This document shows positions 1-64,000 of a stretch of DNA of 64,000 nt, in pieces. Every line of letters begins with the position of its first letter. Positions within the stretch are counted from its first letter, which is position 1. The DNA comes from Escherichia coli. Its GTDB lineage: Bacteria; Pseudomonadota; Gammaproteobacteria; Enterobacterales; Enterobacteriaceae. Both the position numbers and the translations under genes were made by a program. The notes under the pieces were generated by a model. The model made no database searches. It was not told the DNA's origin and worked only from the letters and a program-made list of their open reading frames with translations. The DNA is taken from the NCBI RefSeq assembly GCF_011045215.1, contig NZ_CP049201.1. One strand, written 5' to 3'.

Positions 1-503
1 GTAACAGTAGGAAGCGGATCACTGGAATTCAGGTTGATCTGCATCGATGCCGTGGTGGTAGTTTTCGCTGCCATCAGGGTATTCGGGATCGAAATATTGG
101 TCGGATTCGCCCCTTGCTGAATAGTCGGCGGCGTACCGGTTGCCGGGTAACCCGTCAGCTGTAAACCTTGCATATTCACCAGGTTACGGTTTTCATCCAG
201 CTTAAATTGTCCGTTACGGCTGTAGAACACCGAACCGTTGCTGTCTACCAGACGGAAAAAACCGTTCTGGCTGATAGCAACGTCCAGACCTCGCCCGGTG
301 TTGGTGGTCGTGCCATCGGTAAAGTCCTGAGTGATACCGGCAACTTTTACCCCCAGTCCCACTTTCGAACCGGCAAACATATCGGCAAAAGAGGCCGTGC
401 CTGATTTAAAGCCGTAGGTGGCGGAGTTGGCGATATTGTTGCCAATAACATCGAGGTTGGTGGCGGCAGCGTTTAATCCGCTAACCGCTTGAGAAAAGGC
501 CAT
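1..503 (-). CDS. flgE: flagellar hook protein FlgE, 5' portion (gene runs off the window start)
   Basis: ATG at 501-503 on minus strand; translation begins MAFSQAVSGLNAA..., matching FlgE N-terminus; 24 nt downstream of flgD stop; no stop in window so absent from ORF track. Confidence 0.9.
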   Translation of the reverse strand, partial: MAFSQAVSGLNAAATNLDVIGNNIANSATYGFKSGTASFADMFAGSKVGLGVKVAGITQDFTDGTTTNTGRGLDVAISQNGFFRLVDSNGSVFYSRNGQFKLDENRNLVNMQGLQLTGYPATGTPPTIQQGANPTNISIPNTLMAAKTTTTASMQINLNSSDPLPTV

Positions 504-527
504 GACTGACTCCTGAAATGTGAAGGC

Positions 528-1223
528 TTAAATTATCTGCCGTACTTCGTCGAGGGTGGTGGTGCCGTAAGTGCCGAGATCCAGCGTATTACCGCTGTTG
601 CCGCGGATCACACCCTGCACCAGAGCAAACTGCAGCGGCTGGGCAACCAGTTGTGTACCACCGTTACTGGCGCTAATCGCTACATTGTAAGAACCGTTCG
701 GCGCAGTGCTGCCGTCAGTCAACGTACCGTCCCAGGTGAAACTGTGAACTCCGGCGGTCAGTTCACCAATATCAATGGTGCGCACAACCGCACCATTTTT
801 ATCGGTGATGGTGGCCGTAACTTTGTCTGCCGCCTGTTGCAGCTCAACACCAAACGGCGTGGTCGTGGTCACAGCTCCTTCTTCACTGCCGGTTCCCGCA
901 AGAACAGTGGTGCCGGGGATCATCACGCCGTGACCGATCAGGTTACTGGCCTGTAACGACTGGCTGTTATCAATCTGTCCGGAAATAGATCCGAGTGTGG
1001 TATTGAGTTTTTCAATCCCGCTGACCGTGCTGATTTGTGCCAATTGCGACGTCAGCTCGTTGTTTTCCATTGGATTGGTCGGGTCCTGGTTTTTCAGCTG
1101 CGCCACCAGCAAAGTCAGAAAACTGCTTTGTAAATCTGCGGCGTTGCTGCCCGTGAGCGAACTACTGCTGGTGGTACTGACGCCGGTATTTGTCGGATCG
1201 GTGGTGGTTACCGCAATGGACAT
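528..1223 (-). CDS. flgD: flagellar hook assembly/capping protein FlgD
   Basis: ORF track 231 aa, MSIAVTTTDPTNTGV..., recognised as FlgD; flgB-C-D-E operon order. Confidence 0.95.
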   Translation of the reverse strand: MSIAVTTTDPTNTGVSTTSSSSLTGSNAADLQSSFLTLLVAQLKNQDPTNPMENNELTSQLAQISTVSGIEKLNTTLGSISGQIDNSQSLQASNLIGHGVMIPGTTVLAGTGSEEGAVTTTTPFGVELQQAADKVTATITDKNGAVVRTIDIGELTAGVHSFTWDGTLTDGSTAPNGSYNVAISASNGGTQLVAQPLQFALVQGVIRGNSGNTLDLGTYGTTTLDEVRQII

Positions 1224-1234
1224 AGCTTTCTCCT

Positions 1235-1639
1235 TTATTGACCGAGCGTAAGGGTTTTCAGCATCATGCTTTTCACCGTGTTGAGCACTTCAACGTTGGC
1301 CTGATAGCTGCGTGACGCCGACATGGTGTTAACCATCTCCCCGACGACATCAACGTTCGGCATTTTTACGTAGCCCTTTGCATCTGCCAGCGGATTACCC
1401 GGTTCATAAACCAGTTTGTCCGGGGCCTGACTTTCTATAACATCGGCAACCTTTACGCCGCCTGTCGCAGCACCTGGTGCAGCGTTAACCTGGAATACCA
1501 CCTGTTTTGCCCGATATGGCTGTCCATCAGGACCGGTCACGCTATCAGCATTTGCCAGATTACTGGCCGCCACGTTCAGGCGCTGGGACTGGGCAGTTAA
1601 CGCCGACCCGGCGATATCAAAAATATTCAGCAGTGCCAT
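1235..1639 (-). CDS. flgC: flagellar basal-body rod protein FlgC
   Basis: ORF track 134 aa, [23 protein letters not shown]..., recognised as FlgC. Confidence 0.95.
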
Positions 1640-1642
1640 CCG

Positions 1643-2059
1643 TTAATTTCCGCTCTGTAAAACGTTCATCATGCCTTTGATTTGCCCGCTCAACGCGCTA
1701 AGGCTCATCTGGTATTGCAGGCTGTTATCGGCAAACTGGGTGCGTTCGCGATCCATATCGACGGTATTACCGTCAAGCGAAGGCTGGTCCGGAATACGGT
1801 ATTGCAGTTCTGCGGTAGGAGGCGTCAGCGCCTGCGCCGGGATGTGTTGCGTTGAGGTCATCGTCAGTGCAACCACACTGGTTGCATCCCGTCCACGTTG
1901 CATGACTTTTTTAAGTTCACTGGCAAAATCGATATCGCGCGCCTGATAACCAGGGGTATCGGCATTGGCGATGTTTGCTGCCAGCACTTCCTGACGCTGG
2001 GCGCGCAGATTGAGCGCCTCTTGTTGAAAACGTAAGGCGGCGTCGAGCTTATCGAGCAT
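1643..2059 (-). CDS. flgB: flagellar basal-body rod protein FlgB
   Basis: ORF track 138 aa, [42 protein letters not shown]..., recognised as FlgB. Confidence 0.95.
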
Positions 2060-2213
2060 ATCTCCTCCGCAGGTATCAAAATTCTGCCATCAGCTTAAAT
2101 GCCTTTACGCGCGCGTTATCGGCGGAATAAACGCAAAATGGGTCGCTATTTATGCCGTTGATGACCATTGCGGACAGGTACAATTTACGTTGTAGAAATG
2201 GCTGGGGGGCGAA
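2060..2213. promoter_or_regulatory. divergent flgA / flgBCDE promoter region (class 2 flagellar promoters expected)
   Basis: 154-bp spacer between divergent flgB and flgA starts; role inferred from known flagellar regulon architecture, no motif mapped here. Confidence 0.5.
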
Positions 2214-2874
2214 AATGCTGGCAATAAAACGTAGCGTGGCGATCATTGCGATACTGTTCAGTCCGTTAAGTGCGGCGAGCAATCTCACATCGCAATTGCA
2301 AACCTTTTTTAGCGCCCAGCTCGCGGGGGTAAGTGATGAGGTTCGTGTTTCTATTCGTACAGCGCCCAATCTACTACCGCCGTGCGAGCAGCCATTGCTT
2401 TCGATGAGCAATAATTCCCGCCTGTGGGGCAATGTGAATGTGTTGGCACGCTGCGGTAACGACAAACGATATTTACAGGTTAATGTACAGGCCACAGGAA
2501 ATTTTGTGGTTGCCGCGATGCCCATTGCGCGGGGAGGAAAGCTGGAAGCTGGCAATGTCAAACTGAAACGCGGACGGCTGGATACCCTGCCACCGCGTAC
2601 GGTGCTGGATATCAATCAACTTGTTGATGCCATTAGCCTGCGCGATCTATCACCCGATCAACCAATCCAGTTAACCCAGTTTCGCCAGGCATGGCGGGTA
2701 AAAGCGGGACAACGCGTCAATGTGATCGCCAGCGGTGATGGGTTTAGCGCCAACGCAGAAGGTCAGGCGCTGAACAATGCAGCCGTCGCACAGAATGCGC
2801 GGGTGCGCATGGTATCGGGACAGGTAGTCAGCGGCGTTGTTGATGCAGATGGGAATATTCTTATAAACCTGTAA
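2214..2874 (+). CDS. flgA: flagellar P-ring assembly chaperone FlgA
   Basis: ORF track 2152..2874; in-frame ATG at 2214 gives 219 aa MLAIKRSVAIIAILFSPLSAAS... with signal peptide, FlgA-like. Confidence 0.9.
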
Positions 2875-2879
2875 GCTGT

Positions 2880-2906
2880 TAAAGATTACCCGTCCCTTGC
2901 CGATAA
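2880..2906 (+). promoter_or_regulatory. sigma-28 (FliA) class 3 promoter for flgMN
   Basis: TAAAGATT-N11-GCCGATAA read directly at 2880-2906, near-perfect match to FliA consensus TAAAGTTT-N11-GCCGATAA, 44 nt upstream of flgM ATG. Confidence 0.85.
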
Positions 2907-2949
2907 ATAAGCAACACATGATAAAAGCGCCCTCAATGAGGAATAAACC

Positions 2950-3243
2950 ATGAGTATTGATCGCACTTCGCCTCTGAAGCCTGTAAGCACCGTTCAACCG
3001 CGCGAAACCACTGACGCGCCGGTAACGAACACCCGAGCGGCAAAAACAACAGCCTCCACCAGCACCAGTGTGACGTTAAGCGACGCGCAAGCAAAACTGA
3101 TGCAACCCGGCAGCAGTGATATCAATCTTGAACGTGTCGAAGCGTTAAAACTGGCGATTCGTAACGGTGAACTAAAAATGGACACCGGCAAAATTGCCGA
3201 TGCGCTGATCAACGAAGCGCAGCAAGACTTGCAGAGTAACTGA
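2950..3243 (+). CDS. flgM: anti-sigma-28 factor FlgM
   Basis: ORF track 97 aa, [25 protein letters not shown]..., recognised as FlgM. Confidence 0.95.
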
Positions 3244-3247
3244 TCGT

Positions 3248-3664
3248 ATGACACGTCTTGCAGAGATCCTCGACCAGATGTCCGCTGTGCTTAACGATCT
3301 CAAAACGGTAATGGATCAAGAACAGCAACATCTCTCTATGGGGCAGATCAACGGCAGCCAGTTGCAATGGATTACAGAACAAAAAAGCTCACTGCTGGCG
3401 ACGCTGGATTACCTCGAACAGTTACGCAAGAAAGAACCCAATACAGCAAATAGCGTTGATATTAGTCAACGCTGGCAGGAAATTACTGTGAAAACGCAGC
3501 AACTACGCCAAATGAATCAACATAACGGCTGGTTACTGGAAGGACAGATTGAGCGCAATCAACAGGCGCTGGAAATGTTGAAACCGCATCAGGAACCGAC
3601 GCTATATGGGGCGAACGGTCAGACCTCAACAACCCATCGCGGCGGTAAAAAGATTTCGATCTGA
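3248..3664 (+). CDS. flgN: flagellar export chaperone FlgN
   Basis: ORF track 138 aa, MTRLAEILDQMSAVLNDLKTVMDQEQQHLS..., recognised as FlgN; 4 nt after flgM. Confidence 0.95.
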   Translation: MTRLAEILDQMSAVLNDLKTVMDQEQQHLSMGQINGSQLQWITEQKSSLLATLDYLEQLRKKEPNTANSVDISQRWQEITVKTQQLRQMNQHNGWLLEGQIERNQQALEMLKPHQEPTLYGANGQTSTTHRGGKKISI

Positions 3665-3673
3665 ATATTATCT

Positions 3674-3694
3674 CCGGCCTGCACTGCAGGCCGG
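3674..3694. terminator. bidirectional hairpin between convergent flgN and murJ
   Basis: inverted repeat CCGGCCTGCA/CTGCAGGCCGG in the 39-nt gap between the two convergent stop codons. Confidence 0.6.
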
Positions 3695-3703
3695 AATGCA
3701 TTG

Positions 3704-5326
<1,623 letters not shown>

Positions 5327-5348
5327 CTACCGCCAGATGTTACAGGGT

Positions 5349-6272
5349 TTATTCACTCATCGCATCGCGCCAGATCTTGTCAACGATACGTTGCGCCAGC
5401 ACGGCCTGTTCGCCGGCGGTTTGCGGAACTGTCTGATTTTGCACACATTCAATGAAGTGCCGCGCACAGCCGACAAATCCACGTTGTTCAAGAGTGCTCT
5501 GCCAACCAGGAATCGGTTTATGCACTACGCCCTGCCCGCGCTCCTCACGCCATTCGCGCATATCCGTAATGTCGATGAGCGCACCGTCAGTCACGGCCTG
5601 CACGGTTTCACGCTGACTTCCGGCACGGCGATGCATACAGGTGGTGATCTGCAAAGGACCAGCCGAAAAATGGTGCTCGGCAAACAGCATTTCGCCAGCG
5701 TCGTTAGTCAGTAGCGTACCGCCATCCAGAGAGGCTTTGCCACCCGACAACCACAGCGCGGTATCCACCACATGCAGATAATCATCCAGCAACGTGAAAT
5801 AAAGATCGTGTGGCCCGACGCTATTGCTACGATGTTTATCCATTCTTAGCGAAGCTGCGGTGGCGAGTTGCGTTTTTAACTCTCCGTAGAGTGGTGCGAA
5901 ACGACGGTTAAAACCGACCATCAACGTCAGTTTTTTCCGCGCCGCCAGTTCCACCAGCCGTTCAGCATCGCGCAGATTTTCTGCCAGCGGTTTATCGACA
6001 CAGACATGTACCCCCGCATTGAGTAACGTACTGACCACGTCAAAGTGGCTGGCGGTGCTGGAATGCACAAAAACCGCATCGCAACTGGCGGCAAGGCTGG
6101 ATAACGAATCGGCATAAGGAATGCGCCAGCTTTCACAAATTGGCAGGGCTTTCGCGCGCGTAGGCGACCAGGCTCCTTGTAACATCCAGTCAGACGCTGC
6201 CGCCAGCACCGGTAACCACGCTTTTTGCGCAATGCCGCCTAATCCCACAACGCCGATACGTAATTTTTTCAC
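5349..6272 (-). CDS. yceM: Gfo/Idh/MocA-family oxidoreductase YceM (MviM)
   Basis: ORF track 5349..6305; in-frame Val codon at residue 12 (probable GTG start) gives 307 aa KKLRIGVVGLGGIAQKAWLPV...; start choice uncertain. Confidence 0.85.
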   Translation of the reverse strand: MKKLRIGVVGLGGIAQKAWLPVLAAASDWMLQGAWSPTRAKALPICESWRIPYADSLSSLAASCDAVFVHSSTASHFDVVSTLLNAGVHVCVDKPLAENLRDAERLVELAARKKLTLMVGFNRRFAPLYGELKTQLATAASLRMDKHRSNSVGPHDLYFTLLDDYLHVVDTALWLSGGKASLDGGTLLTNDAGEMLFAEHHFSAGPLQITTCMHRRAGSQRETVQAVTDGALIDITDMREWREERGQGVVHKPIPGWQSTLEQRGFVGCARHFIECVQNQTVPQTAGEQAVLAQRIVDKIWRDAMSE

Positions 6273-6273
6273 T

Positions 6274-7516
<1,243 letters not shown>

Positions 7517-7751
7517 TCTATACCTACTCCTTCCCGTAACGTCTTTAATACGCTGTAAGTATTACTATACCTGCGCAACCAGACCCTGTGAAAAGTCCAA
7601 AATGCCATTTTCTGCATTATTCACATATTTGATAAAAACTCTCTATCAAAGCGACGTTTTGATAAAAAAATATTGTCCCCTAAGTGATGGGAAAAGTCTT
7701 AGCGGCAATGCAGAATAGAAAGTGCTCATCTTTTATTTCCCGGGAGGGGAA

Positions 7752-8960
7752 ATGTCCCGCGTATCGCAGGCGAGGAACCTGGGTAAATATTTCCTGCTCA
7801 TCGATAATATGCTGGTCGTGCTGGGGTTCTTTGTTGTCTTCCCGCTGATCTCTATCCGCTTCGTTGATCAAATGGGCTGGGCCGCCGTCATGGTCGGTAT
7901 TGCTCTCGGTCTACGCCAGTTTATTCAGCAAGGTCTGGGTATTTTCGGCGGCGCAATTGCCGACCGCTTTGGTGCCAAACCGATGATTGTTACCGGTATG
8001 CTGATGCGCGCCGCCGGATTCGCCACAATGGGTATCGCCCACGAACCGTGGCTATTGTGGTTTTCATGCCTGCTCTCGGGACTCGGCGGCACGTTGTTTG
8101 ATCCGCCGCGTTCGGCGCTGGTGGTGAAACTAATCCGTCCACAACAACGTGGTCGTTTTTTCTCGCTGTTGATGATGCAGGACAGTGCCGGTGCGGTCAT
8201 TGGCGCATTGTTGGGGAGCTGGCTGTTGCAATACGACTTTCGCCTGGTCTGCGCCACAGGGGCCGTTTTGTTTGTGCTGTGTGCGGCGTTCAATGCGTGG
8301 TTGTTACCGGCATGGAAACTCTCCACCGTACGCACGCCCGTTCGCGAAGGCATGACCCGCGTGATGCGTGACAAGCGTTTTGTCACCTATGTCCTGACGC
8401 TGGCGGGTTACTACATGCTGGCTGTACAAGTGATGCTGATGCTGCCAATTATGGTCAACGACGTGGCTGGCGCACCCTCTGCCGTTAAATGGATGTATGC
8501 CATTGAAGCGTGTCTGTCGTTAACGTTGCTCTACCCTATCGCCCGCTGGAGTGAAAAGCATTTTCGTCTGGAACACCGGTTGATGGCTGGGCTGTTGATA
8601 ATGTCATTAAGCATGATGCCGGTGGGCATGGTCAGCGGCCTGCAACAACTTTTCACCCTGATTTGTCTGTTTTATATCGGGTCGATCATTGCCGAGCCTG
8701 CGCGTGAAACCTTAAGTGCTTCGCTGGCGGACGCAAGAGCTCGCGGCAGCTATATGGGGTTTAGCCGTCTGGGTCTGGCGATTGGCGGCGCTATTGGTTA
8801 TATCGGTGGTGGCTGGCTGTTTGACCTGGGCAAATCGGCGCACCAGCCAGAGCTTCCGTGGATGATGCTGGGCATTATTGGCATCTTCACTTTCCTTGCG
8901 CTGGGTTGGCAGTTTAGCCAGAAACGTGCCGCGCGTCGTTTGCTGGAACGCGACGCCTGA
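7752..8960 (+). CDS. mdtH: MFS multidrug efflux transporter MdtH
   Basis: ORF track 7722..8960; ATG at 7752 gives 402 aa [27 protein letters not shown]... Confidence 0.92.
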
Positions 8961-9023
8961 TTTGATACTCCCCCCTGACTCCTCCATACTGAAAGTGAAC
9001 TGACAGCCAAATGGAGGAGTCAC

Positions 9024-9671
9024 GTGAAGCTATACATTTACGATCACTGCCCTTACTGCCTCAAAGCCCGCATGATTTTCGGCCTGAAAAATATCCCCGT
9101 CGAATTACATGTTCTGCTCAACGACGACGCAGAAACACCCACCCGGATGGTCGGTCAAAAACAGGTTCCCATTCTGCAAAAAGATGACAGCCGCTATATG
9201 CCAGAAAGCATGGATATCGTTCACTATGTCGATAAACTCGACGGCAAACCGTTACTGACCGGCAAACGTTCCCCTGCAATTGAAGAGTGGCTGCGCAAGG
9301 TCAATGGCTACGCCAACAAACTGCTGTTGCCGCGTTTTGCCAAATCGGCATTTGATGAGTTTTCTACTCCCGCCGCGCGCAAATATTTCGTCGACAAGAA
9401 AGAGGCCAGCGCGGGTAATTTTGCCGACCTGCTGGCCCACTCTGACGGTCTGATTAAGAATATCAGCGATGATTTACGTGCGCTGGACAAACTGATCGTC
9501 AAACCGAACGCCGTGAATGGCGAACTTTCGGAAGATGATATTCAGCTATTTCCACTACTGCGTAATCTGACGCTGGTAGCCGGAATCAACTGGCCAAGCC
9601 GCGTTGCTGATTACCGCGATAATATGGCGAAACAGACACAAATCAATTTGTTATCCTCAATGGCGATTTAA
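9024..9671 (+). CDS. grxB: glutaredoxin 2 GrxB
   Basis: ORF track 215 aa, MKLYIYDHCPYCLKARMIFGLKNIPVELHV... with CPYC active site; apparent GTG start preceded by GGAGG. Confidence 0.93.
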   Translation: MKLYIYDHCPYCLKARMIFGLKNIPVELHVLLNDDAETPTRMVGQKQVPILQKDDSRYMPESMDIVHYVDKLDGKPLLTGKRSPAIEEWLRKVNGYANKLLLPRFAKSAFDEFSTPAARKYFVDKKEASAGNFADLLAHSDGLIKNISDDLRALDKLIVKPNAVNGELSEDDIQLFPLLRNLTLVAGINWPSRVADYRDNMAKQTQINLLSSMAI

Positions 9672-9804
9672 TCCTGACCCGCCGCGGCAGCCTGTATTCG
9701 CGGGTTGCCGCCGTTTTCAGTTTTTTCTGCTGGCGAGTTTATCGCTGGTGACACATGCTGCGTTGTGTCAGGATATTGACGCAGATTTCATGTCGAGGAC
9801 TACC

Positions 9805-10365
9805 ATGAACAAGTTTTTATTTGCCGCTGCATTGATCGTCAGTGGCCTGCTCGTTGGCTGTAATCAACTCACCCAATACACCATCACCGAACAAGAAATT
9901 AACCAGTCGCTTGCGAAACATAATAATTTCTCAAAAGATATCGGTTTACCCGGCGTGGCTGACGCCCATATTGTTCTGACAAACTTGACCAGCCAAATTG
10001 GTCGCGAAGAGCCGAATAAGGTTACCCTAACCGGAGACGCCAATCTGGACATGAACTCCCTGTTCGGTAGTCAGAAAGCGACCATGAAACTGAAGCTGAA
10101 AGCGCTGCCCGTGTTTGATAAAGAAAAAGGTGCGATCTTCCTGAAAGAGATGGAAGTGGTCGATGCGACGGTACAACCGGAAAAAATGCAAACGGTGATG
10201 CAAACGTTGCTTCCCTATTTGAACCAGGCATTACGCAATTACTTTAACCAGCAACCTGCTTACGTCCTGCGCGAAGATGGCAGTCAGGGCGAAGCAATGG
10301 CGAAAAAACTGGCGAAAGGCATTGAAGTGAAGCCAGGCGAAATTGTCATTCCGTTTACGGATTAA
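9805..10365 (+). CDS. yceB: lipoprotein YceB
   Basis: ORF track 9604..10365; ATG at 9805 gives 186 aa MNKFLFAAALIVSGLLVGC... (lipobox LVGC); the upstream part of the ORF overlaps the grxB 3' end. Confidence 0.9.
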   Translation: MNKFLFAAALIVSGLLVGCNQLTQYTITEQEINQSLAKHNNFSKDIGLPGVADAHIVLTNLTSQIGREEPNKVTLTGDANLDMNSLFGSQKATMKLKLKALPVFDKEKGAIFLKEMEVVDATVQPEKMQTVMQTLLPYLNQALRNYFNQQPAYVLREDGSQGEAMAKKLAKGIEVKPGEIVIPFTD

Positions 10366-10470
10366 TGACGAGGGCGCATTCGCGCCCTTTATTTTTCGTG
10401 CAAAGGAAAACGTTTCCGCTTATCCTTTGTGTCCGGCAAAAACATCCCTTCAGCCGGAGCATAGAGATTA

Positions 10471-11517
10471 ATGACTGCACCATCCCAGGTATTAAAGATC
10501 CGCCGCCCAGACGACTGGCACCTTCACCTCCGCGATGGCGACATGTTAAAAACTGTCGTGCCGTATACCAGCGAAATTTATGGACGGGCTATTGTAATGC
10601 CCAATCTGGCTCCGCCCGTGACCACTGTTGAGGCTGCCGTGGCGTATCGCCAGCGTATTCTTGATGCCGTACCTGCCGGGCACGATTTCACCCCATTGAT
10701 GACCTGTTATTTAACAGATTCGCTGGATCCTAATGAGCTGGAGCGCGGATTTAATGAAGGCGTGTTCACCGCTGCAAAACTTTACCCGGCAAACGCAACC
10801 ACTAACTCCAGCCACGGCGTGACGTCAATTGACGCAATCATGCCGGTACTTGAGCGCATGGAAAAAATCGGTATGCCGCTACTGGTGCATGGTGAAGTGA
10901 CACATGCAGATATCGACATTTTTGATCGTGAAGCGCGCTTTATAGAAAGCGTGATGGAACCTCTGCGCCAGCGCCTGACTGCGCTGAAAGTCGTTTTTGA
11001 GCACATCACCACCAAAGATGCTGCCGACTATGTCCGTGACGGAAATGAACGGCTGGCTGCCACCATCACTCCGCAGCATCTGATGTTTAACCGCAACCAT
11101 ATGCTGGTTGGTGGCGTGCGTCCGCACCTGTATTGTTTACCCATCCTCAAACGCAATATTCACCAACAGGCATTGCGTGAACTGGTCGCCAGCGGTTTTA
11201 ATCGAGTATTCCTCGGTACGGATTCTGCGCCACATGCACGTCATCGCAAAGAGAGCAGTTGCGGCTGCGCGGGCTGCTTCAACGCCCCAACCGCGCTGGG
11301 CAGTTACGCTACCGTCTTTGAAGAGATGAATGCTCTGCAGCACTTTGAAGCATTCTGTTCTGTAAACGGCCCGCAGTTCTATGGCTTGCCGGTCAACGAC
11401 ACATTCATCGAACTGGTACGTGAAGAGCAACAGGTTGCTGAAAGCATCGCACTGACTGATGACACCCTGGTGCCATTCCTCGCCGGGGAAACGGTACGCT
11501 GGTCCGTTAAACAATAA
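10471..11517 (+). CDS. pyrC: dihydroorotase PyrC
   Basis: ORF track 348 aa, [29 protein letters not shown]... Confidence 0.95.
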
Positions 11518-11551
11518 AAATCGTAGCTTCCTGTTGTCATTAGGTTATTTT

Positions 11552-11571
11552 ACCTGTATAAATAACCAGTA
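11552..11571 (+). promoter_or_regulatory. LexA (SOS) box upstream of dinI
   Basis: ACCTGTATAAATAACCAGTA read about 20 nt upstream of dinI ATG; fits CTGT-N8-ACAG-type LexA operator with one deviation (CCAG). Confidence 0.7.
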
Positions 11572-11590
11572 TATTCAACAGGGGGCTATT

Positions 11591-11836
11591 ATGCGAATTG
11601 AAGTCACCATAGCGAAAACTTCTCCATTGCCAGCTGGGGCTATTGACGCCCTGGCTGGCGAACTTTCCCGCCGTATTCAGTATGCGTTTCCTGATAATGA
11701 AGGCCACGTATCGGTACGTTATGCCGCAGCGAATAATTTATCGGTTATTGGCGCAACAAAAGAAGATAAACAGCGCATTAGCGAAATTCTCCAGGAAACG
11801 TGGGAAAGCGCCGATGACTGGTTTGTCAGCGAATAA
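11591..11836 (+). CDS. dinI: DNA damage-inducible protein DinI
   Basis: in-frame ATG at 11591 inside ORF 11459..11836 gives 81 aa MRIEVTIAKTSPLPAGAIDALAGELSRRIQYAFPDNEGHVSVRY... Confidence 0.93.
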   Translation: MRIEVTIAKTSPLPAGAIDALAGELSRRIQYAFPDNEGHVSVRYAAANNLSVIGATKEDKQRISEILQETWESADDWFVSE

Positions 11837-11856
11837 TATGCAGTGATTTTTGTTTT

Positions 11857-11886
11857 TGCCGGGTCGCCCCGGCTTTTTTATTTTAC
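11857..11886 (+). terminator. rho-independent terminator after dinI
   Basis: GC hairpin GCCGGGTCGCCCCGGC followed by TTTTTTATTTT. Confidence 0.7.
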
Positions 11887-12125
11887 TTACAAATTTTGAG
11901 TACAAAATTTCTACACTTCCTCAAAATAATTGCACAATATGCTAAAAAAATATGAATGACATGCTGTTTTATTGTTCATATAAATCTTAAAAGCAGAAAT
12001 TTATCTGTTCCCCCCTTTAAAAATTCGGTGAATACCCTTACTTATTGGTATACTGAAGTTGCTTCAGATAAAAACGCATTGAACCTCGAATAACGTTGTC
12101 TAGTAACACGAATTAGGGGGCCATG

Positions 12126-12380
12126 ATGGAAAAAAATAATGAAGTCATTCAGACTCATCCGCTCGTAGGGTGGGACATCAGCACCGTTGATAGCTATGAT
12201 GCGCTGATGTTGCGTTTGCACTACCAGACCCCAAATAAGTCCGAGCAGGAAGGGACTGAAGTTGGTCAGACGCTCTGGTTAACCACTGATGTTGCCAGAC
12301 AATTTATTTCGATATTAGAAGCAGGAATCGCCAAAATTGAATCCGGTGATTTCCCGGAAAACGAGTATCGGCGTCATTAA
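12126..12380 (+). CDS. bssS: biofilm regulator BssS (YceP)
   Basis: ORF track 12123..12380; 84 aa from second Met MEKNNEVIQTHPLVGWDISTVDSYDALMLRLHYQ... Confidence 0.9.
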   Translation: MEKNNEVIQTHPLVGWDISTVDSYDALMLRLHYQTPNKSEQEGTEVGQTLWLTTDVARQFISILEAGIAKIESGDFPENEYRRH

Positions 12381-12494
12381 CATGACATGACCATCCACCC
12401 AAAAGGCACCTCACCGGTGCCTTTACCATTTCTGGGTTGTATATCTGCATTCAGTTAATTACTCTGCTTAAACCATGAGAGCAGAGAGAAAAAA

Positions 12495-13613
12495 ATGAAA
12501 TACGATCTCATCATTATTGGCAGCGGTTCCGTAGGCGCTGCCGCCGGGTATTATGCAACCCGCGCCGGTTTAAACGTGCTAATGACCGACGCCCATATGC
12601 CACCGCATCAACACGGCAGCCACCATGGCGATACGCGATTAATTCGCCATGCTTATGGTGAAGGCGAAAAGTATGTCCCGCTGGTCCTCCGCGCGCAAAC
12701 GCTGTGGGATGAACTTTCCCGCCACAACGAAGATGATCCCATTTTTGTACGCTCTGGTGTCATTAACCTCGGCCCGGCTGACTCCGCATTTCTCGCCAAC
12801 GTCGCCCACAGCGCCGAACAGTGGCAACTCAACGTTGAAAAGCTCGATGCGCAAGGGATTATGGCCCGCTGGCCAGAAATACGCGTCCCGGACAACTACA
12901 TCGGCTTATTTGAGACTGATTCCGGTTTTTTGCGCAGCGAACTGGCGATTAAAACCTGGATCCAACTGGCGAAGGAAGCGGGCTGTGCGCAACTGTTCAA
13001 CTGCCCGGTCACCGTAATTCGTCATGACGATGATGGCGTAACTATTGAAACGGTTGACGGTGAGTATCAGGCGAAAAAAGCGATTGTCTGCGCGGGAACA
13101 TGGGTAAAAGACCTGCTCCCGGAGCTGCCTGTCCAGCCCGTACGTAAAGTATTTGCCTGGTATCAGGCCGATGGCCGCTATAGCGTGAAGAATAAATTCC
13201 CGGCGTTTACCGGTGAACTGCCCAATGGCGATCAATATTATGGTTTTCCGGCAGAAAACGACGCGTTGAAGATTGGCAAACATAACGGAGGCCAGGTTAT
13301 CCATTCAGCGGATGAACGTGTTCCGTTTGCGGAAGTGGTCAGCGATGGTTCGGAAGCCTTCCCGTTCTTGCGCAATGTATTGCCGGGTATCGGTTGCTGC
13401 CTGTACGGCGCTGCCTGCACCTATGATAATTCGCCTGACGAAGATTTTATTATCGATACCCTACCCGGCCACGATAATACACTGCTCATTACCGGCCTGA
13501 GTGGGCACGGTTTTAAATTTGCGTCAGTTTTAGGGGAAATAGCTGCCGATTTTGCGCAAGACAAAAAAAGCGATTTTGATTTGACGCCATTCAGGCTTTC
13601 CCGCTTCCAATAA
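12495..13613 (+). CDS. solA: N-methyl-L-tryptophan oxidase SolA
   Basis: ORF track 372 aa, [32 protein letters not shown]... with FAD-binding GSGSVG motif. Confidence 0.95.
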
Positions 13614-13621
13614 TCATCATT

Positions 13622-13650
13622 ACGGCCTCCAGAATGAGGCCGTTTTTACA
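13622..13650 (+). terminator. rho-independent terminator after solA
   Basis: hairpin CGGCCTC-N7-GAGGCCG followed by TTTTT. Confidence 0.65.
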
Positions 13651-13660
13651 GGAGTATTTA

Positions 13661-13774
13661 ATGCGTCGGCTGTTGCACTATCTCATCAATAATATTCGCG
13701 AGCATCTGATGCTTTATCTTTTTCTCTGGGGATTGTTGGCAATTATGGATCTGATCTATGTGTTTTATTTTTAG
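13661..13774 (+). CDS. yceO: small protein YceO (37 codons as read)
   Basis: short ORF below the ORF-track cutoff, [37 protein letters not shown], between solA and yceJ; identity from recollection, boundaries approximate. Confidence 0.5.
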
Positions 13775-14034
13775 TTTTCCGCACTGACATAAACTGACAA
13801 ATATTTAATCTCCCTTTCATTTGGCGTGAAAAATTGAATGAGATTATTCCTGCTTCTACAGCACTCACCAGACATCTCTGATGCTGAACCCACTAAACTT
13901 ATGAAGATTCTTTCATTATTAATTCAAAATTATTGAAATAAAAATAAATATCATTCAATTTGTTATTTTTGTGTTGCAATTCATTCTCCGACACGCCATT
14001 TTCTTTCTCTCGCAAATTCGTATTGGATGCACTT

Positions 14035-14601
14035 ATGTCATTCACAAATACCCCTGAACGCTATGGTGTTATATCTGCGGCCTTCCATTGGCTAAGCGCA
14101 ATTATTGTCTACGGCATGTTTGCTTTAGGTCTGTGGATGGTCACGCTCAGTTATTACGATGGCTGGTATCACAAAGCACCCGAACTGCATAAAAGCATCG
14201 GTATTTTGTTAATGATGGGGCTGGTTATTCGCGTTCTGTGGCGTGTCATATCTCCACCGCCGGGTCCGCTGCCGAGTTATTCGCCCATGACTCGTCTTGC
14301 CGCAAAGGCTGGACATCTCGCATTGTACCTATTGCTGTTCGCCATCGGCATCAGCGGCTATCTGATCTCAACTGCCGATGGTAAACCGATCAGCGTTTTT
14401 GGCTGGTTTGACGTCCCCGCGACCCTTGCCGACGCTGGCGCACAGGCAGACTTTGCCGGTGCCCTGCATTTTTGGCTCGCGTGGAGCGTCGTAGTACTGT
14501 CCGTTATGCACGGATTTATGGCCCTGAAGCATCATTTCATCGATAAAGACGACACTCTGAAGCGCATGCTGGGAAAGTCGTCATCTGACTATGGAGTATA
14601 A
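14035..14601 (+). CDS. yceJ: cytochrome b561-family protein YceJ
   Basis: ORF track 13960..14601; ATG at 14035 gives 188 aa MSFTNTPERYGVISAAFHWLSAIIVYGMFALGLWMV... Confidence 0.88.
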   Translation: MSFTNTPERYGVISAAFHWLSAIIVYGMFALGLWMVTLSYYDGWYHKAPELHKSIGILLMMGLVIRVLWRVISPPPGPLPSYSPMTRLAAKAGHLALYLLLFAIGISGYLISTADGKPISVFGWFDVPATLADAGAQADFAGALHFWLAWSVVVLSVMHGFMALKHHFIDKDDTLKRMLGKSSSDYGV

Positions 14602-14604
14602 AAA

Positions 14605-15180
14605 ATGAAAAAAAGCCTGCTTGGTTTAACCTTCGCGTCCCTGATGTTCTCTGCCGGTTCAGCGGTTGCCGCCGATTACAAAATTGACAAAGAAGGTCAG
14701 CACGCCTTTGTTAATTTCCGCATCCAGCACCTTGGCTATAGCTGGTTATACGGCACCTTTAAAGATTTCGACGGTACTTTTACCTTTGACGAAAAAAATC
14801 CGGCTGCAGATAAAGTGAATGTGACAATTAACACCACCAGCGTCGATACTAATCACGCCGAACGCGATAAACATCTTCGCAGTGCAGATTTCCTCAATAC
14901 CGCAAAATATCCACAGGCAACATTCACCTCCACCAGCGTGAAGAAAGACGGTGACGAACTGGATATTACCGGCGATCTGACGCTGAATGGCGTAACCAAA
15001 CCCGTCACGCTGGAAGCGAAATTAATTGGTCAGGGCGACGACCCATGGGGTGGTAAACGTGCAGGCTTCGAGGCCGAAGGCAAAATTAAGCTCAAGGACT
15101 TCAATATCAAGACAGATTTAGGTCCAGCTTCTCAGGAAGTGGATCTGATTATTTCAGTGGAAGGCGTACAGCAGAAGTAA
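14605..15180 (+). CDS. yceI: periplasmic protein YceI
   Basis: ORF track 191 aa, [47 protein letters not shown]... with signal peptide. Confidence 0.92.
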
Positions 15181-15190
15181 GAGTGAAATG

Positions 15191-15215
15191 TTGCCGGATG
15201 GCACGCATCCGGCAA
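15191..15215. terminator. bidirectional hairpin between convergent yceI and yceA
   Basis: TTGCCGGATG-GCAC-GCATCCGGCAA perfect inverted repeat in the 41-nt gap. Confidence 0.65.
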
Positions 15216-15221
15216 TGATAT

Positions 15222-16274
15222 TTATTCCGTTGGATCAGGAATGCCCAGTGTTGTATTCAGACGTCCACGAGACTTATTAAAGATCTTATTGCCATTTTCA
15301 CGTCCTGCCCGACGGCGTCGCTGTTCTTCTGGCGGTAACGCGCTTTCTTCGCAGCAAATCTCACTACAACAACCTTTGTATTTTTCCGCACATACTGGAC
15401 ACTGAATAAACAGCAGGTGGCAGCCATCATTTTTACAGTTGGTATGGCTGTCGCACGGCGCGCCGCACTGGTGGCAATGCGCGATAATCTCATCCGATAT
15501 ACGTTCGCCCATCCGCTCGTCAAAAACAAAATTTTTGCCAATAAAACGCACCGGCAAGCCCTGCTCGCGCGCCTTACGGGCGTATTCAATAATTCCGCCC
15601 TCGATATGCCAGACTTTGTTGAATCCGTTATGTTTCATCCAGGCACTGGCCTTTTCACAACGAATGCCGCCGGTGCAGTACATGACGATTTTTTTATCTT
15701 TATGTGCCTGCATCATCTCGACTGCTTTTGGCAGCTGCTCACGGAAGGTATCTGCCGGAATTTCGAGCGCGTTTTCAAAGTGCCCCACTTCATACTCATA
15801 GTGGTTACGCATGTCGATAAATAGTGCATCGGGATCGTCAAGCATGGCGTTCACTTCCGCCGCTTGCAGATACTCACCAACATTGCTGGCATCAAAGTGA
15901 GGATCGTCAATACCGTCGGCAACAATGCGATCGCGTACCTTCATGCGCAGTACCCAGAAAGATTTCCCGTCATCATCCAACGCGATATTCAGGCGTAAAC
16001 CCTCTAAAGCCGGGTCGAAGGCATAGAGCTGCGCGCGAAATGTTTCAACATTGCTCGCAGGTACGCTGATTTGCGCGTTAATGCCCTCATGCGCCAGATA
16101 CACTCGCCCAAAAACATTCAGCGCGGTAAACAGCTGATATAAAGCGTCACGGGTCGCCTTAGGATCGGCGATGTGGAAATACTTGTAAAACGAAATGGTG
16201 GTTCGCGGTTCGCTCTCAGCCAACATTTTGGCTTTTAGCGCGTCGTTGGAAATGCGGTTGTGTAACACTGGCAT
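15222..16274 (-). CDS. trhO: rhodanese-domain tRNA uridine(34) hydroxylase YceA/TrhO
   Basis: ORF track 15222..16328; residue 19 Met gives 350 aa [33 protein letters not shown]... Confidence 0.9.
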
Positions 16275-16498
16275 GGTGTACGGTTCCTGCGAGATGGGAA
16301 AGTAAAAATCCGCGGCATGATATAGCAATTATCGATAATTAACATCCACACATTTTACGCTACATTTGCGCATTAAAAATTATTTGTTATTTACAAGCGC
16401 GGCAATTTCGCCCAGTCTTCAGCCACAAATTTTGGTTGCGGGCGAAAAAATGCGACAATACATACAATTGCCCGAATAGGTTGAAAAACAGGATTGAT

Positions 16499-17419
16499 AT
16501 GACGAATCTACCCAAGTTCTCCACCGCACTGCTTCATCCGCGTTATTGGTTAACCTGGTTGGGTATTGGCGTACTTTGGTTAGTCGTGCAATTGCCCTAC
16601 CCGGTTATCTACCGCCTCGGTTGTGGATTAGGAAAACTGGCGTTACGTTTTATGAAACGACGCGCAAAAATTGTGCATCGCAACCTGGAACTGTGCTTCC
16701 CGGAAATGAGCGAACAAGAACGCCGTAAAATGGTGGTGAAGAATTTCGAATCCGTTGGCATGGGCCTGATGGAAACCGGCATGGCGTGGTTCTGGCCGGA
16801 CCGCCGAATCGCCCGCTGGACGGAAGTGATCGGCATGGAACACATTCGTGACGTGCAGGCGCAAAAACGCGGCATCCTGTTAGTTGGCATCCATTTTCTG
16901 ACACTGGAACTGGGCGCGCGGCAGTTTGGTATGCAGGAACCGGGGATTGGCGTTTACCGCCCGAACGATAATCCACTGATTGACTGGCTACAAACCTGGG
17001 GCCGTTTGCGCTCAAATAAATCGATGCTCGACCGCAAAGATTTAAAAGGCATGATTAAAGCCCTGAAAAAAGGCGAAGTGGTCTGGTACGCACCGGATCA
17101 TGATTACGGCCCGCGCTCAAGCGTTTTCGTCCCGTTATTTGCCGTTGAGCAGGCTGCGACCACGACCGGAACCTGGATGCTGGCACGGATGTCCGGCGCA
17201 TGTCTGGTGCCCTTCGTTCCACGCCGTAAGCCAGATGGCAAAGGGTATCAATTGATTATGCTGCCGCCAGAGTGTTCTCCGCCACTGGATGATGCCGAAA
17301 CTACCGCCGCGTGGATGAACAAAGTGGTCGAAAAATGCATCATGATGGCACCAGAGCAGTATATGTGGTTACACCGTCGCTTTAAAACACGCCCGGAAGG
17401 CGTTCCTTCACGCTATTAA
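16499..17419 (+). CDS. lpxL: lipid A lauroyl acyltransferase LpxL (HtrB)
   Basis: ORF track 16436..17419 begins with an alternative TTG; ATG at 16499 gives 306 aa [28 protein letters not shown]... Confidence 0.92.
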
Positions 17420-17590
17420 ATCTCCCCTGCCGGATGCTTCAGAATGGCATCCGGCATTACCACAGCAAATCCCCCTGATTTAGCGATAAAAGCTCTCTGG
17501 ATTGCGCCCCCTGGAAGTCGGGCGCATAATTAGTGTGCTTATCTTTTCTTCTTATGTTCACCGCGCCTGGCGCACCAACAGCGGATTGCT

Positions 17591-18817
17591 ATGTCACCCT
17601 GTGAAAATGACACCCCTATAAACTGGAAACGAAACCTGATCGTCGCCTGGCTAGGCTGTTTTCTTACCGGTGCCGCCTTCAGTCTGGTAATGCCCTTCTT
17701 ACCCCTCTACGTTGAGCAGCTTGGCGTTACCGGTCACTCCGCCCTGAATATGTGGTCCGGTATTGTCTTCAGCATTACATTTTTATTTTCGGCCATCGCC
17801 TCACCGTTTTGGGGTGGACTCGCCGACCGTAAAGGCCGAAAACTCATGCTATTACGCTCTGCCCTCGGCATGGGCATCGTGATGGTGTTGATGGGACTGG
17901 CACAAAATATCTGGCAGTTTTTGATCCTACGGGCGCTTCTTGGGTTACTTGGCGGATTTGTCCCCAACGCTAATGCTCTTATCGCCACACAAGTACCGCG
18001 TAATAAAAGCGGCTGGGCGCTGGGTACGCTCTCCACAGGCGGCGTTAGTGGTGCGTTGCTCGGCCCAATGGCTGGCGGCCTGCTCGCCGATAGCTACGGC
18101 TTACGTCCGGTATTCTTTATTACCGCCAGTGTGCTCATACTCTGCTTTTTCGTCACCCTGTTCTGCATCAGAGAAAAATTCCAGCCGGTCAGCAAAAAAG
18201 AGATGCTGCACATGCGGGAAGTGGTGACATCACTTAAAAACCCGAAACTGGTACTCAGCCTGTTTGTCACCACGTTAATCATCCAGGTGGCGACAGGCTC
18301 AATTGCCCCCATTCTGACGCTGTATGTCCGCGAACTGGCGGGTAACGTCAGTAACGTCGCCTTTATCAGTGGCATGATCGCCTCGGTGCCAGGCGTGGCG
18401 GCTCTGCTAAGCGCACCACGACTCGGCAAACTTGGCGATCGAATCGGACCCGAAAAGATCCTGATTACAGCGCTGATCTTTTCTGTACTGCTGTTGATCC
18501 CAATGTCTTACGTTCAGACGCCATTGCAACTTGGGATTTTACGTTTTTTGCTCGGTGCCGCCGATGGTGCACTACTCCCCGCCGTACAGACACTGTTGGT
18601 TTACAACTCGAGCAACCAGATCGCCGGGCGTATCTTCAGCTATAACCAATCGTTTCGTGATATTGGCAACGTTACCGGACCATTGATGGGAGCAGCGATT
18701 TCAGCGAACTACGGTTTCAGAGCGGTATTTCTCGTCACCGCTGGCGTAGTGTTATTCAACGCAGTCTATTCATGGAACAGTCTACGTCGTCGTCGAATAC
18801 CCCAGGTATCGAACTGA
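17591..18817 (+). CDS. mdtG: MFS multidrug efflux transporter MdtG
   Basis: ORF track 408 aa, [41 protein letters not shown]... Confidence 0.92.
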
Positions 18818-18899
18818 TTTTTCGCCTTTCATACTTGCAAAAGCGGAGAATCAGCTATCCTTTTCCCTGAAACCTCATCAACTCAAAGGGAGAATCGTG

Positions 18900-19274
18900 A
18901 TGACCATGTACGCAACGCTTGAAGAAGCCATTGACGCTGCACGCGAAGAATTTCTTGCAGACAACCCCGGCATCGACGCCGAAGATGCGAATGTGCAACA
19001 GTTCAATGCCCAAAAATACGTTTTGCAGGACGGCGACATCATGTGGCAAGTTGAGTTTTTTGCCGACGAAGGGGAAGAAGGTGAATGTTTACCTATGCTT
19101 AGCGGTGAAGCCGCGCAAAGTGTTTTTGATGGCGACTATGATGAGATAGAGATACGCCAGGAGTGGCAGGAAGAGAATACATTACATGAATGGGACGAGG
19201 GGGAATTTCAGCTTGAGCCACCGCTGGATACCGAGGAAGGACGCGCAGCAGCTGATGAGTGGGATGAACGTTAA
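18900..19274 (+). CDS. msyB: acidic protein MsyB
   Basis: ORF track 18897..19274; 124 aa from ATG at 18900, MTMYATLEEAIDAAREEFLADNPGIDAEDANV..., very acidic. Confidence 0.9.
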   Translation: MTMYATLEEAIDAAREEFLADNPGIDAEDANVQQFNAQKYVLQDGDIMWQVEFFADEGEEGECLPMLSGEAAQSVFDGDYDEIEIRQEWQEENTLHEWDEGEFQLEPPLDTEEGRAAADEWDER

Positions 19275-19502
19275 TCACTCATACGGGCCATGATGAATGT
19301 CGATCGGCAGCAGTAAAGTATCAAAAACCAGAGAGAATGGCAGATCAAGGATCGTGACATAACGCCAGGCGGAGTCACGCACATCCCATTGCACACCGGG
19401 ATAATATTGGTTGCCATGCCCCTGCCCCGGTATAGTGCGACTAATAATGCTGCCACAGCCACTCAGCAAGGTCACCATGATGCTCACCACAATTAAACGC
19501 AT
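19275..19502 (-). CDS. yceK: lipoprotein YceK
   Basis: ORF track 75 aa, MRLIVVSIMVTLLSGCGSIISRTIPGQGHGNQYYPGV... (lipobox LSGC); convergent with msyB with no spacer. Confidence 0.88.
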   Translation of the reverse strand: MRLIVVSIMVTLLSGCGSIISRTIPGQGHGNQYYPGVQWDVRDSAWRYVTILDLPFSLVFDTLLLPIDIHHGPYE

Positions 19503-19518
19503 TTGATACCTCTTTCGT

Positions 19519-19551
19519 AAAAAAATACCGGCATAACGCCGGTATTTTTAT
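19519..19551 (-). terminator. rho-independent terminator after opgGH
   Basis: perfect hairpin ATACCGGC-ATAA-GCCGGTAT flanked by A-run and T-run. Confidence 0.7.
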
Positions 19552-19559
19552 TGGCTCGT

Positions 19560-19670
19560 TGTTTTTGCCGGATGCGGCGTGAACGCCTTATCCGACCCAC
19601 AAAATCTTGCAAAATCAATAAATTGCAGGAACGATGTAGGCCTGATAAGCGTAGCGCATCAGGCAACTAC
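19560..19670. repeat. REP (repetitive extragenic palindromic) element cluster
   Basis: GCCGGATGCGGCGTGAACGCCTTATCCGACC and GTAGGCCTGATAAGCGTAGCGCATCAGGC read directly, typical E. coli REP units. Confidence 0.75.
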
Positions 19671-19674
19671 GTTT

Positions 19675-23857
<4,183 letters not shown>

Positions 23858-24139
23858 TCAGCACGCTGGCTCATGGATTAAGCACCTGATTGCAACCGTT
23901 TTCACTTTCCGTGCTTCTCCTAAAGACAGAAGCATCGACTTCGTGTAGGGTTTGCCAGCAATTTTATTTATCAACCGTCTTACAGACGCTTCCATTCTGG
24001 TTAGTGGTAGCGATGATGCTATGCATAAAAACCTTGAAGCCTGCGCCTGGCGCGGTCAGGTCGGTGTCGCTATGGCAACAAGCCTAAAGGCATAACCCGA
24101 CAGGGATAAGACGAAAAATCCGAGATTAGTTAACCATAT

Positions 24140-25297
24140 ATGAATCCAGTACCCGCGCAACGTGAATATTTCCTCGACTCCATCCGCGCCTGGCTGATGT
24201 TGTTAGGGATCCCTTTTCATATTTCTTTAATCTATTCGAGCCATACATGGCATGTGAATAGCGCCGAACCGTCATTGTGGCTGACCCTTTTTAATGACTT
24301 CATCCACTCGTTCCGCATGCAGGTATTTTTCGTTATATCCGGCTACTTTTCCTACATGCTTTTTTTACGCTATCCCTTGAAAAAATGGTGGAAAGTACGT
24401 GTCGAACGTGTAGGTATCCCGATGTTAACAGCCATCCCCCTACTGACATTGCCGCAATTTATTATGCTGCAATACGTCAAAGGGAAAGCGGAAAGTTGGC
24501 CTGGGCTGTCATTGTATGACAAATATAATACGTTGGCCTGGGAATTAATATCACACCTGTGGTTTTTACTGGTGTTAGTAGTCATGACGACGCTGTGCGT
24601 ATGGATATTTAAACGCATCAGAAATAATTTAGAAAATTCTGATAAAACGAATAAAAAATTCTCGATGGTAAAACTATCGGTGATTTTTTTATGCCTCGGC
24701 ATCGGCTATGCGGTAATAAGAAGAACGATTTTTATTGTGTATCCGCCCATTCTGAGTAATGGCATGTTCAATTTTATTGTCATGCAAACGCTATTTTATT
24801 TGCCGTTCTTTATCCTCGGTGCACTGGCTTTCATTTTCCCTCATCTTAAAGCCTTGTTTACCACGCCGTCTCGTGGCTGTACCCTTGCAGCAGCATTGGC
24901 ATTTGTCGCTTATTTACTCAACCAGCGCTATGGCAGTGGCGATGCCTGGATGTACGAAACCGAGTCGGTGATCACCATGGTCCTCGGTCTGTGGATGGTG
25001 AATGTGGTCTTCTCCTTTGGCCACCGTTTGCTTAACTTCCAGTCAGCGCGGGTGACTTACTTTGTTAACGCATCGCTATTTATCTATCTGGTTCACCACC
25101 CGTTAACGCTGTTTTTCGGCGCATACATTACACCGCACATCACCTCCAACTGGCTTGGTTTTCTCTGTGGCCTGATATTCGTAGTAGGGATTGCGATAAT
25201 TCTGTATGAAATTCATTTACGCATCCCGTTACTGAAGTTTTTGTTTTCTGGTAAACCGGTTGTTAAGCGTGAGAACGATAAAGCACCAGCCCGTTAA
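24140..25297 (+). CDS. opgC: OPG succinyltransferase OpgC (MdoC)
   Basis: ORF track 385 aa, [39 protein letters not shown]..., polytopic membrane protein. Confidence 0.92.
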
Positions 25298-25304
25298 GCC
25301 ACAT

Positions 25305-26735
25305 TTACAATAACCATTCCACGGGCAATATCGACGCCAGTCTGACCATAACCCGCTTCCAGAAACTGGTGGCGGGTTCTTTTTTGAGAATAATCTCTTT
25401 CTTTGCATGACGATCAACCCAGTTGATCCGTCCCCACCTGTCCAGACGGAGCTGCCAGGCCGCATCATACTGGCTCTGAATAAAGCGTTTATCAATTAAC
25501 TGTGCCAGCGTTTCGCTCTCTATCACGAAGCCCATTTCAGTATTGAGCAATGTTGAACGCGGATCGAAATTGAAAGAGCCGATAAACACCGTTTTACCAT
25601 CGATGCTAAAGGTTTTAGCATGCAGGCTGGCTCCGGAATTACCGGTTATGCCGCGATCGTGTAACGTACTACTTTGTTCACGCGTCGGCTTGAGTTCATA
25701 TAATTCCACGCCATAGCGGAGCAATTTTTTGCGCCAGCGCGCGTATCCGGCATGGACGACAGCAACATCGTTAGCGGCAAGAGAATTGGTTAGGATCGCA
25801 ATCTTTACCCCTTTTCTCACCATCCGTAAGAGTTGCGCCACACCTGCGCGTGTCGGTACAAAATAGGAAGAGATAATATCGATGCGTTCACTGGGTGAGC
25901 CCATGATATCGAACAGGCGCTGCGGTAACAGTGAATGCCGTTTTGCCTTGCCCTCCCCTTTCGCCGGATCATCACTTAATAAACGTGTTTTCGCCCAGAT
26001 AAGCGGCAACGTTCCATCAACCAGATGATTTATAAACGGACTGGATTCCATTTTGCGTAAGTAACGATGCGTCATAGCATCGTTATGCCAGGAGGCGGGT
26101 AACTCGATGCGATCCGCCATTTCACCTTCCGGGACATCCAGCACTTGCTGTAAGGGTGAAACCGATTTGCAATACCAGTAGCGGGCGAAATCATCGGCAA
26201 CGTCCTCTACCACGGGCCCTATTGCCATAACATCTAAATCCGAAAAAAGTGGCTCTTCCCCTGCCCCAAAATAGGCATCACCAATATTTCGCCCCCCTAC
26301 CAGCGTCACCACGCCATCGACAGTGAAACTTTTATTGTGCATACGGCGATTGAGACGGGAAAAGTCGGTGATATAACCAAGCGGACGCAGCAAGCGAAAC
26401 GAGAAAGGATTAAAAAGCCGGACTTCAATGCGGGGATGGCTGTCAAGCAAGCGTAAAATGTCGTCAAGTCCGGGCGTATTGTTGTCGTCCAGCAACAAAC
26501 GGACGCGAACGCCACGCTTTGCTGCGGCTAACAGGGCGGAAAACAGTAACCGACCCGACATATCGTCCTGCCAGATGTAATACTGAACATCCAGCGTATG
26601 CTCTGCCATTTCGGCCAGACGATACCGGGCGGCAAACGCATCCAGACTTTTCTCCAGAGGGAAAAGACCACACTGACCGGGATGTTGCGAACACAGTGGC
26701 AGCACCGCGCTCGCCAGCCGGGGCAAATCATTCAT
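25305..26735 (-). CDS. clsC: cardiolipin synthase C ClsC (YmdC), phospholipase D family
   Basis: ORF track 25305..27002 (565 aa); the upstream part overlaps ymdB, so start placed at residue 90 Met, [21 protein letters not shown]..., 476 aa; start choice moderately uncertain. Confidence 0.85.
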
Positions 26736-27261
26736 CTCCTTGTTGGGTAAGGAGTCTTTCGTAGAGGTGGGCGTTTTCTTCATCATAACAGACAAAGTAT
26801 ACCTGTTCGGGTAAAGCGTGACGGGTAATAAATTCTGAAACGGTTTTAACTGCGATTTCAGCCGCTGCCGCACGAGGGTAACCATAAACCCCAGTACTGA
26901 TTGCAGGAAAAGCCACTGACGTATAGCTGTTTGCCGCCACCAGTCGTAGGCTATTGAGATAGGCATCCTGCAAAAGCTGGTCTTCGTTTTGTTCACCACC
27001 ACGCCAGACTGGCCCGACGGTGTGCACTACGGCTTTAGCGGGAAGAGCGCCTGCAAGCGTAATAACGGCATGCCCCGTAGGGCAATCGCCCTGCTGTTGC
27101 CTGACTTTTAAACAGGCATCCAGCAGGGCCGGACCCGCTGCGCGATGAATGGCCCCATCGACGCCGCCGCCTCCCATTAATGACGGATTAGCCGCATTCA
27201 CAATCACATCAACGGCCAGTTTGGTAATATCACCCTGCACAACATGAATACGCGTTTTCAT
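26728..27261 (-). CDS. ymdB: macro-domain O-acetyl-ADP-ribose deacetylase YmdB
   Basis: ORF track 177 aa, [43 protein letters not shown]...; stop overlaps clsC start by 8 nt. Confidence 0.93.
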
Positions 27262-27355
27262 AACGCCTCCTTACACCTTCTTGTTTCTTAAGTGTACAGC
27301 AGGCTTTTTGGTTAAATCGCATTTTTCTGCTCAGCAACGTGCGTTGTTCAGAAAC

Positions 27356-28120
<765 letters not shown>

Positions 28121-28138
28121 ATTCTTCTCCCGAAAAAA

Positions 28139-28166
28139 AACAGGGCTTGCGCCCTGTTTCTGTAAT
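28139..28166 (-). terminator. terminator after csgBA
   Basis: hairpin ACAGGGC-TTGC-GCCCTGT with T-run on the minus strand, between csgA stop and csgC start. Confidence 0.65.
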
Positions 28167-28178
28167 ACAAATGATGTA

Positions 28179-28634
28179 TTAGTACTGATGAGCGGTCGCG
28201 TTGTTACCAAAGCCAACCTGAGTCACGTTGACGGAGGAGTTAGATGCAGTCTGGTCAACTGCAGCACCGTTGCCACCACCGAACTGTTTAACCGTCATTT
28301 CAGAATTTTTGCCGTTCCACTGATCAAGAGTGGCGCTGTTACCGAAGCCACGTTGGGTCAGATCGATTGAGCTGTCATCTGAGCCCTGACCTACATCTGC
28401 ACCATTACCACCGCCATGCTGGGTAATAGTCAAGTCAGAGTTACGGGCATCAGTTTGCAGAGCAAGTGCAGAGTTACCGCCACCGTACTGGTAAATGTTC
28501 AGCTCTGAATTTGGGCCGCTATTATTACCGCCACCACCGTGGTTACCGCCGCCGCCGTACTGAGGAACAACACCTGCCAGAGCGCTACCGGAGAATACGA
28601 TTGCTGCAATTGCTGCTACTTTTAAAAGTTTCAT
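28179..28634 (-). CDS. csgA: major curlin subunit CsgA
   Basis: ORF track 151 aa, MKLLKVAAIAAIVFSGSALAGVVPQYGGGGNHGGGGNNSGPNSELNIYQYGGGNSALALQTDARNSDLTITQHGGGNGADVGQGSDDSSIDLTQRGFGNSATLDQW... Confidence 0.97.
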   Translation of the reverse strand: MKLLKVAAIAAIVFSGSALAGVVPQYGGGGNHGGGGNNSGPNSELNIYQYGGGNSALALQTDARNSDLTITQHGGGNGADVGQGSDDSSIDLTQRGFGNSATLDQWNGKNSEMTVKQFGGGNGAAVDQTASNSSVNVTQVGFGNNATAHQY

Positions 28635-28674
28635 GTAAAACCCCCATCGGATTGATTTAAAAGTCGAATGGAAA

Positions 28675-29130
28675 TTAACGTTGTGTCACGCGAATAGCCA
28701 TTTGCGACTGTCTCTGCACTACAATTGCCGTTTTTTGAGTACCATACTGTGTAATATTTGCTTTATTACCAGAACCTTTCTGGATAATCATCGCAGTATT
28801 ACCATAAGCACCTTGCGAAATACTGGCATCGTTGGCACTGCCCGCCTGATCAATATATGCAAGGTTATAATCTCCTGTCTGGTCAATCTTTGCCCGGTTG
28901 CTACTACCTTCTTGCGCAACAACCGCCAAAAGTTTTGAGCCTCCCTGCCGTAACTGAGCACTATTATTCGTCCCAGCTTGACCAATTATGGCTGCCTGAT
29001 TAAATGAAGACTTACTCAATTCATTTACCGCGAAGTTATATTCTGAATTAGCTAAATCATAACCTGCTGCGGCTGCAATCCCAGGCGCACCCAGTATTGT
29101 TAACATCATAAATAACAATTTGTTTTTCAT
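28675..29130 (-). CDS. csgB: minor curlin / nucleator CsgB
   Basis: ORF track 28675..29157; residue 10 Met gives 151 aa MKNKLLFMMLTILGAPGIAAAAGYDLANSEYNFAVNELSKS... Confidence 0.95.
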   Translation of the reverse strand: MKNKLLFMMLTILGAPGIAAAAGYDLANSEYNFAVNELSKSSFNQAAIIGQAGTNNSAQLRQGGSKLLAVVAQEGSSNRAKIDQTGDYNLAYIDQAGSANDASISQGAYGNTAMIIQKGSGNKANITQYGTQKTAIVVQRQSQMAIRVTQR

Positions 29131-29883
29131 GTTGTCACCCTGGACCTGGTCGTACATTTAAGAAATTAAATCATTTCAACTTGGTTGTTAACGCAACCTG
29201 TATTTTGTTAACGCTGCGTTACGATGGAAAGTATGTCTGCGGAAATATTTTTAATAACTCACCCGCGCGTTGTATTTTTCTTTTTTTGTTCATACCAAAG
29301 TATTAAAACCCACGTAAATACGCTGTTATCTACGCAAAAAATATTTTGTTTTCTTTTAAATCTCCGTTTTCCGCTATCAAAAATCACCAGACAGTCATTT
29401 TTCTTGCCCGTCGCTGATTGCTGCGATATGTCTTGCGCACAAGCCGTGACAAACCTCGTCTTTTTGCAGTAAAAAATTGTCCACGGAGGTGCGGAGAAAA
29501 AACAAGAACGTTTCACATGACGAAAGGACTACACCGAAATATTTTTTATATGTATTATTAGTAAGTTATCACCATTTGTATGATTTTTTAAAATTGTGCA
29601 ATAAAAACCAAATGTACAACTTTTCTATCATTTCTAAACTTAATAAAACCTTAAGATTAACATTTTAATATAACTAGTTACATTTAGTTACATGTTTAAC
29701 ACTTGATTTAAGATTTGTAATGGCTAGATTGAAATCAGATGTAATCCATTAGTTTTATATTTTACCCATTTAGGGCTGATTTATTACTACACACAGCAGT
29801 GCAACATCTGTCAGTACTTCTGGTGCTTCTATTTTAGAGGCAGCTGTCAGGTGTGCGATCAATAAAAAAAGCGGGGTTTCATC
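29131..29883. promoter_or_regulatory. csgBAC / csgDEFG divergent intergenic regulatory region
   Basis: 753-bp AT-rich spacer between divergent csgB and csgD; contains the GTTACATTTAGTTACATGTTTAACAC stretch recalled as the OmpR-binding region upstream of csgD; individual sites not mapped. Confidence 0.8.
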
Positions 29884-30534
<651 letters not shown>

Positions 30535-30538
30535 AGCC

Positions 30539-30928
30539 ATGAAACGTTATTTACGCTGGATTGTGGCGGCAGAATTTCTGTTCGCCGCAGGGAATCTTCA
30601 CGCCGTTGAGGTAGAAGTCCCGGGATTGTTAACTGACCATACTGTTTCATCTATTGGCCATGATTTTTACCGAGCCTTTAGTGATAAATGGGAAAGTGAC
30701 TATACGGGTAACTTAACGATTAATGAAAGGCCCAGTGCACGATGGGGAAGCTGGATCACTATAACGGTCAATCAGGACGTTATTTTCCAGACTTTTTTAT
30801 TTCCGTTGAAAAGAGACTTCGAGAAAACTGTCGTCTTTGCAATGATTCAAACTGAAGAAGCACTAAATCGTCGCCAGATAAATCAGGCGTTATTAAGTAC
30901 GGGCGATTTGGCGCATGATGAATTCTAA
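30539..30928 (+). CDS. csgE: curli secretion specificity factor CsgE
   Basis: ORF track 129 aa, [36 protein letters not shown]... Confidence 0.95.
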
Positions 30929-30952
30929 ATAAAAAATTGTTCGGAGGCTGCA

Positions 30953-31369
30953 ATGCGTGTCAAACATGCAGTAGTTCTACTCATGCTTATTTCGCCATTA
31001 AGTTGGGCTGGAACCATGACTTTCCAGTTCCGTAATCCAAACTTTGGTGGTAACCCAAATAATGGCGCTTTTTTATTAAATAGCGCTCAGGCCCAAAACT
31101 CTTATAAAGATCCGAGCTATAACGATGACTATGGTATTGAAACACCCTCAGCGTTAGATAACTTTACTCAGGCCATCCAGTCACAAATTTTGGGTGGGCT
31201 ACTGTCGAATATTAATACCGGCAAACCGGGCCGCATGGTGACCAACGATTATATTGTCGATATTGCCAACCGCGATGGTCAATTGCAGTTGAACGTGACA
31301 GATCGTAAAACCGGACAAACCTCGACTATCCAGGTTTCGGGTTTACAAAATAACTCAACCGATTTTTAA
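30953..31369 (+). CDS. csgF: curli assembly component CsgF
   Basis: ORF track 138 aa, [49 protein letters not shown]... Confidence 0.95.
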
Positions 31370-31395
31370 GCCCCAGCTTCATAAGGAAAATAATC

Positions 31396-32229
31396 ATGCA
31401 GCGCTTATTTCTTTTGGTTGCCGTCATGTTACTGAGCGGATGCTTAACCGCCCCGCCTAAAGAAGCCGCCAGACCGACATTAATGCCTCGAGCTCAGAGC
31501 TACAAAGATTTGACCCATCTGCCAGCGCCGACGGGTAAGATCTTTGTTTCGGTATACAACATTCAGGACGAAACCGGGCAATTTAAACCCTACCCGGCAA
31601 GTAACTTCTCCACTGCTGTTCCGCAAAGCGCCACGGCAATGCTGGTCACGGCATTGAAAGATTCTCGCTGGTTTATACCGCTGGAGCGCCAGGGCTTACA
31701 AAACCTGCTTAACGAGCGCAAGATTATTCGTGCGGCACAAGAAAACGGCACGGTTGCCATTAATAACCGAATCCCGCTGCAATCTTTAACGGCGGCAAAT
31801 ATCATGGTTGAAGGTTCGATTATCGGTTATGAAAGCAACGTCAAATCTGGCGGGGTTGGGGCAAGATATTTTGGGATCGGTGCCGACACGCAATACCAGC
31901 TCGATCAGATTGCCGTGAACCTGCGCGTCGTCAATGTGAGTACCGGTGAGATCCTCTCCTCGGTGAACACCAGTAAGACGATACTTTCCTATGAAGTTCA
32001 GGCCGGGGTTTTCCGCTTTATTGACTACCAGCGCTTGCTGGAAGGGGAAGTGGGTTACACCTCAAACGAACCCGTTATGCTGTGTCTGATGTCGGCTATC
32101 GAAACAGGGGTCATTTTCCTGATTAATGATGGTATTGACCGTGGTCTGTGGGATTTGCAGAACAAAGCAGAACGGCAGAATGACATTCTGGTGAAATACC
32201 GCCATATGTCGGTTCCACCGGAATCCTGA
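31396..32229 (+). CDS. csgG: curli secretion channel lipoprotein CsgG
   Basis: ORF track 277 aa, MQRLFLLVAVMLLSGCLTAPPKEAARPTLMPRAQSYKDLTHLP... Confidence 0.96.
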   Translation: MQRLFLLVAVMLLSGCLTAPPKEAARPTLMPRAQSYKDLTHLPAPTGKIFVSVYNIQDETGQFKPYPASNFSTAVPQSATAMLVTALKDSRWFIPLERQGLQNLLNERKIIRAAQENGTVAINNRIPLQSLTAANIMVEGSIIGYESNVKSGGVGARYFGIGADTQYQLDQIAVNLRVVNVSTGEILSSVNTSKTILSYEVQAGVFRFIDYQRLLEGEVGYTSNEPVMLCLMSAIETGVIFLINDGIDRGLWDLQNKAERQNDILVKYRHMSVPPES

Positions 32230-32235
32230 CAGATA

Positions 32236-32305
32236 AAAAAGCCGGAATTATCATCCGGCATTTTACTGCTTAAGCGAAAGCGTGAGTGCCCCTCACGCTT
32301 TATTT
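32236..32305. terminator. two hairpin terminators between convergent csgG and ycdZ
   Basis: GCCGGAATTATCATCCGGC+ATTTT and AGCGTGAG-TGCCCC-TCACGCT+TTATTTTT read directly. Confidence 0.7.
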
Positions 32306-32784
32306 TTGATTTCCTGCTCACGGTGCGCCGTCTTTGCACTACGCGCCGCCAGCCACAGGCCGCTGTTTTTCATTGCGTAACCAAATATCAGCCCAAGCGC
32401 CAGCGAAGGTAACACCAGTTTCCAGTCACCCTGCCCGGCAAACGTCGCGCATGCGCCTATAAACGTCCCCGGAACAAATGAAAGCAGCAGCTGTTTGGCC
32501 TGAATACACATCAGAAACGCGACAATACCGGTTATGACATAACCGAGAATTTCCAAATGTGGCGTCAGTGCACTACCGTAAATAATGACCATCGCCCACA
32601 CCACGCCACTAAGCAGGGTTGCAGCGGAGATCGCCAGCCCTTTCAGCCCACCTTGCGGGCAGGCAAAGTAGGCCGTACAGCCCAGGAAGCCCGCCCAGCT
32701 TAGTAAGCCCAGGGAAACAGCCACCCATCCCCAGATACCGGAGAGAATGCCTGTTGTGATTGCAATAGAGAGAAGTATGTTCAT
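32293..32784 (-). CDS. ycdZ: inner membrane protein YcdZ (DUF1097)
   Basis: ORF track 32293..32832; residue 17 Met gives 163 aa MNILLSIAITTGILSGIWGWVAVSLGLLSWAGF... Confidence 0.88.
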   Translation of the reverse strand: MNILLSIAITTGILSGIWGWVAVSLGLLSWAGFLGCTAYFACPQGGLKGLAISAATLLSGVVWAMVIIYGSALTPHLEILGYVITGIVAFLMCIQAKQLLLSFVPGTFIGACATFAGQGDWKLVLPSLALGLIFGYAMKNSGLWLAARSAKTAHREQEIKNKA

Positions 32785-32885
32785 GCCGCGCATGATAGCA
32801 GAAAACGCGGCCATGAATGAGATCGAGCACACATTTTATGCAACAACAAATTATCTGTTGCAGTTATGAGTGACGATGATCACAT

Positions 32886-33440
32886 TTACTCTTCAGAATC
32901 TTCTTCCAGCTCGTCCCACATTGCACTAATGGCATCACGGGTTAGCGGTGCCATGGTGCGCCAGAAAGGCGTGGTTGCATGGGCCTCCACTTTGCCGAGG
33001 AACGCACCACACCAGGGTAACAGATACTCACTGAACAGTGTTTCCAGTGCTTCGCTCTCATCTTCCGTTGACTGATCTTCCAGCCAGGAAGCCGCAAGCA
33101 GCAATGTGCCGATGTGATCGGCTGGCGTATCCGCCAGTGGCATCCCTCGTTCGGAAAGAAAAGCGCGCACTTCCGCTTCCGTTGCGTCCTCAACCCATGC
33201 GCTACGATATGGCGGCACGGCACATTCATCGCCGATAAACAACGCATTGTAATCGGCAGAGACTTGCGCCATATCACAGCTTTTCTGTAAACGCGTCAGT
33301 AACTCATCCTGCTCCAGTGGCCAGTTCGCAGCCAGTTTCCCCTCACGAATCAGGGTAAACAGCGGCACCAGTAAAGGATCTTGCGGTTGGCGGTAATAGA
33401 GCGAACCCAGCACACGACAGAGGATAGAAAACTCGTTCAT
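32886..33440 (-). CDS. ycdY: TorD-family redox enzyme maturation chaperone YcdY
   Basis: ORF track 184 aa, MNEFSILCRVLGSLYYRQPQDPLLVPLFTLIREGKLAANWPLEQDELL... Confidence 0.9.
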   Translation of the reverse strand: MNEFSILCRVLGSLYYRQPQDPLLVPLFTLIREGKLAANWPLEQDELLTRLQKSCDMAQVSADYNALFIGDECAVPPYRSAWVEDATEAEVRAFLSERGMPLADTPADHIGTLLLAASWLEDQSTEDESEALETLFSEYLLPWCGAFLGKVEAHATTPFWRTMAPLTRDAISAMWDELEEDSEE

Positions 33441-33463
33441 TAATATATTTCCATTACTAGTAA

Positions 33464-34201
33464 TTAAAGGTCTGCAAATTCCGCAATCGGTGCCATACCG
33501 CGAGATTCAAGGAAGTTCAGTAAGCGGCGCGGCGAAACATTCAAAATGCGCTCTGGCGGAAAATCTACCGCGTCGAGGATTTTAAGACACTCTTCAAATT
33601 CCCCCATGGTAAACGCGGTGTGAGAATCCGAGCCTAATGCCACCCAACCTCCAGCATCACGTACCGCTGCGGCTACCGCACGACAGTTGTCTTCACTGCC
33701 CTTACGTGAGTGTAAAAATGAAGAATTATTGATTTCCAGCGCCACCTGATGTTTCGCGGCTGCTTCAGCAACGGCTTTCACATCTATTTCATATTTGGGA
33801 TTTCCGGGATGGCTTATTATATGCACATTGCCGCTGGCGATAGTGGCGATCATCGCTTGTGTATTGGTCGCTTTGTCATGTGGTGCAAAAACCGGCTCAT
33901 GAAAACCGGCAATAATCAGATCCAGCGAGTCAAACATTTTACCGCTGCAATCAATTTCACCATCAACATTTTTAATGTTAGCTTCGATGCCGCGCAGGAT
34001 CCCTACCCCATCAACCACTCGCGGCCAGATACGCATGTTAATGAAGTGCCAGTGATGCGGAGCATCTTCCATATCCGGGCCATGATCGGTGATCGCAAAA
34101 AGTTTAATGCCCTTTTGTTTGGCCTGGGCAATGTAATCACTCAATGTGCTATATGCATGTGTGCTGGCAACGGTATGCATATGAAGGTCGACGGGATACA
34201 T
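33464..34201 (-). CDS. ycdX: PHP-family zinc phosphatase YcdX
   Basis: ORF track 245 aa, [53 protein letters not shown]... Confidence 0.92.
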
Positions 34202-34255
34202 AACTCTCTCCTGTATTCAATTCCCGCCAAGGATAGCAGGAATCCTGATGCTTTA

Positions 34256-35233
<978 letters not shown>

Positions 35234-35427
35234 TTATCGTTATGATCTACAAAGACCACCAGCATAACAAATCCGTGGTCGGTGGCAAAAAAAGCAGATT
35301 TCGCTTATTAAAACCACATATTGATTGAAGTTTGAATAAACGCGCGATTTTTTAAAAAAGTTTGTTGACCTCAGGTCATGATTTCCCTAAATTAGCGCCC
35401 GTTCCAGCAAGACAGGAACGACAATTT

Positions 35428-35515
35428 GGTGAGGTGTCCGAGTGGCTGAAGGAGCACGCCTGGAAAGTGTGTATACGGCAACGTATCGGGGGTTCGAATC
35501 CCCCCCTCACCGCCA
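35428..35515 (+). tRNA. serX: tRNA-Ser (anticodon GGA)
   Basis: 88-nt sequence GGTGAGGTGTCCGAGTGGCTGAAGGAGCACGCCTGGAAAGTGTGTATACGGCAACGTATCGGGGGTTCGAATCCCCCCCTCACCGCCA; anticodon loop CTGGAAA, long variable arm, GGTTCGAATCC T-arm, CCA end; coordinates anchored to overlapping ORF 35442..35702. Confidence 0.95.
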
Positions 35516-35518
35516 GAT

Positions 35519-35552
35519 TATAAGCGCATGTTATTGTTTAACATGCGCTTTT
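35519..35552 (+). terminator. rho-independent terminator after serX
   Basis: AAGCGCATGTT-ATTGTTT-AACATGCGCTT followed by TTTTTATTTT. Confidence 0.8.
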
Positions 35553-35664
35553 TTATTTTCCCTTTCAGACAGTATGCCATCGGGTATGCCATCTGAAACC
35601 GGTTTATATGCCCCGCGATCATATCTTATCGGACAATTTCCGATCTTTGAGCATACTGGCAAAG

Positions 35665-36507
35665 CTATACTGCCAGCATATCAGGATAGTGTTTTGCGAT
35701 AATATCATTCAGTCTGTCAACCAGTTCTGGTTTTCTGAACGTGATATGCGCGGAGCCCTTCTTAAAGTATCTGATGCTGAACATCTCATCTTCATAGCTC
35801 TCTTTACCCTGAACAGACTGAATGTGATCATCCAGACGAAGGGTGATGTTTCCCCGGTTGTCGGGGATTGGTTTACCGCTGAACAGGTGCAACATTCTTT
35901 CCAGATCGGCGAGTCGATCTGCCTGTTGCCCGGTGATAAGGTGAAATCCCCACCGGTCCCACCTCACCAGGTTGTTGACGATAATTTTACTGCCAAATTT
36001 GCAGGGGCAATTGGTTTTGTAATTCCAGTTCAATCCTCTGAAGACGTTGATCACCCCTCGCTCAAACACCTCATCCTTATTCTGGTGCAGTTGTTCAAAT
36101 GTGCTCAGAATGTTCGCTTCGCTGATTTCCGGAAAATTATCGTACTCCAGTGACCGGTACCATGTATCACGGGCCTGCGTATCCATTAATGACAGCATCC
36201 CGGAACGTTGCATCAGGTCACGCCAGATTTCGCGATCAAGATTCCGGGTAATGGCTTTCATTGCTGTTTCGGGTTTCTCCATCAGCCAGCAACCGCAGCG
36301 AAAATCCTGTTTCATGGCCCAGTCCGGGGCAGTTTTACCTCCGATGCTTTCCGTCAGCACCGAGATTTCAGCCAGTTGTCGGATAAGTGTGTCGATTTGC
36401 AACAGTGTACTCTTTCGTACAGCCAGAATGTGGCGAATGCTGGTTGAGCAGATAACGTCCGTATGCCCGTTGACCACTTCCGGACGGGAGATTGTGATAT
36501 CTGACAT
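35665..36507 (-). CDS. island protein of unknown function, recalled as DUF4942-like
   Basis: ORF track 280 aa, MSDITISRPEVVNGHTDVICSTSIRHILAVRKSTLLQIDTLIRQ...; first gene of the island next to serX; family from recollection of CP4-like islands. Confidence 0.6.
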   Translation of the reverse strand: MSDITISRPEVVNGHTDVICSTSIRHILAVRKSTLLQIDTLIRQLAEISVLTESIGGKTAPDWAMKQDFRCGCWLMEKPETAMKAITRNLDREIWRDLMQRSGMLSLMDTQARDTWYRSLEYDNFPEISEANILSTFEQLHQNKDEVFERGVINVFRGLNWNYKTNCPCKFGSKIIVNNLVRWDRWGFHLITGQQADRLADLERMLHLFSGKPIPDNRGNITLRLDDHIQSVQGKESYEDEMFSIRYFKKGSAHITFRKPELVDRLNDIIAKHYPDMLAV

Positions 36508-36591
36508 AATCGATATTCCTTTTTGCAGATAAATGAAAACGCCAGCCCTGTTCAGGCTGGCGTCAGAGGAATGAAGTCTGGTGAGTGAGCT

Positions 36592-36789
36592 TCACCGGTT
36601 CTGGTGCAGAAGCTGCAGATGACGCAGGGTACGGACATCCTCCCGGGCCTGTTCGATACAGGGCAACAGTGCTGCTGAATCCGTTTTATCCTCATCGTTG
36701 TCAAAGATAATTCCCGATCCGCAGTCGATATTGTCCTGCAGCCACGCAATCAGAATATCCAGCGCTGTTTCCGTGGTTAATGATTTCAT
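36592..36789 (-). CDS. small island protein, recalled as DUF957-like
   Basis: ORF track 36592..36834; residue 16 Met gives 65 aa MKSLTTETALDILIAWLQDNIDCGSGIIFDNDEDKTDSAALLPCIEQAREDVRTLRHL... Confidence 0.6.
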   Translation of the reverse strand: MKSLTTETALDILIAWLQDNIDCGSGIIFDNDEDKTDSAALLPCIEQAREDVRTLRHLQLLHQNR

Positions 36790-36800
36790 GTTGTTTCTGG

Positions 36801-37289
36801 TTACCAGTCGAAAGTGGGTAAACCCGGCAGGCATTCAGCGCTGGCATCCAGATGAATGAGACTGACGCCATAACGTCGGGTAAGTGTGACAACCAGACGA
36901 CGGAACGTTTTTGACAGGCCCAGGCGCTTAAGCCGCAGAACCGGGTATGACCACGCATCGGTACGTAACAGATATCCGCTACCTGTGAAATGAATCCATT
37001 CTGATTCGCCGGTGTCATTCGTCTGATGTGACAGCGAGTACAGCCAGGCGTTGTCCTTTTCCGTGATATGTGCGGTACTGCAGCGTATGCCGGTAAGGGC
37101 AGCAAATGGTGGCGTGCAGTCTGCTGAGGTCCGGTCAGATTCATCAACAACACGAAGGGAGTAGCCGTTATCGCAGACCATGTTAATCAGTTCAGCGAGC
37201 TCAATACCATCAACGTCAACGACAATGCGCCCCATGTTCAGTGCCTGCACGTTAATGCTGTCGGCTTCCAGCGTCAGGGCCAGTTTCAT
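36801..37289 (-). CDS. YeeW-like protein downstream of the toxin gene
   Basis: ORF track 162 aa, MKLALTLEADSINVQALNMGRIVVDVDGIELAELINMVCDNGYSLRV...; ATG overlaps the toxin stop (ATGA). Confidence 0.7.
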   Translation of the reverse strand: MKLALTLEADSINVQALNMGRIVVDVDGIELAELINMVCDNGYSLRVVDESDRTSADCTPPFAALTGIRCSTAHITEKDNAWLYSLSHQTNDTGESEWIHFTGSGYLLRTDAWSYPVLRLKRLGLSKTFRRLVVTLTRRYGVSLIHLDASAECLPGLPTFDW

Positions 37290-37663
37290 TGTTTCGCCCC
37301 CGGATGTTTACCCAGGGTAATGTTATTTACCGTTCTGTAGTTGTCGCGTGTCATCAGGCCGGTTGCCCGGCGTGCCCGGAGGATATCAATACTGTTTATT
37401 AACTGAGAACGGGTACAGGCGCTGAATCCCGGCTGGTCGGTACGCACCAGTGCGTATTTTTCAACGAGAAAGTTCACCGCATTGCACAGTGAAATGCCTG
37501 CCTCAATATGCTGCTCAATCACACGTTCATCAGCGAACGGTGTGTCATTCAGTGTGAGACCGTAATGCTGGTCCAGCAGTCGGGTGAGCAGTGTCTGCCA
37601 GATGGTGACGGGAGACGGGCAGCGCGATGCCTCCCGTACGTGTGTGTCAGGTAATGTTTTCAT
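37286..37663 (-). CDS. CbtA/YeeV/YkfI-family type IV toxin (cytoskeleton-targeting)
   Basis: ORF track 37286..37765; residue 35 Met gives 125 aa MKTLPDTHVREASRCPSPVTIWQTLLTRLLDQHYGLTLNDTPFADERVIEQHIEAGISLCNAVNFLVEKYALVRTDQPGFSACTRSQLINSIDILRARRATGLMTRDNY..., near-identical to recalled CbtA/YpjF. Confidence 0.9.
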   Translation of the reverse strand: MKTLPDTHVREASRCPSPVTIWQTLLTRLLDQHYGLTLNDTPFADERVIEQHIEAGISLCNAVNFLVEKYALVRTDQPGFSACTRSQLINSIDILRARRATGLMTRDNYRTVNNITLGKHPGAKQ

Positions 37664-37709
37664 CTTAAGTTCTCTGTAACTGGTAGTGCTAAAGGTGAGA
37701 TATTCGGGG

Positions 37710-38084
37710 TTATGAGGTGGTTGCGGGTGCCAGTGTCGAATAAACAGCCATATAAACGTAACCACAGCTGCCGAGGGTGTCGGCTTCGCAGGTCAGCCCT
37801 CTGGCATACAGCGTGACGGTATGCTGATGGCGGGGATTCAGTTCACCGCTGGTGAGCATGAGTTCCAGTTGTTTCATCAGCAGCGGAAAGGCCTGGTCCA
37901 GATGGTACGCATCCGCGTCGCTGAACCGGCCTCTGATACCGGCGCGGTCTGCAAGGTAATGCAACCGGTTACCCTCCTGCACCAGACGTGCTCCGAAACA
38001 AGGTGTCACGGTACAGGGCAGTCCCCACCAGGGGCGGCCGCGATTGTCGTCGGGATGAGTTGTCTCATGGAGTGTGTCTGACAC
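37710..38084 (-). CDS. CbeA/YeeU/YfjZ-family antitoxin
   Basis: ORF track 124 aa, MSDTLHETTHPDDNRGRPWWGLPCTVTPCFGARLVQEGNRLHYLADRAGIRGRFSDADAYHLDQAFPLLMKQLELMLTSGELNPRHQHTVTLYARGLTCEADTLGSCGYVY...; directly upstream of the toxin. Confidence 0.9.
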   Translation of the reverse strand: MSDTLHETTHPDDNRGRPWWGLPCTVTPCFGARLVQEGNRLHYLADRAGIRGRFSDADAYHLDQAFPLLMKQLELMLTSGELNPRHQHTVTLYARGLTCEADTLGSCGYVYMAVYSTLAPATTS

Positions 38085-38158
38085 AATAAAATCCTCACAA
38101 AAAATCAGTTAAGAATGGTCCGGTGGCAGCGATAATTCTGCTCATCATTTCTCCTGAC

Positions 38159-38380
38159 TCAGTTCAGAGTGACGCTCATCAGCCGGACATACGGGCCAAA
38201 ACTGTCCTTACGGCGTTCTGCAAACACGGCCAGCACACCGGGAATATCCTGCACTTCACGACCGGTATACGCCTCAGCACTGCCGTGCCAGCGGTATTTG
38301 CCGGTACAGAACGGAAAAAGACGGGATGCAGGATGTTGTTGGTGAATACGCATGGCTTCACCACGGGTGATAATTTTCAT
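38159..38380 (-). CDS. YeeT-like protein (DUF987)
   Basis: ORF track 73 aa, MKIITRGEAMRIHQQHPASRLFPFCTGKYRWHGSAEAYTGREVQDIPGVLAVFAERRKDSFGPYVRLMSVTLN. Confidence 0.85.
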   Translation of the reverse strand: MKIITRGEAMRIHQQHPASRLFPFCTGKYRWHGSAEAYTGREVQDIPGVLAVFAERRKDSFGPYVRLMSVTLN

Positions 38381-38448
38381 GGTGGGATACCTCTGAAGAC
38401 AGAAGATAAAAGTGAAAACAGGTGTGATGTGGTTGTGACGGTGACGGG

Positions 38449-38940
38449 TTAAAGCAGACCGTGTTCCGCAAAGGAGAAAACCTGGTTGCCTCCGACTATC
38501 AGATGGTCCGGCACCCGGATGTCCACCAGGGCCAGCGCCTGTACCAGACGTTCGGTGATAAGCCGGTCTGCCTTACTGGGTGTGACTTCACCGGACGGAT
38601 GATTGTGTGCCAGCACCACGGCTGCGGCATTGTGATACAGGGCGCGTTTAATCACTTCCCGGGGATGGACTTCCGTGCGGTTGATAGTGCCGGTGAAGAG
38701 GGTTTCACCGGCAATCAGCTGATTCTGGTTATTCAGATACAGCACCCGGAATTCTTCACGCTCCAGTCCCGCCATGTTCAGAATCAGCCATTCCCGTGCC
38801 GCATGCGTGGAGGTGAAGGCCACGCCGGGTTCATGAAGATGGCGGTCCAGGGTTTTCAGGGCCCGCTGAATGAGACTGCGCTCGCCGGGCGTCATCTCTC
38901 CGGGCAGAAAGGAAAGCTGTTGCATTGCCCCTGCCTCCAT
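38449..38940 (-). CDS. RadC-like JAB-domain protein (YeeS/YkfG/YfjY family)
   Basis: ORF track 163 aa with HNHPSGEVTPSKAD (JAMM-like HxHPSG) motif; alternative ATG at 38925 (MQQLSFLPGEMTPGERSLIQRAL...). Confidence 0.88.
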   Translation of the reverse strand: MEAGAMQQLSFLPGEMTPGERSLIQRALKTLDRHLHEPGVAFTSTHAAREWLILNMAGLEREEFRVLYLNNQNQLIAGETLFTGTINRTEVHPREVIKRALYHNAAAVVLAHNHPSGEVTPSKADRLITERLVQALALVDIRVPDHLIVGGNQVFSFAEHGLL

Positions 38941-39426
38941 TCAGTCGATGATGCGCATAATGGCGCTGCATTCCGGATGTTGCAGGGCGTAATCCCGCAA
39001 CCGATAATAATGGACCGTCATGGCATAACACTCCGTACGACAGGCATGATGACTGTACGTCATCAGACAGGCGGCAATGCCGGCGGCTTCCGGACTCATT
39101 TCAGCGCGGTTACCGTTCATGGCATTGAACAGTACCCATGTTTCGTCATCATCGTCATCCGGTTCGGGTGCCATAAATGCCCCGCCGTTGTTCAGGGTGT
39201 ACAGATTCCAGATACCACCGCAGTAGTCTTCGCACAGACGGTCCATCCAGCCGAAGACACGGGGTTCCAGGGTCACCCACTGTGGAATGAGGCCAAAGTG
39301 CTGCGGCCAGAAGCTGATGCGCTGTTCATCAGGGACGGGAGTGGCAACCAACTGAGACTGGTTATTCCCTGATGCAGTAGTTACGGAAACAGAAGGTGTG
39401 GTGGAGCTATGCGAAAAGGTTGTCAT
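38941..39426 (-). CDS. antirestriction protein, ArdB/KlcA family (YfjX/YafX-like)
   Basis: ORF track 161 aa; C-terminal 120 aa (RISFWPQHFGLIPQWVTLEPRVFGWMDRLCEDYCGGIWNLYTLNNGGAFMAPE...HYYRLRDYALQHPECSAIMRIID) match recalled YfjX/KlcA. Confidence 0.85.
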   Translation of the reverse strand: MTTFSHSSTTPSVSVTTASGNNQSQLVATPVPDEQRISFWPQHFGLIPQWVTLEPRVFGWMDRLCEDYCGGIWNLYTLNNGGAFMAPEPDDDDDETWVLFNAMNGNRAEMSPEAAGIAACLMTYSHHACRTECYAMTVHYYRLRDYALQHPECSAIMRIID

Positions 39427-39517
39427 GAGATGATTCCTTATAAAAAGTAAATGAATGGAAGAATGCCTGGGGATTGGTACAGACGTGAGTCAGGGCTGCA
39501 CTTTCAGGGAAACAGCA

Positions 39518-40336
39518 TTAGCGCATGCTCTCCAGCAGCGTTTCTGCCATCACCCACAATGCGCGATTGAGCTTAATGTCCGTGTCGATGCTGTGAATGG
39601 CACGGGTGTGGATACGTTTTCCTTTAGCGCTGCGACCGGAAATTCCGCCTTTCAGCATATTCTCCTGAATGGTCTGATAAGCACTCCACAGGTCCTTACC
39701 GTAATCCTCCCTGCGTCGTGGTGTCAGAATGTCGGCGGTGGTGACGGGCTGATGTTCGTCACCATAACGGTAAGTCAGTGCCGCCTGTGCCAGCGCCTGG
39801 TGTGCCGGTGGCGGCAGAATCAGCGACTGCATGGCATCACGCTTTTCCTCAATCCGGTCAAAAACGCCCACCACTTCGTAAGCCCCTTCAATAACTTTCT
39901 CCACCACGTCTCCCCGGTGCGGAACACGCACCTCTCCCAGAGACTGACCGCAGACGCACCCGTTCTGACAAACGAATCTGAAGTAACCCGGCAGCATCTG
40001 GTAGCTGGAGGTACCGTCATGGGAATTGAGCAGGATGATTTCCGGGACATGCTGTCCGTTTATCTCTCCGGCCCGCCGCAGACGCAGCATGTGTTTGGTA
40101 TACCCCCGGCGGCCCGGGTCACGTACGCGGGTCTGGCAGGCGAAGAAGGGCTGAAAGCCCTCCCGCTGCAGACTTTCCAGCACGGTGATGGTGGGGATAT
40201 ACGTATAGCGTTCACTGCGGGAGGTATGCCGGTCTTCCCCAAAAATACCGGGTACATAGTGCATCAGCTCTTCATGTGTCAGCGGACGGTCACGGCGTAT
40301 CTGGTTCGCATAACCAAAACGACTTGCTAATCGCAT
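39518..40336 (-). CDS. DUF932-domain protein (YafZ/YfjQ-like)
   Basis: ORF track 272 aa, MRLASRFGYANQIRRDRPLTHEELMHYVPGIFGEDRHTSRSERYTYIPTITVLESLQREGFQPFFACQTRV... Confidence 0.75.
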   Translation of the reverse strand: MRLASRFGYANQIRRDRPLTHEELMHYVPGIFGEDRHTSRSERYTYIPTITVLESLQREGFQPFFACQTRVRDPGRRGYTKHMLRLRRAGEINGQHVPEIILLNSHDGTSSYQMLPGYFRFVCQNGCVCGQSLGEVRVPHRGDVVEKVIEGAYEVVGVFDRIEEKRDAMQSLILPPPAHQALAQAALTYRYGDEHQPVTTADILTPRRREDYGKDLWSAYQTIQENMLKGGISGRSAKGKRIHTRAIHSIDTDIKLNRALWVMAETLLESMR

Positions 40337-40544
40337 GATCTGCTCCTTATGAATGATTAAGCGGTATAAATGAAAAAGCCGCAGCTCCCGGAGAAGACGC
40401 GGCCTGATGGATGATGTTTATTGTCTGAGGTACCCTTCACGGGCGGGCCACGCATTAAGCTGTTATGACAGCAACCGCCTGCCCGTATGAGAAAGATCCT
40501 TCAGCCAGGACATACTCTGTGTAACCCGGCATATCTGTTTTCTC

Positions 40545-40585
40545 CTGATAAATAAAAAGCCTCTGCCACGCGTTGTGACAGAGGC
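40545..40585 (-). terminator. terminator after the secreted-protein gene
   Basis: hairpin GCCTCTG-N11-CAGAGGC with T-run on the minus strand. Confidence 0.6.
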
Positions 40586-40610
40586 TGAAGCATGAAACTG
40601 ACTTCAGGGA

Positions 40611-41066
40611 TCAGTTAACGTTTTTTCCGGAAACGGTAATTAGCAGTGGATGGTAGTCCTGGGGATCGAAAACCGATAACGGCAGACTGACACGATGGCC
40701 GTTACTTTCTTCAGTTGCTTTAATGATTTCGGTTGTGGCGACATTTTCCACGCACTCCGTTTCCAGAAATGCGTCTGTGGTTCGCGTGGCATCACTGTCA
40801 CCAAAGGCTTCCGTTTCCATTTTTCTGGTCACCAGCCTCTGACCATATTTGTCTTTGAGTTGCAGAGTGATGGTGAGGGGGCCAAATCCTTCTCCGTTTC
40901 CGCCATTATCCAGCCGGAACTGGTAAGCACAAATATTTCCCGGGAGCCATATCGTATCTGTATTGCGTATACTGATGTAACGTTGATCCTGTGCCCGGAG
41001 TGGGGCAGACCACGTTAACCCCAGAATGACGCCGGTAATAATGCAGGTTTTGAACAGGTGAATCAT
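40611..41066 (-). CDS. hypothetical secreted protein
   Basis: ORF track 151 aa, MIHLFKTCIITGVILGLTWSAPLRAQDQRYISIRNTDTIWLPGNICAYQFRLD...; predicted cleavable signal peptide; no family recognised. Confidence 0.6.
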   Translation of the reverse strand: MIHLFKTCIITGVILGLTWSAPLRAQDQRYISIRNTDTIWLPGNICAYQFRLDNGGNGEGFGPLTITLQLKDKYGQRLVTRKMETEAFGDSDATRTTDAFLETECVENVATTEIIKATEESNGHRVSLPLSVFDPQDYHPLLITVSGKNVN

Positions 41067-41141
41067 GGTATTTACCTCTCTGAGTCATGACGATGACACT
41101 GACAAATCAGGTGATAAAACGTAAAAGGTGCAGAATACTCG

Positions 41142-50309: not shown

Positions 50310-52748
50310 ATGGCTATCAAAAAAACCGAACTCTATTCTTCCCTGTGGGCAAGCTGCGACGAACTGCGTGGCGGGATGGACGCCAGCCAGTACAAAGACT
50401 ATGTACTGACCCTGCTGTTTATGAAGTACGTTTCCGATAAGTATAAAGGCGATCCTTACGGGATGATCGTGATACCCAAAGGAGCCAGCTTTGACGATAT
50501 GGTTGCGCTGAAAAATGACAAAGAGATCGGCGACAAAATCAACAAAATCATCCACAAGCTGGCGGAAGAGAACGGCCTGAAGGGCGTCATCGACGAAGCC
50601 GACTTTAACGACGAAGATAAGCTCGGCAAAGGCAAGGAAATGATTGACCGCCTGAGCAAGCTTGTCGGTATCTTTGAAGGGTTAAATCTCTCCAGCAACC
50701 GGGCCGAAGGCGACGATCTGCTGGGCGATGCCTATGAATATCTGATGCGTCACTTCGCAACCGAATCCGGTAAGAGTAAAGGGCAGTTTTACACTCCAGC
50801 GGAGGTGTCACGTATTCTGGCGAAGGTGATTGGTATTACTCCCGATACTCCGCAAGATGCAACGGTTTATGACCCAACCTGTGGCTCTGGTTCGCTGCTG
50901 TTGAAAGTGAATGATGAAGCCCGGCGCGGACTGTCGATTTTCGGCCAGGAGATGGATAACGCTACCAGTGCGCTGGCGCGGATGAACATGATTCTGCATA
51001 ACAATGCCACCGCGAAAATCTGGCAGGGCAATACGCTGAGCGATCCGCAGTGGAAAGAGGCGAACGGCAAACTGAAAGCCTTCGATTTTGCCGTGGCGAA
51101 CCCGCCTTTTTCCAATAAAAACTGGACCAACGGGCTGACGCCGAAAAAAGATCCGTTTGAACGCTTCGGCTGGGGTATTCCGCCGGAAAAAAACGGCGAT
51201 TATGCTTTTTTGTTGCATATCATTAAAAGCCTGAAAAGTACCGGCAAAGGCGCGGTGATCCTGCCCCACGGCGTACTGTTTCGCGGTAACGCCGAAGCGA
51301 ATATCCGTGAAAATCTAATCAAGCAGGGCTATATCAAAGGCGTTATTGGTTTGCCAGCCAACCTGTTTTACGGCACCGGCATCCCGGCGTGCATCATTGT
51401 GATTGATAAAGAGCACGCCCACAGCCGCAAAGGCATTTTTATGATCGACGCCAGCCGGGGCTTTATCAAAGATGGCAACAAGAACCGCCTGCGTAGCCGA
51501 GATATTCACCGCATTGTGGACGTGTTCAACCATCAGCGAACGGTACCTGGCTACAGCCGGATGGTGCCCTCCAGCGAGATCGCCGGAAATGATTACAACC
51601 TGAATATTCCTCGCTATATCGAGAGCGGCGAGCCGGAAGATTTACACGATCTGACCGCGCACTTACAGGGCGGTATTCCGGCACGCGATGTGGATGCTTT
51701 GCAAGATTACTGGCGGGTATTCCCTGCCCTGCGCAACGTGCTGTTTGCTGACGACCGTCCCGGTTACTGTCGGGCGCAGGTGAACGCGCAACAGGTGAAA
51801 CCGACCATTCTGGCGCATCAGGAGTTTAAGGATTTTGCCACCCGCAGCCTGCTACCGTTTAAAGCGTGGGTGAAAGAGGCAAGTCTGGAAGAGATTCGCA
51901 AAGGTGATAAACCCAAAGCGCTAATCCACGATATCAGCGAAATGCTATTGGCGCAGTACGCCAACAGTGAGTTGCTGAACAAATACAGCGTGTACCAGAT
52001 CCTGATGGATTACTGGACTGATGTCATGCAAGACGATGTGTATGCGATTATGCAGGATGGCTGGCAAGCCGCCGCGCAAATCCGCGAGCTTCAGCCGGTG
52101 AAAGGCAAAGATGGCAAAAACATCTGGAAAGAAACGCACGATTTCGAGTTTACCAAACGGCGCTACAAGGCCGATGTGCTGCCCCGTTCGCTGGTGGAAA
52201 TTCGCTGTTTCCCGGAACTGCTGGATGCGCTGAACCGCGCGCAGGAGCGCAGTGAAGAAGCCAGTCGTCAGCTAGTGGAATTCATCGAGGAGCAGGCAGG
52301 TGAAGAGGATCTGCTGGCCGAGGCGAAGAACGATAAAGATAAGGTGACGCAAAAGCTGGTGAATGCCCGTCTAGCACAGTTAAAGAAAACCACTGCCGGC
52401 CCAGATGAGCTGGCAGTGCTGAACCGCTGCCTGGCGCTAATTAAGGCCGAAGCCAGTGCGAAAAAAGCGCTGAAAGCCGCACAAGAAGCGCTGGATCGGG
52501 CGGTGTTTAAACATTATCCCACGCTGGATGAAGCAGCGATTAAAACGCTGGTAGTGCAGGATAAGTGGCTGGCAACGTTGCAGGCAGGGATCAAGGCGGA
52601 GATTGAGCGTATTACCCAGCAACTGGCGTCGCGCGTAAAGGAGCTGGAAGAGCGTTATGCTGAACCGTTGCTAGCGCTTGAAGCCTCCGTTGAGGCGTTG
52701 AGCGAGAAAGTGGCCGGGCATTTGCGGGCGATGGGGCTGGAGTGGTGA
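50310..52748 (+). CDS. hsdM: type I restriction-modification system methyltransferase subunit HsdM (long form)
   Basis: ORF track 812 aa; AdoMet motif DPTCGSGSLL and catalytic motif VANPPFS read directly; stop overlaps hsdS start. Confidence 0.9.
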   Translation: MAIKKTELYSSLWASCDELRGGMDASQYKDYVLTLLFMKYVSDKYKGDPYGMIVIPKGASFDDMVALKNDKEIGDKINKIIHKLAEENGLKGVIDEADFNDEDKLGKGKEMIDRLSKLVGIFEGLNLSSNRAEGDDLLGDAYEYLMRHFATESGKSKGQFYTPAEVSRILAKVIGITPDTPQDATVYDPTCGSGSLLLKVNDEARRGLSIFGQEMDNATSALARMNMILHNNATAKIWQGNTLSDPQWKEANGKLKAFDFAVANPPFSNKNWTNGLTPKKDPFERFGWGIPPEKNGDYAFLLHIIKSLKSTGKGAVILPHGVLFRGNAEANIRENLIKQGYIKGVIGLPANLFYGTGIPACIIVIDKEHAHSRKGIFMIDASRGFIKDGNKNRLRSRDIHRIVDVFNHQRTVPGYSRMVPSSEIAGNDYNLNIPRYIESGEPEDLHDLTAHLQGGIPARDVDALQDYWRVFPALRNVLFADDRPGYCRAQVNAQQVKPTILAHQEFKDFATRSLLPFKAWVKEASLEEIRKGDKPKALIHDISEMLLAQYANSELLNKYSVYQILMDYWTDVMQDDVYAIMQDGWQAAAQIRELQPVKGKDGKNIWKETHDFEFTKRRYKADVLPRSLVEIRCFPELLDALNRAQERSEEASRQLVEFIEEQAGEEDLLAEAKNDKDKVTQKLVNARLAQLKKTTAGPDELAVLNRCLALIKAEASAKKALKAAQEALDRAVFKHYPTLDEAAIKTLVVQDKWLATLQAGIKAEIERITQQLASRVKELEERYAEPLLALEASVEALSEKVAGHLRAMGLEW

Positions 52749-54088
52749 TGGTGGATTTAATGGTGAATGAGCAACGGTCGAGTACGGCGGGGAAAGATGT
52801 GCCTGCGGGGTATAAACTGACTGAGGTGGGCGTGATTCCTGAGGATTGGGATTGCGTACCATTTGGTAATCTGTTTAAAACAAACACAAAGAAAAAAAAA
52901 GTCAGCGATTATGAGCTAGTTTCATTTATTGGGATGCAGGATGTTAGTGAAGATGCACAATTAAAAAATAATACTCAACTTCCTTTTAAAGAAGTTAAAA
53001 GTGGTTTTACTTACTTTGAAAAAGGGGATGTTTTATTAGCTAAAATAACCCCTTGTTTTGAAAATGGAAAAGGATGTCATACCGCTGATTTACCTACTAA
53101 TGTAGGTTTTGGGAGTACGGAATTTCATGTATTAAGGGAAAATGAAGACTCCGATTCTCGCTTCATCTATTTTTGGACAACTGATAAAAAATTCAGAGCA
53201 TCACTGGAATCTGAAATGGTGGGAAGTGCGGGACACCGTCGTGTGCCGCTAGTTGCTATAGAAAAATATTTGATTCCATGTCCCCCAAATTTGCAAGAGC
53301 AAAGTGCTATTGCTGATTCATTATCTGATATTAATAATTTTATTCTAGCTCTAGAAAAGCTTATCGTTAAAAAACAAGCCATTAAAACCGCTACTATGCA
53401 GCAACTACTGACGGGTAAAACCCGTTTGCCACAGTTTGCGTTACGCAAAGATGGCTCTGCTAAGGGATATAAAAAGAGCGAGTTGGGGGCGATTCCTGAA
53501 GATTGGGTAGTCACAAGCATTGGACAATTTACTGACTGCTGTGCTGGTGGAACTCCGAGTACTAAAATTTCAGCATATTGGGGAGGAACTCATCCTTGGA
53601 TGAGTTCCGGCGAATTACACTTAAAACAAGTGTATGCTGTAGCCGATTATATAACCGACGAAGGGCTTGTTAACTCCAGTACAAAGTATGTGCCTAAAAA
53701 TTCTGTATTAGTCGGATTGGCAGGACAAGGAAAGACTCGAGGGACTGTAGCAATTAATCGCATTGAATTATGTACTAATCAGTCTATTGCTGCGATTTTC
53801 CCCAGCAAACATCATTCCACAGAATTCCTGTTCTATAACCTCGACAGTCGTTATGAGGAACTGAGAAGTTTATCTACTGGTGATGGGGGGCGTGGTGGGT
53901 TGAATCTTACTATTATCAGGAAATTACATCTTGCATTTCCGCCAAAAGAAGAACAAGCCGCCATCGCCGCCATCCTCTCCGATATGGACAAGGAAATCCA
54001 GATCCTGCAACAGCGTCTGGACAAAACCCGCCAGCTTAAGCAAGGGATGATGCAGGAACTGTTAACCGGGAAAATCCGCTTAATATAG
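52748..54088 (+). CDS. hsdS: type I restriction-modification system specificity subunit HsdS
   Basis: ORF track 52742..54088 (448 aa); ATG at 52748 overlaps the hsdM TGA; two target-recognition-like halves with AT-rich codon usage. Confidence 0.88.
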   Translation: MVDLMVNEQRSSTAGKDVPAGYKLTEVGVIPEDWDCVPFGNLFKTNTKKKKVSDYELVSFIGMQDVSEDAQLKNNTQLPFKEVKSGFTYFEKGDVLLAKITPCFENGKGCHTADLPTNVGFGSTEFHVLRENEDSDSRFIYFWTTDKKFRASLESEMVGSAGHRRVPLVAIEKYLIPCPPNLQEQSAIADSLSDINNFILALEKLIVKKQAIKTATMQQLLTGKTRLPQFALRKDGSAKGYKKSELGAIPEDWVVTSIGQFTDCCAGGTPSTKISAYWGGTHPWMSSGELHLKQVYAVADYITDEGLVNSSTKYVPKNSVLVGLAGQGKTRGTVAINRIELCTNQSIAAIFPSKHHSTEFLFYNLDSRYEELRSLSTGDGGRGGLNLTIIRKLHLAFPPKEEQAAIAAILSDMDKEIQILQQRLDKTRQLKQGMMQELLTGKIRLI

Positions 54089-54100
54089 AAGGGAAAGCAC

Positions 54101-54757
54101 ATGGCTTATGATTACAGCGCCAGCCTCAACCCGCAAAAAGCTCTGATCTGGCGTATCGTCCATCGGGACAATATCCCGTGGATTCTGGATAACGGGCTGC
54201 ACTGCGGCAACAGTCTGGTGCAGGCGGAAAACTGGATCAATATCGGCAACCCGGAGCTGATCGGCAAGCGTGCCGGGCATCCGGTACCTGTCGGAACGGG
54301 CGGGACACTGCATGACTATGTGCCGTTTTATTTTACCCCCTTCTCGCCAATGCTGATGAACATCCACAGCGGGCGCGGCGGCATTAAGCAACGCCCCAAT
54401 GAGGAGATCGTTATTCTGGTCAGCAACTTGCGGAACGTGGCAGCACACGACGTGCCCTTCGTGTTTACCGACAGCCATGCTTACTATAACTGGACCAACT
54501 ACTACACCAGTCTGAATAGTCTGGACCAGATCGACTGGCCCATTTTGCAGGCACGGGACTTTCGCCGCGATCCAGACGATCCGGCTAAATTTGAACGCTA
54601 TCAGGCAGAGGCGCTAATCTGGCAACACTGCCCGATCTCTCTGCTGGATGGGATAATTTGTTACAGCGAAGAGGTCAGGTTACAATTAGAGCAATGGCTG
54701 TTTCAGCGTAATCTAACAATGTCCGTTCACACACGGGCTGGATGGTACTTCTCATGA
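54101..54757 (+). CDS. darT: DarT, DNA ADP-ribosyltransferase toxin (DUF4433)
   Basis: ORF track 218 aa; motifs [18 protein letters not shown] and C-terminal GWY(F) line up with recalled DarT; starts 13 nt after hsdS stop. Confidence 0.88.
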
Positions 54758-55821
54758 TCACATATACACAAGGCAATTTACTGGACGCACCGGTGGAAGC
54801 TCTGGTGAATACGGTTAATACCGTCGGTGTCATGGGGAAAGGCATCGCGTTGATGTTTAAAGAGCGCTTCCCCGAAAATATGAAAGTCTATGCCCTCGCT
54901 TGCAAACAAAAGCAGGTGATCACCGGCAAAATGTTCATTACCGAAACCGGGGAACTGATGGGACCGCGCTGGATTGTTAATTTTCCGACCAAACAGCACT
55001 GGCGCGCTGATTCCCGCATGGAGTGGATTGAAGATGGCTTGCAGGACTTACGCCGCTTTTTGATTGAAGAGAACGTGCAGTCCATCGCCATTCCACCACT
55101 GGGCGCAGGCAACGGTGGTTTGAACTGGCCGGACGTTCGGGCGCAGATTGAATCTGCCCTTGGCGACCTTCAGGACGTTGATATCCTGATTTACCAACCG
55201 ACTGAAAAATACCAGAACGTTGCCAAAAGCACTGGCGTAAAAAAGCTCACTCCCGCCAGAGCCGCCATCGCTGAACTGGTGCGTCGCTACTGGGTATTGG
55301 GGATGGAGTGCAGCCTACTGGAAATCCAGAAACTGGCCTGGCTGTTACAACGCGCCATTGAGCAGCATCAACAGGACGATATCCTCAAACTGCGGTTTGA
55401 AGCTCACTATTATGGCCCCTATGCGCCCAATCTGAACCATCTGCTTAATGCGCTGGACGGCACCTATCTAAAAGCCGAGAAACGCATCCCGGACAGCCAA
55501 CCGCTGGATGTGATCTGGTTTAACGATCAAAAAAAAGAACACGTTAATGCGTATCTGAACAACGAAGCCAGAGAGTGGCTACCTGCGCTGGAGCAGGTCA
55601 GCCAGTTAATTGACGGCTTTGAATCGCCGTTTGGTCTGGAGTTGCTGGCAACCGTAGACTGGTTGCTGAGCCGTGGCGAATGTCAACCAACGCTGGATTC
55701 CGTTAAGGAAGGACTGCACCAGTGGCCTGCGGGCGAACGCTGGGCCAGCCGTAAGTTGAGGCTGTTTGATAATAATAATCTGCAATTTGCCATTAACCGC
55801 GTAATGGAGTTCCATTGCTGA
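54754..55821 (+). CDS. darG: DarG, macrodomain antitoxin (DNA ADP-ribosyl glycohydrolase)
   Basis: ORF track 54742..55821; ATG at 54754 overlaps darT stop (ATGA); N-terminal macrodomain signature [39 protein letters not shown]; about 200-aa C-terminal domain. Confidence 0.88.
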
Positions 55822-55839
55822 GGGTTTAAGGAGCGCCTT

Positions 55840-58800
55840 TTGAGTACCGTGGGCCAGCGCGAACGCGCCACACAGCAGCGTCTGATTCAGTTTTTTGTTG
55901 AAGATTTAGGATACCGCCATCTGAGTCACCGCACCGGGTACACCGGGAACAGCAACATCGACACTAATATACTGAGCGCGTGGCTAAAACGGCGCGGCGT
56001 TAATGATACGTTGATCACCCGGGCGTTGCGGCAACTGGATTCCGCCGCCGCCCTGGGCGAAGGCAAAAAACTCTATTACGCCAATAAAGAGGTCTATCGC
56101 CTGCTGCGTTACGGCGTGAAAGACAAAGAAGGTGCAGGCGAGCAGAACCAAACCGTGTGGCTGATTGACTGGGCCAACCCACAAGCCAATGATTTCGCCA
56201 TCGCCGATGAGGTGACGGTCAAAGGCGAGTACTGCAAGCGCCCGGATCTGGTGCTGTACGTTAACGGCATTGCGCTGGGCGTGATTGAACTTAAGCGTTC
56301 GTCAGTGCACGTCAGCGAAGGTATCCGGCAGAATCTCGATAATCAAAAGAAAACCTTTATCCGCGATTTCTTCACCACTATGCAGTTAGTGATGGCAGGC
56401 AACGATACGCAGGGCCTGCGCTACGGCACCATCGAAACCCCGGAAAAATACTATCTGGAGTGGAAAGAAGATAATCCAGGCGACTATACACATAAACTCG
56501 ACTTTCATTTAAGTCGTCTGTGTAGCAAATCCAGGCTGTTGGATATCGTCCATAATTACATTGTCTTTGATGTCGGGGTGAAAAAACTCTGCCGCCATAA
56601 TCAGTTCTTCGGCGTCGAGGCGGCTAAGCAACATATTGCCCGTCGTGAAGGCGGTATTATCTGGCACACACAGGGATCGGGTAAAAGCCTGACGATGGTC
56701 TGGCTGGCGAAGTGGATCCGTGAAAATGTGCCAAACTCCCGCGTGTTGATTGTGACTGACCGCACCGAACTGGATGAACAGATCGAAAGCGTGTTTATGG
56801 GCGTGAATGAAGATATTTATCGCACCTCCAGCGGCAACGATCTTATCGCAACGCTCAATCATCCTAACCCGTGGCTTATTTGCTCGCTGGTGCATAAATT
56901 TGGTTGTCGCAGCGAAGCTGAAGACAATGCGGCTACCGACGCCTTTATCACCGAATTACAGCAGTCCCTGACGAAAACATTCCGCGCCAAAGGCGATCTG
57001 TTTGTTTTTGTGGACGAGTGCCACCGCACACAATCCGGCAAGCTGCATAACGCCATGACTGCCATTCTGCCGGACGCCCTGTTTATCGGTTTTACCGGCA
57101 CACCGCTGATGAAGAAAGATAAGAAGAAGTCGGTTGAGGTGTTCGGCCCTTATATCCATACCTATAAATTTGATGAAGCGGTGGCCGACGGTGTGGTGCT
57201 GGATCTGCGCTACGAGGCGCGCGATATTGACCAGTATCTGACATCAGAGAAAAAGGTCGATGACTGGTTTGAAGCCAAGACTCGCGGTTTGTCGAATTTA
57301 GCCAGGACCCAGCTTAAGCAAAAGTGGGGATCAATGCAGAAGCTGCTCTCCAGCAAGTCGCGGCTGGAGCAGATCGTTAACGACATTTTGCTGGATATGG
57401 ATACCCGTCCACGCCTGATGGACGGGCGCGGCAACGCCATGCTGGTATGCAGCAGTATCTATCAAGCCTGCAAGGTTTACGAGATGTTCAGCCAGACCGA
57501 GCTGGCAGGAAAAGTAGCGATTGTGACCAGCTATCGCCCCGATGCCGCCAGCATCAAAGGCGAAGAAACGGGCGAAGGGTTAACGGAGAAACTCTCTAAA
57601 CACGCCACCTATCGTAAAATGTTGGCTGACTATTTTGAACAAAGTGAAGAGAAGGCCGCCGCACGCATTACCGAGTTCGAGCGGGAAGTGAAACAACGTT
57701 TTATTGAAGAGCCGGGGCAAATGCGCCTGCTTATCGTGGTGGACAAGCTGTTGACTGGCTTTGACGCGCCGTCCGCCACCTATCTCTACATTGATAAAAC
57801 CATGACCGACCATACGCTGTTTCAGGCGATTTGTCGGGTGAACCGGCTGGACGGTGAGGATAAAGAGTATGGCTATATTATCGATTATAAAGATCTGTTC
57901 CGTTCGCTGGATAAAGCGATTACCGATTACACCACGGGCGCGTTTGATGATTACGATCGGGACGATGTGGCCGGGTTGCTGAAAGACAGGCTGGAGCAGG
58001 CGCAACTGGATCTCGACAGCGCGCTGGAGATGGTTCGCAGCTTATGTGAGCCCGTCAAAACCCCGCGCAGCCTGCAGGACTATCAGCACTATTTTTGCGG
58101 TAAATCAGGAGAGAATCAGACTTCGTTAAACGAAAAAGAGGCGCTGCGCCTGACATTTTACCAGTGCGTCGCCCGTCTGCTACGCGCTTATGCCAGCATC
58201 GCCAATGAAATGCCGGAAGCAGGCTACACTGCCGAAGAGGTAGAGAGCATTCGCGCCGAAGTCGCTGAATTCGAAAAACTGCGCTATGAGATTAAGCTGA
58301 CCAGCGGCGATCTTCTGGATATGAAGCGCTTTGAACCCGCTATGCGTCATTTACTGGATATGTATGTTCGCGCCGATGGTAGCGAAGTGCTGATGGATTT
58401 TGAAGAGTTAAGTCTGATTGAACTGATTGTCGAGAAAGGCTTGGCGGCGACCGTCGCCCTGCCGGATGATATCCGTAATAATCAGGATGCGATGGCGGAA
58501 ACCATCGAAAACAACGTGCGCAAAACCATCGTGGATGAAAACCCGGTTAACCCAAAATACTATGGACGCATGTCGCAGCTGCTGGATGAACTGATTACCC
58601 TTCGCCGACAAAATGCGCTCAATTATCAGCAGTATCTGGAACGTATCCGCGATTTGTGTAAACAGGTCATCCGCCCGGAGCAAACCGCCGGAGCGTGCTA
58701 CCCTGCCACCATGGATACACAAGCAAAGCGCGCCTTCTATGACAACTTCGGCCACGACGAGGTACTGGCGACCCGCATAGATACGACAATTCGCTATACC

Positions 58801-58935
58801 AAAAGGGCAGAGTGGATTGGCGATCGTTTTAAAGAACGGGAAATTGCCAACGCATTACGTGAAGAGACCGCCAGCTATAATATTGATATTGATGAGGTGA
58901 TAGCGCTTGCCCGTCAGCAGAAGGAATATCACTGA
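55840..58935 (+). CDS. hsdR: type I restriction enzyme endonuclease/translocase subunit HsdR
   Basis: ORF track 1031 aa; nuclease-like DLVLYVNGIALGVIELK and helicase DECH (FVFVDECHRTQ) motifs read; starts 19 nt after darG. Confidence 0.92.
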   Translation: MSTVGQRERATQQRLIQFFVEDLGYRHLSHRTGYTGNSNIDTNILSAWLKRRGVNDTLITRALRQLDSAAALGEGKKLYYANKEVYRLLRYGVKDKEGAGEQNQTVWLIDWANPQANDFAIADEVTVKGEYCKRPDLVLYVNGIALGVIELKRSSVHVSEGIRQNLDNQKKTFIRDFFTTMQLVMAGNDTQGLRYGTIETPEKYYLEWKEDNPGDYTHKLDFHLSRLCSKSRLLDIVHNYIVFDVGVKKLCRHNQFFGVEAAKQHIARREGGIIWHTQGSGKSLTMVWLAKWIRENVPNSRVLIVTDRTELDEQIESVFMGVNEDIYRTSSGNDLIATLNHPNPWLICSLVHKFGCRSEAEDNAATDAFITELQQSLTKTFRAKGDLFVFVDECHRTQSGKLHNAMTAILPDALFIGFTGTPLMKKDKKKSVEVFGPYIHTYKFDEAVADGVVLDLRYEARDIDQYLTSEKKVDDWFEAKTRGLSNLARTQLKQKWGSMQKLLSSKSRLEQIVNDILLDMDTRPRLMDGRGNAMLVCSSIYQACKVYEMFSQTELAGKVAIVTSYRPDAASIKGEETGEGLTEKLSKHATYRKMLADYFEQSEEKAAARITEFEREVKQRFIEEPGQMRLLIVVDKLLTGFDAPSATYLYIDKTMTDHTLFQAICRVNRLDGEDKEYGYIIDYKDLFRSLDKAITDYTTGAFDDYDRDDVAGLLKDRLEQAQLDLDSALEMVRSLCEPVKTPRSLQDYQHYFCGKSGENQTSLNEKEALRLTFYQCVARLLRAYASIANEMPEAGYTAEEVESIRAEVAEFEKLRYEIKLTSGDLLDMKRFEPAMRHLLDMYVRADGSEVLMDFEELSLIELIVEKGLAATVALPDDIRNNQDAMAETIENNVRKTIVDENPVNPKYYGRMSQLLDELITLRRQNALNYQQYLERIRDLCKQVIRPEQTAGACYPATMDTQAKRAFYDNFGHDEVLATRIDTTIRYTKRAEWIGDRFKEREIANALREETASYNIDIDEVIALARQQKEYH

Positions 58936-59651
58936 TGCCAATCATGCAAATAGGCTCGTTACACTTGCTGGTCAACCGTAAGGCGATTAAGAATCTGCAT
59001 ATCAGCGTGCTGCCGCCTGATGGCAAAGTCCGCGTTTCAGCGCCGGAACATATGACGGAGACGGCGATTCGTATGGCGGTTGCTTCACGCTTTCGCTGGA
59101 TCAGAAAACAGCAGCAGGATTTCGCCAGACAGCCTCGTCAATCAGAGAGGGAAATGGTCAGCGGAGAGTGCCACTATCTTTGGGGCCGAAGATATCGCCT
59201 ACTTGTGATTGAGCGTCACGGGCGTCACGAAGTAAAAGTTGCGGGAAATAATAAGCTCCAGCTTTATGTTCAACCGGGAACCCGTGATGAAAATAAGGCA
59301 TTGGCGTTAAGTGAATTTTATCGACATGAACTAAAACAGCAGGTGGCTAAGCTTCTACCTGAATGGCAAGACCGAATCGGTGTTCCCCTAACATTCTGGG
59401 GCATCAAAAAGATGAAAACCTTTTGGGGCACCTGTAACACTACAACAAAACGAATCTGGCTCAATCTGGAGCTAATTAAGAAGCCGCCGGAGTGTCTGGA
59501 GTATATTCTGGTGCATGAACTGGTTCATCTTCTGGAACGTCACCATAATGCTCGCTTCCGGTTGCATATGGATCGGTTTATTCCTGACTGGCGTGAGCGT
59601 CGGGATTTGTTAAATAATATGCCGTTAGCGTTTGAGGCATGGGAGTATTGA
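58935..59651 (+). CDS. DUF45/YgjP-like zinc metallopeptidase-domain protein
   Basis: ORF track 238 aa; HEXXH motif ILVHELVHLLERHH; ATG overlaps the hsdR stop by 1 nt. Confidence 0.8.
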   Translation: MPIMQIGSLHLLVNRKAIKNLHISVLPPDGKVRVSAPEHMTETAIRMAVASRFRWIRKQQQDFARQPRQSEREMVSGECHYLWGRRYRLLVIERHGRHEVKVAGNNKLQLYVQPGTRDENKALALSEFYRHELKQQVAKLLPEWQDRIGVPLTFWGIKKMKTFWGTCNTTTKRIWLNLELIKKPPECLEYILVHELVHLLERHHNARFRLHMDRFIPDWRERRDLLNNMPLAFEAWEY

Positions 59652-60258
59652 TTGAGCCTGTAACTGTTTTTTGTCCATAAATTAACCTTCATTTGATGCT
59701 GGATAGAACATATCAAAATCAGACAATTACACAAATCTATGTACAGGCTCAACTCCTGCCATGGAACGTAGTACTCACCAATAAGTAAGCATCAATACGG
59801 CGCTCCGTTAACGCTTACTAGCATGGTTATCTCCTTAAAAAATTGAGGCGACAACTATGCTGACACAGGGGGTTACTCACCGATCTCCTTCACGGTAATA
59901 CGCAGTTCTTCAGAACCCGCCTCCGATACCAGCCTGGCGGTCGCCCCGGCGCAAGCAAAATAAATCGACCATTGTCAGACTGCGATCGTTCGGATGCCCC
60001 GCCACCGACGCATCAGTATGAGTTAACCGAAACGATACAAAATTGCCTGAGAATCATTACGCTGGCTGATGGAAGGCACACCAAAAGCCTCTGCACAGAA
60101 CGATGTTCGGCAACAACAGAAACATGATTGCGTTCATGGCAATAGTCATTCGTACCGTTACAGGCGGTATTGATTTATTACAGACAAGCGGTACATATAT
60201 GTACCGCTTGGTTAAGTAAAAAAACAGATATGAACGCTATTATGTTCATTCTACTTTA

Positions 60259-64000: not shown

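Follow-up and report, generated by a model that had tools for sequence, protein, structure and literature searches.

Read-through transcripts of the transposase genes of IS10 and IS50 are reportedly subject to 'fold-back inhibition', a mechanism said to have been worked out by Davis, Simons & Kleckner in 1985 and by Krebs/Schulz & Reznikoff between 1986 and 1991. The junction between mdtH and grxB of Escherichia coli, which lies within the 64,000-nucleotide stretch of DNA analysed here (contig NZ_CP049201.1; hereafter the window), resembles these elements in that the 3′ arm of an inverted repeat lies over the ribosome-binding site (RBS), the gene has its own promoter and transcription start site (TSS) between the arms, and the native mRNA, made without the 5′ arm, can be translated. 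As in IS10 and IS50, RNA that enters from upstream would fold back on the RBS, and no translation of it is expected. Three of the four features that define the IS10/IS50 systems are found at grxB, the stability of the fold being a matter of prediction, while the fourth is poor translation of the read-through RNA. The systems differ in that grxB stands at a chromosomal housekeeping junction, where the 5′ arm serves at the same time as spacer and −10 region in a sigma-S-bound promoter, and in that the grxB element is known here from sequence and prediction.

Rho-dependent 3′ ends have been described that lie beside protective stem-loops without a U-tract (Dar & Sorek, 2018; PMC6061677). The grxB repeat is similar in giving a stable stem-loop without a U-tract just past a stop codon, and may be so in the RNA immediately downstream, which leans towards C over G, but its stem also holds the promoter and RBS of the next gene, and an mdtH 3′ end at this position is predicted only. 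Pairing of an anti-Shine-Dalgarno sequence with the Shine-Dalgarno (SD) sequence, blocking 30S binding, is shared with IS200 tnpA (PMC4513863) and with RNA thermometers. In those cases, however, both arms are in the gene's own 5′ UTR, whereas the native grxB leader has no anti-SD arm and, unlike a thermometer, the grxB stem is predicted not to melt in the physiological temperature range. The promoter itself shares with sigma-S general stress promoters the CATACT hexamer, a C at −13, an A/T-rich discriminator, a sigma-S-only ChIP signal, a drop in expression in ΔrpoS and membership of the Crl regulon; it differs in having a conserved CT-rich tract from −20 to −13, which is outside the described sigma-S consensus. 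In the literature searched, no description of the grxB hairpin was found.

Results

Architecture of the mdtH–grxB junction

Of 5426 complete E. coli genomes searched by BLAST with positions 8861–9140, all but one (5425) have a match, and the genes annotated beneath it are mdtH and grxB. The two genes are on the same strand and are separated by a spacer of 63 nt (8961–9023). Translation of mdtH gives the 402-residue MdtH followed by the stop codon, a TGA at 8958–8960 that is 15 nt upstream of the stem. The spacer is largely taken up (47 of its 63 nt) by a perfect inverted repeat of 12 bp, formed by TGACTCCTCCAT at 8976–8987 and ATGGAGGAGTCA at 9011–9022 with 23 nt between the arms. An 11-bp repeat had originally been predicted here, between GACTCCTCCAT (8977–8987) and ATGGAGGAGTC (9011–9021); this is exact as far as it goes but is one pair short, T8976 and A9022 being complementary as well. 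The accompanying claim that the 3′ arm lies over the grxB SD is borne out, as GGAGG is inside 9011–9022 and the arm ends 1 nt before the GTG. The features of the junction are as follows.

7752–8960, + strand: mdtH coding sequence, MFS efflux transporter (ORF list; RefSeq annotation of E. coli loci with the same or nearly the same sequence)
8962–8967, + strand: −35 hexamer TTGATA, positions −35 to −30 from the mapped TSS (promoter scan)
8976–8987, + strand: 5′ arm, TGACTCCTCCAT; in the DNA, promoter spacer and first 3 nt of the −10 hexamer (−21 to −10)
8985–8990, + strand: −10 hexamer CATACT, positions −12 to −7 (promoter scan); present in 82 of 82 sequences (window, K-12 and 80 loci)
8988–9010, + strand: loop of 23 nt, in which the discriminator lies together with the TSS and the 14 leader nucleotides transcribed first; varies in sequence and length between genera
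8997, + strand: grxB TSS (G), equivalent to NC_000913.2 1123304 (−) and NC_000913.3 1124081; 5′ UTR of 27 nt
9011–9022, + strand: 3′ arm, ATGGAGGAGTCA; contains the SD GGAGG at 9013–9017 (as GGAGGAG, to 9019) and the greater part of the spacer before the start codon
9020–9110, + strand: C-over-G-rich stretch directly 3′ of the hairpin; speculatively, a site where Rho could load onto read-through RNA that is not translated
9024–9671, + strand: grxB coding sequence, glutaredoxin 2, GTG start (ORF list; RefSeq annotation)

In the window, a perfect inverted repeat of 12 bp or more with its arms 3–60 nt apart is found five times, compared with 0.15 times per dinucleotide shuffle, an excess of about 30-fold. 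The mdtH–grxB repeat is not a chance match.

Further perfect inverted repeats of 12–13 bp in the window are at 60185–60210, 62816–62868, 19521–19549, 35522–35550 and 46842–46885. The window's other repeats include a 26-bp perfect palindrome without a spacer (CAAGCGGTACATA/TATGTACCGCTTG) and a nested pair around TATCGATCG. The 3′ arm opens with an ATG (ATGGAGGAG...) that heads a 58-codon ORF (9011–9187, + strand); this overlaps grxB out of frame, lacks a dedicated SD and is likely to be spurious. Directly after the mdtH stop codon, the 30 nt from 8961 to 8990 contain 13 C and 2 G, including a run of six C, a rut-like composition in a tract that is partly buried in the stem. A minus-strand gene with the complementary GGAGGAG as its SD was considered and rejected, there being no start codon after it.

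Transcription of grxB starts inside the loop

The −10 elements of sigma-S-dependent promoters resemble TATACT and carry a C at −13. A consensus scan of 8500–9300 gave one promoter-like site, TTGATA (8962–8967) and CATACT (8985–8990) separated by 17 nt. With 0.8 matches expected by chance, the scan match alone is not evidence, but the promoter is confirmed by published TSS mapping and by conservation. Position −13 is C in the window and T in K-12, and the window sequence, TCCATACT, is one mismatch away from the sigma-S-type TCTATACT.

A single grxB TSS, at NC_000913.2 1123304 (−) with 34 reads and a 5′ UTR of 27 nt, was reported by Kim et al (2012; PMC3415461, Table S1), whose −50 to +1 sequence for grxB reads AACGCGACGCCTGATTTGATACTCCCCCCTGACTCCTTCATACTGAAAGTG, ending ...CATACTGAAAGTG. 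Since this string matches 8947–8997 of the window, except for the T of K-12 at 8984, +1 is G8997. Cho et al (2014; PMC3923258, Table S6) placed the grxB TSS at the same position with 2374 reads, in a transcription unit grxB;yceB, and their sigma-factor ChIP assigns it to 'S' only; in the same study mdtH is a separate transcription unit with its TSS at 1124577 and 67 reads. Their stationary-phase arrays gave log2 values for grxB of 10.8 in the wild type and 9.2 in ΔrpoS, which is about 3-fold lower, and for mdtH (b1065; Table S7) of about 6.5 and about 7.3, respectively. On loss of sigma-S the mdtH mRNA thus rises slightly and that of grxB falls, so that the adjacent genes respond in opposite directions (Cho et al, 2014). 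The table of the Crl regulon includes grxB, with no transcription factor assigned to it. The type of −10 element, the sigma-S occupancy and the rpoS-dependent mRNA are those of a sigma-S-dependent promoter, with K-12 having T at −13.

The 5′ arm ends 10 nt upstream of the point at which the native grxB mRNA begins, and the 27-nt leader of this mRNA includes the 3′ arm, at +15 to +26, and lacks the 5′ arm. Because the TSS is inside the loop, the mRNA of grxB itself cannot form the hairpin, which is possible only in RNA that reads through from mdtH. The repeat therefore brackets the grxB promoter and TSS in such a way that both arms are carried only by RNA initiated upstream, and it is only in these transcripts that the 5′ arm appears as an anti-SD-like CUCCUCC tract. 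The original prediction had proposed that the stem could sequester the SD of the grxB mRNA, unless grxB were transcribed only from downstream of the first arm. The 5′ ends in both published tables are downstream of that arm, which overlaps the −10 element, and the proposal is abandoned.

Predicted folding of read-through and native RNA

Folded as RNA, positions 8961–9040 give a hairpin of −21.9 kcal/mol, compared with −11.7 ± 2.7 kcal/mol for shuffled sequences (z = −3.82; none of 200 as good), and the hairpin is retained in the predicted fold of a 201-nt context. The 3′ arm with its SD is paired in the predicted structure. In read-through RNA, which has both arms, the prediction is of a 12-bp stem of about −22 kcal/mol that buries the SD. 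The predicted probability that the SD (9013–9019) is unpaired is 0.00 in read-through RNA and 0.28 in RNA initiated at 8997, and the ensemble cost of opening the RBS (9009–9038) is about 22–24 kcal/mol in the former against about 12–12.6 kcal/mol in the latter. At this predicted stability the hairpin would out-compete 30S binding in upstream-initiated RNA, and the stem is predicted to be closed across 25–45 °C.

The models also suggest that the native grxB RBS is not free of structure. The grxB start codon has a predicted unpaired probability below 0.02 in both the native and the read-through RNA. A small hairpin of 6 bp is predicted at 9023–9042 (CGUGAA...UUUACG), in which the GUG start is paired in both RNAs. 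A scan of 8700–9300 against Rfam at a permissive E-value gave only a chance match to mir-186 (E = 0.55, 19.5 bits against a gathering score of 70). As regards translational coupling, the footprint of the ribosome is such that a ribosome terminating on mdtH, 15 nt from the stem, would probably be just out of reach of it.

Conservation and covariation of the arms

The sequence from 8961 to 9030 is shared without change by 3842 of 5415 E. coli genomes. Six variants were sampled; their differences are at 8996 and 9004 of the loop or at 9029 of the coding sequence, or consist of the substitution C8984T. In K-12 MG1655, C8984T renders the repeat imperfect as DNA and converts a G-C pair of the RNA to G·U, giving a hairpin of −19.0 kcal/mol.

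The comparison was extended to 80 grxB loci from species-representative genomes of the Enterobacteriaceae and Erwiniaceae. TTTG(N) and CATACT, separated by 17 nt, are found at this fixed spacing in all 80, always with a TCTCYTCC-like sequence ahead of CATACT. Among the Enterobacteriaceae GGAGGAG is nearly invariant, the distance from the −10 element to the start codon is 31–48 nt, and the loop ranges from 25 to 43 nt with no conservation of its sequence. In this family, the minimum free energy fold of the region from the −35 element to +12 has the RBS paired with the tract near the promoter in nearly all genera. The start codon of grxB is GTG in nearly every Enterobacteriaceae locus including K-12 (L004–L060), accompanied by a very strong GGAGGAG SD, and ATG with a weaker AGGAGA SD in most Erwiniaceae (L061–L083). 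In the list of E. coli and Klebsiella pneumoniae MGH78578 orthologs of Kim et al (2012), b1063 is followed by b1065 and b1064 is missing; grxB seems to have no listed ortholog at the locus in MGH78578, and K. oxytoca, K. michiganensis and K. grimontii have grxB with a stem of 13 bp.

Pairs were counted in an ungapped alignment of 51 distinct Enterobacteriaceae sequences anchored on CATACT and GGAGG (A3). This was used because a MAFFT alignment (A2) misregistered the arms: the register of GGAGG was shifted in Cedecea/Buttiauxella-type loci and a gap column was put in the 3′ arm, and RNAalifold on A2 recovered only a 5-pair core. In A3, standard pairs make up 85.3% of cells, compared with 47–60% when the 3′ partner is slid by 1–3 columns, and five pairs are changed on both sides (29 cells). 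The covariation score of 0.157 compares with at most 0.087 in the slid registers and is reached by none of 500 shuffles, and for the outer pairs the two arms of a species pair better with each other than with arms swapped between species (reached by none of 5000 permutations), although, the sequences being phylogenetically related, these shuffle counts are not probabilities.

The changes that preserve pairing are of several kinds. Escherichia has G-C and A-U pairs (TGAC/GTCA) where almost all other genera have two U-A pairs (TTTC/GAAA). In Cedecea, Siccibacter and a Buttiauxella MAG, one A has been lost from the SD-start spacer, the left side has CGTT or CATGTT and the stem reaches into the GUG. 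In Kosakonia and Phytobacter the stem is prolonged inward into CATACT, with AGTATGG pairing with CCATACT. The compensatory changes represent only 2–3 independent events, and template-switch repair of a quasi-palindrome could yield coordinated changes of this sort without selection. The core pair 8982/9016 is C-G in 27 and U·G (left T, right G) in 23 of the 51 sequences, with K-12 adding one further U·G, and few of the core pairs are of the opposite, C:A, kind. That U·G is common and C:A rare fits a constraint on the sense-strand RNA, not on a DNA dyad.

Two Enterobacteriaceae loci without a recognisable mdtH point in opposite directions on the link between mdtH and the stem, as a 14-bp stem is still present in one in which mdtH was not detectable (L057) and the complementarity is gone in the other, which is on a short contig (L043).

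The junction in Erwiniaceae

In the Erwiniaceae the 5′-arm motif, (A/T)TCTCTTCCATACT, is equally conserved, the leader is 58–85 nt, the SD is AGGAGA and the complementarity is down to 6–8 bp. Several Pantoea and Erwinia loci (L062, L063, L065, L067–L069, L074, L075, L078, L080 and L082) are missing mdtH altogether, and grxB adjoins a divergent rimJ. In these loci the promoter, TTTGCC-17-CATACT with ATCTCTTCC, is unchanged. With rimJ divergent upstream, no read-through is possible in such Pantoea loci, and the retention of the 5′ arm there without mdtH implies that its conservation is at least partly driven by the promoter and not by pairing.

The grxB leaders of Pantoea, Erwinia and Mixta (L062–L082) have a hairpin of another kind, a strong and covarying GGGTGAC-N4-GTCACCC or longer GC-rich variants of it. 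It is positioned between the promoter and the SD, some 20–45 nt upstream of the start codon (e.g. at about 1455–1476 of L070), and is not present in the Enterobacteriaceae.

Discussion

A proposed junction insulator acting on mdtH read-through RNA

We infer that the hairpin is a junction insulator that acts on RNA reading through from mdtH, and would give this a probability of about one half. The original interpretation is, taken as a whole, partly supported; its suggestion of an element acting on mdtH read-through is the part that survives, as the best reading of the junction by inference. According to this mechanism the stem on mdtH read-through RNA would block 30S loading on grxB, and synthesis of Grx2 would thereby be tied to the firing of grxB's own sigma-S promoter, which is stationary-phase- and ppGpp-responsive. 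As the read-through RNA would be free of ribosomes and is C-rich just downstream of the hairpin, Rho would probably terminate within early grxB. Exonucleases would next degrade the RNA as far as the stem, and this would protect the mdtH mRNA at its 3′ end. Across 9020–9110 the C/G ratio in 78 nt is 2.0–2.2, which is above the 95th percentile of the window (1.80) and below the 99th. The insulator reading agrees with mdtH and grxB-yceB being separate transcription units with no intrinsic terminator between them. Counting against it, only a small amount of mdtH read-through would be expected to need insulation, since mdtH is weakly transcribed (67 against 2374 TSS reads; log2 of about 6.5 against 10.8). 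A search for transcript ends or operon calls at the junction yielded none, neither grxB nor mdtH being among the entries listed for Adams 2021, Yan 2018 and Ettwiller 2016.

Alternative explanations

A strong stem covering an SD would also be expected of a switch in the grxB mRNA, where it could hide the SD as a thermometer or as an element opened by an sRNA or ligand. The only mapped grxB TSS, however, is inside the loop, which puts the 5′ arm upstream of +1 where it overlaps the −10 element, and with no Rfam match and a stem predicted to be intact from 25 to 45 °C, on which account a thermosensor was rejected, such a switch is very improbable. It is more improbable still that the stem is an intrinsic (Rho-independent) terminator of mdtH. 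The original prediction had offered termination as one role and a stable stem-loop does begin 15 nt past the mdtH stop codon, but the loop of 23 nt compares with the 3–8 nt of such terminators, the 3′ flank, CGUGAAGCUAUAC, has no U-run, and a terminator scan found no site in 8961–9023. It would seem unlikely too, if slightly less so than a switch in the mRNA, that the element works as DNA, with the arms being palindromic operator half-sites that flank −10 and +20 and are bound by a dimeric or looping regulator, or forming a cruciform. While the repeat is perfect as DNA in most E. coli genomes and brackets a promoter, the spacing of the arms varies (23–35 bp, with loops given as 25–43 nt), which is atypical of an operator, so that the repeat lacks the both-strand dyad at fixed spacing of a palindromic operator. 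The T:G states seen at one core pair (23 of 51, and K-12) moreover break the palindrome and keep the RNA pair, C:A being rare in the core, and the Crl-regulon table gives no transcription factor for grxB.

The main rival to the insulator reading is that the hairpin is a by-product of two elements conserved for other reasons. A pyrimidine-rich promoter element, TCTCYTCC, would happen to complement an unusually long SD, GGAGGAGA, and template-switching would have perfected the repeat in some lineages, including E. coli. Any CU-rich tract complements an SD by definition, and conservation of the right arm is that of an RBS. The left motif is kept with the promoter even where there is no co-directional gene upstream, as in Pantoea with its divergent rimJ, and the small number of independent compensatory events and the low read-through expected from mdtH are also in its favour. 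What such a coincidence explains less readily is that a complement of 10–14 bp stays in exact register from genus to genus, around a loop that differs in both length and sequence, and that the outer pairs covary beyond the composition of their columns (0/5000 and 0/500 shuffles). The pairing also takes in bases that are not part of the SD, namely AT upstream and AAAC/TCAC downstream of it, and the wobble asymmetry fits a constraint on RNA. A by-product is thus a real possibility, though one that we consider doubtful.

Implications

If the hairpin is only a by-product, the locus is a caution that an SD-covering hairpin seen in DNA says nothing on regulation until the TSS is known. If the insulator reading is true, it would explain how same-strand genes 63 nt apart can be separate transcription units without an intrinsic terminator, and synthesis of Grx2 would follow the choice of promoter (sigma-S/ppGpp) and not merely the amount of grxB RNA. 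The design, with a promoter in the loop and an anti-SD in the promoter spacer, could be sought genome-wide and reused as a synthetic insulator. More tentatively, the junction may exemplify a stress-sigma promoter nested in an SD-occluding hairpin, such that only the transcripts of that promoter would be translated while RNA from upstream would be silenced and passed to Rho, an arrangement that would be conserved across the Enterobacteriaceae and is possibly common at tandem junctions with internal promoters.

Follow-up and report, generated by a model that had tools for sequence, protein, structure and literature searches.

The intergenic stretch at positions 35516-35664 of the window (the whole 64-kb stretch of E. 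coli DNA that was analysed) is very likely the P' arm of an attL, i.e., the tRNA-side junction of an island of the SRL PAI/OI-43/OI-48/SpLE1/PAI-serX family, whose integrase most probably lies beyond position 64000. The junction is an ordinary attL of a well-characterised island family and, in this sense, represents already known biology. A sequence-only reading of the same DNA had remarked on the lack of an integrase next to the tRNA and had proposed that the integrase lies outside the window, that the island is an old degenerate remnant, or that it has been rearranged. The first of these proposals is favoured by the evidence laid out below, whereas the hint of decay or rearrangement drawn from the absence on the tRNA side is not supported. 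The underlying premise, that an integrase should be expected beside the tRNA, does not hold: the integrase is distal in OI-48/SpLE1, MLI114, O157 NE92, an ileX island and K-12 CP4-6. Presumably, the expectation reflected a CP4-57-like layout, in which int stands beside the RNA gene. In this large class of E. coli islands, the lack of an integrase at the tRNA does not point to decay.

Island boundary at the 3' end of serX

The boundary is defined by three adjoining or overlapping features:

35428-35515, plus strand: serX (ARAGORN, Rfam), with a 3' end apparently rebuilt by the island att core
35502-35515, plus strand: att core CCCCCTCACCGCCA (14 bp, the last 14 bp of serX), from the attL/attB/attR alignment
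35516-35664, plus strand: probable P' arm of attL, island DNA from the core to the first island gene, diverging from the K-12 empty site at 35516

The single tRNA gene that ARAGORN finds in the 64-kb window is serX, a tRNA-Ser(GGA) gene; Rfam concurs with the call (tRNA, 53.8 bits), and the gene is intact, with 88 of its 88 bases identical to MG1655 serX. Upstream of it, ghrA, ycdX, ycdY and the csg genes stand in the K-12 arrangement, and megablast reports K-12-type DNA (L003 and L010) as collinear with the window from 24501 to 35523, the position at which the alignments of 4,000-odd genomes likewise end. Position 35523 was rejected as the breakpoint, the 8 bases of megablast overshoot being a partial chance match (GATTATAA vs TATTTAAA). 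In a base-by-base alignment of the window junction (attL), a K-12-like empty site (attB) and the far junction of the MLI114 island (attR), the three sites are identical through ...AATCCCCCCCTCACCGCCA, i.e., up to the CCA at 35515; past this point the window reads GATTATAAGCGC... and the empty site reads TATTTAAAGAAGAGC..., the divergence starting at 35516. Because identity stops at the CCA and the 8-base overshoot is a chance match, the insertion boundary is 35515|35516, and the junction hence sets one island boundary at base resolution. This comparison with a K-12-type serX-ycdU junction had been suggested as a check by the sequence-only reading, and it bears out both the presence of an island junction directly behind serX and the end of backbone synteny at that gene. 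The stretch 35516-35664 corresponds exactly to the intergenic DNA from the CCA end of serX to the stop codon of the DUF4942 gene (35665), and Rfam has no match in it. A minus-strand 'Plastid-psbl-rps4' Rfam match within the tRNA is weak and sub-threshold and was set aside as chance.

The K-12-like empty site (L003 11003-11740) runs from the CCA of serX through the native serX terminator and four tandem 181-bp rtT-like repeats to ycdU, none of which follow serX in the window. In occupied genomes, the native serX sequence of the empty site returns after the distal core. This pattern bears on the view that there is no insertion at all and that the downstream DNA is merely backbone absent from K-12: the presence of that DNA in a quarter of genomes (see below) could be taken to favour such a view, however, the direct passage of empty sites from the CCA into the native terminator, and the return of the same sequence after the distal core when the site is occupied, leave it with practically no probability. 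Backbone directly downstream of serX, which the earlier reading had named as the outcome that would speak against an insertion, was not found.

The 14-bp core CCCCCTCACCGCCA recurs at the far end of related islands beside the integrase, once in O157 NE92 and twice in MLI114, and corresponds, as the reverse complement, to the published direct repeat TGGCGGTGAGGGGG of OI-43/48 and SRL PAI. In EDL933, OI-43 and OI-48 are flanked by perfect 14-bp copies of this repeat, equivalent to the last 14 bp of serW/serX, and the Shigella SRL PAI has identical ones (PMC3064760). Judging from the sequence shared by the aligned sites, the crossover would have taken place somewhere inside the 14 bp at 35502-35515. 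A second serX 3' end is absent from the window, where neither a 28-mer allowing 3 mismatches nor the exact 14-mer matches anywhere but at serX.

The native site has a further peculiarity. The last 19 bp of serX form the end of each 181-bp rtT-like repeat and, because this is true of all four repeats, the empty K-12 serX site contains five copies of the 14-bp att core. Core copies are also kept at the distal junction of occupied genomes, with one in O157 and two in MLI114 and TUM12357 (L002 33365 and 33545; L015 1654 and 1835). The rtT-associated copies could act as alternative attB sites or as substrates for copy-number change.

Island-side att arm and the distal integrase of related islands

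Three elements can be recognized in the P' arm:

35522-35556, plus strand: intrinsic terminator for serX, island-supplied (terminator scan, 12-pair stem and T-run)
35572-35592, plus strand: direct GTATGCCAT doublet with a spacing of 12 bp, candidate arm-type integrase sites
35627-35637, plus strand: TATCGGACAAT, a second motif in both att arms, an 11-mer present in the attL of the window and in the attR arm of MLI114

The terminator-like hairpin (35522-35550), followed by the T-run, has a folding energy of -17.4 kcal/mol (z = -7.5), as compared with -20.4 kcal/mol for the native K-12 serX terminator hairpin. The island terminator takes the place of the native one, which is now displaced to the far end. 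The earlier description of a terminator followed by the toxin-antitoxin end of a CP4-44-like block beside the tRNA is upheld by this hairpin and by the Pfam assignment of the CbtA/CbeA pair (see below). Downstream of the terminator, the copies of GTATGCCAT start at 35572 and 35584; the 9-mer is rare, with one other copy in the 64-kb window. The attR of MLI114, of O157 and of three diverged islands also has a GTATGCCAT doublet of the same spacing and orientation, placed between the start codon of the integrase gene and the core; the integrase-end DNA of the three diverged islands is 93-98% identical to that of MLI114. Since the integrase of these relatives carries an arm-binding domain (it comprises Arm-DNA-bind_3, Phage_int_M and Phage_integrase domains), it is plausible that the doublets are arm-type integrase sites. 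As for the second motif, its ATCGGACA part does not vary among the five attR arms aligned and is kept in all but one of the six attL arms, GF60 having ATCAGACA instead; it is possibly a site for an accessory factor or for the integrase.

A natural variant of this arm is seen in strain CRE1540 (L012, NZ_CP019051.1), which likewise has a serX-type island: a clean 12-bp deletion in its attL drops exactly one GTATGCCAT repeat. This variant could show whether the repeats matter for excision.

A 201-bp junction query, consisting of the core, 35516-35664 and the DUF4942 stop codon, was searched for in 5426 complete E. coli genomes. The attL junction was recovered in 1353 of them, about a quarter, at 1459 places, and in 608 genomes, including O157:H7, O145:H28 and O111:H8, at 99% identity or more. 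Among the attL matches listed, every one is annotated as tRNA-Ser followed by DUF4942. That the junction is common to a quarter of the complete E. coli genomes speaks against a rearrangement specific to this strain. More generally, the view that an inversion or recombination moved the toxin-antitoxin end to serX and ousted the integrase has a precedent of sorts in tRNA/tmRNA islands with int beside the RNA gene, e.g., K-12 CP4-57. However, the exact succession of tRNA, core, P' arm and DUF4942 gene in 1353 genomes belongs to many lineages, the junction fits what has been published for OI-48, where int stands at the ycdU end (PMC3064760), and divergence begins precisely where the att core stops, as in site-specific integration and unlike an inversion. 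A rearranged island is thus a very remote prospect.

Neither an integrase nor a transposase was detected in the 64-kb window, in agreement with the earlier reading. A tblastn search with two serX-type integrases (from MLI114 and O157) and one ileX-type integrase gave a best E of 0.39, and a tblastx search with 17 IS segments of related islands recovered no transposase; its sole match, an 'HTH-like domain' ORF at 50031-50270 (Pfam HTH_73), was rejected as lacking a transposase catalytic domain. In the relatives, the integrase is found at the opposite end of the island. The MLI114 island ends in a tyrosine recombinase gene (L002 32002-33204, minus strand), located ~80 kb from serX on the opposite strand to it and reading inward, with CCCCCTCACCGCCA 160 bp further on (at 33365) and then the native serX terminator. 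The O157 NE92 counterpart (L007 19900-21102, minus strand; core at 21263) adjoins ycdU, ~89 kb from serX, and the MLI114/O157 integrase is a protein of 400 aa (MAVLTDTKARHIKPDDKPLPHGG...). The junction and integrase searches place both ends in matching relative order and strand in three more genomes, where they are 62, 83 and 134 kb apart. Likewise, OI-48/SpLE1 has its P4-family integrase (Z1559) at the ycdU/ser'X end and an intact serX at the opposite end (PMC3064760). The same layout extends to the ileX island with its different integrase, which runs from an intact tRNA through the DUF4942/CbtA-CbeA end and the cargo to an inward-reading integrase.

The scenario that best fits these observations is one in which a tyrosine recombinase of the P4 type, bearing an arm-binding domain, joined the attP core CCCCCTCACCGCCA to the identical last 14 bp of serX. 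Such a recombination would have rebuilt an intact serX tRNA gene and would have placed the island terminator and the CbtA/CbeA-DUF4942 end directly behind it. The int gene, which in attP flanks the core on its opposite side, would have been carried to the distal junction (attR), where it would read inward, with the cryptic ser'X core next in line and the native serX terminator after that. Given this arrangement of core and int in attP, the integrase of the serX family lies 60-130 kb from the tRNA; the att core is so oriented that the tRNA adjoins the toxin-antitoxin end instead. As the window covers only the first 28.5 kb of the island, the integrase is to be sought beyond its last base, and we infer that this genome retains int and attR. 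The far boundary expected on the ycdU/phoH side would comprise the integrase, ...TTTCAGGCGGT followed by CCCCCTCACCGCCA, and the native serX terminator TATTTAAAGAAGAGCTCGTACG...; the integrase would be on the opposite strand to serX and 150-170 bp from the core, with TATTTAAAGAAGAGCTCGTACGAAAGTACGGGCTTTTTTTT and zero or more 181-bp rtT-like repeats after it.

The integrase-attR end was found in 1267 of the 5426 genomes, at 1368 places. Genomes with attL therefore outnumber those with int-attR by about 86, which suggests, from two totals in which the genomes are unpaired, that more than 90% of the junction-bearing genomes keep the integrase end and that roughly 6-7% are without it. This excess could be read as favouring an orphan attL, under which the island is a decayed or truncated remnant that has lost its int end and attR, e.g., by IS-mediated or homologous deletion, and would be fixed in place unless served in trans. 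Loss of the 5' (int) ends of both islands has been reported in O157 strain 95S (PMC3064760), and the cargo in the window is an unusual mosaic absent from complete genomes. Against this stand the apparent retention of the integrase end in the great majority of the junction-bearing genomes, the lack of IS remnants or obvious pseudogene scars in 28.5 kb, and an att arm essentially identical to that of the excision-proficient O157 islands. OI-43 and OI-48 have been observed to excise completely via recombination between their repeats (PMC3064760), and excision of the SRL PAI is int-dependent (PMC7545054). On balance, an orphan attL appears unlikely. A related reading, which we consider distinctly improbable, is that of an integrase-less island whose fully intact attL (core and putative arm sites) allows it to be excised or moved in trans through a sibling island, e.g., at serW, that encodes a near-identical integrase; in that event, the up to five att cores in the native serX rtT-like repeats could offer alternative landing sites.

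Comparison with known islands

The window island shares with the SRL PAI/OI-43/OI-48 family the insertion at the 3' end of serX with the tRNA left intact, the 14-bp core CCCCCTCACCGCCA at the junction, and an att arm on the island side with homology to the arms of characterised members, its 201-bp junction being 99.5% identical to those of the O157:H7 islands and including the GTATGCCAT doublet. OI-48/SpLE1 of O157:H7, a tellurite-resistance and adherence island with OI-43 as its serW twin, is likewise inserted at serX, has the 14-bp core, places a DUF4942/CbtA-CbeA/Ag43 end beside the intact tRNA and has its integrase at the distal ycdU/ser'X end. The two differ in cargo, with ter, ure and iha in OI-48 as against the type I restriction-modification (R-M) operon with DarTG, Ail/Lom outer membrane protein, orphan CdiA-CT and arc operon of the window island; further, unlike OI-48, the latter is devoid of IS elements in its first 28 kb. 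The SRL PAI of Shigella, here compared on the basis of published descriptions, targets serX (and serW), has the same 14-bp direct repeats as OI-43/48 and undergoes int-dependent precise excision; its integrase is 99% identical to that of OI-43/48 at the nucleotide level, save for a 15-bp length difference (PMC3064760, PMC7545054). Its cargo of resistance genes and fec is unlike that of the window island.

Islands at serX have also been described in CFT073, UTI89, RS218 and others (reviewed in PMC7545054). The ExPEC islands of the PAI-CFT073-serX/PAI-UTI89-serX type, together with the MLI114 island, are serX islands with Ag43, as is the island in the window. Overall, the MLI114 island is the closest: between serX and the M48 gene (window 35.4-59.75 kb) it is 96-99% identical, and its integrase and core are distal. 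Past 59.75 kb the two part ways, with IS remnants, afa-type fimbriae and iro genes in MLI114 and a cdi/arc module in the window.

Among the K-12 elements, CP4-6 has the same architecture as the window island, running from thrW and the ykfI-yafW toxin-antitoxin end to an inward-reading intF at the far end. CP4-44 shares with the window the gene block yeeP-flu-yeeR-yeeS-yeeT-cbeA-cbtA (names as in the annotations of relatives). Both CP4-6 and CP4-44 differ from the window island in tRNA target and integrase, and CP4-44 is not known to possess a flanking tRNA or an integrase. CP4-57, inserted at ssrA, has the internal order int ... GTPase ... antirestriction-RadC-DUF987-antitoxin-toxin, as do islands of the window type. 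However, in CP4-57 (ssrA-intA ... yfjZ-ypjF) the intact RNA gene stands beside int, away from the toxin end, and the att core is reversed with respect to int. The internal gene order is the same in both layouts; they differ only in how the att core is oriented with respect to int, and the rebuilt tRNA goes to one end or the other accordingly.

Backbone genes and cargo of the island

The genes next to serX are as follows:

35665-36507, minus strand: DUF4942 gene, the outermost island gene (Pfam PF13708, 1.1e-68)
36592-37289, minus strand: small DUF957 and DUF5983 genes (ORFs; PGAP names in the 96.8%-identical MLI114 stretch)
37286-37660, minus strand: CbtA-family type IV toxin (Pfam CbtA_toxin, 1.2e-62, ORF residues 35-146)
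37710-38084, minus strand: CbeA/YeeU-family antitoxin (Pfam CbeA_antitoxin, 1.7e-54)
38159-41066, minus strand: DUF987 (YeeT), RadC/JAB (YeeS), antirestriction, DUF932 and IrmA genes (PHROGs matches; PGAP names in MLI114)
41142-47911, minus strand: YeeR-like protein, Ag43 autotransporter and YeeP-like GTPase (ORFs; NCBIfam for the GTPase; PGAP names)

These first fourteen island genes, from DUF4942 to the GTPase, are all on the minus strand, and the CbtA/CbeA, RadC/JAB, DUF987, antirestriction, DUF932, Ag43 and GTPase genes are present in the order seen in annotated relatives, as in a CP4-44-like backbone. The CbtA ORF is open to 37765, and its likely start yields a protein of 124 aa. While CbtA, CbeA and DUF4942 were assigned by Pfam, PADLOC gave no family for CbtA, and NCBIfam gave none for DUF4942, the YeeR-like protein, a 314-aa ORF, the M48 peptidase or the CdiA-CT fragment. 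The M48 and YeeR-like assignments are PGAP names of relatives, and that of CdiA-CT is a PT-VENN mark.

Two further observations pertain to this block. First, an Rfam 'IS102 RNA' match above the gathering threshold (46647-46883, minus strand, 74 bits) overlaps the start and upstream region of the Ag43 ORF (43779-46703); despite its name, this is an intergenic sRNA/leader family, and no insertion sequence is involved. Second, the low-GC region between the GTPase gene and the R-M operon (48088-49803, minus strand, GC 0.37) contains a 314-aa ORF (48088-49032) and a 102-aa ORF. Both are without an NCBIfam match, the 314-aa ORF is also without a PADLOC match, and their relatives are annotated as hypothetical.

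Beyond this region lies the cargo:

50310-59651, plus strand: type I R-M operon hsdM-hsdS-darT-darG-hsdR and M48 peptidase (PADLOC; M48 a PGAP name in MLI114)
60259-62208, minus strand: Ail/Lom-type outer membrane protein, 77-aa ORF and orphan CdiA-CT (PT-VENN) fragment (NCBIfam PRK15240/OmpX; Pfam marks on identical products in other contigs)
63049-64000, plus strand: arcA (arginine deiminase), cut by the window end (317 aa identical to ArcA of mip270_05; annotated matches)

In the R-M operon, PADLOC recognizes MTase_I, Specificity_I, DarT (2.2e-74), DarG (1.5e-127) and REase_I, and the DarT-DarG DNA ADP-ribosylation toxin-antitoxin pair sits inside the operon, between hsdS and hsdR. An M48/YgjP-like peptidase comes after the operon, and this defence-island cargo module is 99.5% common with MLI114. 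In the segment that follows, the 77-aa ORF is a possible immunity protein. The truncation of arcA at 64000 indicates that the island extends past the window end; the ArcA protein itself is widespread, being found in 17,095 blocks of the protein collection.

Across the 5426 complete E. coli genomes, no island match exceeds 96.6%, and none of them combines the R-M module with the Ail/Lom protein, 77-aa ORF, CdiA-CT fragment and arc genes. The mosaic at 59.7-64 kb is found in only one draft contig, GCA_015120945.1, which is 99.95% identical over 51081-62710 and ends at window position 62710. The cargo, i.e., the R-M operon with embedded DarTG, the orphan CdiA-CT and the arc operon, is hence a new mix of known modules in the same kind of element. 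Within the same region, some short segment of 59660-62060 has matches in 3244 genomes, as many as 45 in a single genome, and 2297 matching places are plasmid-borne, which suggests either a repeated element or a conserved segment of the CdiA/Rhs type.

Follow-up and report, generated by a model that had tools for sequence, protein, structure and literature searches.

On the minus strand of a stretch of 64,000 nucleotides of Escherichia coli DNA, hereafter the window, the ORF listing and the sequence place three consecutive genes, coding for an antitoxin of the CbeA/YeeU family, a toxin of the CbtA family and a DUF5983/YeeW-like protein. All three ORFs are intact, and each of these families is present in one copy within the 64-kb window. 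The genes and other features of the locus are as follows.

35428..35515, plus strand: tRNA-Ser(GGA), serX, the insertion site of the island (ARAGORN; Rfam tRNA)
35665..36507, minus strand: DUF4942 gene, methyltransferase-related (Pfam PF13708, 8.7e-69; PHROG DNA methyltransferase, 2.3e-17)
36538..36564, minus strand: terminator-like hairpin with an 11-bp stem and a T-rich tail (consensus scan only)
36592..36789, minus strand: DUF957-type ORF of 65 aa (ORF listing; equivalents are named 'DUF957 domain-containing protein' in RefSeq)
36801..37289, minus strand: YeeW-like gene, 162 aa, with DUF5983_N and the DUF5983 C-domain (Pfam PF25638, PF19419)
37286..37663, minus strand: toxin gene of the CbtA family, 125 aa, ATG start (Pfam PF06755)
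37710..38084, minus strand: antitoxin gene of the CbeA/YeeU family, 124 aa, GTG start (Pfam PF06154)
38159..38380, minus strand: DUF987 gene of the YeeT/YkfH type (Pfam PF06174, 5.4e-40)
38449..38940, minus strand: RadC-like JAB gene (Pfam, 3e-45)
38941..39426, minus strand: antirestriction gene of the ArdB/KlcA type (Pfam, 2.4e-37)
39518..40336, minus strand: DUF932 gene (Pfam, 1.2e-51)

The antitoxin gene, which bears a GAGG motif 9 nt upstream of its GTG at 38084, lies immediately downstream of the DUF987 gene, whose product shares 98.6% identity with K-12 YeeT, and a gap of 46 nt separates its stop codon from the toxin ATG. At the other end of the group, the DUF957-type ORF begins 11 nt past the stop of the YeeW-like gene and is the last gene ahead of the hairpin at 36538..36564; it has no match in the current Pfam or NCBIfam copies. 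This hairpin, placed between the DUF957 and DUF4942 genes, probably ends the transcription unit at its 3΄ side. A further terminator-like hairpin is present at 40586..40558, ahead of the DUF932 gene, and a consensus scan of the minus strand found no sigma-70 consensus promoter. The PADLOC defence-system models gave no family for any of the nine module proteins at E<=0.01, and the NCBIfam curated-family search returned no matches.

The antitoxin, encoded immediately upstream of the toxin and on the same strand, matches the Pfam family PF06154 (CbeA_antitoxin, 1.4e-54) and the solved structures 2INW (4e-75), 2H28 of YeeU (2.7e-71) and 2EA9/2JN7 of YfjZ, and the exact protein is named 'type IV toxin-antitoxin system YeeU family antitoxin' in NCBI. 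The toxin matches PF06755 (CbtA_toxin) with 4.7e-63 and 210.6 bits (cutoff 25), covering positions 1-112 of the 112 in the model; the exact protein is found on 40 contigs in NCBI, and the PDB holds no structure of the toxin. A mechanical ORF call starts the toxin at the GTG at 37765. We rejected this start as an over-extension and propose the ATG at 37663, because the CbtA_toxin model aligns in full (1-112/112) from that codon. Residue 65 of the toxin is a phenylalanine (...NAVNF65LVEKY...), the conserved determinant of the interaction with FtsZ, and position 15 is a cysteine, preceded by an arginine at 14, where K-12 CbtA has R15. An earlier note on this DNA had placed the antitoxin at 37710..38084 and the true toxin start at 37663, and had described a third gene of 162 aa and an ATGA overlap, all of which the ORF listing and the sequence confirm; it had also recognised a CbtA/CbeA-type module with a YeeW-like gene, and here the Pfam matches and the alignment to K-12 agree. 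The toxin frameshift that it had named as a possible objection is not seen, the ORF being intact and the CbtA_toxin model fully covered.

The tRNA-Ser(GGA) gene is the serX gene of E. coli, since it is flanked by ghrA-ycdX: to its left lie csgG, ycdZ, ycdY, ycdX and ghrA, with 99.7% identity to E. coli chromosomes. The location in a serX island, already proposed in the earlier note, holds. The DUF4942 gene is the last of the island and adjoins serX, and the module reads, in order, DUF932, antirestriction, RadC-like, DUF987, CbeA, CbtA, DUF5983, DUF957 and DUF4942. Beyond DUF932, and likewise on the minus strand, there follow IrmA, an ORF of 840 aa, an Ag43-like autotransporter and a YeeP-type GTPase. 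This block is the conserved end portion of a CP4-like island whose insertion site is serX, and its DUF932-antirestriction-RadC-like order is also found in K-12 CP4-6, CP4-57 and CP4-44 and in most of the 80 CbtA loci described below. No second copy of the serX 3΄ end is present in the window, and therefore the island extends past position 64000.

How common is such a module? Of 5426 complete E. coli genomes, 4981 contain matches to a 1.9-kb segment of the locus (median, three copies per genome) and 3649 hold a near-full-length copy of the module. In the matched genomes RefSeq names the products YeeU family antitoxin, 'TA system toxin CbtA family protein' and 'DUF5983 family protein', and NCBI already lists all three exact window proteins with the same designations. 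Among complete RefSeq genomes, the closest nucleotide match to the 1.9-kb allele reaches 95.8% identity and lies at a tRNA-Ile site, a difference that amounts to ordinary allelic mosaicism. The serX copy had been set against those of K-12 as if distinctive; the serX-DUF4942 junction occurs in 1347 of the 5426 complete genomes, O157:H7 included, where the gene order is the same, and the position is not unusual. Our results show that the locus is ordinary, extremely common and already annotated, its family, mechanism, multiplicity in E. coli and exact allele all being on record.

The product of the third gene matches PF25638 (DUF5983_N) with 2e-31 over positions 1-55 of 56, and PF19419 (the DUF5983 C-terminal domain) with 1.1e-22 over positions 3-90 of 90; on these profile matches, the gene encodes YeeW (DUF5983) in its full-length form. 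A scan with a CbtA alignment of one genome per species yielded 80 CbtA loci across the Enterobacterales, in which all ORFs were profile-searched. A DUF5983 gene was present in 14 of them, from different species, and absent from the other 66. In all 14 it directly follows the toxin gene in the same orientation, and all 14 belong to the class of long toxins (125-127 aa); toxins of 104-113 aa, similar to YpjF and YkfI, are followed by DUF4942 or by no recognisable gene. DUF957 is found downstream of DUF5983 in half of the 14 (7/14). Judging from this distribution, CbtA systems in general can clearly do without the third gene, which is an accessory passenger in a single CbtA subclade.

Where the gene is present, its link with the toxin gene is close. 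In the window, the toxin stop codon TGA (37288..37286) overlaps the ATG of the YeeW-like gene (37289..37287), forming ATGA at 37289..37286 (...GCGAAACAATGAAACTG...), and with the toxin TGA inside this ATGA, a GGGGG run stands 7 nt upstream of the YeeW-like ATG (...CCGGGGGCGAAACAATGAAACTG...). Eleven of the 14 DUF5983-bearing loci, from E. albertii, Kluyvera, Serratia, Citrobacter, Trabulsiella, Erwinia, Winslowiella and Buttiauxella, have a 4-nt overlap that reads ATGA or, in Erwinia and Winslowiella, TTGA; the other three junctions have a 13-nt spacer containing GGAG. The overlap is kept although the DUF5983-bearing loci share only about 60-70% nucleotide identity with the window. The antitoxin-toxin-YeeW arrangement is not a product of chance, because the order recurs in thousands of E. 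coli genomes and the overlap is seen in those 11 of 14 loci across genera. Translational coupling of the YeeW-like gene to the toxin is a well-supported prediction, because the junction is conserved at this level of nucleotide identity. Most likely, ribosomes that have just finished the toxin would go on to translate the YeeW-like gene, in proportion to toxin synthesis, because its start codon shares bases with the toxin stop and a G-run resembling a Shine-Dalgarno sequence is located within the 3΄ end of the toxin gene.

The dN/dS of the YeeW-like gene against its orthologues is 0.15-0.38, in the same range as that of the toxin (0.12-0.38 for the two genes together), which indicates that it is under purifying selection. 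In a family alignment of 27 members, H74, D79, G105, S126 and the C-terminal W162 are invariant, and all are present in the window protein. Of 1.84 billion representatives, 218 clusters at 50% identity belong to this narrow family, and many of these are fragmentary. An AF2 model of the YeeW-like protein, made from the 27-sequence alignment, has a mean pLDDT of 81.8, with values above 90 for the C-domain (about residues 65-162) and of 58-72 for the N-domain, a beta-hairpin and a helix; the C-domain has no relative among solved structures. According to a survey of TA systems (PMC10790755), CbtA is constantly followed by DUF5983, called its 'partner', in nearly all E. coli STs, and a 2026 preprint remarked on its position beside cbtA/cbeA. 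We found no experiment on DUF5983/YeeW in the literature, and the statement of the earlier note that the third gene has no known role stands.

What could be the role of this gene? Outside CbtA loci, a tblastn search found the DUF5983 C-domain on 269 plasmids, 233 of them conjugative or mobilisable. We read seven contexts devoid of CbtA, namely one metagenomic contig and plasmids of Salmonella, Enterobacter, Serratia, Yersinia, Klebsiella and Pantoea. All seven hold markers of plasmid leading regions (psiA/psiB, hok, higBA, antirestriction, N6 methylase or DUF4942, DUF932, or ParB), and in six of them DUF5983 occupies the end nearest to oriT, immediately ahead of mobC/mobA/traI or the F-type oriT-side transglycosylase; neither CbtA nor CbeA was found near DUF5983 in the seven. 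An eighth context, on an IncHI1B/FIB plasmid of Klebsiella, carries the whole island-type module, including CbtA and the full-length DUF5983. The plasmid proteins, in forms of about 100 aa or 188 aa, share a homologous C-domain with the window protein (29-47% identity), and their neighbours DUF932, antirestriction and DUF4942 or N6 methylase are common to the island module, whereas their N-terminal region is absent or unrelated, and they adjoin oriT and the relaxase with no CbtA/CbeA nearby. A common N-domain was considered and rejected, the comparison of DUF5983_N with the N-terminal 95 residues or so of the 188-aa plasmid proteins giving E=0.1 in hhalign.

On these contexts, the DUF5983 C-domain represents a family of mobile elements and not one specific to TA systems, and DUF5983_N may be private to the subfamily linked to CbtA. 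Leading regions have been described as rich in anti-defence genes, methyltransferases and TA genes, with one third of their common families uncharacterised (PMC11541004); we found no literature that brings DUF932 together with them. The island module (DUF932, antirestriction, ..., DUF5983, DUF4942) looks like a leading-region gene set, because the plasmid contexts and that work show similar genes. Within the 64-kb window the DUF932, antirestriction and DUF4942 neighbours are present and no relaxase or oriT was identified, and therefore the analogy rests on homologues elsewhere. A role of the third gene in serving the mobile element, in establishment or entry, seems to us more likely than one in toxin control, because its C-domain family also sits, without CbtA, at the oriT-proximal end of leading regions. 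A more specific proposal is that the block from DUF932 to DUF4942, next to the tRNA in CP4-like islands, is the chromosomal counterpart of a plasmid leading region, and the YeeW-like protein an establishment or anti-defence factor acting on entry into a new host, coupled to the toxin and equipped with a private N-domain. We regard this proposal as speculative and unlikely. Under it, the long-toxin subclade would have gained the private N-domain and the coupling, the dose of the YeeW-like protein would track toxin synthesis, and the protein could tune CbtA activity or exploit the window of expression of the toxin.

Two other readings have to be weighed. The YeeW-like protein could be a true third component of the TA system, as a modulator, a second antitoxin or a chaperone of CbtA/CbeA, made stoichiometrically with the toxin through the coupling, which would recall the tripartite antitoxin-toxin-chaperone systems. 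The strict adjacency of DUF5983 to the toxin on the same strand, together with the 4-nt overlap kept across genera at 11 of 14 junctions, speaks for this, as do its restriction to the long-toxin subclade, the survey that names it the 'partner' downstream of CbtA for nearly all E. coli STs (PMC10790755) and an N-domain that has no detectable counterpart in the plasmid homologues and is the portion that K-12 YeeW still has. The third gene does not encode a recognisable chaperone, SecB-like or other, as found in TAC-like systems. A model of the toxin fused to YeeW through a (GGGGS)6 linker, built from a shallow paired alignment of 12 loci plus unpaired homologues, gave a pTM of 0.36 and a mean pLDDT of 57.7, with a loss of confidence in the YeeW N-domain; this crude model, made without PAE or coordinates, from shallow pairing and with a linker that may introduce artefacts, does not support a toxin-YeeW complex. 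We judge a dedicated third component to be distinctly unlikely. The description of the locus as a compact three-gene unit is borne out as far as adjacency and overlap are concerned; the link it implies was overstated, since the third gene is absent from 66 of the 80 CbtA loci and its family occurs without CbtA on plasmids.

Decay would be another explanation, the module being a non-functional remnant of a cryptic element whose three ORFs have no current activity. The K-12 counterparts do lie in cryptic prophages with many pseudogenes, K-12 yeeW is truncated, and many fragmentary DUF5983 proteins were found in the search of representatives. However, all three window ORFs are full length against their Pfam models, the dN/dS of 0.12-0.38 extends to toxin and YeeW-like gene alike, and identical proteins recur on many contigs, and we consider decay highly improbable. 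The reading that we favour, and hold to be probable on sequence grounds, is that the locus is a standard CbtA/CbeA (YeeV/YeeU) type IV TA pair followed by a gene for a mobile-element protein that would be co-translated with the toxin.

In type IV systems of this kind CbeA acts on the filaments and not on the toxin, as established for K-12 CbeA and given in the Pfam family description. By homology to K-12 CbtA, the window toxin would bind FtsZ through the F65 surface, and probably MreB as well, so that division and elongation would be blocked; the antitoxin, as a member of its family, would stabilise or bundle the cytoskeletal filaments without sequestering the toxin. K-12 CbtA blocks both processes through independent direct contacts with FtsZ and MreB; the F65S change abolishes its contact with FtsZ, at the H6/H7 loop, and R15C abolishes its binding to MreB (Heller et al. 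2017, PMC5624674). In the same work, CbtA, YpjF and YkfI alike bound FtsZ through F65, and YpjF, which carries a natural C15, yet binds MreB (PMC5624674). FtsZ can safely be predicted as a target of the window toxin, whereas MreB is an uncertain one, because F65 is kept and position 15 is C15. Toxicity, and its neutralisation by the cognate antitoxins, has been shown for the K-12 paralogues, which have no YeeW gene (Wen et al. 2017, PMC5371832).

The TA module itself adds nothing to what is known, and the residual value of the locus lies in its third gene. About two thirds of complete E. coli genomes carry DUF5983. The gene is subject to purifying selection and is optional for CbtA systems, and its family has an oriT-proximal position in plasmid leading regions. 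It is a reasonable small experimental target.

Among the named systems, the closest is that of K-12 CP4-44. It has the same Pfam families in the order yeeS-yeeT-cbeA-cbtA-yeeW, it shares F65, and the Ag43, YeeP and IsrC genes that flank it are also in the window island. The alignment to the K-12 paralogue pairs that had been suggested gave 89.7% identity of the antitoxin to K-12 CbeA and 88.7% of the toxin to K-12 CbtA, with 68% to YfjZ and 64% to YafW for the antitoxin and 65% to YpjF and 61% to YkfI for the toxin; the translations, described beforehand as near-identical to the K-12 paralogues, are thus about 89% identical to one pair and 61-68% identical to the others. The pair that had been called ykfH/ykfI was misnamed, YkfH being a DUF987 protein and YafW the antitoxin of YkfI. 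The window toxin differs from K-12 CbtA in having R14-C15 in place of S14-R15 and one extra C-terminal residue, the antitoxin diverges from CbeA at its C-terminus past residue 117, and the two genes are 46 nt apart where those of CP4-44 are separated by 88 nt. The YeeW-like protein is full length in the window (162 aa), whereas K-12 YeeW is a 64-aa remnant that has the N-domain only, with a rearranged junction, and the two share 64% identity over 55 aa. The window island is inserted at serX and not at the CP4-44 site.

The YpjF/YfjZ pair of CP4-57 and the YkfI/YafW pair of CP4-6 belong to the same families and have the same upstream RadC-DUF987 context, and both toxins carry C15 as the window toxin does. 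In CP4-6, inserted at thrW, the toxin end adjoins the tRNA, a layout identical to that of the window. These two pairs are only 61-68% identical to that of the window, and their toxins are shorter (109-113 aa), lack the C-terminal tail and are not followed by a DUF5983 gene. In O157:H7 strain TR01 (WP_000976853.1, WP_000854914.1, WP_001280954.1), the island occupies the same serX site with an identical order from serX through DUF932, and the serX-DUF4942 junction is 99% identical to that of the window, whereas the TA-YeeW allele is a different one and the cargo of the island differs too.

The toxin gene carried by the serX island has a cysteine at codon 15 (37619..37621, minus strand; R14-C15), where the K-12 CbtA protein has R15. 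It has been reported that the R15C substitution abolishes the binding of CbtA to MreB (PMC5624674), and C15 is also the natural residue in YpjF and YkfI, the CbtA paralogues of K-12. Judged from its sequence, the allele present in this window may differ in its targeting of MreB.

Beyond the YeeW-like gene, which codes for a DUF5983 protein, lies another short ORF:

36592..36789 (-), DUF957-type ORF of 65 aa, starting 11 nt past the YeeW-like stop in a different frame

The DUF957 label comes from RefSeq, and the 65-aa product had no match in the current Pfam or NCBIfam copies. Two database proteins, P0003 and P0116, are DUF5983 read-through fusions into an out-of-frame translation of this region, and the AntiFam entry ANF00264 may model fusions of this type. 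A 2026 preprint proposes that ANF00264 perhaps represents a real product, possibly linked to frameshifting.

The exact 162-aa DUF5983 protein has two GenBank identifiers, QIF12133.1 and QIF14206.1, on the single 5.41-Mb chromosome of this genome, and therefore the strain carries a second, identical copy outside the window. Enterobacterial CbtA-DUF5983 modules were also found on contigs labelled as a Lachnospiraceae MAG, Chryseobacterium sp. and Enterococcus durans (loci L006, L019 and L020 of the 80-locus CbtA scan, and database protein P0310); contamination or mis-binning of public assemblies is the most likely origin of these non-enterobacterial labels.

A search for a 25-mer from the 3' end of serX, with as many as 3 mismatches allowed, did not find a second copy in 35516..64000 of the window, and therefore the far end of the island and its integrase lie beyond 64000. 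The island is thus longer than 28 kb. The same island that bears the toxin-antitoxin module also carries defence cargo, an hsd operon with a DarT and DarG-like insert:

50310..58935 (+), operon for a type I restriction-modification system, with hsdM (812 aa), hsdS and hsdR (1031 aa)
54101..54757 (+), DarT ssDNA ADP-ribosyltransferase gene, between hsdS and hsdR
54742..55821 (+), macro-domain/SocA DarG-like gene, between hsdS and hsdR

Other genes of the island have counterparts in K-12:

38449..39426 (-), antirestriction and RadC-like JAB genes, counterparts of lfgA and lfgB
43779..46703, Ag43-like autotransporter gene
46647..46883 (-), IS102/IsrC sRNA, Rfam match of 74.4 bits

LfgB, a cryptic-prophage protein, is reported to act as a protease, with cleavage of the antitoxin MqsA (PMC10846083). 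Neither the 840-aa ORF at 41142..43664 (-) nor the 314-aa ORF at 48088..49032 (-) had a Pfam match at E<=0.001, and in a related island the gene at the position equivalent to the 840-aa ORF is annotated as 'hypothetical protein'. The IsrC match is located directly upstream of the Ag43-like gene, and together they mirror the isrC-flu arrangement of the K-12 cryptic prophage CP4-44.

Follow-up and report, generated by a model that had tools for sequence, protein, structure and literature searches.

A predicted ArdB antirestriction gene and an RRDM restriction locus share a serX-associated genomic island in Escherichia coli

The accepted role of the ArdB family of antirestriction proteins is the protection of incoming DNA. 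The characterised ArdB and KlcA proteins are 134–157 amino acids long with isoelectric points of 4.6–5.05 (Table 1 of PMC2836571), and ArdB has been described in the literature as a globular protein that does not mimic DNA. The island-borne ArdB of uropathogenic E. coli CFT073 (ArdB-CFT) was cloned together with YafX and YfjX of E. coli K-12 by Serfiotis-Mitsa et al. (PMC2836571). Without induction, ArdB-CFT raised the plaquing of unmodified lambda 710-fold against a type IA, 54-fold against a type IB, 199-fold against a type IC and 1174-fold against a type ID system, with modification in vivo nearly untouched; vector-only controls showed full restriction (value 1 in Table 2), and both YafX and YfjX were active antirestriction proteins in vivo (Table 2, PMC2836571). 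In the same study EcoKI was not inhibited by ArdB in vitro, and ClpXP was dispensable for ArdB action (PMC2836571). Later work found the effect to be independent of the recognition site and to fail against type III and BREX systems (PMC10149784). In vitro, the ArdB of plasmid R64 inhibited one type I enzyme from Bacillus at a 30-fold molar excess, and its activity requires the C-terminal aspartate, D141 (PMC12429846).

Two further described systems bear on the locus studied here. In prophage CP4-57 of K-12, the genes yfjX-yfjY-ypjJ-yfjZ-ypjF, running from the ardB homologue to cbtA, form one operon that is now named lfgABCDE. This operon is induced by stress (oxidative, in single cells) and repressed by MqsA, and LfgB, its RadC-like protease, degrades MqsA. 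In K-12 the stress phenotype was traced to lfgB; deletion of lfgA resisted complementation and was considered polar. The second system is the seven-gene restriction locus RRDM, characterised from the enteropathogenic E. coli (EPEC) strain E2348/69 by Zhang et al. (PMC12255303). Carried on pBR322 in DH5alpha, the EPEC locus protected the cells 10^3- to 10^7-fold against several phages. RptR represses it through three direct repeats overlapping the −10 box, and infection induces it (PMC12255303). An ArdB gene lies 11–17 kb away in the same island and is not discussed in that paper (PMC12255303).

The window analysed here is a stretch of 64 000 nucleotides from E. coli (contig NZ_CP049201.1). The ardB gene occupies positions 38941–39426 on the minus strand and encodes a protein of 161 amino acids ending in ...MRIID. 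Read from the sequence, the frame has an ATG start, a TGA stop and an AAGGA Shine–Dalgarno motif 9 nt upstream. The original prediction had assigned it to the ArdB/KlcA-like family, to be refuted if both a profile hit and restriction-alleviation activity were lacking; this assignment held, with a match to PF03230 (Antirestrict) of 127.4 bits (E 2.4e-37; curated cut-off 25 bits) that spans residues 66–161 and all 92 of the 92 profile positions. Among solved structures, the CFT073 ArdB (2WJ9) matched at E 2.8e-98, and over residues 24–161, the folded domain, 136 of 138 positions were identical, leaving two substitutions relative to a protein that has itself been assayed. KlcA of plasmid pBP136 (PDB 2KMG) matched across the same residues at E 5.9e-20. 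The protein is acidic (pI 4.72; 19 Asp and Glu against 8 Lys and Arg) and retains the C-terminal aspartate; the KlcA terminus reads ...RAID. NCBIfam contains no model for ArdB, CbeA or CbtA and returned nothing for them, and the Rfam scan placed no RNA element inside or adjoining ardB. A plus-strand frame at 38461–39372 that overlaps the gene was set aside as an antisense artefact.

An identical protein was found on 432 contigs in public databases under the name "antirestriction protein", and the cluster that holds it at 90 % identity has 11 164 members. Four comparisons with other island copies gave dN/dS of 0–0.08 for the domain, the comparison with the E2348/69 copy showing 13 synonymous and no non-synonymous changes; against K-12 yfjX the synonymous sites were saturated. 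Purifying selection on the folded domain is strong; the first 25 residues, rich in Ser and Thr, are free to vary (dN/dS 0.33–0.49). As judged by homology, the open reading frame is an ArdB antirestriction gene of an already characterised kind, and the near-identical CFT073 protein together with YafX and YfjX suggests that its product would alleviate type I restriction in vivo and spare modification.

The gene is the second of a co-directional minus-strand module in the order DUF932-ArdB-RadC-DUF987-CbeA-CbtA-DUF5983. The first gene, a YfjQ-like DUF932 gene at 39518–40336 (PF06067, E 1.2e-51), lies 91 nt upstream of ardB and is the same neighbour that ardB has in related islands. Downstream, a frame for a RadC-like JAB protease of the YeeS/YfjY/LfgB kind (38449–38940; PF04002, E 3e-45) abuts the ardB stop codon (TGA directly followed by ATG). 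The start of this gene is likely to be the ATG at 38925, behind a GGAGG motif; its RefSeq homologues are 477 nt long. It is followed on the minus strand by a YeeT/YpjJ-like DUF987 gene (38159–38380; PF06174, E 5.4e-40), a type IV antitoxin gene of the cbeA/yeeU family (37710–38084; PF06154, E 1.4e-54), a toxin gene of the cbtA/yeeV family (37286–37663; PF06755, E 1e-62) and a YeeW-like DUF5983 gene (36801–37289; PF25638 and PF19419). For cbtA, the ATG at 37663 is the likely start because the Pfam domain begins at residue 35 of the 159-amino-acid open reading frame. An extra gene of 684 nt (DUF8835 or hypothetical) sits between DUF987 and cbeA in strains RIVM_C029670 and PK5086 and is absent from the corresponding interval here (38085–38158).

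Beyond DUF5983, a small minus-strand frame at 36592–36789 occupies the position of the DUF957 annotation of a related locus (L001); a Pfam search of this frame gave no match. After it stands a terminator-like hairpin with a T-run on the minus strand (36538–36564; 11-bp stem with 7 GC pairs), which is likely to mark the end of the module transcript. A comparable minus-strand hairpin with a T-run (40558–40586; 12-bp stem with 7 GC pairs) lies after irmA and upstream of the module. The interval 40337–40610, between irmA and DUF932, also holds a DUF905 gene reduced by a 119-bp internal deletion, relative to RIVM_C029670, to a frame of 25 amino acids, as well as a second hairpin with a T-run directly upstream of the DUF932 start. 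A search for sigma-70-like promoters on the minus strand of the module found none, and fewer were counted in total than expected from shuffled sequence.

The last island gene before the left border is a minus-strand DUF4942 gene (35665–36507; PF13708, E 8.7e-69). The border itself is serX, a plus-strand tRNA-Ser(GGA) gene at 35428–35515 identified by ARAGORN and by the Rfam tRNA model. It is abutted by the CbtA/DUF4942 end of the island, which reads in the direction of the 3′ end of the tRNA. A repeat of this serX 3′ end, which could represent the other attachment site, was not found within the window, and the window contains no genes for a relaxase, type IV secretion system, integrase or transfer functions. 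The core genes to the left of serX (ghrA to csg, including the curli genes) are 99.5 % identical to E. coli; this identity, together with the exact ArdB on 432 contigs, ruled out a source of the window other than E. coli. Complete E. coli genomes match the module at 94.7 % identity at best, which suggests a mosaic.

The original prediction had also placed ardB in the same island as a type I restriction system. This was borne out: the two lie on one stretch that begins at serX and extends beyond the end of the window, and other strains carry this stretch as a block, at serW or serX. Between the module and the restriction operon, on the minus strand, are a YeeR-family membrane protein gene for 840 amino acids (41142–43664), which has no Pfam match and is intact here and frameshifted in some relatives, and a frame of 314 amino acids (48088–49032) without a family match, whose N-terminus was judged by eye to be possibly GIY-YIG-like (YVGVS...RRITEHY). 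An IS102 RNA match (RF00124, 74 bits) at 46647–46883 on the minus strand lies in the leader upstream of an Ag43-family autotransporter gene (43779–46703).

The prediction described the type I system as a complete hsdMSR operon about 11 kb away. None of the three hsd genes is disrupted or truncated in comparison with the tested EPEC proteins, and the distance is 10.9 kb; that description missed darT and darG, which lie between hsdS and hsdR, and the flanking rptR and M48 genes. The operon has the seven genes of RRDM in RRDM order, rptR-hsdM-hsdS-darT-darG-hsdR-M48, all on the plus strand. RRDM loci are recognised by a promoter with two or more RptR boxes of the form TAGCTA, TATCTA or similar (PMC12255303), and the operon promoter here contains three direct repeats, TTAGCTAA, TTAGCTAA and TTATCTAT, at 49984–50010 (TAGCTA, TAGCTA and TATCTA), as predicted RptR operator boxes. 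They precede rptR (50031–50270), which encodes a 79-amino-acid protein 96.2 % identical to EPEC RptR, the repressor of the restriction/DarTG operon (PMC12255303).

The hsdM gene (50310–52748; 812 amino acids; PF02384, E 6.7e-104, and TIGR00497) encodes a protein 97.8 % identical to EPEC HsdM. Its C-terminal extension of about 360 residues (approximately 450–812; 51660–52748) appears helix-rich by eye and is conserved in EPEC HsdM; searches of Pfam, NCBIfam and solved structures returned no match for it. The hsdS gene (52748–54088; two PF01420 stretches) encodes a protein 67 % identical overall to EPEC HsdS. The first, N-terminal target-recognition domain (TRD) is unrelated to that of EPEC and the second half is identical, which points to a domain swap and predicts that the two enzymes differ in one half of the recognition site. 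The gene darT (54101–54757; PF14487, E 2.3e-53, and NF048013) encodes a single-stranded-DNA thymidine ADP-ribosyltransferase toxin 99.1 % identical to EPEC DarT, and darG (54754–55821; NF048014, E 2.5e-135) a macrodomain antitoxin 100 % identical to EPEC DarG. The operon closes with hsdR (55840–58935; 1031 amino acids; TIGR00348, E 1e-163; 99.6 % identical to EPEC HsdR) and an M48/YgjP-like metallopeptidase gene (58935–59651; PF01863, E 1.4e-61; 100 % identical to the EPEC protein). Among solved enzymes, HsdR and HsdM are nearest to EcoR124I, distantly (HsdR E 1e-35). The anti-phage activity shown for the EPEC allele may extend to the present allele, in which the first HsdS TRD differs.

Further to the right, the window holds an Ail/Lom-family outer-membrane protein gene (60259–60816) and an orphan CdiA C-terminal fragment with a PT-VENN motif (61312–62208); a small hydrophobic frame beside the fragment (61082–61315) could be its immunity gene. 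In loci of related strains, the region right of RRDM (L004, 42862–48635; L008, 42098–45992) contains a type I Zorya system, cdiBA and a TOTE conflict-system primase gene, and this part of the island appears to be a hotspot for defence genes. At the far right of the island in a related strain are YfjI-like and Gp2-like genes.

To place the linkage in context, the distribution of ardB was compared with that of RRDM. Of 5426 complete E. coli genomes, 4490 carry an ardB-like gene; the copies number 12 594, with a median of three per genome, and 99.9 % of them are on chromosomes. Plasmids that carry more distant relatives, at 28–38 % identity, number 4963, of which 77 % are conjugative. One IncF example is found in the leading region with ssb, DNA methylases and DUF905 as neighbours, and another relative is close to a relaxase gene. 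Apparent plasmid copies of the island itself were discounted as evidence of plasmid carriage, because these records hold core genes (cydC, infA, serW) and look chromosomal. NZ_CP194962.1 (pEC16-AU-EG1, 243 kb), labelled a plasmid, has cydC, aat, infA and serW around the island and looks like a mislabelled piece of chromosome; the EDL933 record NZ_CP124741.1 (286 kb), also labelled a plasmid, carries an ardB 98.6 % identical. Overall, ardB belongs to the conserved backbone of the E. coli tRNA-associated islands that resemble CP4-6, CP4-44 and CP4-57.

RRDM is present in only 247 genomes. In six of the seven RRDM contexts examined, an ArdB module lies in the same island, 10.9–17 kb from hsdM. 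Three of these are at serW (RIVM_C029670, O157:H7 NE 1169-1 and EC16) and PK5086 is at serX; for E2348/69 and EC5654 no tRNA site was seen in the stretch examined. The seventh, 1344_LBHALD, is rearranged and cut by a pheV island. Seen from the other side, about 2 % of ardB copies have RRDM nearby and about 98 % do not (247 genomes against 12 594 copies). This one-sided association is as expected from accretion of cargo into a common backbone; in E. coli, this island lineage is where RRDM resides, and the linkage fits hitch-hiking, though selection for carrying both loci together may also play a part.

These distributions bear directly on the possibility that ArdB is functionally coupled to RRDM. 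Early after transfer, ArdB would keep restriction off with modification on, so that the new host is methylated before HsdR becomes active, and would also shield the island against the enzymes of the recipient. The general properties of ArdB suit such a role: it blocks restriction and hardly modification, has acted on all type I families tested at any site, and is effective against enzymes of the EcoR124I type, to which the island HsdR and HsdM are nearest; the frequent proximity of the two loci around RRDM points the same way. Because ArdB acts independently of the recognition site, it would probably inhibit the type I enzyme of its own island if expressed. However, ArdB does not look specialised for RRDM, because some 12 600 ardB copies in 4490 genomes stand against RRDM in 247. 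RRDM also has a repressor of its own with three intact operator boxes and an M48 peptidase, the seven genes alone, on a multicopy plasmid, became established and worked in a naive K-12 host that lacked the island ArdB (PMC12255303), and the occurrence of nearly the same ArdB domain (136/138) in CFT073 PAI II leaves no RRDM-specific allele. The suggestion in the original prediction that ArdB might modulate the island's own system thus found no support, given the mismatch in copy number, the dedicated RptR and the ability of RRDM to work without the island ArdB. A functional link between ArdB and RRDM is speculative, each locus can be explained without it, and we regard the coupling as unlikely.

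Two other readings concern ArdB itself. The module might have been co-opted for host stress physiology in the manner of K-12 lfgABCDE, with ArdB having no antirestriction role in situ. The gene order ArdB-RadC-DUF987-CbeA-CbtA, on one strand, is common to the window and CP4-57, and the paralogous K-12 operon is induced by oxidative stress and controlled through MqsA and LfgB as described above. Against this, the K-12 phenotype belongs to lfgB, the lfgA deletion having been judged polar, expressed YfjX has strong antirestriction activity of its own, and the upstream regulatory DNA is not conserved. The MqsA-bound promoter region lies roughly 250 bp upstream of the K-12 ardB gene; when 430 nt upstream of the two genes were aligned, similarity was at chance level only, and the DNA upstream of the window ardB is the 3′ end of the intact DUF932 gene. 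Carry-over of MqsA regulation from lfgA (yfjX) was therefore rejected, the upstream DNA being non-homologous, and co-option of this kind is quite improbable. That ardB is a silent relic with no current function is scarcely credible. Decay is evident among its neighbours, in the DUF905 deletion here and in the frameshifted DUF4942 and YeeR genes of related islands, and the lack of a promoter-like site on the minus strand of the module would agree with silence; but the ardB frame is intact, the substitution pattern of its domain is that of a constrained protein, and its 90 %-identity cluster is very large.

The most probable explanation, which we hold with good though not complete confidence, is that ardB encodes a functional ArdB belonging to the island backbone, and that RRDM is accessory cargo with its own repressor, linked to ardB by having landed in this island lineage and not by any service that ArdB renders to it. 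The position 11 kb from RRDM looks like that of island cargo with no dedicated partnership. ArdB would then be an entry or establishment function inherited with the backbone, where entry is meant by analogy because the window is without relaxase, type IV secretion and integrase genes. If expressed, ArdB would inhibit DNA cleavage by type I enzymes and allow their methylation to continue. Expression in the resident state is probably too low to inactivate such enzymes. The assay hosts of the 2009 study were reportedly K-12 derivatives and hence carriers of yafX and yfjX. At its native expression, a chromosomal ardB is probably harmless to type I enzymes, because the vector-only controls restricted fully and yafX and yfjX are K-12 genes.

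The placement of darT and darG recalls EcoprrI, where hsdS and hsdR are separated by prrC, an anticodon nuclease gene whose product is activated on inhibition of the enzyme by a phage peptide. By analogy, DarTG might be a guard that is freed when the type I complex is blocked, or ArdB might hold HsdR off during methylation of a new host, a pair of ideas that we consider distinctly doubtful. If the guard reading were true, de-repression of the island ArdB would set off DarT in the cell that carries it, unless this ArdB is a variant to which RRDM is tolerant.

Much of this is known already: the family, a near-exact protein, its structure, its activity in vivo and the neighbouring RRDM have all been described, and thousands of genomes carry an annotation of the gene. 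What the analysis clarifies is the relation between the two loci, with ArdB as backbone and RRDM, including DarTG, as cargo under its own repressor. For antirestriction and restriction genes to reside together is the normal state in E. coli.

Of the known systems, the closest to the gene itself is the ArdB of CFT073 PAI II (ORF14, NP_752219; 2WJ9). The two share the nearly identical domain, the ...MRIID end, an acidic pI and a location in a pathogenicity island; they differ in the Ser/Thr-rich N-terminal stretch of about 23 residues, in length (161 amino acids in the window and 157 in CFT073) and in site, the present island being at serX and not at the PAI II site. YfjX (LfgA) of CP4-57 and YafX of CP4-6 share the family and the downstream order from ArdB to CbtA. 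YfjX is, however, only 69 % identical in amino acids, its upstream region including the MqsA site is non-homologous, and in CP4-57 the DUF932 gene is 6 kb from the ardB gene rather than immediately upstream. KlcA of the IncP-1 plasmid pBP136 (2KMG) and the plasmid ArdB proteins of pKM101 and R64 have in common with the window protein the Pfam family, the fold class and the conserved C-terminal aspartate. Their restriction-only phenotype is also that of the island ArdB members, among which the window protein is placed by its sequence. They are only about 28–38 % identical and lie in the leading or kil-kor regions of conjugative plasmids, not in a CbtA/CbeA module. For the restriction locus, the closest system is the EPEC E2348/69 RRDM, with the same seven genes in the same order, three RptR boxes and proteins 96–100 % identical except for HsdS, in which the first TRD differs and overall identity falls to 67 %. 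The ArdB gene of E2348/69 is 97.5 % identical and lies about 17 kb from RRDM with many IS elements between the two loci, whereas in the window the two are separated by 10.9 kb in which no IS element was annotated or detected.

Follow-up and report, generated by a model that had tools for sequence, protein, structure and literature searches.

In 2025 Zhang et al. (NAR 2025; PMC12255303) described in EPEC E2348/69 an island dubbed RRDM, for RptR-RMS-DarTG2-M48, which defends against phages and in which seven genes follow one another in the order rptR-hsdM-hsdS-darT-darG-hsdR-M48. The site between hsdS and hsdR was noted there as a recombination hotspot, and the length of the HsdM subunit (WP_000985463.1) and its C-terminal module were passed over without comment. 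The type I system of VPI-2 in V. cholerae, whose HsdM is VC1769 and in which TgvAB is embedded, methylates GATGN6CTT and restricts DNA (PMC11411939, PMC12409362). The precedent for cargo inside a type I operon is the anticodon nuclease PrrC in the type IC system EcoprrI (bioRxiv 10.1101/2024.01.29.577857), where PrrC is physically coupled to the restriction enzyme. The mechanistic models of type I enzymes are all based on short HsdMs, those of EcoKI and EcoR124I.

The window analysed here is a stretch of 64,000 nucleotides from Escherichia coli (RefSeq assembly GCF_011045215.1, contig NZ_CP049201.1), from the first letter of which all positions are counted (Table 1). It contains the island already published for EPEC as RRDM (PMC12255303): the seven ORFs stand in the published order, the -35 box TTGAAC is the same, and the TAGCTA operator of RptR overlaps the -10 box, the second of the published -10 boxes being AGCTAATTT. 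The program had called the start of the rptR ORF at a TTG at 49965, which in fact belongs to the -35 box; RefSeq places the start of darG at 54754, and the start of hsdS overlaps the stop of hsdM (TGATG).

Table 1. Features of the island in the window. Domain limits of the C-terminal module follow the AF2 model and are predictions.
Feature	Position	Strand	Evidence
Island promoter and RptR operator	49965..50012	+	sequence read; fits the EPEC RRDM description (PMC12255303)
-35 box TTGAAC	49965-49970	+	sequence read
AGCTAATTT	49985-49993	+	sequence read; followed by AGCTAACTT at 49994-50002
Two TAGCTA palindromes and a degenerate third repeat	49984, 49993	+	operator repeats
rptR, 79-aa HTH_73 repressor of the island	50031..50270	+	Pfam HTH_73, E 3.5e-28; WP_001431807.1 at the equivalent position; PMC12255303
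hsdM, 812 aa, long-form type I N6-adenine DNA methyltransferase subunit	50310..52748	+	ATG-to-TGA ORF; Pfam/NCBIfam; RefSeq; PADLOC
HsdM N-terminal helical domain, residues 10-121	50337..50672	+	Pfam PF12161 (HsdM_N), E 2.4e-17
Catalytic N6_Mtase domain, residues 135-441	50712..51632	+	Pfam PF02384, E 6.7e-104
AdoMet motif I DPTCGSGS, from residue 188	50871-50894	+	motif position in the hsdM translation
Catalytic motif IV NPPF, from residue 264	51099-51110	+	motif position in the hsdM translation
Module part 1, residues 448-633, compact subdomain of helices and two small beta elements	51651..52208	+	AF2, pLDDT about 98 over most of it
Module part 2, residues 635-740, acidic antiparallel coiled-coil arm	52212..52529	+	AF2; pI in the family
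Terminal helices 741-783 and 787-808, C-terminal motif KVxxHLxxMG	52530..52745	+	AF2; weak profile matches; M-S fusions
hsdS, 446 aa, two target-recognition domains	52748..54088	+	Pfam Methylase_S, E 7.9e-36, two stretches
darT, DNA ADP-ribosyltransferase toxin, embedded cargo	54101..54757	+	NCBIfam NF048013, 262.9 bits (cutoff 150)
darG, macrodomain antitoxin, embedded cargo	54742..55821	+	NCBIfam NF048014, 451 bits (cutoff 250)
hsdR, 1031 aa, translocase-endonuclease subunit	55840..58935	+	TIGR00348, 546 bits; Pfam HSDR_N, SWI2_SNF2, T1R_D3-like
YgjP-like/M48 (SprT-like) zinc metallopeptidase	58935..59651	+	Pfam PF01863, E 1.4e-61

At the level of DNA the hsdM of the window is 100% identical to the gene of WP_000985465.1, annotated in RefSeq as "type I restriction-modification system subunit M". 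The EPEC island shares the accessions of DarG and the M48 peptidase with a strain whose hsdM is likewise 100% identical to that of the window, and differs from this strain in the accessions of HsdM, HsdR, DarT and HsdS. In the comparison strain CFSAN061761 the protein at the position of darG has the same accession (WP_000634203.1) as the DarG of the EPEC paper, an identity that refers to the CFSAN061761 protein, the window being 99.5% identical to CFSAN061761 over this stretch. A target-recognition domain of the HsdS in the window differs even from that of the closest genome compared, and the sequence recognized is therefore probably a different one. With the gene annotated, the island published and the length normal for its subfamily (see below), the identification as such is routine.

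The same gene logic, hsdM-hsdS-cargo-hsdR, is found in EcoprrI, where PrrC takes the place of DarTG, and on a V. cholerae contig that encodes a long HsdM, the C-terminal region of which is 57% identical to that in the window. There the order is hsdM-hsdS-GmrSD-GmrSD-hsdR (1030 aa)-YgjP, which is the published layout of VPI-2, and by this layout its hsdM would correspond to VC1769. The cargo of VPI-2 is a type IV GmrSD-like pair rather than DarTG, and rptR was not seen on the V. cholerae fragment.

The reading of the DNA from its letters alone (the sequence-only reading) had put an HsdM of 812 residues at this place, with the methyltransferase motifs in the first 300 residues, and in this it was right; the two peptides that it quoted, LAEAKNDKDKVTQKLVNARLAQLKK and IKAEIERITQQLASRVKELEERYAEPLLALEASVEALSEKVAG, are both found in the translation. 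Motifs I and IV lie inside the N6_Mtase domain, the N-terminal helical domain is present, and an HsdS with two target-recognition domains and an HsdR helicase-nuclease are encoded alongside in the same orientation. The family model TIGR00497 (hsdM) matches with 282.8 bits (cutoff 242.75), the match ending at residue 444. By all these marks the protein is a true methyltransferase subunit of a type I system, and its residues 1-441 make up a canonical HsdM, composed of the N-terminal helical domain and the AdoMet-dependent N6-adenine methyltransferase domain. As in the solved type I enzymes, two copies would assemble on one HsdS to the M2S1 methyltransferase, and HsdR would be recruited to restrict unmodified DNA. 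Methylation of the N6 of adenine in a bipartite site by the M2S1 complex is predicted by analogy to the phage defence of the EPEC island (PMC12255303) and to the methylation of GATGN6CTT in V. cholerae (PMC12409362).

Beyond the catalytic domain the protein continues for 371 residues (442-812), whereas related short HsdMs have merely some 30-55 residues past the same point, which leaves an excess of about 315-340 residues. The sequence-only reading had seen the long C-terminal region and had taken the extension to be about 280 residues, which is too few. The solved short HsdMs, namely M of EcoR124I (7BST, type IC), 3LKD from S. thermophilus, M1/M2 of PacII (7VRU) and M of EcoKI (2AR0/2Y7C), have the N-terminal and catalytic domains in common with the HsdM of the window (E 1e-77 to 1e-21, the alignments reaching to about residue 450 of the query), as well as a C-terminal amphipathic helix with a similar h-L-x-x-h-G motif; they end 30-55 residues past the catalytic domain and are without the module of about 330 residues that the window protein carries. 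The protein belongs to a lineage of HsdMs set apart from these classical ones of solved structure, none of which aligns beyond about residue 450. M of EcoR124 matches residues 86-449 alone (222.7 bits), with nothing beyond, which together with the difference in the module argues against membership in the classical type IC family (EcoR124I, EcoDXXI, EcoprrI). The HsdM of EcoprrI is of normal length.

A length of 812 residues had been regarded as unusual by the sequence-only reading, which also named what would speak against this, an alignment in which such a length proves to be usual in a well-characterised HsdM family. This is largely what the comparisons show. The PADLOC model PDLC03027 (MTase_I) has 810 positions and is matched end to end, residues 1-812 corresponding to positions 1-810 with 1425.6 bits; the C-terminal region alone matches positions 442-810 (E 4.4e-136), and three more long PADLOC models share this region. 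Full-length relatives have 798-846 residues. With representatives matching at E<=1e-3 the C-terminal region occurs in 2276 clusters of 50% identity, and a scan with a 7-sequence alignment of the module found it in no fewer than 566 species genomes, which belong to many phyla of bacteria and, among the archaea, to methanogens. Judged from these comparisons, the length is the norm for an ancient and very widespread HsdM subfamily that crosses phyla and has as constant operon partners HsdS, an HsdR of about 1030 residues and the M48 peptidase. What stood of the proposed atypical family or added domain are thus the distinct lineage and the added folded module; what did not stand is the unusual length. 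The family has many members, and its function has been validated at the level of the system, two experimentally studied systems belonging to it, EPEC RRDM (PMC12255303) and, by gene layout, V. cholerae VPI-2 (PMC11411939); the module itself is uncharacterised.

With this spread, an origin of the long ORF by read-through, by misassembly or by a recent fusion of hsdM to an unrelated gene is next to inconceivable. In E. coli the gene is found in 257 of 5426 complete genomes; matches that cover at least 80% of hsdM with 80-100% identity come from 248 complete genomes, and 74 records are at least 99% identical. The same continuous architecture recurs in hundreds of species across phyla, and the AF2 model keeps its confidence across the junction. 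Nothing was found in favour of an artefact. There are relatives in the databases that are broken up into several ORFs, for instance P0103, which is a frameshifted copy, its three adjacent fragments together making up one hsdM.

AF2 predicted the structure of full-length HsdM with a pLDDT of 92.8 and a pTM of 0.87, and that of residues 442-812 with a pLDDT of 96.8. On this model and on its conservation the extra region is a real module, folded with confidence. The sequence-only reading had described it as charged and coiled-coil-like, which holds for the last 175 residues or so (635-808), to which the long helices of coiled-coil type are confined; residues 448-633, half of the region, are instead predicted to be compact and globular, helical with small beta elements. 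The globular part bears the signature of the family, the near-invariant residues Y559..YQxxMxYW..DD..W585, and among its polar residues H451, D460, E505, Q563, D575 and D576 are near-invariant. The arm that follows would consist of the helices 635-662, 681-693 and 698-738 and has at its tip a conserved loop with the consensus GExGLL..A.NDKGKVTK, which in the window protein reads GEEDLLAEAKNDKDKVTQK. Some relatives have insertions or duplications of 50-120 residues in the arm region.

The domain search that the sequence-only reading had proposed did not assign the C-terminal region to a family. Residues 442-812 yielded only chance coiled-coil matches in Pfam at E<=10 and nothing meaningful in NCBIfam and PHROGs. 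The PDB contained no relative by sequence, whether the query was the 78-residue tail or a profile of seven module sequences, and a Foldseek search of the AF2 model of the region against the PDB found no solved relative (best E 0.16), where the fold searches used the whole 371-residue model, in which the coiled coil could mask a match to the globular part of 186 residues. The one real match in a fold search of BFVD was a fragment of an adenine methyltransferase on a phage contig. The module is attached exclusively to adenine methyltransferases, and a stand-alone module was not found; P0103, considered as one, was rejected as the split hsdM mentioned above. A search of the literature for a description of an HsdM extension found nothing relevant.

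There are natural fusions of M and S in which a target-recognition domain of the Methylase_S type directly follows the module, and behind one of these fused genes come hsdR and YgjP, without a separate hsdS. In profile alignments the last helix falls in register with the final helix of the 507-residue short HsdMs, with scores of -1 to 11 bits. Of 1000 shuffles 0, 8 or 56 reached the observed score, depending on the sequence tested, and for the closest Klebsiella/E. coli sequence the similarity did not reach significance. An equivalence of the last helix with the C-terminal helix of short HsdMs is therefore suggestive only. Together, the fusions and the weak similarity of the last helix suggest that the module is inserted before the helix that usually binds HsdS. 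The terminal helices would then dock on the coiled coil of HsdS in the manner of the short C-terminal helix of EcoR124I and PacII. The module of about 330 residues (about 454-786) sits between catalytic domain and terminal helix.

The motifs P-x-L-x-E-x-x-I and PLPxL, seen by eye, had prompted a comparison of the tail and arm of M with HsdS. A homology to the coiled-coil helices of HsdS was unsupported (hhalign probability <5%, P about 0.009); that this profile-profile comparison gave nothing significant counts against the scaffold reading given next.

Probably we are dealing with a canonical HsdM from a known island, with a length that is the norm of its subfamily and a module that would serve as an assembly scaffold. 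As such it would enlarge the helical core formed by M and S and would offer a surface for protein-protein contacts, most plausibly with HsdR, rather than bind DNA or catalyze a reaction. Binding to DNA does not go well with an arm that is acidic throughout the family (median pI 4.7, median charge -7.5 per 100 residues). The same negative charge, combined with the elongated helical shape, could be read in the opposite sense, namely that the module mimics DNA and inhibits the enzyme by filling a DNA-binding surface until the target is bound, or else acts on DNA as an additional clamp or ruler, changing the way in which the methyltransferase surrounds the DNA. A negatively charged arm is reminiscent of DNA-mimic proteins. 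We nevertheless hold an action on DNA or its mimicry to be very unlikely.

The neighbourhood of the gene could suggest yet another role. The order hsdM-hsdS-gap-hsdR is kept in all 57 related loci that allowed M, S and R to be placed in this way. In 47 of them hsdM is separated from hsdS, or hsdS from hsdR, by 700 bp or more, with gap ORFs that are almost all co-oriented with hsd, and in 54 an M48 gene directly follows hsdR, making it the usual last gene of this operon type. From this, from the recombination hotspot between hsdS and hsdR (PMC12255303) and from the precedent of EcoprrI and PrrC (bioRxiv 10.1101/2024.01.29.577857) one could argue that the module has a coupling or regulatory role, as a platform on the restriction complex that tethers or silences the M48 peptidase or the cargo (here DarT/DarG); cargo would be set free when the restriction-modification enzyme is attacked, much as EcoprrI keeps PrrC latent. 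We consider this improbable. The cargo comprises 50 Pfam families, among them Schlafen/HATPase_c_4, YhcG/DUF1016, GmrSD, AAA_21 and DarTG as well as Fic, Zeta, AbiU2 and SMODS, and a single conserved module would hardly bind every one of these. The module has also been retained in eight loci with less than 300 bp between hsdS and hsdR, hence without cargo at that site. On Klebsiella plasmids, moreover, an embedded gene and a related M48/SprT peptidase are likewise found in a type I system whose HsdM is short (507 residues); with the same kind of peptidase behind hsdR there, a coupling to M48 as a link specific to the long family was rejected.

The module is of interest all the same, because one of the most widespread lineages of type I methyltransferases, which includes those of the defence islands of EPEC and V. 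cholerae, carries a confidently folded stretch of 330 residues that belongs to no family in Pfam, NCBIfam or PHROGs and is without a relative of solved structure. A structure of a long form would tell whether the rules of M-S-R assembly carry over to it, and could show whether the module has to do with the conspicuous frequency with which defence genes are embedded in these operons. That the module is a functional sensor or switch, through which M48 or inserted cargo is coupled to the restriction complex and its state, is a long shot; were it true, the long-HsdM lineage would be a dedicated chassis for embedded immunity, with the cluster H451/D460/E505/Q563/D575/D576 and the tip loop (GExGLL..NDKGKVTK) as functional sites. 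Near-invariance of these six polar residues could in itself mark a functional site, an observation that speaks against a scaffold.

The hsdM gene at 50310-52748 on the plus strand starts with ATG, stops with TGA and codes for 812 residues; both peptides quoted in the sequence-only reading are present in its translation and the methyltransferase motifs lie, as described there, within the first 300 residues (motif I, DPTCGSGS, from residue 188; motif IV, NPPF, from residue 264). TIGR00497 (hsdM) is matched with 282.8 bits (cutoff 242.75) up to residue 444. Since the Pfam and TIGRFAM matches end at 441-444, the region without domain assignment comprises residues 442-812 (371 residues), here called the C-region. 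Alignments to solved and related short HsdMs stop at about residue 450, with 30-55 residues remaining in the short forms. The excess over these is approximately 315-340 residues; the C-terminal extension is thus real but larger than the approximately 280 residues first estimated.

Coordinates of features of the window HsdM (residues) and of its operon (nucleotides)
Feature	Position	Source or remark
HsdM_N	residues 10-121	Pfam
N6_Mtase	residues 135-441	Pfam
Compact helical subdomain with two small beta elements	residues 448-633	AlphaFold2
Long helical hairpin (arm)	residues 635-740	AlphaFold2
Final helices of HsdM	residues 741-783 and 787-808	AlphaFold2
-35 box TTGAAC	49965	published RRDM promoter
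TAGCTA operators	49984 and 49993	both perfect; followed by a degenerate third repeat (TATCTA)
Mechanical ORF of the HTH protein, TTG start	49965	TTG makes up bases 1-3 of the -35 box
rptR, annotated start	50031	79 aa; ORF span to 50270
YgjP/M48/SprT-like metallopeptidase	58935-59651
Klebsiella counterpart of the peptidase (L084)	8926-9681	plasmid p1856-1

The length had been taken as unusual and as a sign of an atypical type I family. When residues 442-812 alone were searched against 1.84 billion cluster representatives, 2276 proteins were found at E<=1e-3, of which 241 reached E<=1e-30. In the full-length matches, which have 798-846 aa, the region begins near residue 445 and extends to the C-terminus; it is joined to N6_Mtase in every match having a domain assignment. 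With each species represented by one genome, a scan found the C-region encoded in at least 566 genomes, among them those of Gamma-, Alpha-, Beta- and Deltaproteobacteria, cyanobacteria, Planctomycetota, Chloroflexota, Gemmatimonadota, Poribacteria, Coriobacteriia and methanogenic archaea. This distribution excludes an artefactual fusion of hsdM. An 810-position PADLOC model for type I methyltransferases matches HsdM 1-812 end to end (1425 bits) and shares the C-region with three further long PADLOC models; many others are 650-1236 positions long. From these models the length is therefore largely that of an HsdM family already on record, and 812 aa is standard for a very large HsdM subfamily. 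Residues 442-812 match no Pfam, NCBIfam or PHROG family and, profile search included, no PDB sequence.

For the whole HsdM, AlphaFold2 with an alignment of 150 sequences gave pLDDT 92.8 and pTM 0.87; residues 442-812 modelled alone reached pLDDT 96.8. The predicted C-region has three parts and is more than a coiled coil alone: the coiled-coil-like character noted previously holds for the helical arm, which is acidic across the family (median pI 4.7), but not for the compact subdomain preceding it, where the strongest family signature is found (Y559, Y562, Q563, M566, Y568, W569, D575, D576, W585). The acidic charge argues against DNA binding by the arm. Its tip loop has the family consensus GExGLL..A.NDKGKVTK (GEEDLLAEAKNDKDKVTQK in the window HsdM). 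In some relatives (P0130, P0166, P0226, P0209 and P0239) the arm contains insertions or duplications of 50-120 residues, aligned to residues ~675-700; that of P0130 resembles a second copy of the tip motif, with NAKGKIAAKDVKERL repeating the DKGKVTK..V..RLK unit. The C-region model matches no solved fold (Foldseek best E 0.16), and in a viral structure library only another adenine methyltransferase matches it significantly. A common module without family assignment or solved relative is of modest interest.

In the solved EcoR124I and PacII enzymes the short HsdM places its C-terminal helix against the coiled coil of HsdS. Klebsiella plasmids encode an HsdM of 507 aa that shares 41% identity with residues 3-450 of the window HsdM and has after this point a single 30-residue helix ending ...EMAGYLKELGY, where the window HsdM ends ...EKVAGHLRAMGLEW. 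The last-helix profile of the long family aligns in register with the short-HsdM last helix; it scores low, the observed score being reached by 0, 8 and 56 of 1000 shuffles for the three test sequences, which is only suggestive of equivalence of the two helices. Natural fusions give stronger support for a position of the module adjoining HsdS: at least eight cluster representatives (P0177, P0171, P0142, P0150, P0152, P0169, P0190, P0241) have a Methylase_S target-recognition domain directly after the module, each being a long HsdM with a single such domain. Directly after the gene for P0177 (locus L087, 376-3420) come hsdR and the YgjP peptidase gene; this locus lacks a separate hsdS, which would imply a homodimeric enzyme with a symmetric recognition site. 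A direct test for homology of HsdM helices to HsdS helices was negative. We propose, as the best inference, that the module is a putative scaffold for M-S (possibly also R) assembly, in which approximately 330 residues would be inserted ahead of terminal helices that retain HsdS docking.

Another possible role comes from the operons. All 57 related loci with placeable M, S and R genes share the order hsdM-hsdS-[gap]-hsdR, and in 54 the peptidase lies immediately after hsdR. Between hsdS and hsdR there is a gap of 1 kb or more in 40 loci and of less than 300 bp in 8, an hsdM-hsdS insert of more than 500 bp in 15 marks a second insertion site, and in 47 the inserts between hsdM, hsdS and hsdR reach at least 700 bp (L003-L082). 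This operon type is a hotspot for embedded genes. The gap ORFs, which nearly always share the orientation of the hsd genes, and the constant peptidase raise the possibility that the module is a docking site for cargo or peptidase, comparable to the holding of PrrC by EcoprrI. However, the cargo (Schlafen/HATPase_c_4, YhcG/DUF1016, GmrSD, AAA_21, DarTG, Fic, Zeta toxin, HEPN AbiU2, SMODS/AGS_C) is too diverse for binding by one conserved module, the module is kept in members without cargo between hsdS and hsdR, and an embedded gene plus a related peptidase also occur in a short-HsdM system on Klebsiella plasmids; a specific coupling is therefore disfavoured relative to the scaffold. That system, with the peptidase after hsdR, is present on hundreds of these plasmids; in K. 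pneumoniae p1856-1 (L084) a YecA-family gene lies between hsdS and hsdR, and two DUF262 (GmrSD-like) genes just downstream of the peptidase.

The window protein is a bona fide HsdM, annotated before (WP_000985465.1, "type I restriction-modification system subunit M") and within a published defence island. The co-oriented order rptR (HTH_73), hsdM, hsdS, darT, darG, hsdR (1031 aa), YgjP-like/M48 peptidase, with the hsdS start overlapping the hsdM stop (TGATG), is that of the RRDM island of EPEC E2348/69, which protects against phage and is repressed by RptR (Zhang et al., PMC12255303). The published promoter is found in the window with a one-base difference in the second -10 box (AGCTAACTT versus AGCTAATTT in EPEC); HsdM length is not discussed in that paper. 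The hsdM DNA is 100% identical in many complete E. coli genomes and present in 257 of 5426, at variable chromosomal positions, consistent with horizontal transfer.

Compared with strain CFSAN061761 (L001), CP4-44-like mobile-element genes (yeeS, antirestriction protein, DUF932, IrmA, Ag43-family autotransporter, GTPase) adjoin the island upstream (38300-49800); identity is 96.7-99.5% on both sides of hsdS and 100% in hsdM. The alignment breaks inside hsdS (query offsets 15197-15638; window 53500-53950, the second half of the gene), and the second target-recognition domain is therefore a different allele; the recognition sequence probably differs between strains with identical hsdM.

On a V. 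cholerae contig there is a long hsdM whose product shares 57% identity with the window HsdM in the C-region; downstream lie hsdS, two GmrSD-like genes, an hsdR of 1030 aa and a YgjP-like gene. The VPI-2 type I system, which has TgvAB embedded and methylates GATGN6CTT, is arranged in this way (PMC11411939, PMC12409362). Rearranged or decayed copies are P0258 (1054 aa), in which the HsdR N-terminal half is joined to the HsdM end plus module, and the hsdM of L002 (4749-7191; P0103), split into three ORFs by frameshifts.

Follow-up and report, generated by a model that had tools for sequence, protein, structure and literature searches.

The window analysed in this work is a 64-kb stretch of Escherichia coli DNA containing a defence island, all of whose genes lie on the + strand. 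On the basis of Pfam matches and the annotation of relatives, the order of the genes is rptR, hsdM, hsdS, darT, darG, hsdR and an M48 peptidase gene. The island opens with an ORF (50031..50270) that encodes an rptR-like HTH repressor (Pfam HTH_73, E = 1.7e-28; annotated in relatives), and is followed by hsdM (50310..52748; 812 aa; Pfam HsdM_N and N6_Mtase; annotated in relatives) and hsdS (52748..54088). Downstream of hsdS lie darT, which encodes a DNA ADP-ribosyltransferase toxin (54101..54757; Pfam DarT, E = 2.3e-53; RefSeq annotation in relatives), darG, which encodes a macrodomain antitoxin (54754..55821; Pfam Macro; start according to the RefSeq annotation of relatives), hsdR, which encodes the type I restriction subunit (55840..58935; Pfam HSDR_N, SWI2_SNF2 and T1R_D3-like), and, as the last ORF, a gene for an M48/YgjP-like metallopeptidase (58935..59651; Pfam YgjP-like; annotation). 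A longer darG ORF starts at 54742.

The seven gene families and their order are the same as those of the RRDM island of EPEC E2348/69, an anti-phage island of seven ORFs (RptR, a type I R-M system, DarTG2 and M48), in which a promoter upstream of rptR drives transcription and RptR represses it (PMC12255303); the island in the window is therefore assigned to the same type. Islands of the RRDM type are found in approximately 248 of the 5,426 RefSeq complete E. coli genomes. A simple scan of the + strand found no promoter-like site inside hsdS.

The hsdS gene encodes a type I specificity subunit of 446 aa, whose RefSeq name in near-identical E. coli relatives is "restriction endonuclease subunit S". 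The protein contains two Methylase_S stretches (PF01420, E = 7.8e-36), corresponding to two target-recognition domains (TRDs) with conserved regions between them, and the HsdS structures 1YF2 (M. jannaschii) and 7BST align with its C-terminal half. The gene adjoins hsdM through the sequence TGATG at 52746-52750, in which the hsdM stop codon TGA (52746-52748) and the hsdS ATG share one A, an overlap in keeping with translational coupling, and hsdR is present in the same locus. Codons were counted from the ATG at 52748, which is the RefSeq start in the near-identical relatives. From composition, Pfam and the structure match, TRD1 extends over ~52871-53330, and is followed on the same (+) strand by the central conserved region (~53331-53480) and TRD2 (~53481-53960).

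A previous sequence-only reading of this DNA had pointed out a run of nine A residues near codon 49 of hsdS. Both the run and its assignment to hsdS were confirmed, the former by a direct read of the + strand and the latter by the Methylase_S matches and the frame from the ATG at 52748. The run, AAAAAAAAA (52892..52900), constitutes codons 49-51 (AAA AAA AAA), and codon 48, just 5' of it, is AAG. These four codons, AAG AAA AAA AAA (52889..52900, + strand), contain 11 A's in 12 nt and are translated into KKKK in the residue context TNT-KKKK-VSD, a basic loop located at the start of TRD1.

The tract is the only A9/T9 run in the window, where the next A/T runs by length are two A8 runs; there is also one C9 run at 61136-61144. 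Dinucleotide shuffles predict 1.72 A9/T9 runs and contain at least one in 75 of 100 cases, so the presence of an A9 is unsurprising from composition alone. Measured against native E. coli genes, the tract is unusual: in-frame AAA-AAA-AAA was found in E. coli ORFs in a single case, 50-fold below expectation (Koutmou et al. 2015, PMC4363877). The tract is located ~20 nt past a step in G+C content: the conserved 5' end of hsdS has ~50%, whereas TRD1 has 35%.

The two halves of the gene have different closest relatives. A 701-nt segment at 53400-54100, which covers the central region, TRD2 and the 3' end of hsdS, shares 98% identity with its EPEC counterpart, and for an 80-nt segment of darG the identity to EPEC is 98.8%, whereas TRD1, which bears the A9, differs from that of EPEC and is of the NCTC86/CFSAN061761 type. 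Compared with CFSAN061761, the window has just two substitutions over 47745-53402 (~5.7 kb) and is divergent from 53403 onward. The window hsdS is a TRD1/TRD2 chimera. The TRD1 of the window is present in 70 RefSeq complete E. coli records, each of which is a separate assembly; its combination with the TRD2 of the window is absent from all 5,426 RefSeq complete genomes and is found in two metagenome contigs. The HsdS protein of the window has exact copies on 20 contigs in public data that bear the name E. coli.

Products of off-length alleles

We simulated the frameshifts caused by changes in tract length. With A8 or A11, translation stops at the TAG at 52917-52919 (+ strand), yielding products of 56 and 57 aa, respectively; with A10 or A7, it stops at the TGA at 52912-52914 (+ strand), yielding products of 55 and 54 aa. 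These products are also present in public data: peptide P0001 in a public record is the simulated 56-aa product of A8, and peptides P0002 and P0004, which end at the TGA, are present in public assemblies. The annotation of NCTC86 contains, at the position of the 5' part of hsdS, a CDS of 171 nt (WP_001340500.1). The earlier statement that a slip frameshifts the specificity subunit thus holds, and such alleles are on public record. A slip of one nucleotide in either direction would cost nearly the entire HsdS subunit.

Downstream of both stop codons there is an in-frame ATG (Met63, 52934..52936, + strand), from which annotation pipelines call an N-truncated HsdS of 382 aa in A8 alleles. This putative product would be devoid of the conserved N-terminal region and of the beginning of TRD1. 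The possibility that a functional HsdS begins at Met63 was considered but not adopted: the protein would be missing the first strands of TRD1, and no type I methylation is seen in NCTC86.

Tract length in genomes, metagenomes and homologues

To survey the tract, an 80-nt query centred on the A9 was compared with the RefSeq complete E. coli genomes. Among the 70 records with the window TRD1, 67 are identical to the query over all 80 nt, and the remaining three matches, all of them NCTC86, span 79 nt. When NCTC86 is set aside, the tract is A9 in every one of the 66 genomes, a result that spans two different TRD2 partners. For a control 80-nt query at an A8 run in darG, a substitution in the window places nearly all records in the identity band expected of an indel. 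Metagenomes were scanned for the exact flanking sequences separated by any 3-18 nt, and all seven contigs detected have A9; two of them carry the TRD1+TRD2 combination of the window and the others an alternative TRD2. The same exact-flank search gave no match among the genomes of a set with one representative per species.

In three of the four complete assemblies of NCTC86 (OZ489144.2, LR217818 and LT601384), the tract is A8 and hsdS is split or given as "frameshifted"; one of the three, LT601384, had its indels corrected with Illumina reads (PMC5382810). The fourth assembly, CP019778, has A9, and its hsdM lacks one nucleotide and carries a substitution; it was constructed from PacBio RSII data only (PMC5399273). 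Two further contigs of the NCTC86 lineage have A8: one (L044) shows no mismatch to LT601384 over 11,031 nt, and the other (L040) has one mismatch and a split hsdR. The split hsdR agrees with a nonsense SNP that has been described in this gene for derivatives of NCTC86; the mutations listed by Desroches 2018, which are those of squatter colonies only and do not cover the indels between isolates, include a nonsense SNP in the island hsdR. NCTC86 is a mismatch-repair-defective mutator with an in-frame deletion in mutL and a frameshift in mutT, and its isolates differ from each other by many indels (PMC5793043). The methylome published for it lists only Dam, Dcm, GGTACC and GAGCC, and no bipartite type I motif (PMC5399273), which is consistent with an inactive type I system.

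To look for off-length alleles more widely, the predicted truncated peptides were matched exactly in a collection of ~15 billion proteins. The A8 peptide was found on 31 contigs, with one further variant, the A7 peptide on 22 contigs, with one further variant, the A10 peptide on six contigs and the A11 peptide on one, which amounts to ~62 contigs in total. Full-length HsdS proteins sharing the N-terminus of the window are found on at least 1,337 contigs among the 15 of 189 cluster members listed, one of which is counted up to 1,000 contigs, and the off-length share is at most ~4% of contigs. The comparison of tract lengths across relatives, for which the sequence-only reading had named an invariant A9 as the outcome that would count against it, thus gave a near-invariant A9 in genomes and metagenomes and not a universal one, since A7, A8, A10 and A11 alleles exist in public data.

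We compared 25 off-length loci with a reference and listed every indel. Many of these loci have extra 1-nt deletions in other runs, namely, A7 runs at 49324, 50319 and 51187, a C4 run at 51264 and C5 runs at 47695 and 54330, and one locus has as many as 45 indels. In addition, loci of a single study or submission series repeat the same off-length value even though their hsdS alleles or their genomic contexts differ. For example, A7 is found in all of ERR15665874/5/905 and in two GCA_9744... assemblies, and A8 in both CP163780 and CP163792. Because many of the off-length contigs have other homopolymer deletions, sequencing error is a probable source for them; in our judgement, most of the A7 contigs and some of the A8 contigs are likely to be platform artefacts of this kind.

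Other off-length alleles look genuine, namely, those of the NCTC86 lineage and those of contigs L043, L030 and L031. The tract is the sole difference in 11,058 nt between L043 (A8) and the metagenome contig L008 (A9), and a second assembly, L035, agrees. L030, a MEGAHIT-style (k141) metagenome contig with A10, is otherwise identical to L009 (A9), and L031 also has A10, on a slightly different background. Since L043/L008 and L030/L009 differ at the tract alone, slippage appears to recur in lineages that are not known as mutators. Haplotyping of the hsdM-TRD1 region for counting independent slips gave 17 variable columns, and placed most loci in one haplotype; slippage relationships were judged by pairwise comparison of full loci. 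These comparisons suggest that several slippage events have occurred in nature, always producing predicted null alleles, and that these alleles stay rare.

With the TRD1 protein as a query, we found seven TRD1 homologues among species-representative genomes. Basic residues at the position of KKKK are kept in five of the seven, and the A9 run is present in none. The homologue of Xenorhabdus vietnamensis, with 87% aa identity, has KKKN encoded by AAG AAA AAA AAC (A8), from which the A9 of E. coli is reached by a single AAC-to-AAA change. The others are those of Enterobacter sp. MGH 24 (KKIN, A4), Vibrio lentus (RKKL, A7), Acinetobacter sp. Ver3 (SRKT, A5), Psychromonas antarctica (RKK, encoded by AGA AAG AAG), Zooshikella harenae (QRKSKR, no long A run) and a Bacteroidota MAG (no long A run). 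The feature that is maintained among these sequences is the protein loop and not the homopolymer.

Explanations for the A9 tract

In mutation-accumulation lines of repair-defective E. coli, a 9-bp A.T run acquired 7 indels in ~250,000 generations (PMC8510543). This corresponds to ~3e-5 per generation when repair is defective. In repair-proficient E. coli, the slip rate should be ~100-fold lower. The rate thus estimated for an A9 in a repair-proficient host is far under the 1e-3 range of G9 tracts in Campylobacter, which is the basis of the threshold of at least nine used for mononucleotide repeats (Atack et al. 2019, PMC7383803). The earlier caution that nine A's are only borderline for slippage was well placed. 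Among known systems, the tract is fitted best by the indel hot spots of repair-defective E. coli represented by the 9-bp A.T run of the glnS promoter (PMC8510543): the length is equal, the indels are of +/-1, their occurrence depends on repair, and we see no substantial difference.

We consider it very probable that the A9 is an incidental by-product of a Lys-rich loop, and that it is a mutational weak spot with no programmed role. The AT-rich TRD1 (35% G+C) would have been gained by recombination, and would encode KKKK largely with the common codon AAA. Replication slippage to A8 or A10 would then cut HsdS after 55-56 residues and, as HsdS is required for both, abolish methylation and restriction. 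In repair-proficient E. coli such slips would be rare, at an estimated ~1e-7 per generation, and, being rare and removed by selection, they would leave A9 predominant. Upon loss of mismatch repair, slips would become as frequent as ~3e-5 per generation and the gene would decay, as is seen in NCTC86. Both the slippage rates at the hsdS tract itself and purifying selection on the system are inferred here. Besides the length of nine, which reaches the threshold of Atack et al. 2019, and the locus pairs that differ at the tract alone, one further observation counts against an incidental origin: the ~50-fold depletion of in-frame AAA-AAA-AAA means that the persistence of the A9 needs explaining. 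Recent acquisition may explain it, to judge from the mere two substitutions that separate the window from CFSAN061761 across 47745-53402.

The sequence-only reading had suggested that slippage at the tract could switch restriction on and off. In its full form, a switch of this kind would make the tract a contingency locus: slipped-strand mispairing would toggle hsdS often enough to be adaptive, the activity of the entire type I R-M system would follow, and subpopulations could take up foreign DNA or alter their methylome. The tract does reach the length of at least nine proposed for mononucleotide repeats in hsd genes (PMC7383803), exactly, and lies within the ORF so that a change in length shifts the frame, as in predicted phase-variable hsd genes such as hsdS of N. 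gonorrhoeae NgoAV. The recorded A7, A8, A10 and A11 alleles, the three locus pairs that differ at the tract alone and the conflict among the NCTC86 assemblies (A8 in three, A9 in one) would also be expected of a switch. However, the lone A9 assembly is the PacBio-only one with another frameshift in hsdM, and the off-length contigs are few and enriched in error-laden assemblies. A contingency locus is expected to switch reversibly at ~1e-5 to 1e-2 per generation in a wild-type host; E. coli has MutSLH, and the slip rate expected for an A9 is ~3e-5 per generation even without repair. The length, moreover, rarely varies among relatives, and the DNA repeat is not conserved (A8, A4, A5, A7 and AAG AAG in five homologues). 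The position differs as well: in predicted phase-variable hsdS genes the repeats are always located between the TRDs (Atack et al. 2019, PMC7383803), and because of this location truncation leaves a functional half-subunit, so that the gene alternates between a full-length and a half-size form with changed specificity. In the window, the tract is poly-A, is located at or before the start of TRD1, and yields only a stub of 55-56 aa. With A9 near-fixed, a mutator as the exception, the homopolymer unconserved and the tract outside the inter-TRD region, we regard a switch as very unlikely. A variant of it, in which the switch depends on repair status, so that slips at ~3e-5 per generation silence HsdS upon loss of repair and may revert after repair is restored, seems to us more doubtful still.

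Another explanation is that the tract tunes expression, with polymerase slippage, ribosome sliding or -1 frameshifting diverting part of hsdS expression to the 55-56-aa peptide and thereby lowering HsdS with no change in the DNA. Many bacterial genomes avoid A/T runs of nine, an avoidance that has been ascribed to slippage in transcription (PMC1088944), insertion of 9-12 A's reduced the output of an E. coli reporter by 15-35% (PMC5263891), and out-of-frame stops lie near the tract, as they do at the A9 of dnaX in Thermus thermophilus and the A9/T9 sites of IS elements, which likewise have nine sense-strand A's (PMC1088944). Unlike these programmed sites, however, the tract gives no functional second product, since translation in the shifted frames ends 5-6 codons on, close to the N-terminus; its run is not conserved; and E. 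coli polymerase slips weakly on A, with no slippage detected on A runs shorter than eight and a rescue peak of only 5-10%, on T7/T8, with a bias to T runs (PMC6260861). Ribosome sliding yielded a robust truncated product on A11, but not much of one on A9 or A10 (PMC4363877). There is no stimulatory RNA structure in the 75 nt downstream (folding z = 0.39 versus shuffles), and no SD-like sequence was seen in the A-rich bases upstream of the tract. Programmed -1 frameshifting, considered separately, was rejected on the immediate stops and the lack of downstream structure. From the polymerase, ribosome, structure and conservation evidence, any effect on expression is probably small and unselected: a slight loss of HsdS yield is possible, and tuning as such is unlikely. 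The opposite extreme, in which tract length is constant in nature and every off-length allele stems from an error in sequencing or assembly, would account for the other homopolymer deletions in many off-length loci, for the recurrence of the same wrong length within a study across different alleles, and for the absence of any deviation among the 66 RefSeq complete genomes other than NCTC86. It is nevertheless extremely improbable, because three complete assemblies of NCTC86, including the Illumina-polished LT601384 (PMC5382810), show A8, as do two more contigs of the same lineage, because that strain is without a type I methylation motif, and because A10 occurs in k141 metagenome contigs with no other indel.

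A true switch would be a rare instance of homopolymer-driven phase variation in an E. coli defence island, and the evidence points the opposite way. If the tract did respond to repair status, hypermutation would be coupled to loss of a barrier against foreign DNA, and premature termination in hsdS might lower the expression of DarTG2 and HsdR downstream, a polarity that is possible because the single demonstrated promoter of the island is upstream of rptR. As an incidental weak spot, the tract has modest practical value. It is a site at which long-read and 454-type homopolymer miscalls occur and at which hsdS pseudogenisation appears to recur, so an hsdS annotated as frameshifted here should be checked against accurate reads before any biological conclusion is drawn. 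The A8 allele would also account for the missing type I methylation motif in Escherich's strain, NCTC86.

Composition of hsdS and hsdM

The hsdS gene (window 52748-54088) is chimeric, with a break in identity near position 53403. Its first target-recognition domain (TRD1) is of the NCTC86/CFSAN061761 type, to which it is identical, and its second (TRD2) shares 98% identity with that of EPEC E2348/69. This combination of TRD1 and TRD2 occurs in none of the 5,426 RefSeq complete E. coli genomes; it was found in two metagenome contigs (L010 and L007) and in 20 public contigs. In the adjoining hsdM (50310-52748), which encodes a protein of 812 aa, Pfam domains span only residues 10-441, and no Pfam family match was found for the C-terminal extension of about 370 aa.

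Other homopolymeric runs and the downstream genes

Among the A runs near the island, an A8 run in darG (55529-55536) ranks second in length. It is unchanged in all 25 loci in which the A run of hsdS (A9 in the window, 52892-52900) has another length, and in the four NCTC86 assemblies.

Beyond the defence island, an Ail/Lom-family outer-membrane protein gene (60259-60816, minus strand) is placed between the island and a pair of minus-strand ORFs. One of these encodes 298 aa with a PT-VENN pre-toxin domain (61312-62208), and its end overlaps by 4 nt a hydrophobic ORF of 77 aa (61082-61315); together they resemble an orphan CdiA-CT toxin and its immunity gene. The 77-aa ORF contains a C9 run (61136-61144), which on the minus strand is a G9 run encoding GGG; such a run is more prone to slippage than an A9 run.

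Possible lesions in hsdM and hsdR

At window position 51264 of hsdM (CTGCCCCAC), directly 3' of an adjoining GATC, a 1-nt deletion that shortens C4 to C3 and causes a frameshift is present in four loci (L005, L023, L024 and L026), namely the PacBio-only NCTC86 assembly CP019778 and three unrelated Logan contigs. The deletion is either a systematic long-read error beside the Dam site or a recurrent mutation.

In a contig of the NCTC86 lineage (L040, OEEZ01000112.1), hsdR (locus positions 8583-11668) is broken into parts of 719 aa and 301 aa. This break matches the hsdR nonsense SNP reported for NCTC86 squatter colonies (Table S6 of Desroches et al.), and it would be a second, independent lesion in the same island of this mutator strain.

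Follow-up and report, generated by a model that had tools for sequence, protein, structure and literature searches.

A predicted RRDM-type defence island with an embedded DarT-DarG pair in an Escherichia coli genome

[quoted passage not shown] The first-pass annotation took these genes for a DarT-DarG toxin-antitoxin pair and the whole for a five-gene transcription unit. The locus raises the question of whether the two genes are indeed darT and darG and, if so, what such a pair does inside a restriction operon: whether it provides a second antiphage layer, stabilizes the DNA that carries it, or is coupled to the restriction machinery. Both open reading frames were found where they had been placed (Table 1), and the window is E. 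coli-like along its full length.

The product of the first gene matches the DarT (DUF4433) family from end to end. The Pfam DarT profile PF14487 aligned over model positions 1-201 of 201 (E-value 2.6e-53), and the NCBIfam model NF048013 (toxin_DarT) over positions 1-204 of 204, with a score of 262.9 bits against a cut-off of 150; the PADLOC DarT profile (2.2e-74) and the structure of a Thermus DarT (PDB 7omv, 2.9e-26) were matched as well. All the motifs that had originally been quoted as DarT hallmarks are present, including HDYVPFYF at residue 71, PFVFTD at 119, IDWP at 144 and GWY at 214. The catalytic glutamate of the family is E160 in Taq DarT and E170 in EPEC DarT, where the E170A substitution abolishes activity (PMC7003065). 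This residue is retained in the window protein as E170, within RYQAEALIW, and aligns with the residue substituted in the crystallised E160A protein (7omv); G49 is also conserved.

The window DarT is nearly indistinguishable from that of EPEC E2348/69, with 216 of the 218 residues identical (99.1%) and Q97R and A213S as the differences. EPEC DarT is a toxic enzyme that ADP-ribosylates single-stranded DNA (ssDNA) at TTT/TCT and causes replication to stall (Lawaree et al., 2020, PMC7003065). By analogy with this protein, from which it differs in 2 of 218 residues, the window DarT would catalyze NAD+-dependent ADP-ribosylation of thymidine in ssDNA and would be toxic in the absence of its antitoxin. 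Antisense open reading frames within darT and darG, such as that at 54080..54478 on the minus strand, were taken as mechanical ORFs that have no support.

The second gene had been recognized as darG by the macrodomain at the start of its product, and the match extends well beyond this domain. The Pfam Macro profile PF01661 covers residues 18-129 (4.5e-21), whereas the NCBIfam model NF048014 (antitoxin_DarG) aligned over positions 1-337 of 338, with 451.2 bits against a cut-off of 250, and the PADLOC DarG profile yielded 1.4e-127. The macrodomain matches PDB 5m31 (4.2e-55) and also 5m3i (both about 1e-54), and residues 183-351 match the DarT-binding C-terminal domain of Mycobacterium tuberculosis DarG (PDB 7yk3_B, 5.4e-13). 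The catalytic lysine K80 is present, within NFPTKQHWR. Its replacement inactivates both Taq DarG (K80A; PMC5179494) and EPEC DarG, where the substitution was designated K54A in an older, shorter numbering that corresponds to K80 here (PMC7003065). Moreover, the window DarG is identical to EPEC DarG WP_000634203.1 over all residues (355/355), and the EPEC protein rescues cells from DarT through both its macrodomain and its C-terminal domain (PMC7003065).

The class definition distinguishes DarTG2, in which the antitoxin is a two-domain macro protein, from DarTG1, in which it is a NADAR protein (PMC11543638). No match to the NADAR domain was detected in the darG product. Because the antitoxin is a macrodomain protein and not a NADAR protein, we assigned the pair to the DarTG2 class, which modifies thymidine. 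The toxin gene comes first and the antitoxin gene follows directly on the same strand, the stop codon of darT and the start codon of darG sharing the 4-nt ATGA overlap (54754..54757) already apparent in the initial inspection, so that the two genes are taken to be translationally coupled. An upstream in-frame ATG at 54742, which the mechanical ORF list gives as the start of darG, was considered and rejected: a start at 54754 is favoured by the way PGAP annotates relatives, by the NCBIfam model and by the N-terminal end of Thermus aquaticus DarG.

Table 1. Promoter elements and genes of the RRDM-type cluster; positions are counted from the first nucleotide of the window.
Feature	Position	Strand	Description	Basis
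-35 box TTGAAC	49965..49970	+	identical to the -35 box functional in EPEC	PMC12255303
RptR operator (predicted)	49982..50008	+	three in-register 9-bp repeats TTTAGCTAA, TTTAGCTAA, CTTATCTAT	
rptR	50031..50270	+	79-aa transcriptional repressor of the island	76/79 identical to EPEC RptR, Pfam HTH_73, PDB 9r2z
hsdM	50310..52748	+	type I methyltransferase subunit, 812 aa, with a long C-terminal extension	PADLOC, TIGR00497
hsdS	52748..54088	+	type I specificity subunit, chimera	PADLOC Specificity_I 1.5e-127, three-way alignment
darT	54101..54757	+	218 aa, ATG..TGA; predicted ssDNA thymidine ADP-ribosyltransferase toxin, DarT2 class	profile matches
darG	54754..55821	+	355 aa; N-terminal macrodomain ADP-ribosyl glycohydrolase and C-terminal DarT-binding domain (predicted)	profile matches
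hsdR	55840..58935	+	type I restriction/translocase subunit, TTG start	PADLOC, TIGR00348
M48/YgjP-like zinc metallopeptidase gene (HExxH)	58935..59651	+		Pfam YgjP-like PF01863, 1.6e-61

The identification of the flanking genes as hsdM, hsdS and hsdR was borne out by PADLOC and NCBIfam matches. HsdM matches the PADLOC profile MTase_I (PDLC03027) over the full length with an E-value of 0, and TIGR00497 with 282.8 bits against a cut-off of 242.75; HsdR matches REase_I (PDLC03044), likewise with an E-value of 0, and TIGR00348 with 546.4 bits against a cut-off of 284.55. These two proteins are 97.8% (794/812) and 99.6% (1027/1031) identical to their EPEC counterparts, respectively. The type I RM set is complete, with HsdM, HsdS and HsdR all present and intact.

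The specificity subunit is the most divergent component of this set, being only 65% identical to EPEC HsdS. The hsdS gene most likely starts at the ATG at 52748, overlapping the hsdM stop codon by 1 nt, as in annotated relatives. The alignment of HsdS proteins delineates two variable target-recognition domains with conserved repeats between them; in a three-way alignment, the N-terminal recognition domain is identical to that of the DA33137 allele, and the C-terminal one to that of the EPEC allele. The low identity to EPEC HsdS is thus due to the N-terminal domain being a different allele, and the restriction specificity should differ accordingly. None of the 5,426 complete E. coli genomes searched covers the window hsdS gene at 80% or more, which is explained by its being a chimera of two known alleles. 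This is domain shuffling of the kind usual in type I systems, and the chimera predicts a new, hybrid recognition sequence.

The gene order hsdM-hsdS-darT-darG-hsdR was thus correctly read in the first-pass annotation, but the cluster consists of seven genes, not five, with rptR located upstream of hsdM, and a gene for an M48/YgjP-like metallopeptidase downstream of hsdR. These two genes, along with the repeat operator of rptR, had been overlooked, and they complete the unit. For RptR and the M48 protein, as well as for a 314-aa ORF located upstream and a VENN protein, there was no NCBIfam match, and Pfam and PDB were used instead. RptR shows 96.2% identity to the EPEC repressor and matches Pfam HTH_73 (1.9e-28) and the crystal structure PDB 9r2z (5.7e-47, 96% identity). 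The M48 product is identical to EPEC WP_001122107.1 (238/238), and its gene holds the same position in relatives of the operon regardless of the cargo between hsdS and hsdR.

The seven genes are tightly packed. There are 1-nt overlaps at the hsdM/hsdS and hsdR/M48 junctions; the spacers flanking the darTG pair, previously given as 13 and 19 nt, are in fact 12 nt (hsdS-darT, 54089..54100) and 18 nt (darG-hsdR, 55822..55839), and 39 nt separate rptR from hsdM. A consensus scan revealed no terminator-like site at any junction of the cluster; internal promoter-like sites were no more numerous than in shuffled sequence, and none was located at a junction. One weak promoter-like site was found within darT (54658..54686), and there may be an internal promoter, for example, one serving hsdR, as in classical type I systems. 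The seven genes are probably carried on one mRNA, under shared RptR control and induced by phage.

It might be asked whether the window copy is a decayed, non-functional remnant that merely resembles DarTG, given how often the island genes of related strains are pseudogenes or are disrupted by insertion sequences (IS). We consider this highly improbable: all seven ORFs are full length, with the same starts and stops as in annotated relatives, the catalytic residues are intact, and DarG does not differ at all from the functional EPEC protein.

The regulatory region of the cluster closely resembles one that has been dissected experimentally. In EPEC, a promoter upstream of rptR was mapped, and RptR was shown to repress it through 9-bp TAGCTA repeats, two of which suffice (PMC12255303). 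In the window, the -35 box lies 14 nt upstream of the -10 element AGCTAATTT, and the spacing to the functional 5' -10 box is preserved. Overlapping the -10 box are three palindromes in a 9-bp register, TAGCTA at 49984, TAGCTA at 49993 and TATCTA at 50002. The alignment shows that the EPEC operator consists of three TTTAGCTAA units followed by CTTATCCAT, whereas in the window CTTATCTAT comes after two TTTAGCTAA units, that is, two TAGCTA sites and one TATCTA site as opposed to three TAGCTA sites. Experiments defined TAGCTA as the RptR site, and TATCTA is among the four variants predicted to bind RptR (PMC12255303). Because the third position is occupied by such a variant, all three sites would be kept in register. 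Among the 248 genomes that matched the promoter query, the form with three TTTAGCTAA units was found only in 4 records, all of O127:H6; the published EPEC operator is therefore a minority form. The combination that marks an RRDM island, namely, RptR together with at least two 6-bp palindromes over the -10 box that it is predicted to bind, is present in the window.

Judging from its sequence, then, the window cluster is a copy of the published RRDM island, rptR-hsdM-hsdS-darT-darG-hsdR-M48, of EPEC E2348/69, described by Zhang et al. (Nucleic Acids Res 2025, PMC12255303); the protein-by-protein identities given here were all computed against the EPEC E2348/69 locus in NC_011601.1. The seven genes, their order and the architecture of the junctions are common to the two loci, and so are the -35 box, the -10 box and the RptR palindromes. 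The differences lie in the HsdS N-terminal target-recognition domain and the operator, as described above, and in the surroundings: the EPEC island is flanked by IS, whereas the window island is linked to serX and accompanied by Ag43.

When cloned into E. coli DH5alpha, the EPEC island conferred protection from five phages, by factors from 10^3 to more than 10^7, and infection raised the level of hsdM transcripts more than 15-fold, hsdM being the only transcript measured (PMC12255303). The plaque assays were performed at the level of the whole island, so that the contributions of RM, DarTG and M48 were not separated (PMC12255303). LeRoux et al. (2022) reported that DarTG defends against phages by ADP-ribosylating viral DNA, as summarised in PMC11543638 and PMC12255303. 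We read the window locus, with a probability of about 0.9, as a copy of the RRDM island in which a type I RM system with an embedded DarTG2 pair is under a promoter that RptR represses and infection induces. For this particular copy, we infer activity, a single seven-gene mRNA, and which layer stops which phage. The activities of DarT and DarG, the toxicity and its rescue, the promoter, RptR binding and phage protection by the whole island were all demonstrated elsewhere on near-identical proteins, and would be expected to hold here by analogy.

Under this reading, the cluster would most likely be transcribed from a sigma-70 promoter upstream of rptR, kept repressed by RptR dimers bound to the TAGCTA/TATCTA palindromes, which are spaced at 9 bp and overlap the -10 box; the repression would be lifted during infection. 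The type I RM system would act as the first-line, non-abortive defence layer. DarT would use NAD+ to ADP-ribosylate thymidines in ssDNA, and replication would be blocked as a result. DarG would neutralise the toxin in two ways, with the macrodomain (K80) stripping the ADP-ribose and the C-terminal domain binding DarT. Upon phage infection, DarT activity would escape this control, viral DNA would be modified, and the infection would be aborted.

The arrangement itself is already known in exactly this form and is routinely annotated. As early as 2016, Jankevicius et al. (PMC5179494) remarked on DarTG modules inserted into type I RM operons. At a coverage of at least 80%, the 9.3-kb operon was detected in 246 of the 5,426 complete E. 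coli genomes; its identity was 95-99.6% in most of them, and RefSeq names darT and darG in the operon-bearing genomes. The window thus confirms an annotation and adds little beyond it, the NCBI pipeline having named darT and darG in hundreds of E. coli genomes. Specific to the window are the combination of HsdS recognition domains, which is not seen in complete genomes, and the two-plus-one operator. The locus provides a natural variant for work on the RRDM island type and raises no fresh question.

In the window, the operon resides in an island downstream of a tRNA-Ser(GGA) gene (35428..35515); the island also holds Ag43, a GTPase gene and further genes typical of such regions. IS remnants also adjoin this island. 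A synthetic junction query devoid of darTG identified no contiguous empty hsdS-hsdR junction in the 5,426 complete E. coli genomes, and there was likewise none among the 249 close E. coli relatives of the RM chassis; therefore, the insertion of darTG is not datable from complete-genome data. In more distant versions of the chassis, found in strains WEM25 and AL.H8, the hsdS-hsdR slot is occupied by two DUF262/GmrSD-type genes. Homology between the window and these sister operons stops at the hsdS stop codon and resumes at the hsdR start, the latter boundary having been read by eye. Because the sister operons hold restriction genes of the DUF262/GmrSD type and not addiction modules, we regard the slot as a defence-cargo site. 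The pattern fits a remark on a 'recombination hotspot' (PMC12255303) as well as a 'guilt-by-embedding' survey (bioRxiv 10.1101/2024.01.29.577857). 

The contents of the slot bear directly on the possibility that DarTG is mainly an addiction or stabilisation module that keeps the restriction operon and the genomic island in place, rather than a second antiphage layer. This was one reading of the embedding proposed when DarTG was first described (PMC5179494); it would suit a cluster located in a mobile island beside tRNA-Ser and IS remnants, and the published plaque assays, being at the island level, show no contribution of DarTG itself (PMC12255303). It is difficult to reconcile, however, with the presence of restriction genes, not addiction modules, in the same slot of the sister operons, and DarTG1 and DarTG2 alone protect E. 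coli from phages, according to the accounts of LeRoux et al. (2022) in PMC11543638 and PMC12255303. A predominantly stabilising role thus appears very unlikely, and a defensive role for DarTG in the RRDM copy is preferred.

The embedding could also be functional in itself, if the RM complex or the M48 peptidase sensed phage interference and triggered the release of DarT. The interference sensed might be, for example, anti-restriction proteins or the loss of RptR, and the release might proceed through degradation of DarG or RptR. This would make DarTG a PrrC-like back-up wired to the restriction system, and the slot under RptR control a general 'plug-in' site at which any cargo would come to be induced by infection as well; we consider this reading unlikely. 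Another form of coupling, following the PrrC-EcoprrI precedent, holds that the RM complex or M48 restrains DarT/DarG, so that a phage anti-restriction protein that disables RM frees the toxin. The gene for PrrC, an anticodon nuclease, lies inside the hsdMSR locus EcoprrI, and the phage anti-restriction peptide Stp switches the enzyme on (bioRxiv 10.1101/2024.01.29.577857); the fact that the hsdS-hsdR junction is never empty in the 249 close relatives of the chassis is compatible with such a dependence. Nevertheless, in cells without the RM genes, DarG is by itself enough to neutralise EPEC DarT fully (PMC7003065), and DarTG2 can provide defence on its own (PMC11543638). The unrelated cargo found in the chassis also speaks against a dedicated partnership between particular proteins, and the sequences examined gave no sign of an interaction. 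A PrrC-type toxin is held by the RM complex and has no dedicated antitoxin, whereas a complete darG is present in the window. We therefore deem a PrrC-like restraint of DarT very improbable, and retain the RRDM copy, with RM and DarTG2 as two layers of defence, as the preferred interpretation.

Among the known systems, the DarTG2 pairs of T. aquaticus/Thermus sp. 2.9 and M. tuberculosis (PMC5179494; PDB 7omv, 5m31, 5m3i, 7yk3) share with the window the toxin-then-antitoxin order, a DarT of the same fold family that carries the catalytic glutamate, and a DarG made up of a K80-bearing macrodomain and a C-terminal domain that binds DarT. The DarT proteins are only distantly similar, with 29.5% identity between Taq DarT and EPEC DarT, and the EPEC-type enzyme prefers TTT/TCT, not TNTC (PMC7003065). 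Nor is the M. tuberculosis pair built into an RM operon in the way seen in the window.

The sister operons of WEM25 and AL.H8 share with the window hsdM, hsdS, hsdR and the M48 gene, and, in WEM25, also rptR, with the cargo likewise fitted tightly between hsdS and hsdR. This cargo is a DUF262/GmrSD-type pair, resembling type IV restriction, as opposed to darTG in the window, and the chassis genes are only about 72-82% identical to those of the window at the DNA level. In the EcoprrI locus, hsdM-hsdS-prrC-hsdR, an abortive-infection toxin is similarly inserted between hsdS and hsdR, so that two defence layers are combined in one locus (bioRxiv 10.1101/2024.01.29.577857). However, PrrC lacks an antitoxin gene and is masked by the RM complex, whereas the toxin in the window brings its own enzymatic antitoxin, and the targets differ as well: PrrC cleaves tRNA-Lys, whereas DarT modifies DNA.

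The specificity subunit of the window operon is a chimera of two known alleles. The N-terminal target-recognition domain of HsdS is identical to that of the E. coli DA33137 allele, and the C-terminal one is identical to that of EPEC E2348/69. No match covering at least 80% of this hsdS was detected among 5,426 complete E. coli genomes, so the system probably recognises a new, hybrid target.

The genes surrounding darTG (rptR, hsdM, hsdS, hsdR and the M48 gene; hereafter, the chassis) recur in E. coli strains WEM25 and AL.H8, where the slot between hsdS and hsdR is occupied by two DUF262/GmrSD-type genes, whereas in the window it holds darTG. In the comparison of these two loci with the window, homology is lost at the hsdS stop codon and returns at the hsdR start codon, the point of resumption being judged by eye. 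Using a synthetic junction lacking darTG as the query, we found no empty hsdS-hsdR junction in the 5,426 complete E. coli genomes. The M48 gene, which shares 1 nt with the hsdR stop and shows 100% identity to its EPEC counterpart, is retained with the chassis irrespective of which of the two cargoes fills the slot.

Coordinates of the features discussed (window unless another locus is named)
Feature	Locus	Coordinates	Strand	Remark
tRNA-Ser(GGA)	window	35428..35515
Ag43	window	43779..46703
'IS102 RNA'	window	46647..46883	minus	Rfam match
GTPase gene	window	47000..47911
314-aa ORF	window	48088..49032	minus	adjoins island promoter
RptR operator	window	49982..50008
hsdS	window	52748..54088		chimera of two known alleles
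darG	window	54754..55821
YgjP-like/M48 zinc peptidase gene	window	58935..59651		HELVH motif
185-aa outer-membrane protein	window	60259..60816	minus	Rck/OmpX (Ail/Lom) family
298-aa ORF	window	61082..62208	minus	PT-VENN pre-toxin domain (AENN motif); coordinates of the putative toxin-immunity module
Sister chassis rptR-hsdM-hsdS-[slot]-hsdR-M48	L006 (E. coli WEM25)	1460..12805
Sister chassis rptR-hsdM-hsdS-[slot]-hsdR-M48	L007 (E. coli AL.H8)	4664..12665

EPEC DarG was described as a 330-aa protein with the macrodomain at residues 1-126 and a K54A substitution (PMC7003065). Relative to the protein as now annotated (355 aa), this numbering is shifted by 26 residues, and K54 corresponds to K80 in the DarG proteins of the window and T. 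aquaticus.

The only tRNA gene within the window, tRNA-Ser(GGA), is the probable integration site of a genomic island that contains Ag43, the GTPase gene and the RRDM cluster (rptR-hsdM-hsdS-darT-darG-hsdR-M48). The Rfam 'IS102 RNA' match lies immediately upstream of the Ag43 gene. The sole match of the 314-aa ORF is a weak one of its N-terminal part to a GIY-YIG nuclease (E 0.017). The ORF is conserved at the equivalent site in DA33137, whose annotation lists it as a hypothetical protein.

The 298-aa VENN ORF, with no family match in the C-terminal region after the PT-VENN domain, is directly followed by a 77-aa hydrophobic ORF, and the pair resembles an orphan cdiA-CT/cdiI toxin-immunity module. 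In E. coli, the best matches are confined to the sequence from position 62042 on, which contains arcA. The gene for the Rck/OmpX-family protein has the defence island on one side and the VENN toxin gene on the other; the protein scores 152 bits against 258, under the equivalog cut-offs.

The operator of the island's repressor, RptR, consists in the window of two copies of TTTAGCTAA followed by CTTATCTAT, a TATCTA variant site, whereas the published EPEC operator comprises three copies of TTTAGCTAA and CTTATCCAT. Since the three-repeat form is represented only in 4 O127:H6 records among the 248 genomes matching the promoter query, the operator studied in EPEC is the minority form.

Follow-up and report, generated by a model that had tools for sequence, protein, structure and literature searches.

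Why does a gene for a small putative zinc hydrolase begin on the very last base of a restriction gene, and what does its product do there? When unmodified sites appear, a type I restriction enzyme can destroy the chromosome of its own cell, and host ClpXP is the safeguard in the case of EcoKI. How other type I families protect their own cells is a long-standing question, notably for systems that plasmids and islands carry between distant hosts. The window analyzed here is a stretch of 64,000 nucleotides from Escherichia coli (NZ_CP049201.1), in which hsdR runs directly into a ygjP-like (DUF45) gene. The original prediction regarded the function of this gene beside restriction enzymes as not established. 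Our full-text literature search agrees, as it found no functional study of a ygjP-like gene next to hsdR. The gene appears in gene lists only, for example as pAQU1 ORF034, and the papers that deal with defence genes inside type I systems leave it out.

The gene itself is already known and annotated, and the E. coli copy brings no new sequence. Its 238-aa translation is 100% identical to RefSeq WP_001122107.1, which carries the product name "M48 family metallopeptidase", and it is the same as an annotated CDS in NZ_CP095086. We therefore focus on its genomic partner, its family and the role it may play.

The type I operon and its surroundings

Judged from the gene sequences, the window holds an intact type I restriction-modification operon, with the genes for HsdM, HsdS and HsdR all present on the plus strand. 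The hsdM gene (50310-52748) encodes a long form of 812 aa that matches TIGR00497 (282.8, cut-off 242.75), PF02384 and the PADLOC model MTase_I. It is followed by hsdS (52742-54088), where PF01420 is found in two stretches and PADLOC assigns Specificity_I. The hsdR gene (55840-58935) encodes 1031 aa, scores 546.4 bits against TIGR00348 (cut-off 284.55), contains the Pfam domains HSDR_N, SWI2_SNF2 and T1R_D3-like, and is recognized by PADLOC as REase_I. The nearest solved relative of this HsdR is the type IC subunit EcoR124I HsdR (E 1e-35), not EcoKI. In HsdM, the C-terminal 367 aa (51645-52745, plus strand) have no Pfam match, and the long form (806-818 aa) is kept in Vibrio and many other relatives.

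Just upstream of hsdM lies an HTH_73-domain gene (50031-50270 in the RefSeq frame, plus strand), which may be a regulator of the operon. Among the related loci compared, homologues of this gene occur in the E. coli and Photorhabdus loci only. A pairing of the ygjP-like gene with the HTH_73 gene in the manner of CapH/CapP was considered and rejected as a general arrangement, since HTH_73 is restricted to enteric loci.

The operon is surrounded by a mosaic island. An Ag43/YeeR-type region precedes it, and downstream, on the minus strand, we find a gene for an Ail/Lom outer-membrane protein (60259-60816) and an orphan toxin fragment (61082-62208) that contains a VENN pre-toxin domain. The toxin fragment is followed by a 77-aa ORF that has no Pfam match and may be an immunity gene, and related E. 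coli genomes carry cdiA/cdiB in this region. The segment directly past the ygjP-like gene (59650-59900) probably contains a short dispersed repeat, because in E. coli genomes a 1.2-kb query matches 9,072 places in 4,202 records while no more than 248 records match at least 80% of its length. In 247 of 5,426 complete genomes, at least 80% of the junction region between hsdR and the ygjP-like gene is matched, with identity up to 99.9%.

The hsdR/ygjP-like junction

The ygjP-like gene (58935-59651, plus strand) is an ORF of 238 codons with an ATG start. The TGA of hsdR occupies 58933-58935 and the ATG of the ygjP-like gene occupies 58935-58937, so that in the overlap TGATG (58933-58937, plus strand; context cacTGATGcc) one base is common to both codons. 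This is the arrangement that the original prediction had described, and the sequence bears it out. Within the final hsdR codons, 8 nt before the ATG, a Shine-Dalgarno-like AAGGAA (58921-58926, plus strand) is located, which is the probable ribosome-binding site of the ygjP-like gene. The homologous context (A/G)AGGA(A/G)TA(C/T)TGATG is found again at the junction in relatives.

The same stretch of hsdR also encodes a conserved feature of the protein. The last ~30 codons (58840-58932, plus strand) encode a conserved helix and a Q-x-E-Y tail that members of the close family share across phyla. We considered this tail as a docking site or degron and rejected it, because it is missing in distant HsdRs that keep the ygjP-like gene. 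Being confined to the close family, with codons that also cover the ribosome-binding site, the tail does not qualify as a general docking motif.

Family and active site of the ygjP-like protein

Pfam assigns the protein to PF01863, YgjP-like (formerly DUF45), with a score of 208.5 bits (cut-off 26; E 1.4e-61), and residues 25-228 align with profile positions 5-206 of 207. PF10263 (SprT-like) is marginal, with a score of 28.2 bits (cut-off 25.6; E 1.8e-06), and covers profile positions 26-94 of 108 only. The earlier assignment to a DUF45/YgjP/SprT-like zincin, for which a profile search had been proposed as the check, thus stands: the search returned a metallopeptidase-fold family in PF01863, and the SprT-like profile is just over its cut-off. 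The Pfam model Peptidase_M48 gave no match at E <= 0.01, the profile of the metallo-endoribonuclease YbeY family does not match the protein, and no model of NCBIfam, PADLOC or PHROGs matches it. The PF01863-type family is large, with 20,196 cluster representatives at E <= 0.001.

The ORF carries the motif HELVHLLERHH (59514-59546, plus strand), as had been noticed before, and we place it at residues 194-204. It represents an HExxHx5H metal-binding and catalytic motif formed by H194, E195, H198 and H204. Among 74 homologues with 35-89% identity, E195, M160, W164 and W219 are invariant, and H194, H198, H204, G165 and C167 are at least 90% conserved. The conservation of E195 and of the three histidines indicates that the HExxHx5H site is under selection. 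On this sequence evidence, we assign the protein as a YgjP-like/DUF45 zinc metallohydrolase with an intact catalytic site.

The RefSeq label "M48 family metallopeptidase" is misleading for this protein. In M48 enzymes the third metal ligand is a distant Glu. In contrast to MEROPS M48 members such as Ste24, HtpX and BepA, the third ligand here is His204 of the HExxHx5H motif, and the protein is soluble and small. The prototype of PF01863 and COG1451 ("predicted metal-dependent hydrolase") is YgjP of E. coli K-12, which shares the HExxHx5H site and the WGxC strand motif. K-12 YgjP, however, has 167 aa and lacks most of the N-terminal domain, is 29% identical to the 238-aa protein over 101 residues, and is encoded in a housekeeping context (rlmG-ygjP-ygjQ), not beside hsdR.

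K-12 YgjP is on record as a weak UTP pyrophosphatase in vitro. One may ask whether the hsdR-linked protein is a protease at all. It could instead be a metal-dependent hydrolase of nucleotides or nucleic acids that aids HsdR, for instance in the processing of DNA ends, RNA or nucleotides while restriction takes place; we regard this as improbable.

Small zincins are also known from other regulators of defence systems and mobile elements. ImmA/IrrE and CapP, regulatory metalloproteases paired with HTH repressors, resemble the ygjP-like protein in this respect. At two Lachnospiraceae loci (L046, 9989-11875, and L055, 1265-3817; proteins P0178 and P0217), the hsdR-coupled YgjP-like gene is extended by an M78 (ImmA/IrrE) metallopeptidase domain, and one of the two proteins additionally has a C-terminal Cro/C1-type HTH. 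These fusions hint at a sensing or regulatory role for hsdR-linked YgjP-like proteins.

Predicted structure

The AlphaFold2 model of the 238-aa protein has a pLDDT of 94.6 and is divided into two parts. The N-terminal domain (residues 1-116; 58935-59282, plus strand) is rich in beta strands and very basic (pI 10.9), and about residues 129-238 (59319-59648, plus strand) are predicted to fold as a minimal zincin catalytic domain. On structure comparison, the catalytic half of the model resembles the minigluzincins, Spartan and Wss1. The lower-ranked solved structures score 9.9 for SprT of Spartan, 9.3 for Wss1, 7.7 for YbeY and 6.2-7.2 for true M48 enzymes. According to the model, the catalytic fold is of the SprT/WLM type.

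The likeness to these known proteins has its bounds. The minigluzincins proabylysin (4jiu), projannalysin (4jix) and selecase (4qhf) are archaeal proteins of about 105-110 aa that have no extra domain, whereas the ygjP-like protein adds an N-terminal domain of ~116 aa and a fixed genomic partner. The sequence likeness to them, as to any solved chain, is marginal (E 0.13). Compared with Spartan and Wss1, the DNA-dependent proteases of the SprT/WLM group, the protein has no recognizable zinc-binding or DNA-binding sub-domain of the Spartan kind. Its N-terminal domain matched no solved fold, including known DNA-binding or protein-binding folds.

Linkage to hsdR in bacteria and archaea

Co-occurrence with hsdR in other genomes had been named in the original prediction as a test of the association, and it proves strong from both sides of the pair. 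Scanning from the hydrolase side with one genome per species gave 80 loci at 32-71% identity, 75 of them with enough flanking DNA. In 47 of these 75 testable loci, which belong to different species, an HsdR gene is adjacent. The ygjP-like gene lies directly downstream of hsdR in 45 of the 47, with gaps of -20 to +16 nt, and the exact 1-nt overlap is present in 19 of the 45. The other arrangement is seen in two Bacteroidales loci, where the order is inverted to ygjP-hsdR-hsdM and the genes are still adjacent. The hosts of the HsdR-adjacent genes include Proteobacteria, Cyanobacteria, Actinobacteria, Bacteroidota, Firmicutes and Chloroflexi, as well as three archaeal hosts (Methanomicrobiales, Methanolobus and Nitrososphaerota). 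Photorhabdus and Vibrio cholerae have the hsdR-ygjP pair with an identical 1-nt overlap, and six Vibrio and Photorhabdus loci are hsdR-adjacent.

From the HsdR side, the ygjP-like gene adjoins 13 of 16 sampled plasmid HsdR homologues with 24-79% identity, as confirmed by a profile search of the DNA. It is directly downstream in all seven sampled homologues at 42-79% identity. At 27-38% identity it is adjacent in six of six: in five the gene follows hsdR with stop and start codons overlapping, and in the remaining one it is convergent. The three sampled plasmid systems that have no ygjP-like gene are an EcoR124II-like, a Lactiplantibacillus and an Acinetobacter system. Altogether, the tight hsdR/ygjP-like junction is present in 12 plasmid loci. 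The convergent case, on a Bacillus paramobilis plasmid (L098, 5817-6548), is the sole one among the sampled loci, and here the genes are adjacent without translational coupling.

These data establish that the ygjP-like gene is co-translated with hsdR and forms the conserved final gene in a single large type I restriction-modification lineage. The hydrolase has no PADLOC or NCBIfam model as a type I component, and our literature search found no description of it as such. In the defence-island comparative genomics of Makarova et al. from 2011, COG1451 was reportedly noted near type I systems.

Mean pairwise distances are 0.54 for YgjP, 0.47 for HsdR and 0.44 for HsdM, so that the ygjP-like gene is about as slow to diverge as the two core subunits. 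In a rough neighbour-joining tree, most of the hsdR-linked genes fall into one large clade and most of the stand-alone genes lie outside it. Stand-alone genes in housekeeping settings account for many family members at about 35-42% identity, so that the ancestral activity of the YgjP-like family is not specific to restriction.

Apart from the existence of such stand-alone homologues, nothing positive speaks for the alternative that the gene is merely co-inherited with hsdR and functionally unrelated to restriction. We consider this very unlikely. The adjacency survives across phyla, in bacteria and archaea, through an inversion of gene order and among HsdR families that are only 24-30% identical. 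Moreover, the active site is intact, and both genes decay together at the locus where hsdR is truncated (L078), the ygjP-like gene being truncated as well.

The pattern of linkage bears on another alternative, in which the protein would be a protease that destroys anti-restriction proteins such as Ocr, ArdA, ArdB and Stp and so keeps the restriction enzyme working. These inhibitors put pressure on defence loci, and the role would suit a protease that is constantly co-expressed with the nuclease subunit. DNA-mimic inhibitors, however, bind the methylase core rather than HsdR, whereas the ygjP-like gene tracks hsdR specifically, and a single conserved enzyme found in bacteria and archaea is an unlikely match for diverse, fast-evolving inhibitors. 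We hold this role to be quite unlikely.

A variable cargo slot before hsdR

A toxin-antitoxin pair, darT-darG (54101-55821, plus strand), is embedded between hsdS and hsdR. The darT (54101-54757) and darG (54742-55821) genes match the pair NF048013/NF048014 above the cut-offs, and PADLOC recognizes them as DarT and DarG. In relatives, the same slot holds an SMC-like gene with SLFN_AlbA_2, GmrSD with AAA_15, a TrlF ATPase, Fic or SLATT; further occupants are TIGR04141, a KAP NTPase, and YecA with a cold-shock-domain protein. Since genes so unlike each other occupy it, the hsdS-hsdR interval behaves as a variable cargo site. In the loci examined, cargo genes split hsdM, hsdS and hsdR in many cases and never the hsdR/ygjP-like pair.

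Operons of this kind are known to host back-up systems, among them DarTG in the window and, in relatives, Fic, SLATT, GmrSD and further examples, and we asked whether the ygjP-like protein may be one more of them. By analogy with PrrC and EcoprrI, or with the Lit metalloprotease, HsdR or the whole complex would hold the hydrolase inactive, and a phage anti-restriction protein that disables the complex would release it to cleave essential host proteins as a back-up abortive-infection effector. The tight pairing and co-translation with hsdR would suit a latent effector bound to its guard, and PrrC is reported to lie within type I systems in nearly all cases (bioRxiv 10.1101/2024.01.29.577857). 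The known back-up effectors, however, vary from locus to locus within the slot before hsdR, whereas the ygjP-like gene is constant and lies outside it. The protein matches no PADLOC model, and its stand-alone homologues in housekeeping contexts argue against inherent toxicity. We judge a latent effector to have little probability.

Possible control of HsdR from within the operon

The genomic association, which is the one support for such a role, suggests that the ygjP-like protein may assist or regulate the restriction complex. As to the role itself, our tentative preference, held with well under even confidence, is that the protein is a self-encoded protease acting on HsdR, so that restriction could be controlled without a host protease. 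For EcoKI, restriction is alleviated by ClpXP, which degrades the restriction complexes at unmodified sites of the chromosome (PMC11109961). The ClpXP-dependent alleviation of EcoKI (type IA) and EcoAI (type IB) is a proteolytic safeguard for HsdR like the one we propose for the ygjP-like gene. The protease of EcoKI and EcoAI is, however, an ATP-dependent housekeeping machine of the host, whereas the candidate here is a small metallohydrolase encoded in the operon. The related systems are located on conjugative plasmids and islands, and they also occur in archaea.

Archaea generally have no ClpXP, and in the type IC family, restriction alleviation is ClpXP-independent, as Makovets et al. reportedly found in 2004. 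Spartan and Wss1 remove proteins that are stuck on DNA. The 238-aa protein is basic as a whole, its pI being 10.0 and the family median 9.9, and such values are compatible with nucleic-acid binding. We arrive at a safeguard against HsdR from the combination of these points: EcoKI is controlled by ClpXP, the HsdR studied here is nearest to type IC, the operons are mobile and extend to archaea, the gene is coupled to hsdR, and the predicted fold is like that of Spartan and Wss1.

In the proposed mechanism, the substrate of the protease would be HsdR itself, or HsdR-containing complexes stalled on DNA. The protease would switch restriction off when the host chromosome has unmodified sites, as may happen when the system enters a new host or following DNA damage and recombination. 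Translational coupling would ensure that no HsdR is made without its restraint. Such an activity would have to depend on a trigger, for instance DNA or a translocating complex that has stalled, as with its fold relatives Spartan and Wss1. A more specific version is possible and somewhat more doubtful, namely that the YgjP-like protein serves as a fourth subunit or dedicated regulator of a major, highly mobile type I lineage and degrades HsdR as a protease sensitive to DNA or to the state of translocation.

Several points count against proteolysis of HsdR. The N-terminal domain is without a known DNA- or protein-binding fold, relatives stand alone, and there is the pyrophosphatase record of K-12 YgjP. 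A search for HsdR-YgjP fusions among close relatives with a chimeric query (the HsdR C-terminus joined to YgjP) is counted on the same side, as the best 120 matches covered the YgjP part alone. In a mirror-tree comparison, the YgjP distances correlate with those of HsdR at r 0.80 and with those of HsdM at r 0.84, which shows no preferential co-evolution with HsdR; the comparison is uninformative and is likewise counted against this role. The anti-restriction protein ArdC, which has a metalloprotease domain, was considered as a precedent for HsdR proteolysis and rejected, because according to its own paper the active site is dispensable and HsdR cleavage was not observed.

Implications for type I restriction

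With its fixed place beside hsdR in both bacteria and archaea, the hydrolase gene is an obvious candidate for the safeguard outside the EcoKI and EcoAI families, and one that is easy to test. The defence catalogues PADLOC and NCBIfam do not list it as a type I component. If the protein is indeed a protease that degrades HsdR, alleviation would be independent of the host and the operon could establish itself safely in a new host, even in archaea without ClpXP, and it would explain how type I families outside ClpXP control avoid killing their own cell. If it is an effector or a helper of the nuclease instead, the accepted three-gene picture would still change for a large share of type I systems, including those on clinical Klebsiella and E. 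coli plasmids.

Follow-up and report, generated by a model that had tools for sequence, protein, structure and literature searches.

A conserved-pairing palindrome downstream of a plasmid-derived ail gene in Escherichia coli is a candidate transcript-end stem-loop

Protective stem-loops occur at the processed 3' ends of Rho-terminated transcripts, as mapping of 3' ends in E. coli has established. Other extragenic hairpins act more directly on transcription. REP hairpins in the 3' untranslated regions (3'UTRs) of E. coli genes that carry no canonical U-tract are partial, partly Rho-dependent terminators and mRNA stabilisers, also between converging genes (bioRxiv 10.64898/2026.03.23.713779). 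At the bidirectional terminators of converging genes, RNA polymerase collisions cannot be positioned without a stem-loop in the nascent RNA (Wang et al., bioRxiv 10.1101/2022.10.23.513370), and overlapping bidirectional terminators between converging genes are known from the work of Ju et al. 2019, which we take here as it is presented in the citing preprint (bioRxiv 10.1101/2022.10.23.513370). Inverted repeats are also subject to a mutational process of their own: template switching at E. coli quasi-palindromes makes imperfect inverted repeats more perfect, and compensatory changes in such repeats can thus arise without selection (PMC7202029). Here we describe a perfect palindrome downstream of an ail gene which, like the protective stem-loops of Rho-terminated transcripts, is a strong hairpin with no U-tract shortly after a stop codon. 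From its sequence and that of its relatives, we consider it to be a stem-loop acting at the RNA level at transcript ends, as a read-through barrier and mRNA stabiliser that is now partly a relic, with a probability of about 50%.

A preliminary description of this DNA had reported a 24-bp palindrome, AAGCGGTACATATATGTACCGCTT, at positions 60186-60209 of the window, by which we mean the whole 64-kb stretch that was analysed. Re-reading of the bases confirmed that this sequence is present and self-complementary, and showed that the perfect symmetry reaches one base further on each side, giving the 26-bp palindrome CAAGCGGTACATAT/ATATGTACCGCTTG (Table 1). Allowing up to three mismatches, a single copy was found in the window, where the chance expectation is 0, and no other perfect palindrome with arms of at least 8 nt occurs in the 64 kb. 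An arm of 13 was reached in only one of 200 dinucleotide-preserving shuffles. When folded as RNA and compared with shuffled controls, the palindrome had a predicted energy of -17.5 kcal/mol in the minus sense (z -5.6) and -18.1 kcal/mol in the plus sense (z -6.6); the corresponding value for single-stranded DNA was -12.5 kcal/mol. The genome-wide search for copies that the preliminary description had proposed found none beyond the ail module described below. Among 100,044 species representatives, the 20-mer core had one exact match, inside a Noviherbaspirillum open reading frame with different flanks, which we take to be a chance occurrence. Phage sequences gave no match to the palindrome, a search of Rfam 15 returned chance-level matches only (for instance 19 bits for mir-4536, where the threshold is 76), and no promoter-like site was predicted at the palindrome.

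The palindrome lies close to the 3' ends of two reading frames. The minus-strand gene had been assigned to the Ail/Lom family, an identity borne out by its match to Pfam PF06316 (E 3.5e-23) and by the same label on annotated E. coli and plasmid homologues. Its reading frame ends with tandem TAA TAA stops, and the distance to the palindrome, previously put at about 50 nt, measures 48 nt from the stop codon at 60261-60259. On the other side, 11 nt from the palindrome, is the TGA stop codon (60171-60173) of a relaxase remnant, which is 69-71% identical in amino-acid sequence to the relaxases of IncI-type plasmids (tblastn, E ~1e-15) and whose DNA matches land at the 3' ends of annotated relaxase genes. 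The remnant contains one internal in-frame stop and has no gene sequence upstream; therefore, it is a pseudogene fragment. Because the remnant is on the plus strand and ail on the minus strand, the palindrome is situated between converging reading frames. This converging layout was already present in the plasmid ancestor, as seen on metagenome contig L019 and plasmid pUMNK88_Hly (L008), whereas all that the window has left of the relaxase partner is a 135-bp fragment.

Table 1. Features in and around the palindrome, in window coordinates
Feature	Coordinates	Strand	Basis or detail
26-bp perfect palindrome	60185..60210	either strand	13-bp stem, realistically 11 bp with a 4-nt loop
Ail/Lom (PagC-like) outer-membrane beta-barrel gene, 185 aa	60259..60816	-	Pfam PF06316, PF13505; homologue annotation
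Sigma-70-like promoter candidate for ail (TTGACA, 17-nt spacer, CATCAT)	60858..60886	-	10/12 consensus positions; consensus match only
AU-rich hairpin AGAATGAAC / GTTCAT-A-TCT, then G and a T7 run	60218..60252	-	sequence; fold ~-7 kcal/mol
Pseudogene remnant, last 45 codons of a MOBP TraI/NikB-type relaxase of IncI-type plasmids	60039..60173	+	tblastn, DNA matches
Mobile ail module (~1 kb)	59900..61139		97-98% identity with E. coli UMNF18 and 52F4
IS66-family end scar (ISEc23/IS682-like)	~59756-59820		thousands of copies under annotated IS66 transposase features
IS3-family end scar	~59818-59905		thousands of E. coli copies under annotated IS3 transposase features

Between the ail stop codon and the palindrome is a second, weaker element that the preliminary description had not mentioned, an AU-rich hairpin followed by a T7 run at 60218-60224 (minus sense). 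We consider this hairpin and its T7 run the probable main intrinsic terminator of ail, judging from their sequence; the terminator scan was silent on it because its stem is bulged and GC-poor. On the plus strand an A7 run precedes the same hairpin, and given this run the terminator may be active in both directions. Across alleles the T-run is constant in all, and the AU stem is 90% paired, disrupted in some alleles and without any compensatory change. In the ail sense the palindrome starts 7 nt past this element.

We recovered four alleles of the palindrome from chromosomes, plasmids, and metagenome and Logan contigs, of which only three or four are independent; their sequences are given in the ail sense. 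Allele A, found in the window and in all chromosomal copies, is the perfect palindrome CAAGCGGTACAT-AT-ATGTACCGCTTG. Allele A', from one metagenome contig (L014), has an A to G change in the 5' arm (GGTGCAT). Allele B, CAACCGATACAT-T-ATGTATCGGTTG, occurs on plasmids and on several metagenome or Logan contigs, and allele C, CAACCGGTACATT-(15 nt)-AATGTATCGGTTG, comes from a Logan contig (L005) whose ail gene is 86% identical. A pattern scan of metagenomes yielded six true homologues, including one new allele, together with two chance matches (L017 and L020).

Pairing is intact at 12 of the 12 shared stem pairs in every aligned sequence. Substitutions affected both partners in two of these pairs (G-C to C-G and G-C to A-T); where only one partner was replaced, which happened twice, the result is a G·U pair in the ail sense. 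Alleles A and B differ by four substitutions among the 24 stem positions, which are exactly two compensating pairs; by our own calculation, C(12,2)/C(24,4) x 1/9, such an outcome has a chance probability of ~7e-4. Between these two alleles the stem has diverged by ~17%, the flanking non-coding DNA is 85-90% identical and the ail coding sequence is on average ~96% identical. The stem has thus diverged about as much as its flanks, so that it is the pairing, and not the sequence, which is conserved. The centre varies among alleles, from a perfect palindrome to 1 nt and 15 nt. We read this combination in the aligned sequences as characteristic of an extruded hairpin and unlike a dimer binding site with fixed geometry. 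A strand preference would rest on two G·U events and, with a prior of 50% for each, has p = 0.25.

More distant ail homologues have unrelated strong hairpins 3' of the gene, which in two cases (L006 and L035) are without a U-tract and in another (L036) form a canonical terminator. In L006, whose ail homologue has 79% identity, the U-tract-less hairpin CCGTGAAGGAGAGA...TCTCTCCTTCACGG spans 1970-2010; in L035 (59% identity) the hairpin, TCGACATATTCC...GGAATATGTCGA, is at ~1250-1285. L006 also carries a GGTACATAT-TACCG stretch that is possibly a degraded arm, and it has no alignable homology beyond the ail gene. We rejected a shared ancestral ail terminator, as the 3' ends of distant PagC-like genes are unrelated, comprising an overlapping convergent LysR gene, a canonical terminator and other hairpins. 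In L021, which holds a partial ail homologue (90%), the downstream sequence is unrelated.

The palindrome region was present in 25 of 5,426 complete E. coli genomes, mostly of porcine ETEC, nearly always as a single copy and always with ail. Its chromosomal sites differ, being either a pheV-type island by a phosphoethanolamine transferase gene or a position beside CDI/toxin genes and insertion sequences, and the exact left junction of the window was found in none of these ail-module genomes. The same ail gene, at 95-99.5% protein identity, resides on ~11 conjugative plasmids (IncI1 or IncI-gamma/K1); those that were inspected have it downstream of the relaxase gene. The simplest layout is that of metagenome contig L019, where an intact relaxase gene is followed by the hairpin and then by ail in the opposite orientation; we take this layout as ancestral on the strength of its gene order. 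In IncI plasmids that have no ail, homology to the window stops exactly after the relaxase stop, and other cargo is found there. Taken together, the plasmid and chromosome layouts and the end of homology at the relaxase stop thus place the palindrome, as we interpret these alignments, as the first element of an ail cargo module that was carried by plasmids before it became chromosomal, together with the relaxase tail. The ail gene of the window is therefore plasmid-derived cargo that still carries an IncI-type relaxase tail, and it documents a move from plasmid to chromosome of a putative virulence-type outer-membrane protein gene.

The same relaxase tail recurs elsewhere. On IncI-type plasmids the terminal 60-130 bp of the relaxase gene are present two or three times in direct orientation (at 4154-4285 and 4999-5064 in L008; at 9378-9509, 6420-6551 and 5644-5710 in L011), with one copy per junction between the downstream cargo modules (vapBC, HTH+PIN, DUF4917 and ail). 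The tail looks like the recombination anchor of a cargo-accretion hotspot on IncI-type plasmids, and seems to be a recurrent junction between cargo modules there. Just upstream of vapB in pUMNK88_Hly, at 4338-4377, is a 17-bp perfect inverted repeat (GATGTGATATTTGATTC, 6 nt, GAATCAAATATCACATC), which is probably the VapB operator.

The surroundings of the module in the window are a mosaic. The back-to-back end scars of IS66- and IS3-family elements (59756-59905) form its left border. The stretch from there to the relaxase remnant (59900-60039) is common to UMNF18 and 52F4 and is annotated in UMNF18 as a 59-aa hypothetical protein; its first part (59900-59997) also occurs in an E. coli EC5654 locus that lacks ail. 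Outside the scars, about 100 bp at 59654-59755, right after an M48/YgjP-like gene, are 95% identical to L008 6073-6174 on the far side of ail; they are bounded by the 11-bp inverted repeats TTGAGCCTGTA and TACAGGCTCAA, and may be a miniature mobile element or a junction relic. Further upstream (55840-59651) is a defence island with a type I restriction R subunit and the M48/YgjP-like metallopeptidase. In the near-identical EC5654 locus (L003), DarT/DarG precede the restriction and metallopeptidase genes, and a cdiA-CT/immunity region directly follows them, at the place where the window has the ail module. On the other flank, at 61082-62208 on the minus strand, a 298-aa open reading frame containing a PT-VENN pre-toxin domain precedes a hydrophobic one of 77 aa; this pair, which adjoins the ail module, resembles the orphaned C-terminus of a polymorphic toxin together with its immunity gene. 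Several porcine ETEC chromosomes (L001, at 3203-5583; L023, L026, L028 and L029) have a phosphoethanolamine transferase (sulfatase-family) gene downstream of ail on the same strand, and in UMNF18 this gene is interrupted by IS1.

The preliminary description had suggested that the palindrome may be a binding site for a dimeric protein or a recombination target. An operator for a dimeric DNA-binding protein would account for the perfect dyad symmetry over 26 bp, and symmetric changes in both arms could in principle follow a shift in regulator specificity. However, neither the spacing of the half-sites nor their sequence behaves as an operator should: the spacing is not conserved, given the variable centre, and the half-sites are conserved no better than the flanks, with both arms substituted at two positions. 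Moreover, the site is 3' of both genes, where no promoter is predicted, no regulator gene travels with it consistently across chromosomal and plasmid contexts, and a second copy is absent from the window and from the carrier plasmid regions that were examined. With the arm changes being compensatory as well, we regard an operator as very unlikely. Even less credit goes to the palindrome itself being a Rho-independent terminator of ail or of the relaxase operon, which is extremely unlikely. A strong stem-loop of 11-13 bp (~-18 kcal/mol) at the 3' end of both genes would suit such a role, but the stem is followed by UCUGUAAUAAAUC in the ail sense and by GUUAAGUAAAAAAAC in the relaxase sense, with a U-tract absent on both strands, and the terminator scan made no call there. 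The U7 tract that does exist lies upstream of the palindrome and belongs to the neighbouring AU hairpin. It had been noted correctly that no T-run follows the palindrome on either strand, and the view that this is not an intrinsic terminator holds for the canonical type. A signal read at the DNA level has somewhat more to recommend it, either as a structure-specific site at the relaxase-tail cargo hotspot or as a single-strand hairpin in conjugative transfer. The palindrome is 11 nt from the end of plasmid backbone homology, a copy of the relaxase tail flanks each cargo module downstream of the relaxase, the hairpin would form in single-stranded DNA too, and one arm weakly resembles the arm of the Rci sfx site, (C)CGGTAC. 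Against this, other cargo junctions with the same relaxase tail have unrelated sequences in place of this hairpin, and the backbone homology breaks at the relaxase stop and not inside the palindrome. The plasmids' own oriT repeat, GTTTTGTTGAACCGCCATC/GATGGCCGTTCAACAAAAC, is upstream of mobA and unrelated, and the palindrome, which follows the relaxase stop, is on the wrong side of the relaxase operon to be an oriT. With the Rci sfx site (a 7-bp spacer, GTGCCAA, and the right arm TCCGGTACGTGG) the palindrome shares the CGGTAC core only; a scan of the window and of 50 kb of pUMNK88_Hly gave no sfx match within 3 mismatches, and no rci annotation is present in the 60 kb examined of the 65.5-kb pUMNK88_Hly record. 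As the palindrome also has no other copies, a recombination or transfer signal is quite unlikely. Its narrower form, in which the hairpin is a structure-specific DNA signal tied to the relaxase-tail hotspot and is read single-stranded in transfer or used by the recombination that captured the ail module, would have at best a slim outside chance on the sequence at hand. Two further site types were considered and rejected. Xer sites consist of 11-bp XerC and XerD arms around a 6-8-bp centre; by our own reading the best alignment covers ~13 of the 22 arm positions, a match that we calculate should arise over 100 times by chance alone in 64 kb, and the 15-nt centre of the L005 allele is incompatible with such a site. 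An attC site pairs an inverse core, RYYYAAC, with a core, GTTRRRY, and has bulged bases; in the ail sense ACTTAAC fits the inverse core, but by our own reading GTTRRRY and the bulges are absent.

The main rival to a transcript-end hairpin, and a serious one, is that this quasi-palindrome in non-coding DNA has no function, and that its arms have been kept complementary and perfected by template switching during replication and not by selection. Such a process could yield the seemingly compensatory pairs in one event (PMC7202029), and it would explain why symmetry in the allele of the window is unbroken even across the centre, something that an RNA hairpin does not need. The stem also changes in sequence at about the rate of its flanks, and the whole region is a mosaic of relics, with its relaxase fragment and insertion-sequence scars. 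On the other hand, the stem persists in three lineages with different loops, and a 15-nt loop would lower the efficiency of template-switch correction; the intermediate states of the stem are G·U pairs instead of random mismatches; and other ail homologues have strong 3' hairpins at the equivalent place. We hold a functionless origin to be possible though doubtful.

The reading that we prefer remains the transcript-end stem-loop, in which we infer that the hairpin forms in RNA and affects termination or stability. Since a U-tract is absent 3' of the stem, the stem alone cannot terminate transcription by the intrinsic mechanism. Instead, for those ail transcripts that run past the weak AU-hairpin/U7 terminator, the palindrome hairpin would be a strong pause or folding barrier that limits read-through. 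On the plasmid, such read-through would be antisense to the relaxase, and in other chromosomal copies it would enter downstream genes. In the ail sense the palindrome comes after a plausible terminator, so that many ail transcripts may never include it. For relaxase transcripts, the hairpin would be in the 3'UTR, 11 nt past the stop codon and ahead of the A7/AU-hairpin/T-rich element, where it could block 3'-to-5' exonucleases and stabilise the mRNA. As the relaxase in the window is reduced to its 135-bp remnant, any role on that side would be a relic here. If the hairpin works as proposed, it would add one more case to the stem-loops that lack a U-tract and yet shape the ends of transcripts where genes converge. 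The palindrome alone is of little importance, and its plasmid-derived context is the more useful by-product of this analysis.

Among described systems, the palindrome most invites comparison with REP-type 3'UTR hairpins, with which it shares being stable, extragenic, devoid of a canonical U-tract, 3' of genes and between converging genes; the dual role proposed for it, limiting read-through and blocking 3' exonucleases, is likewise that of REP hairpins. Unlike REP/BIME elements, which have many dispersed copies, it is single-copy and confined to the ail module, it is perfect and not imperfect, and its sequence is unrelated to theirs. With overlapping bidirectional terminators, insofar as these are set out in the preprint that cites them, it has in common that it is symmetric, is predicted to form on both strands and occupies a short gap between converging reading frames. 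Unlike those terminators as presented there, it is not flanked by an A-tract and a U-tract, the plus-strand A7 being downstream and thus on the wrong side, and one of its converging genes is in the window a remnant only. By the same account, the layout of an overlapping bidirectional terminator is better matched by the weak AU hairpin next to the palindrome (A7, hairpin, T-rich). The palindrome also resembles the quasi-palindrome hotspots of template switching (PMC7202029), which are likewise short, with arms that change together and tend to perfection; unlike the functional systems, however, such a hotspot is a mutational mechanism and is compatible with any functional reading of the palindrome. 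Together, these comparisons place the palindrome outside the REP family, Rfam and the canonical intrinsic terminators, and suggest that it would work like a REP-type or converging-gene 3' hairpin.
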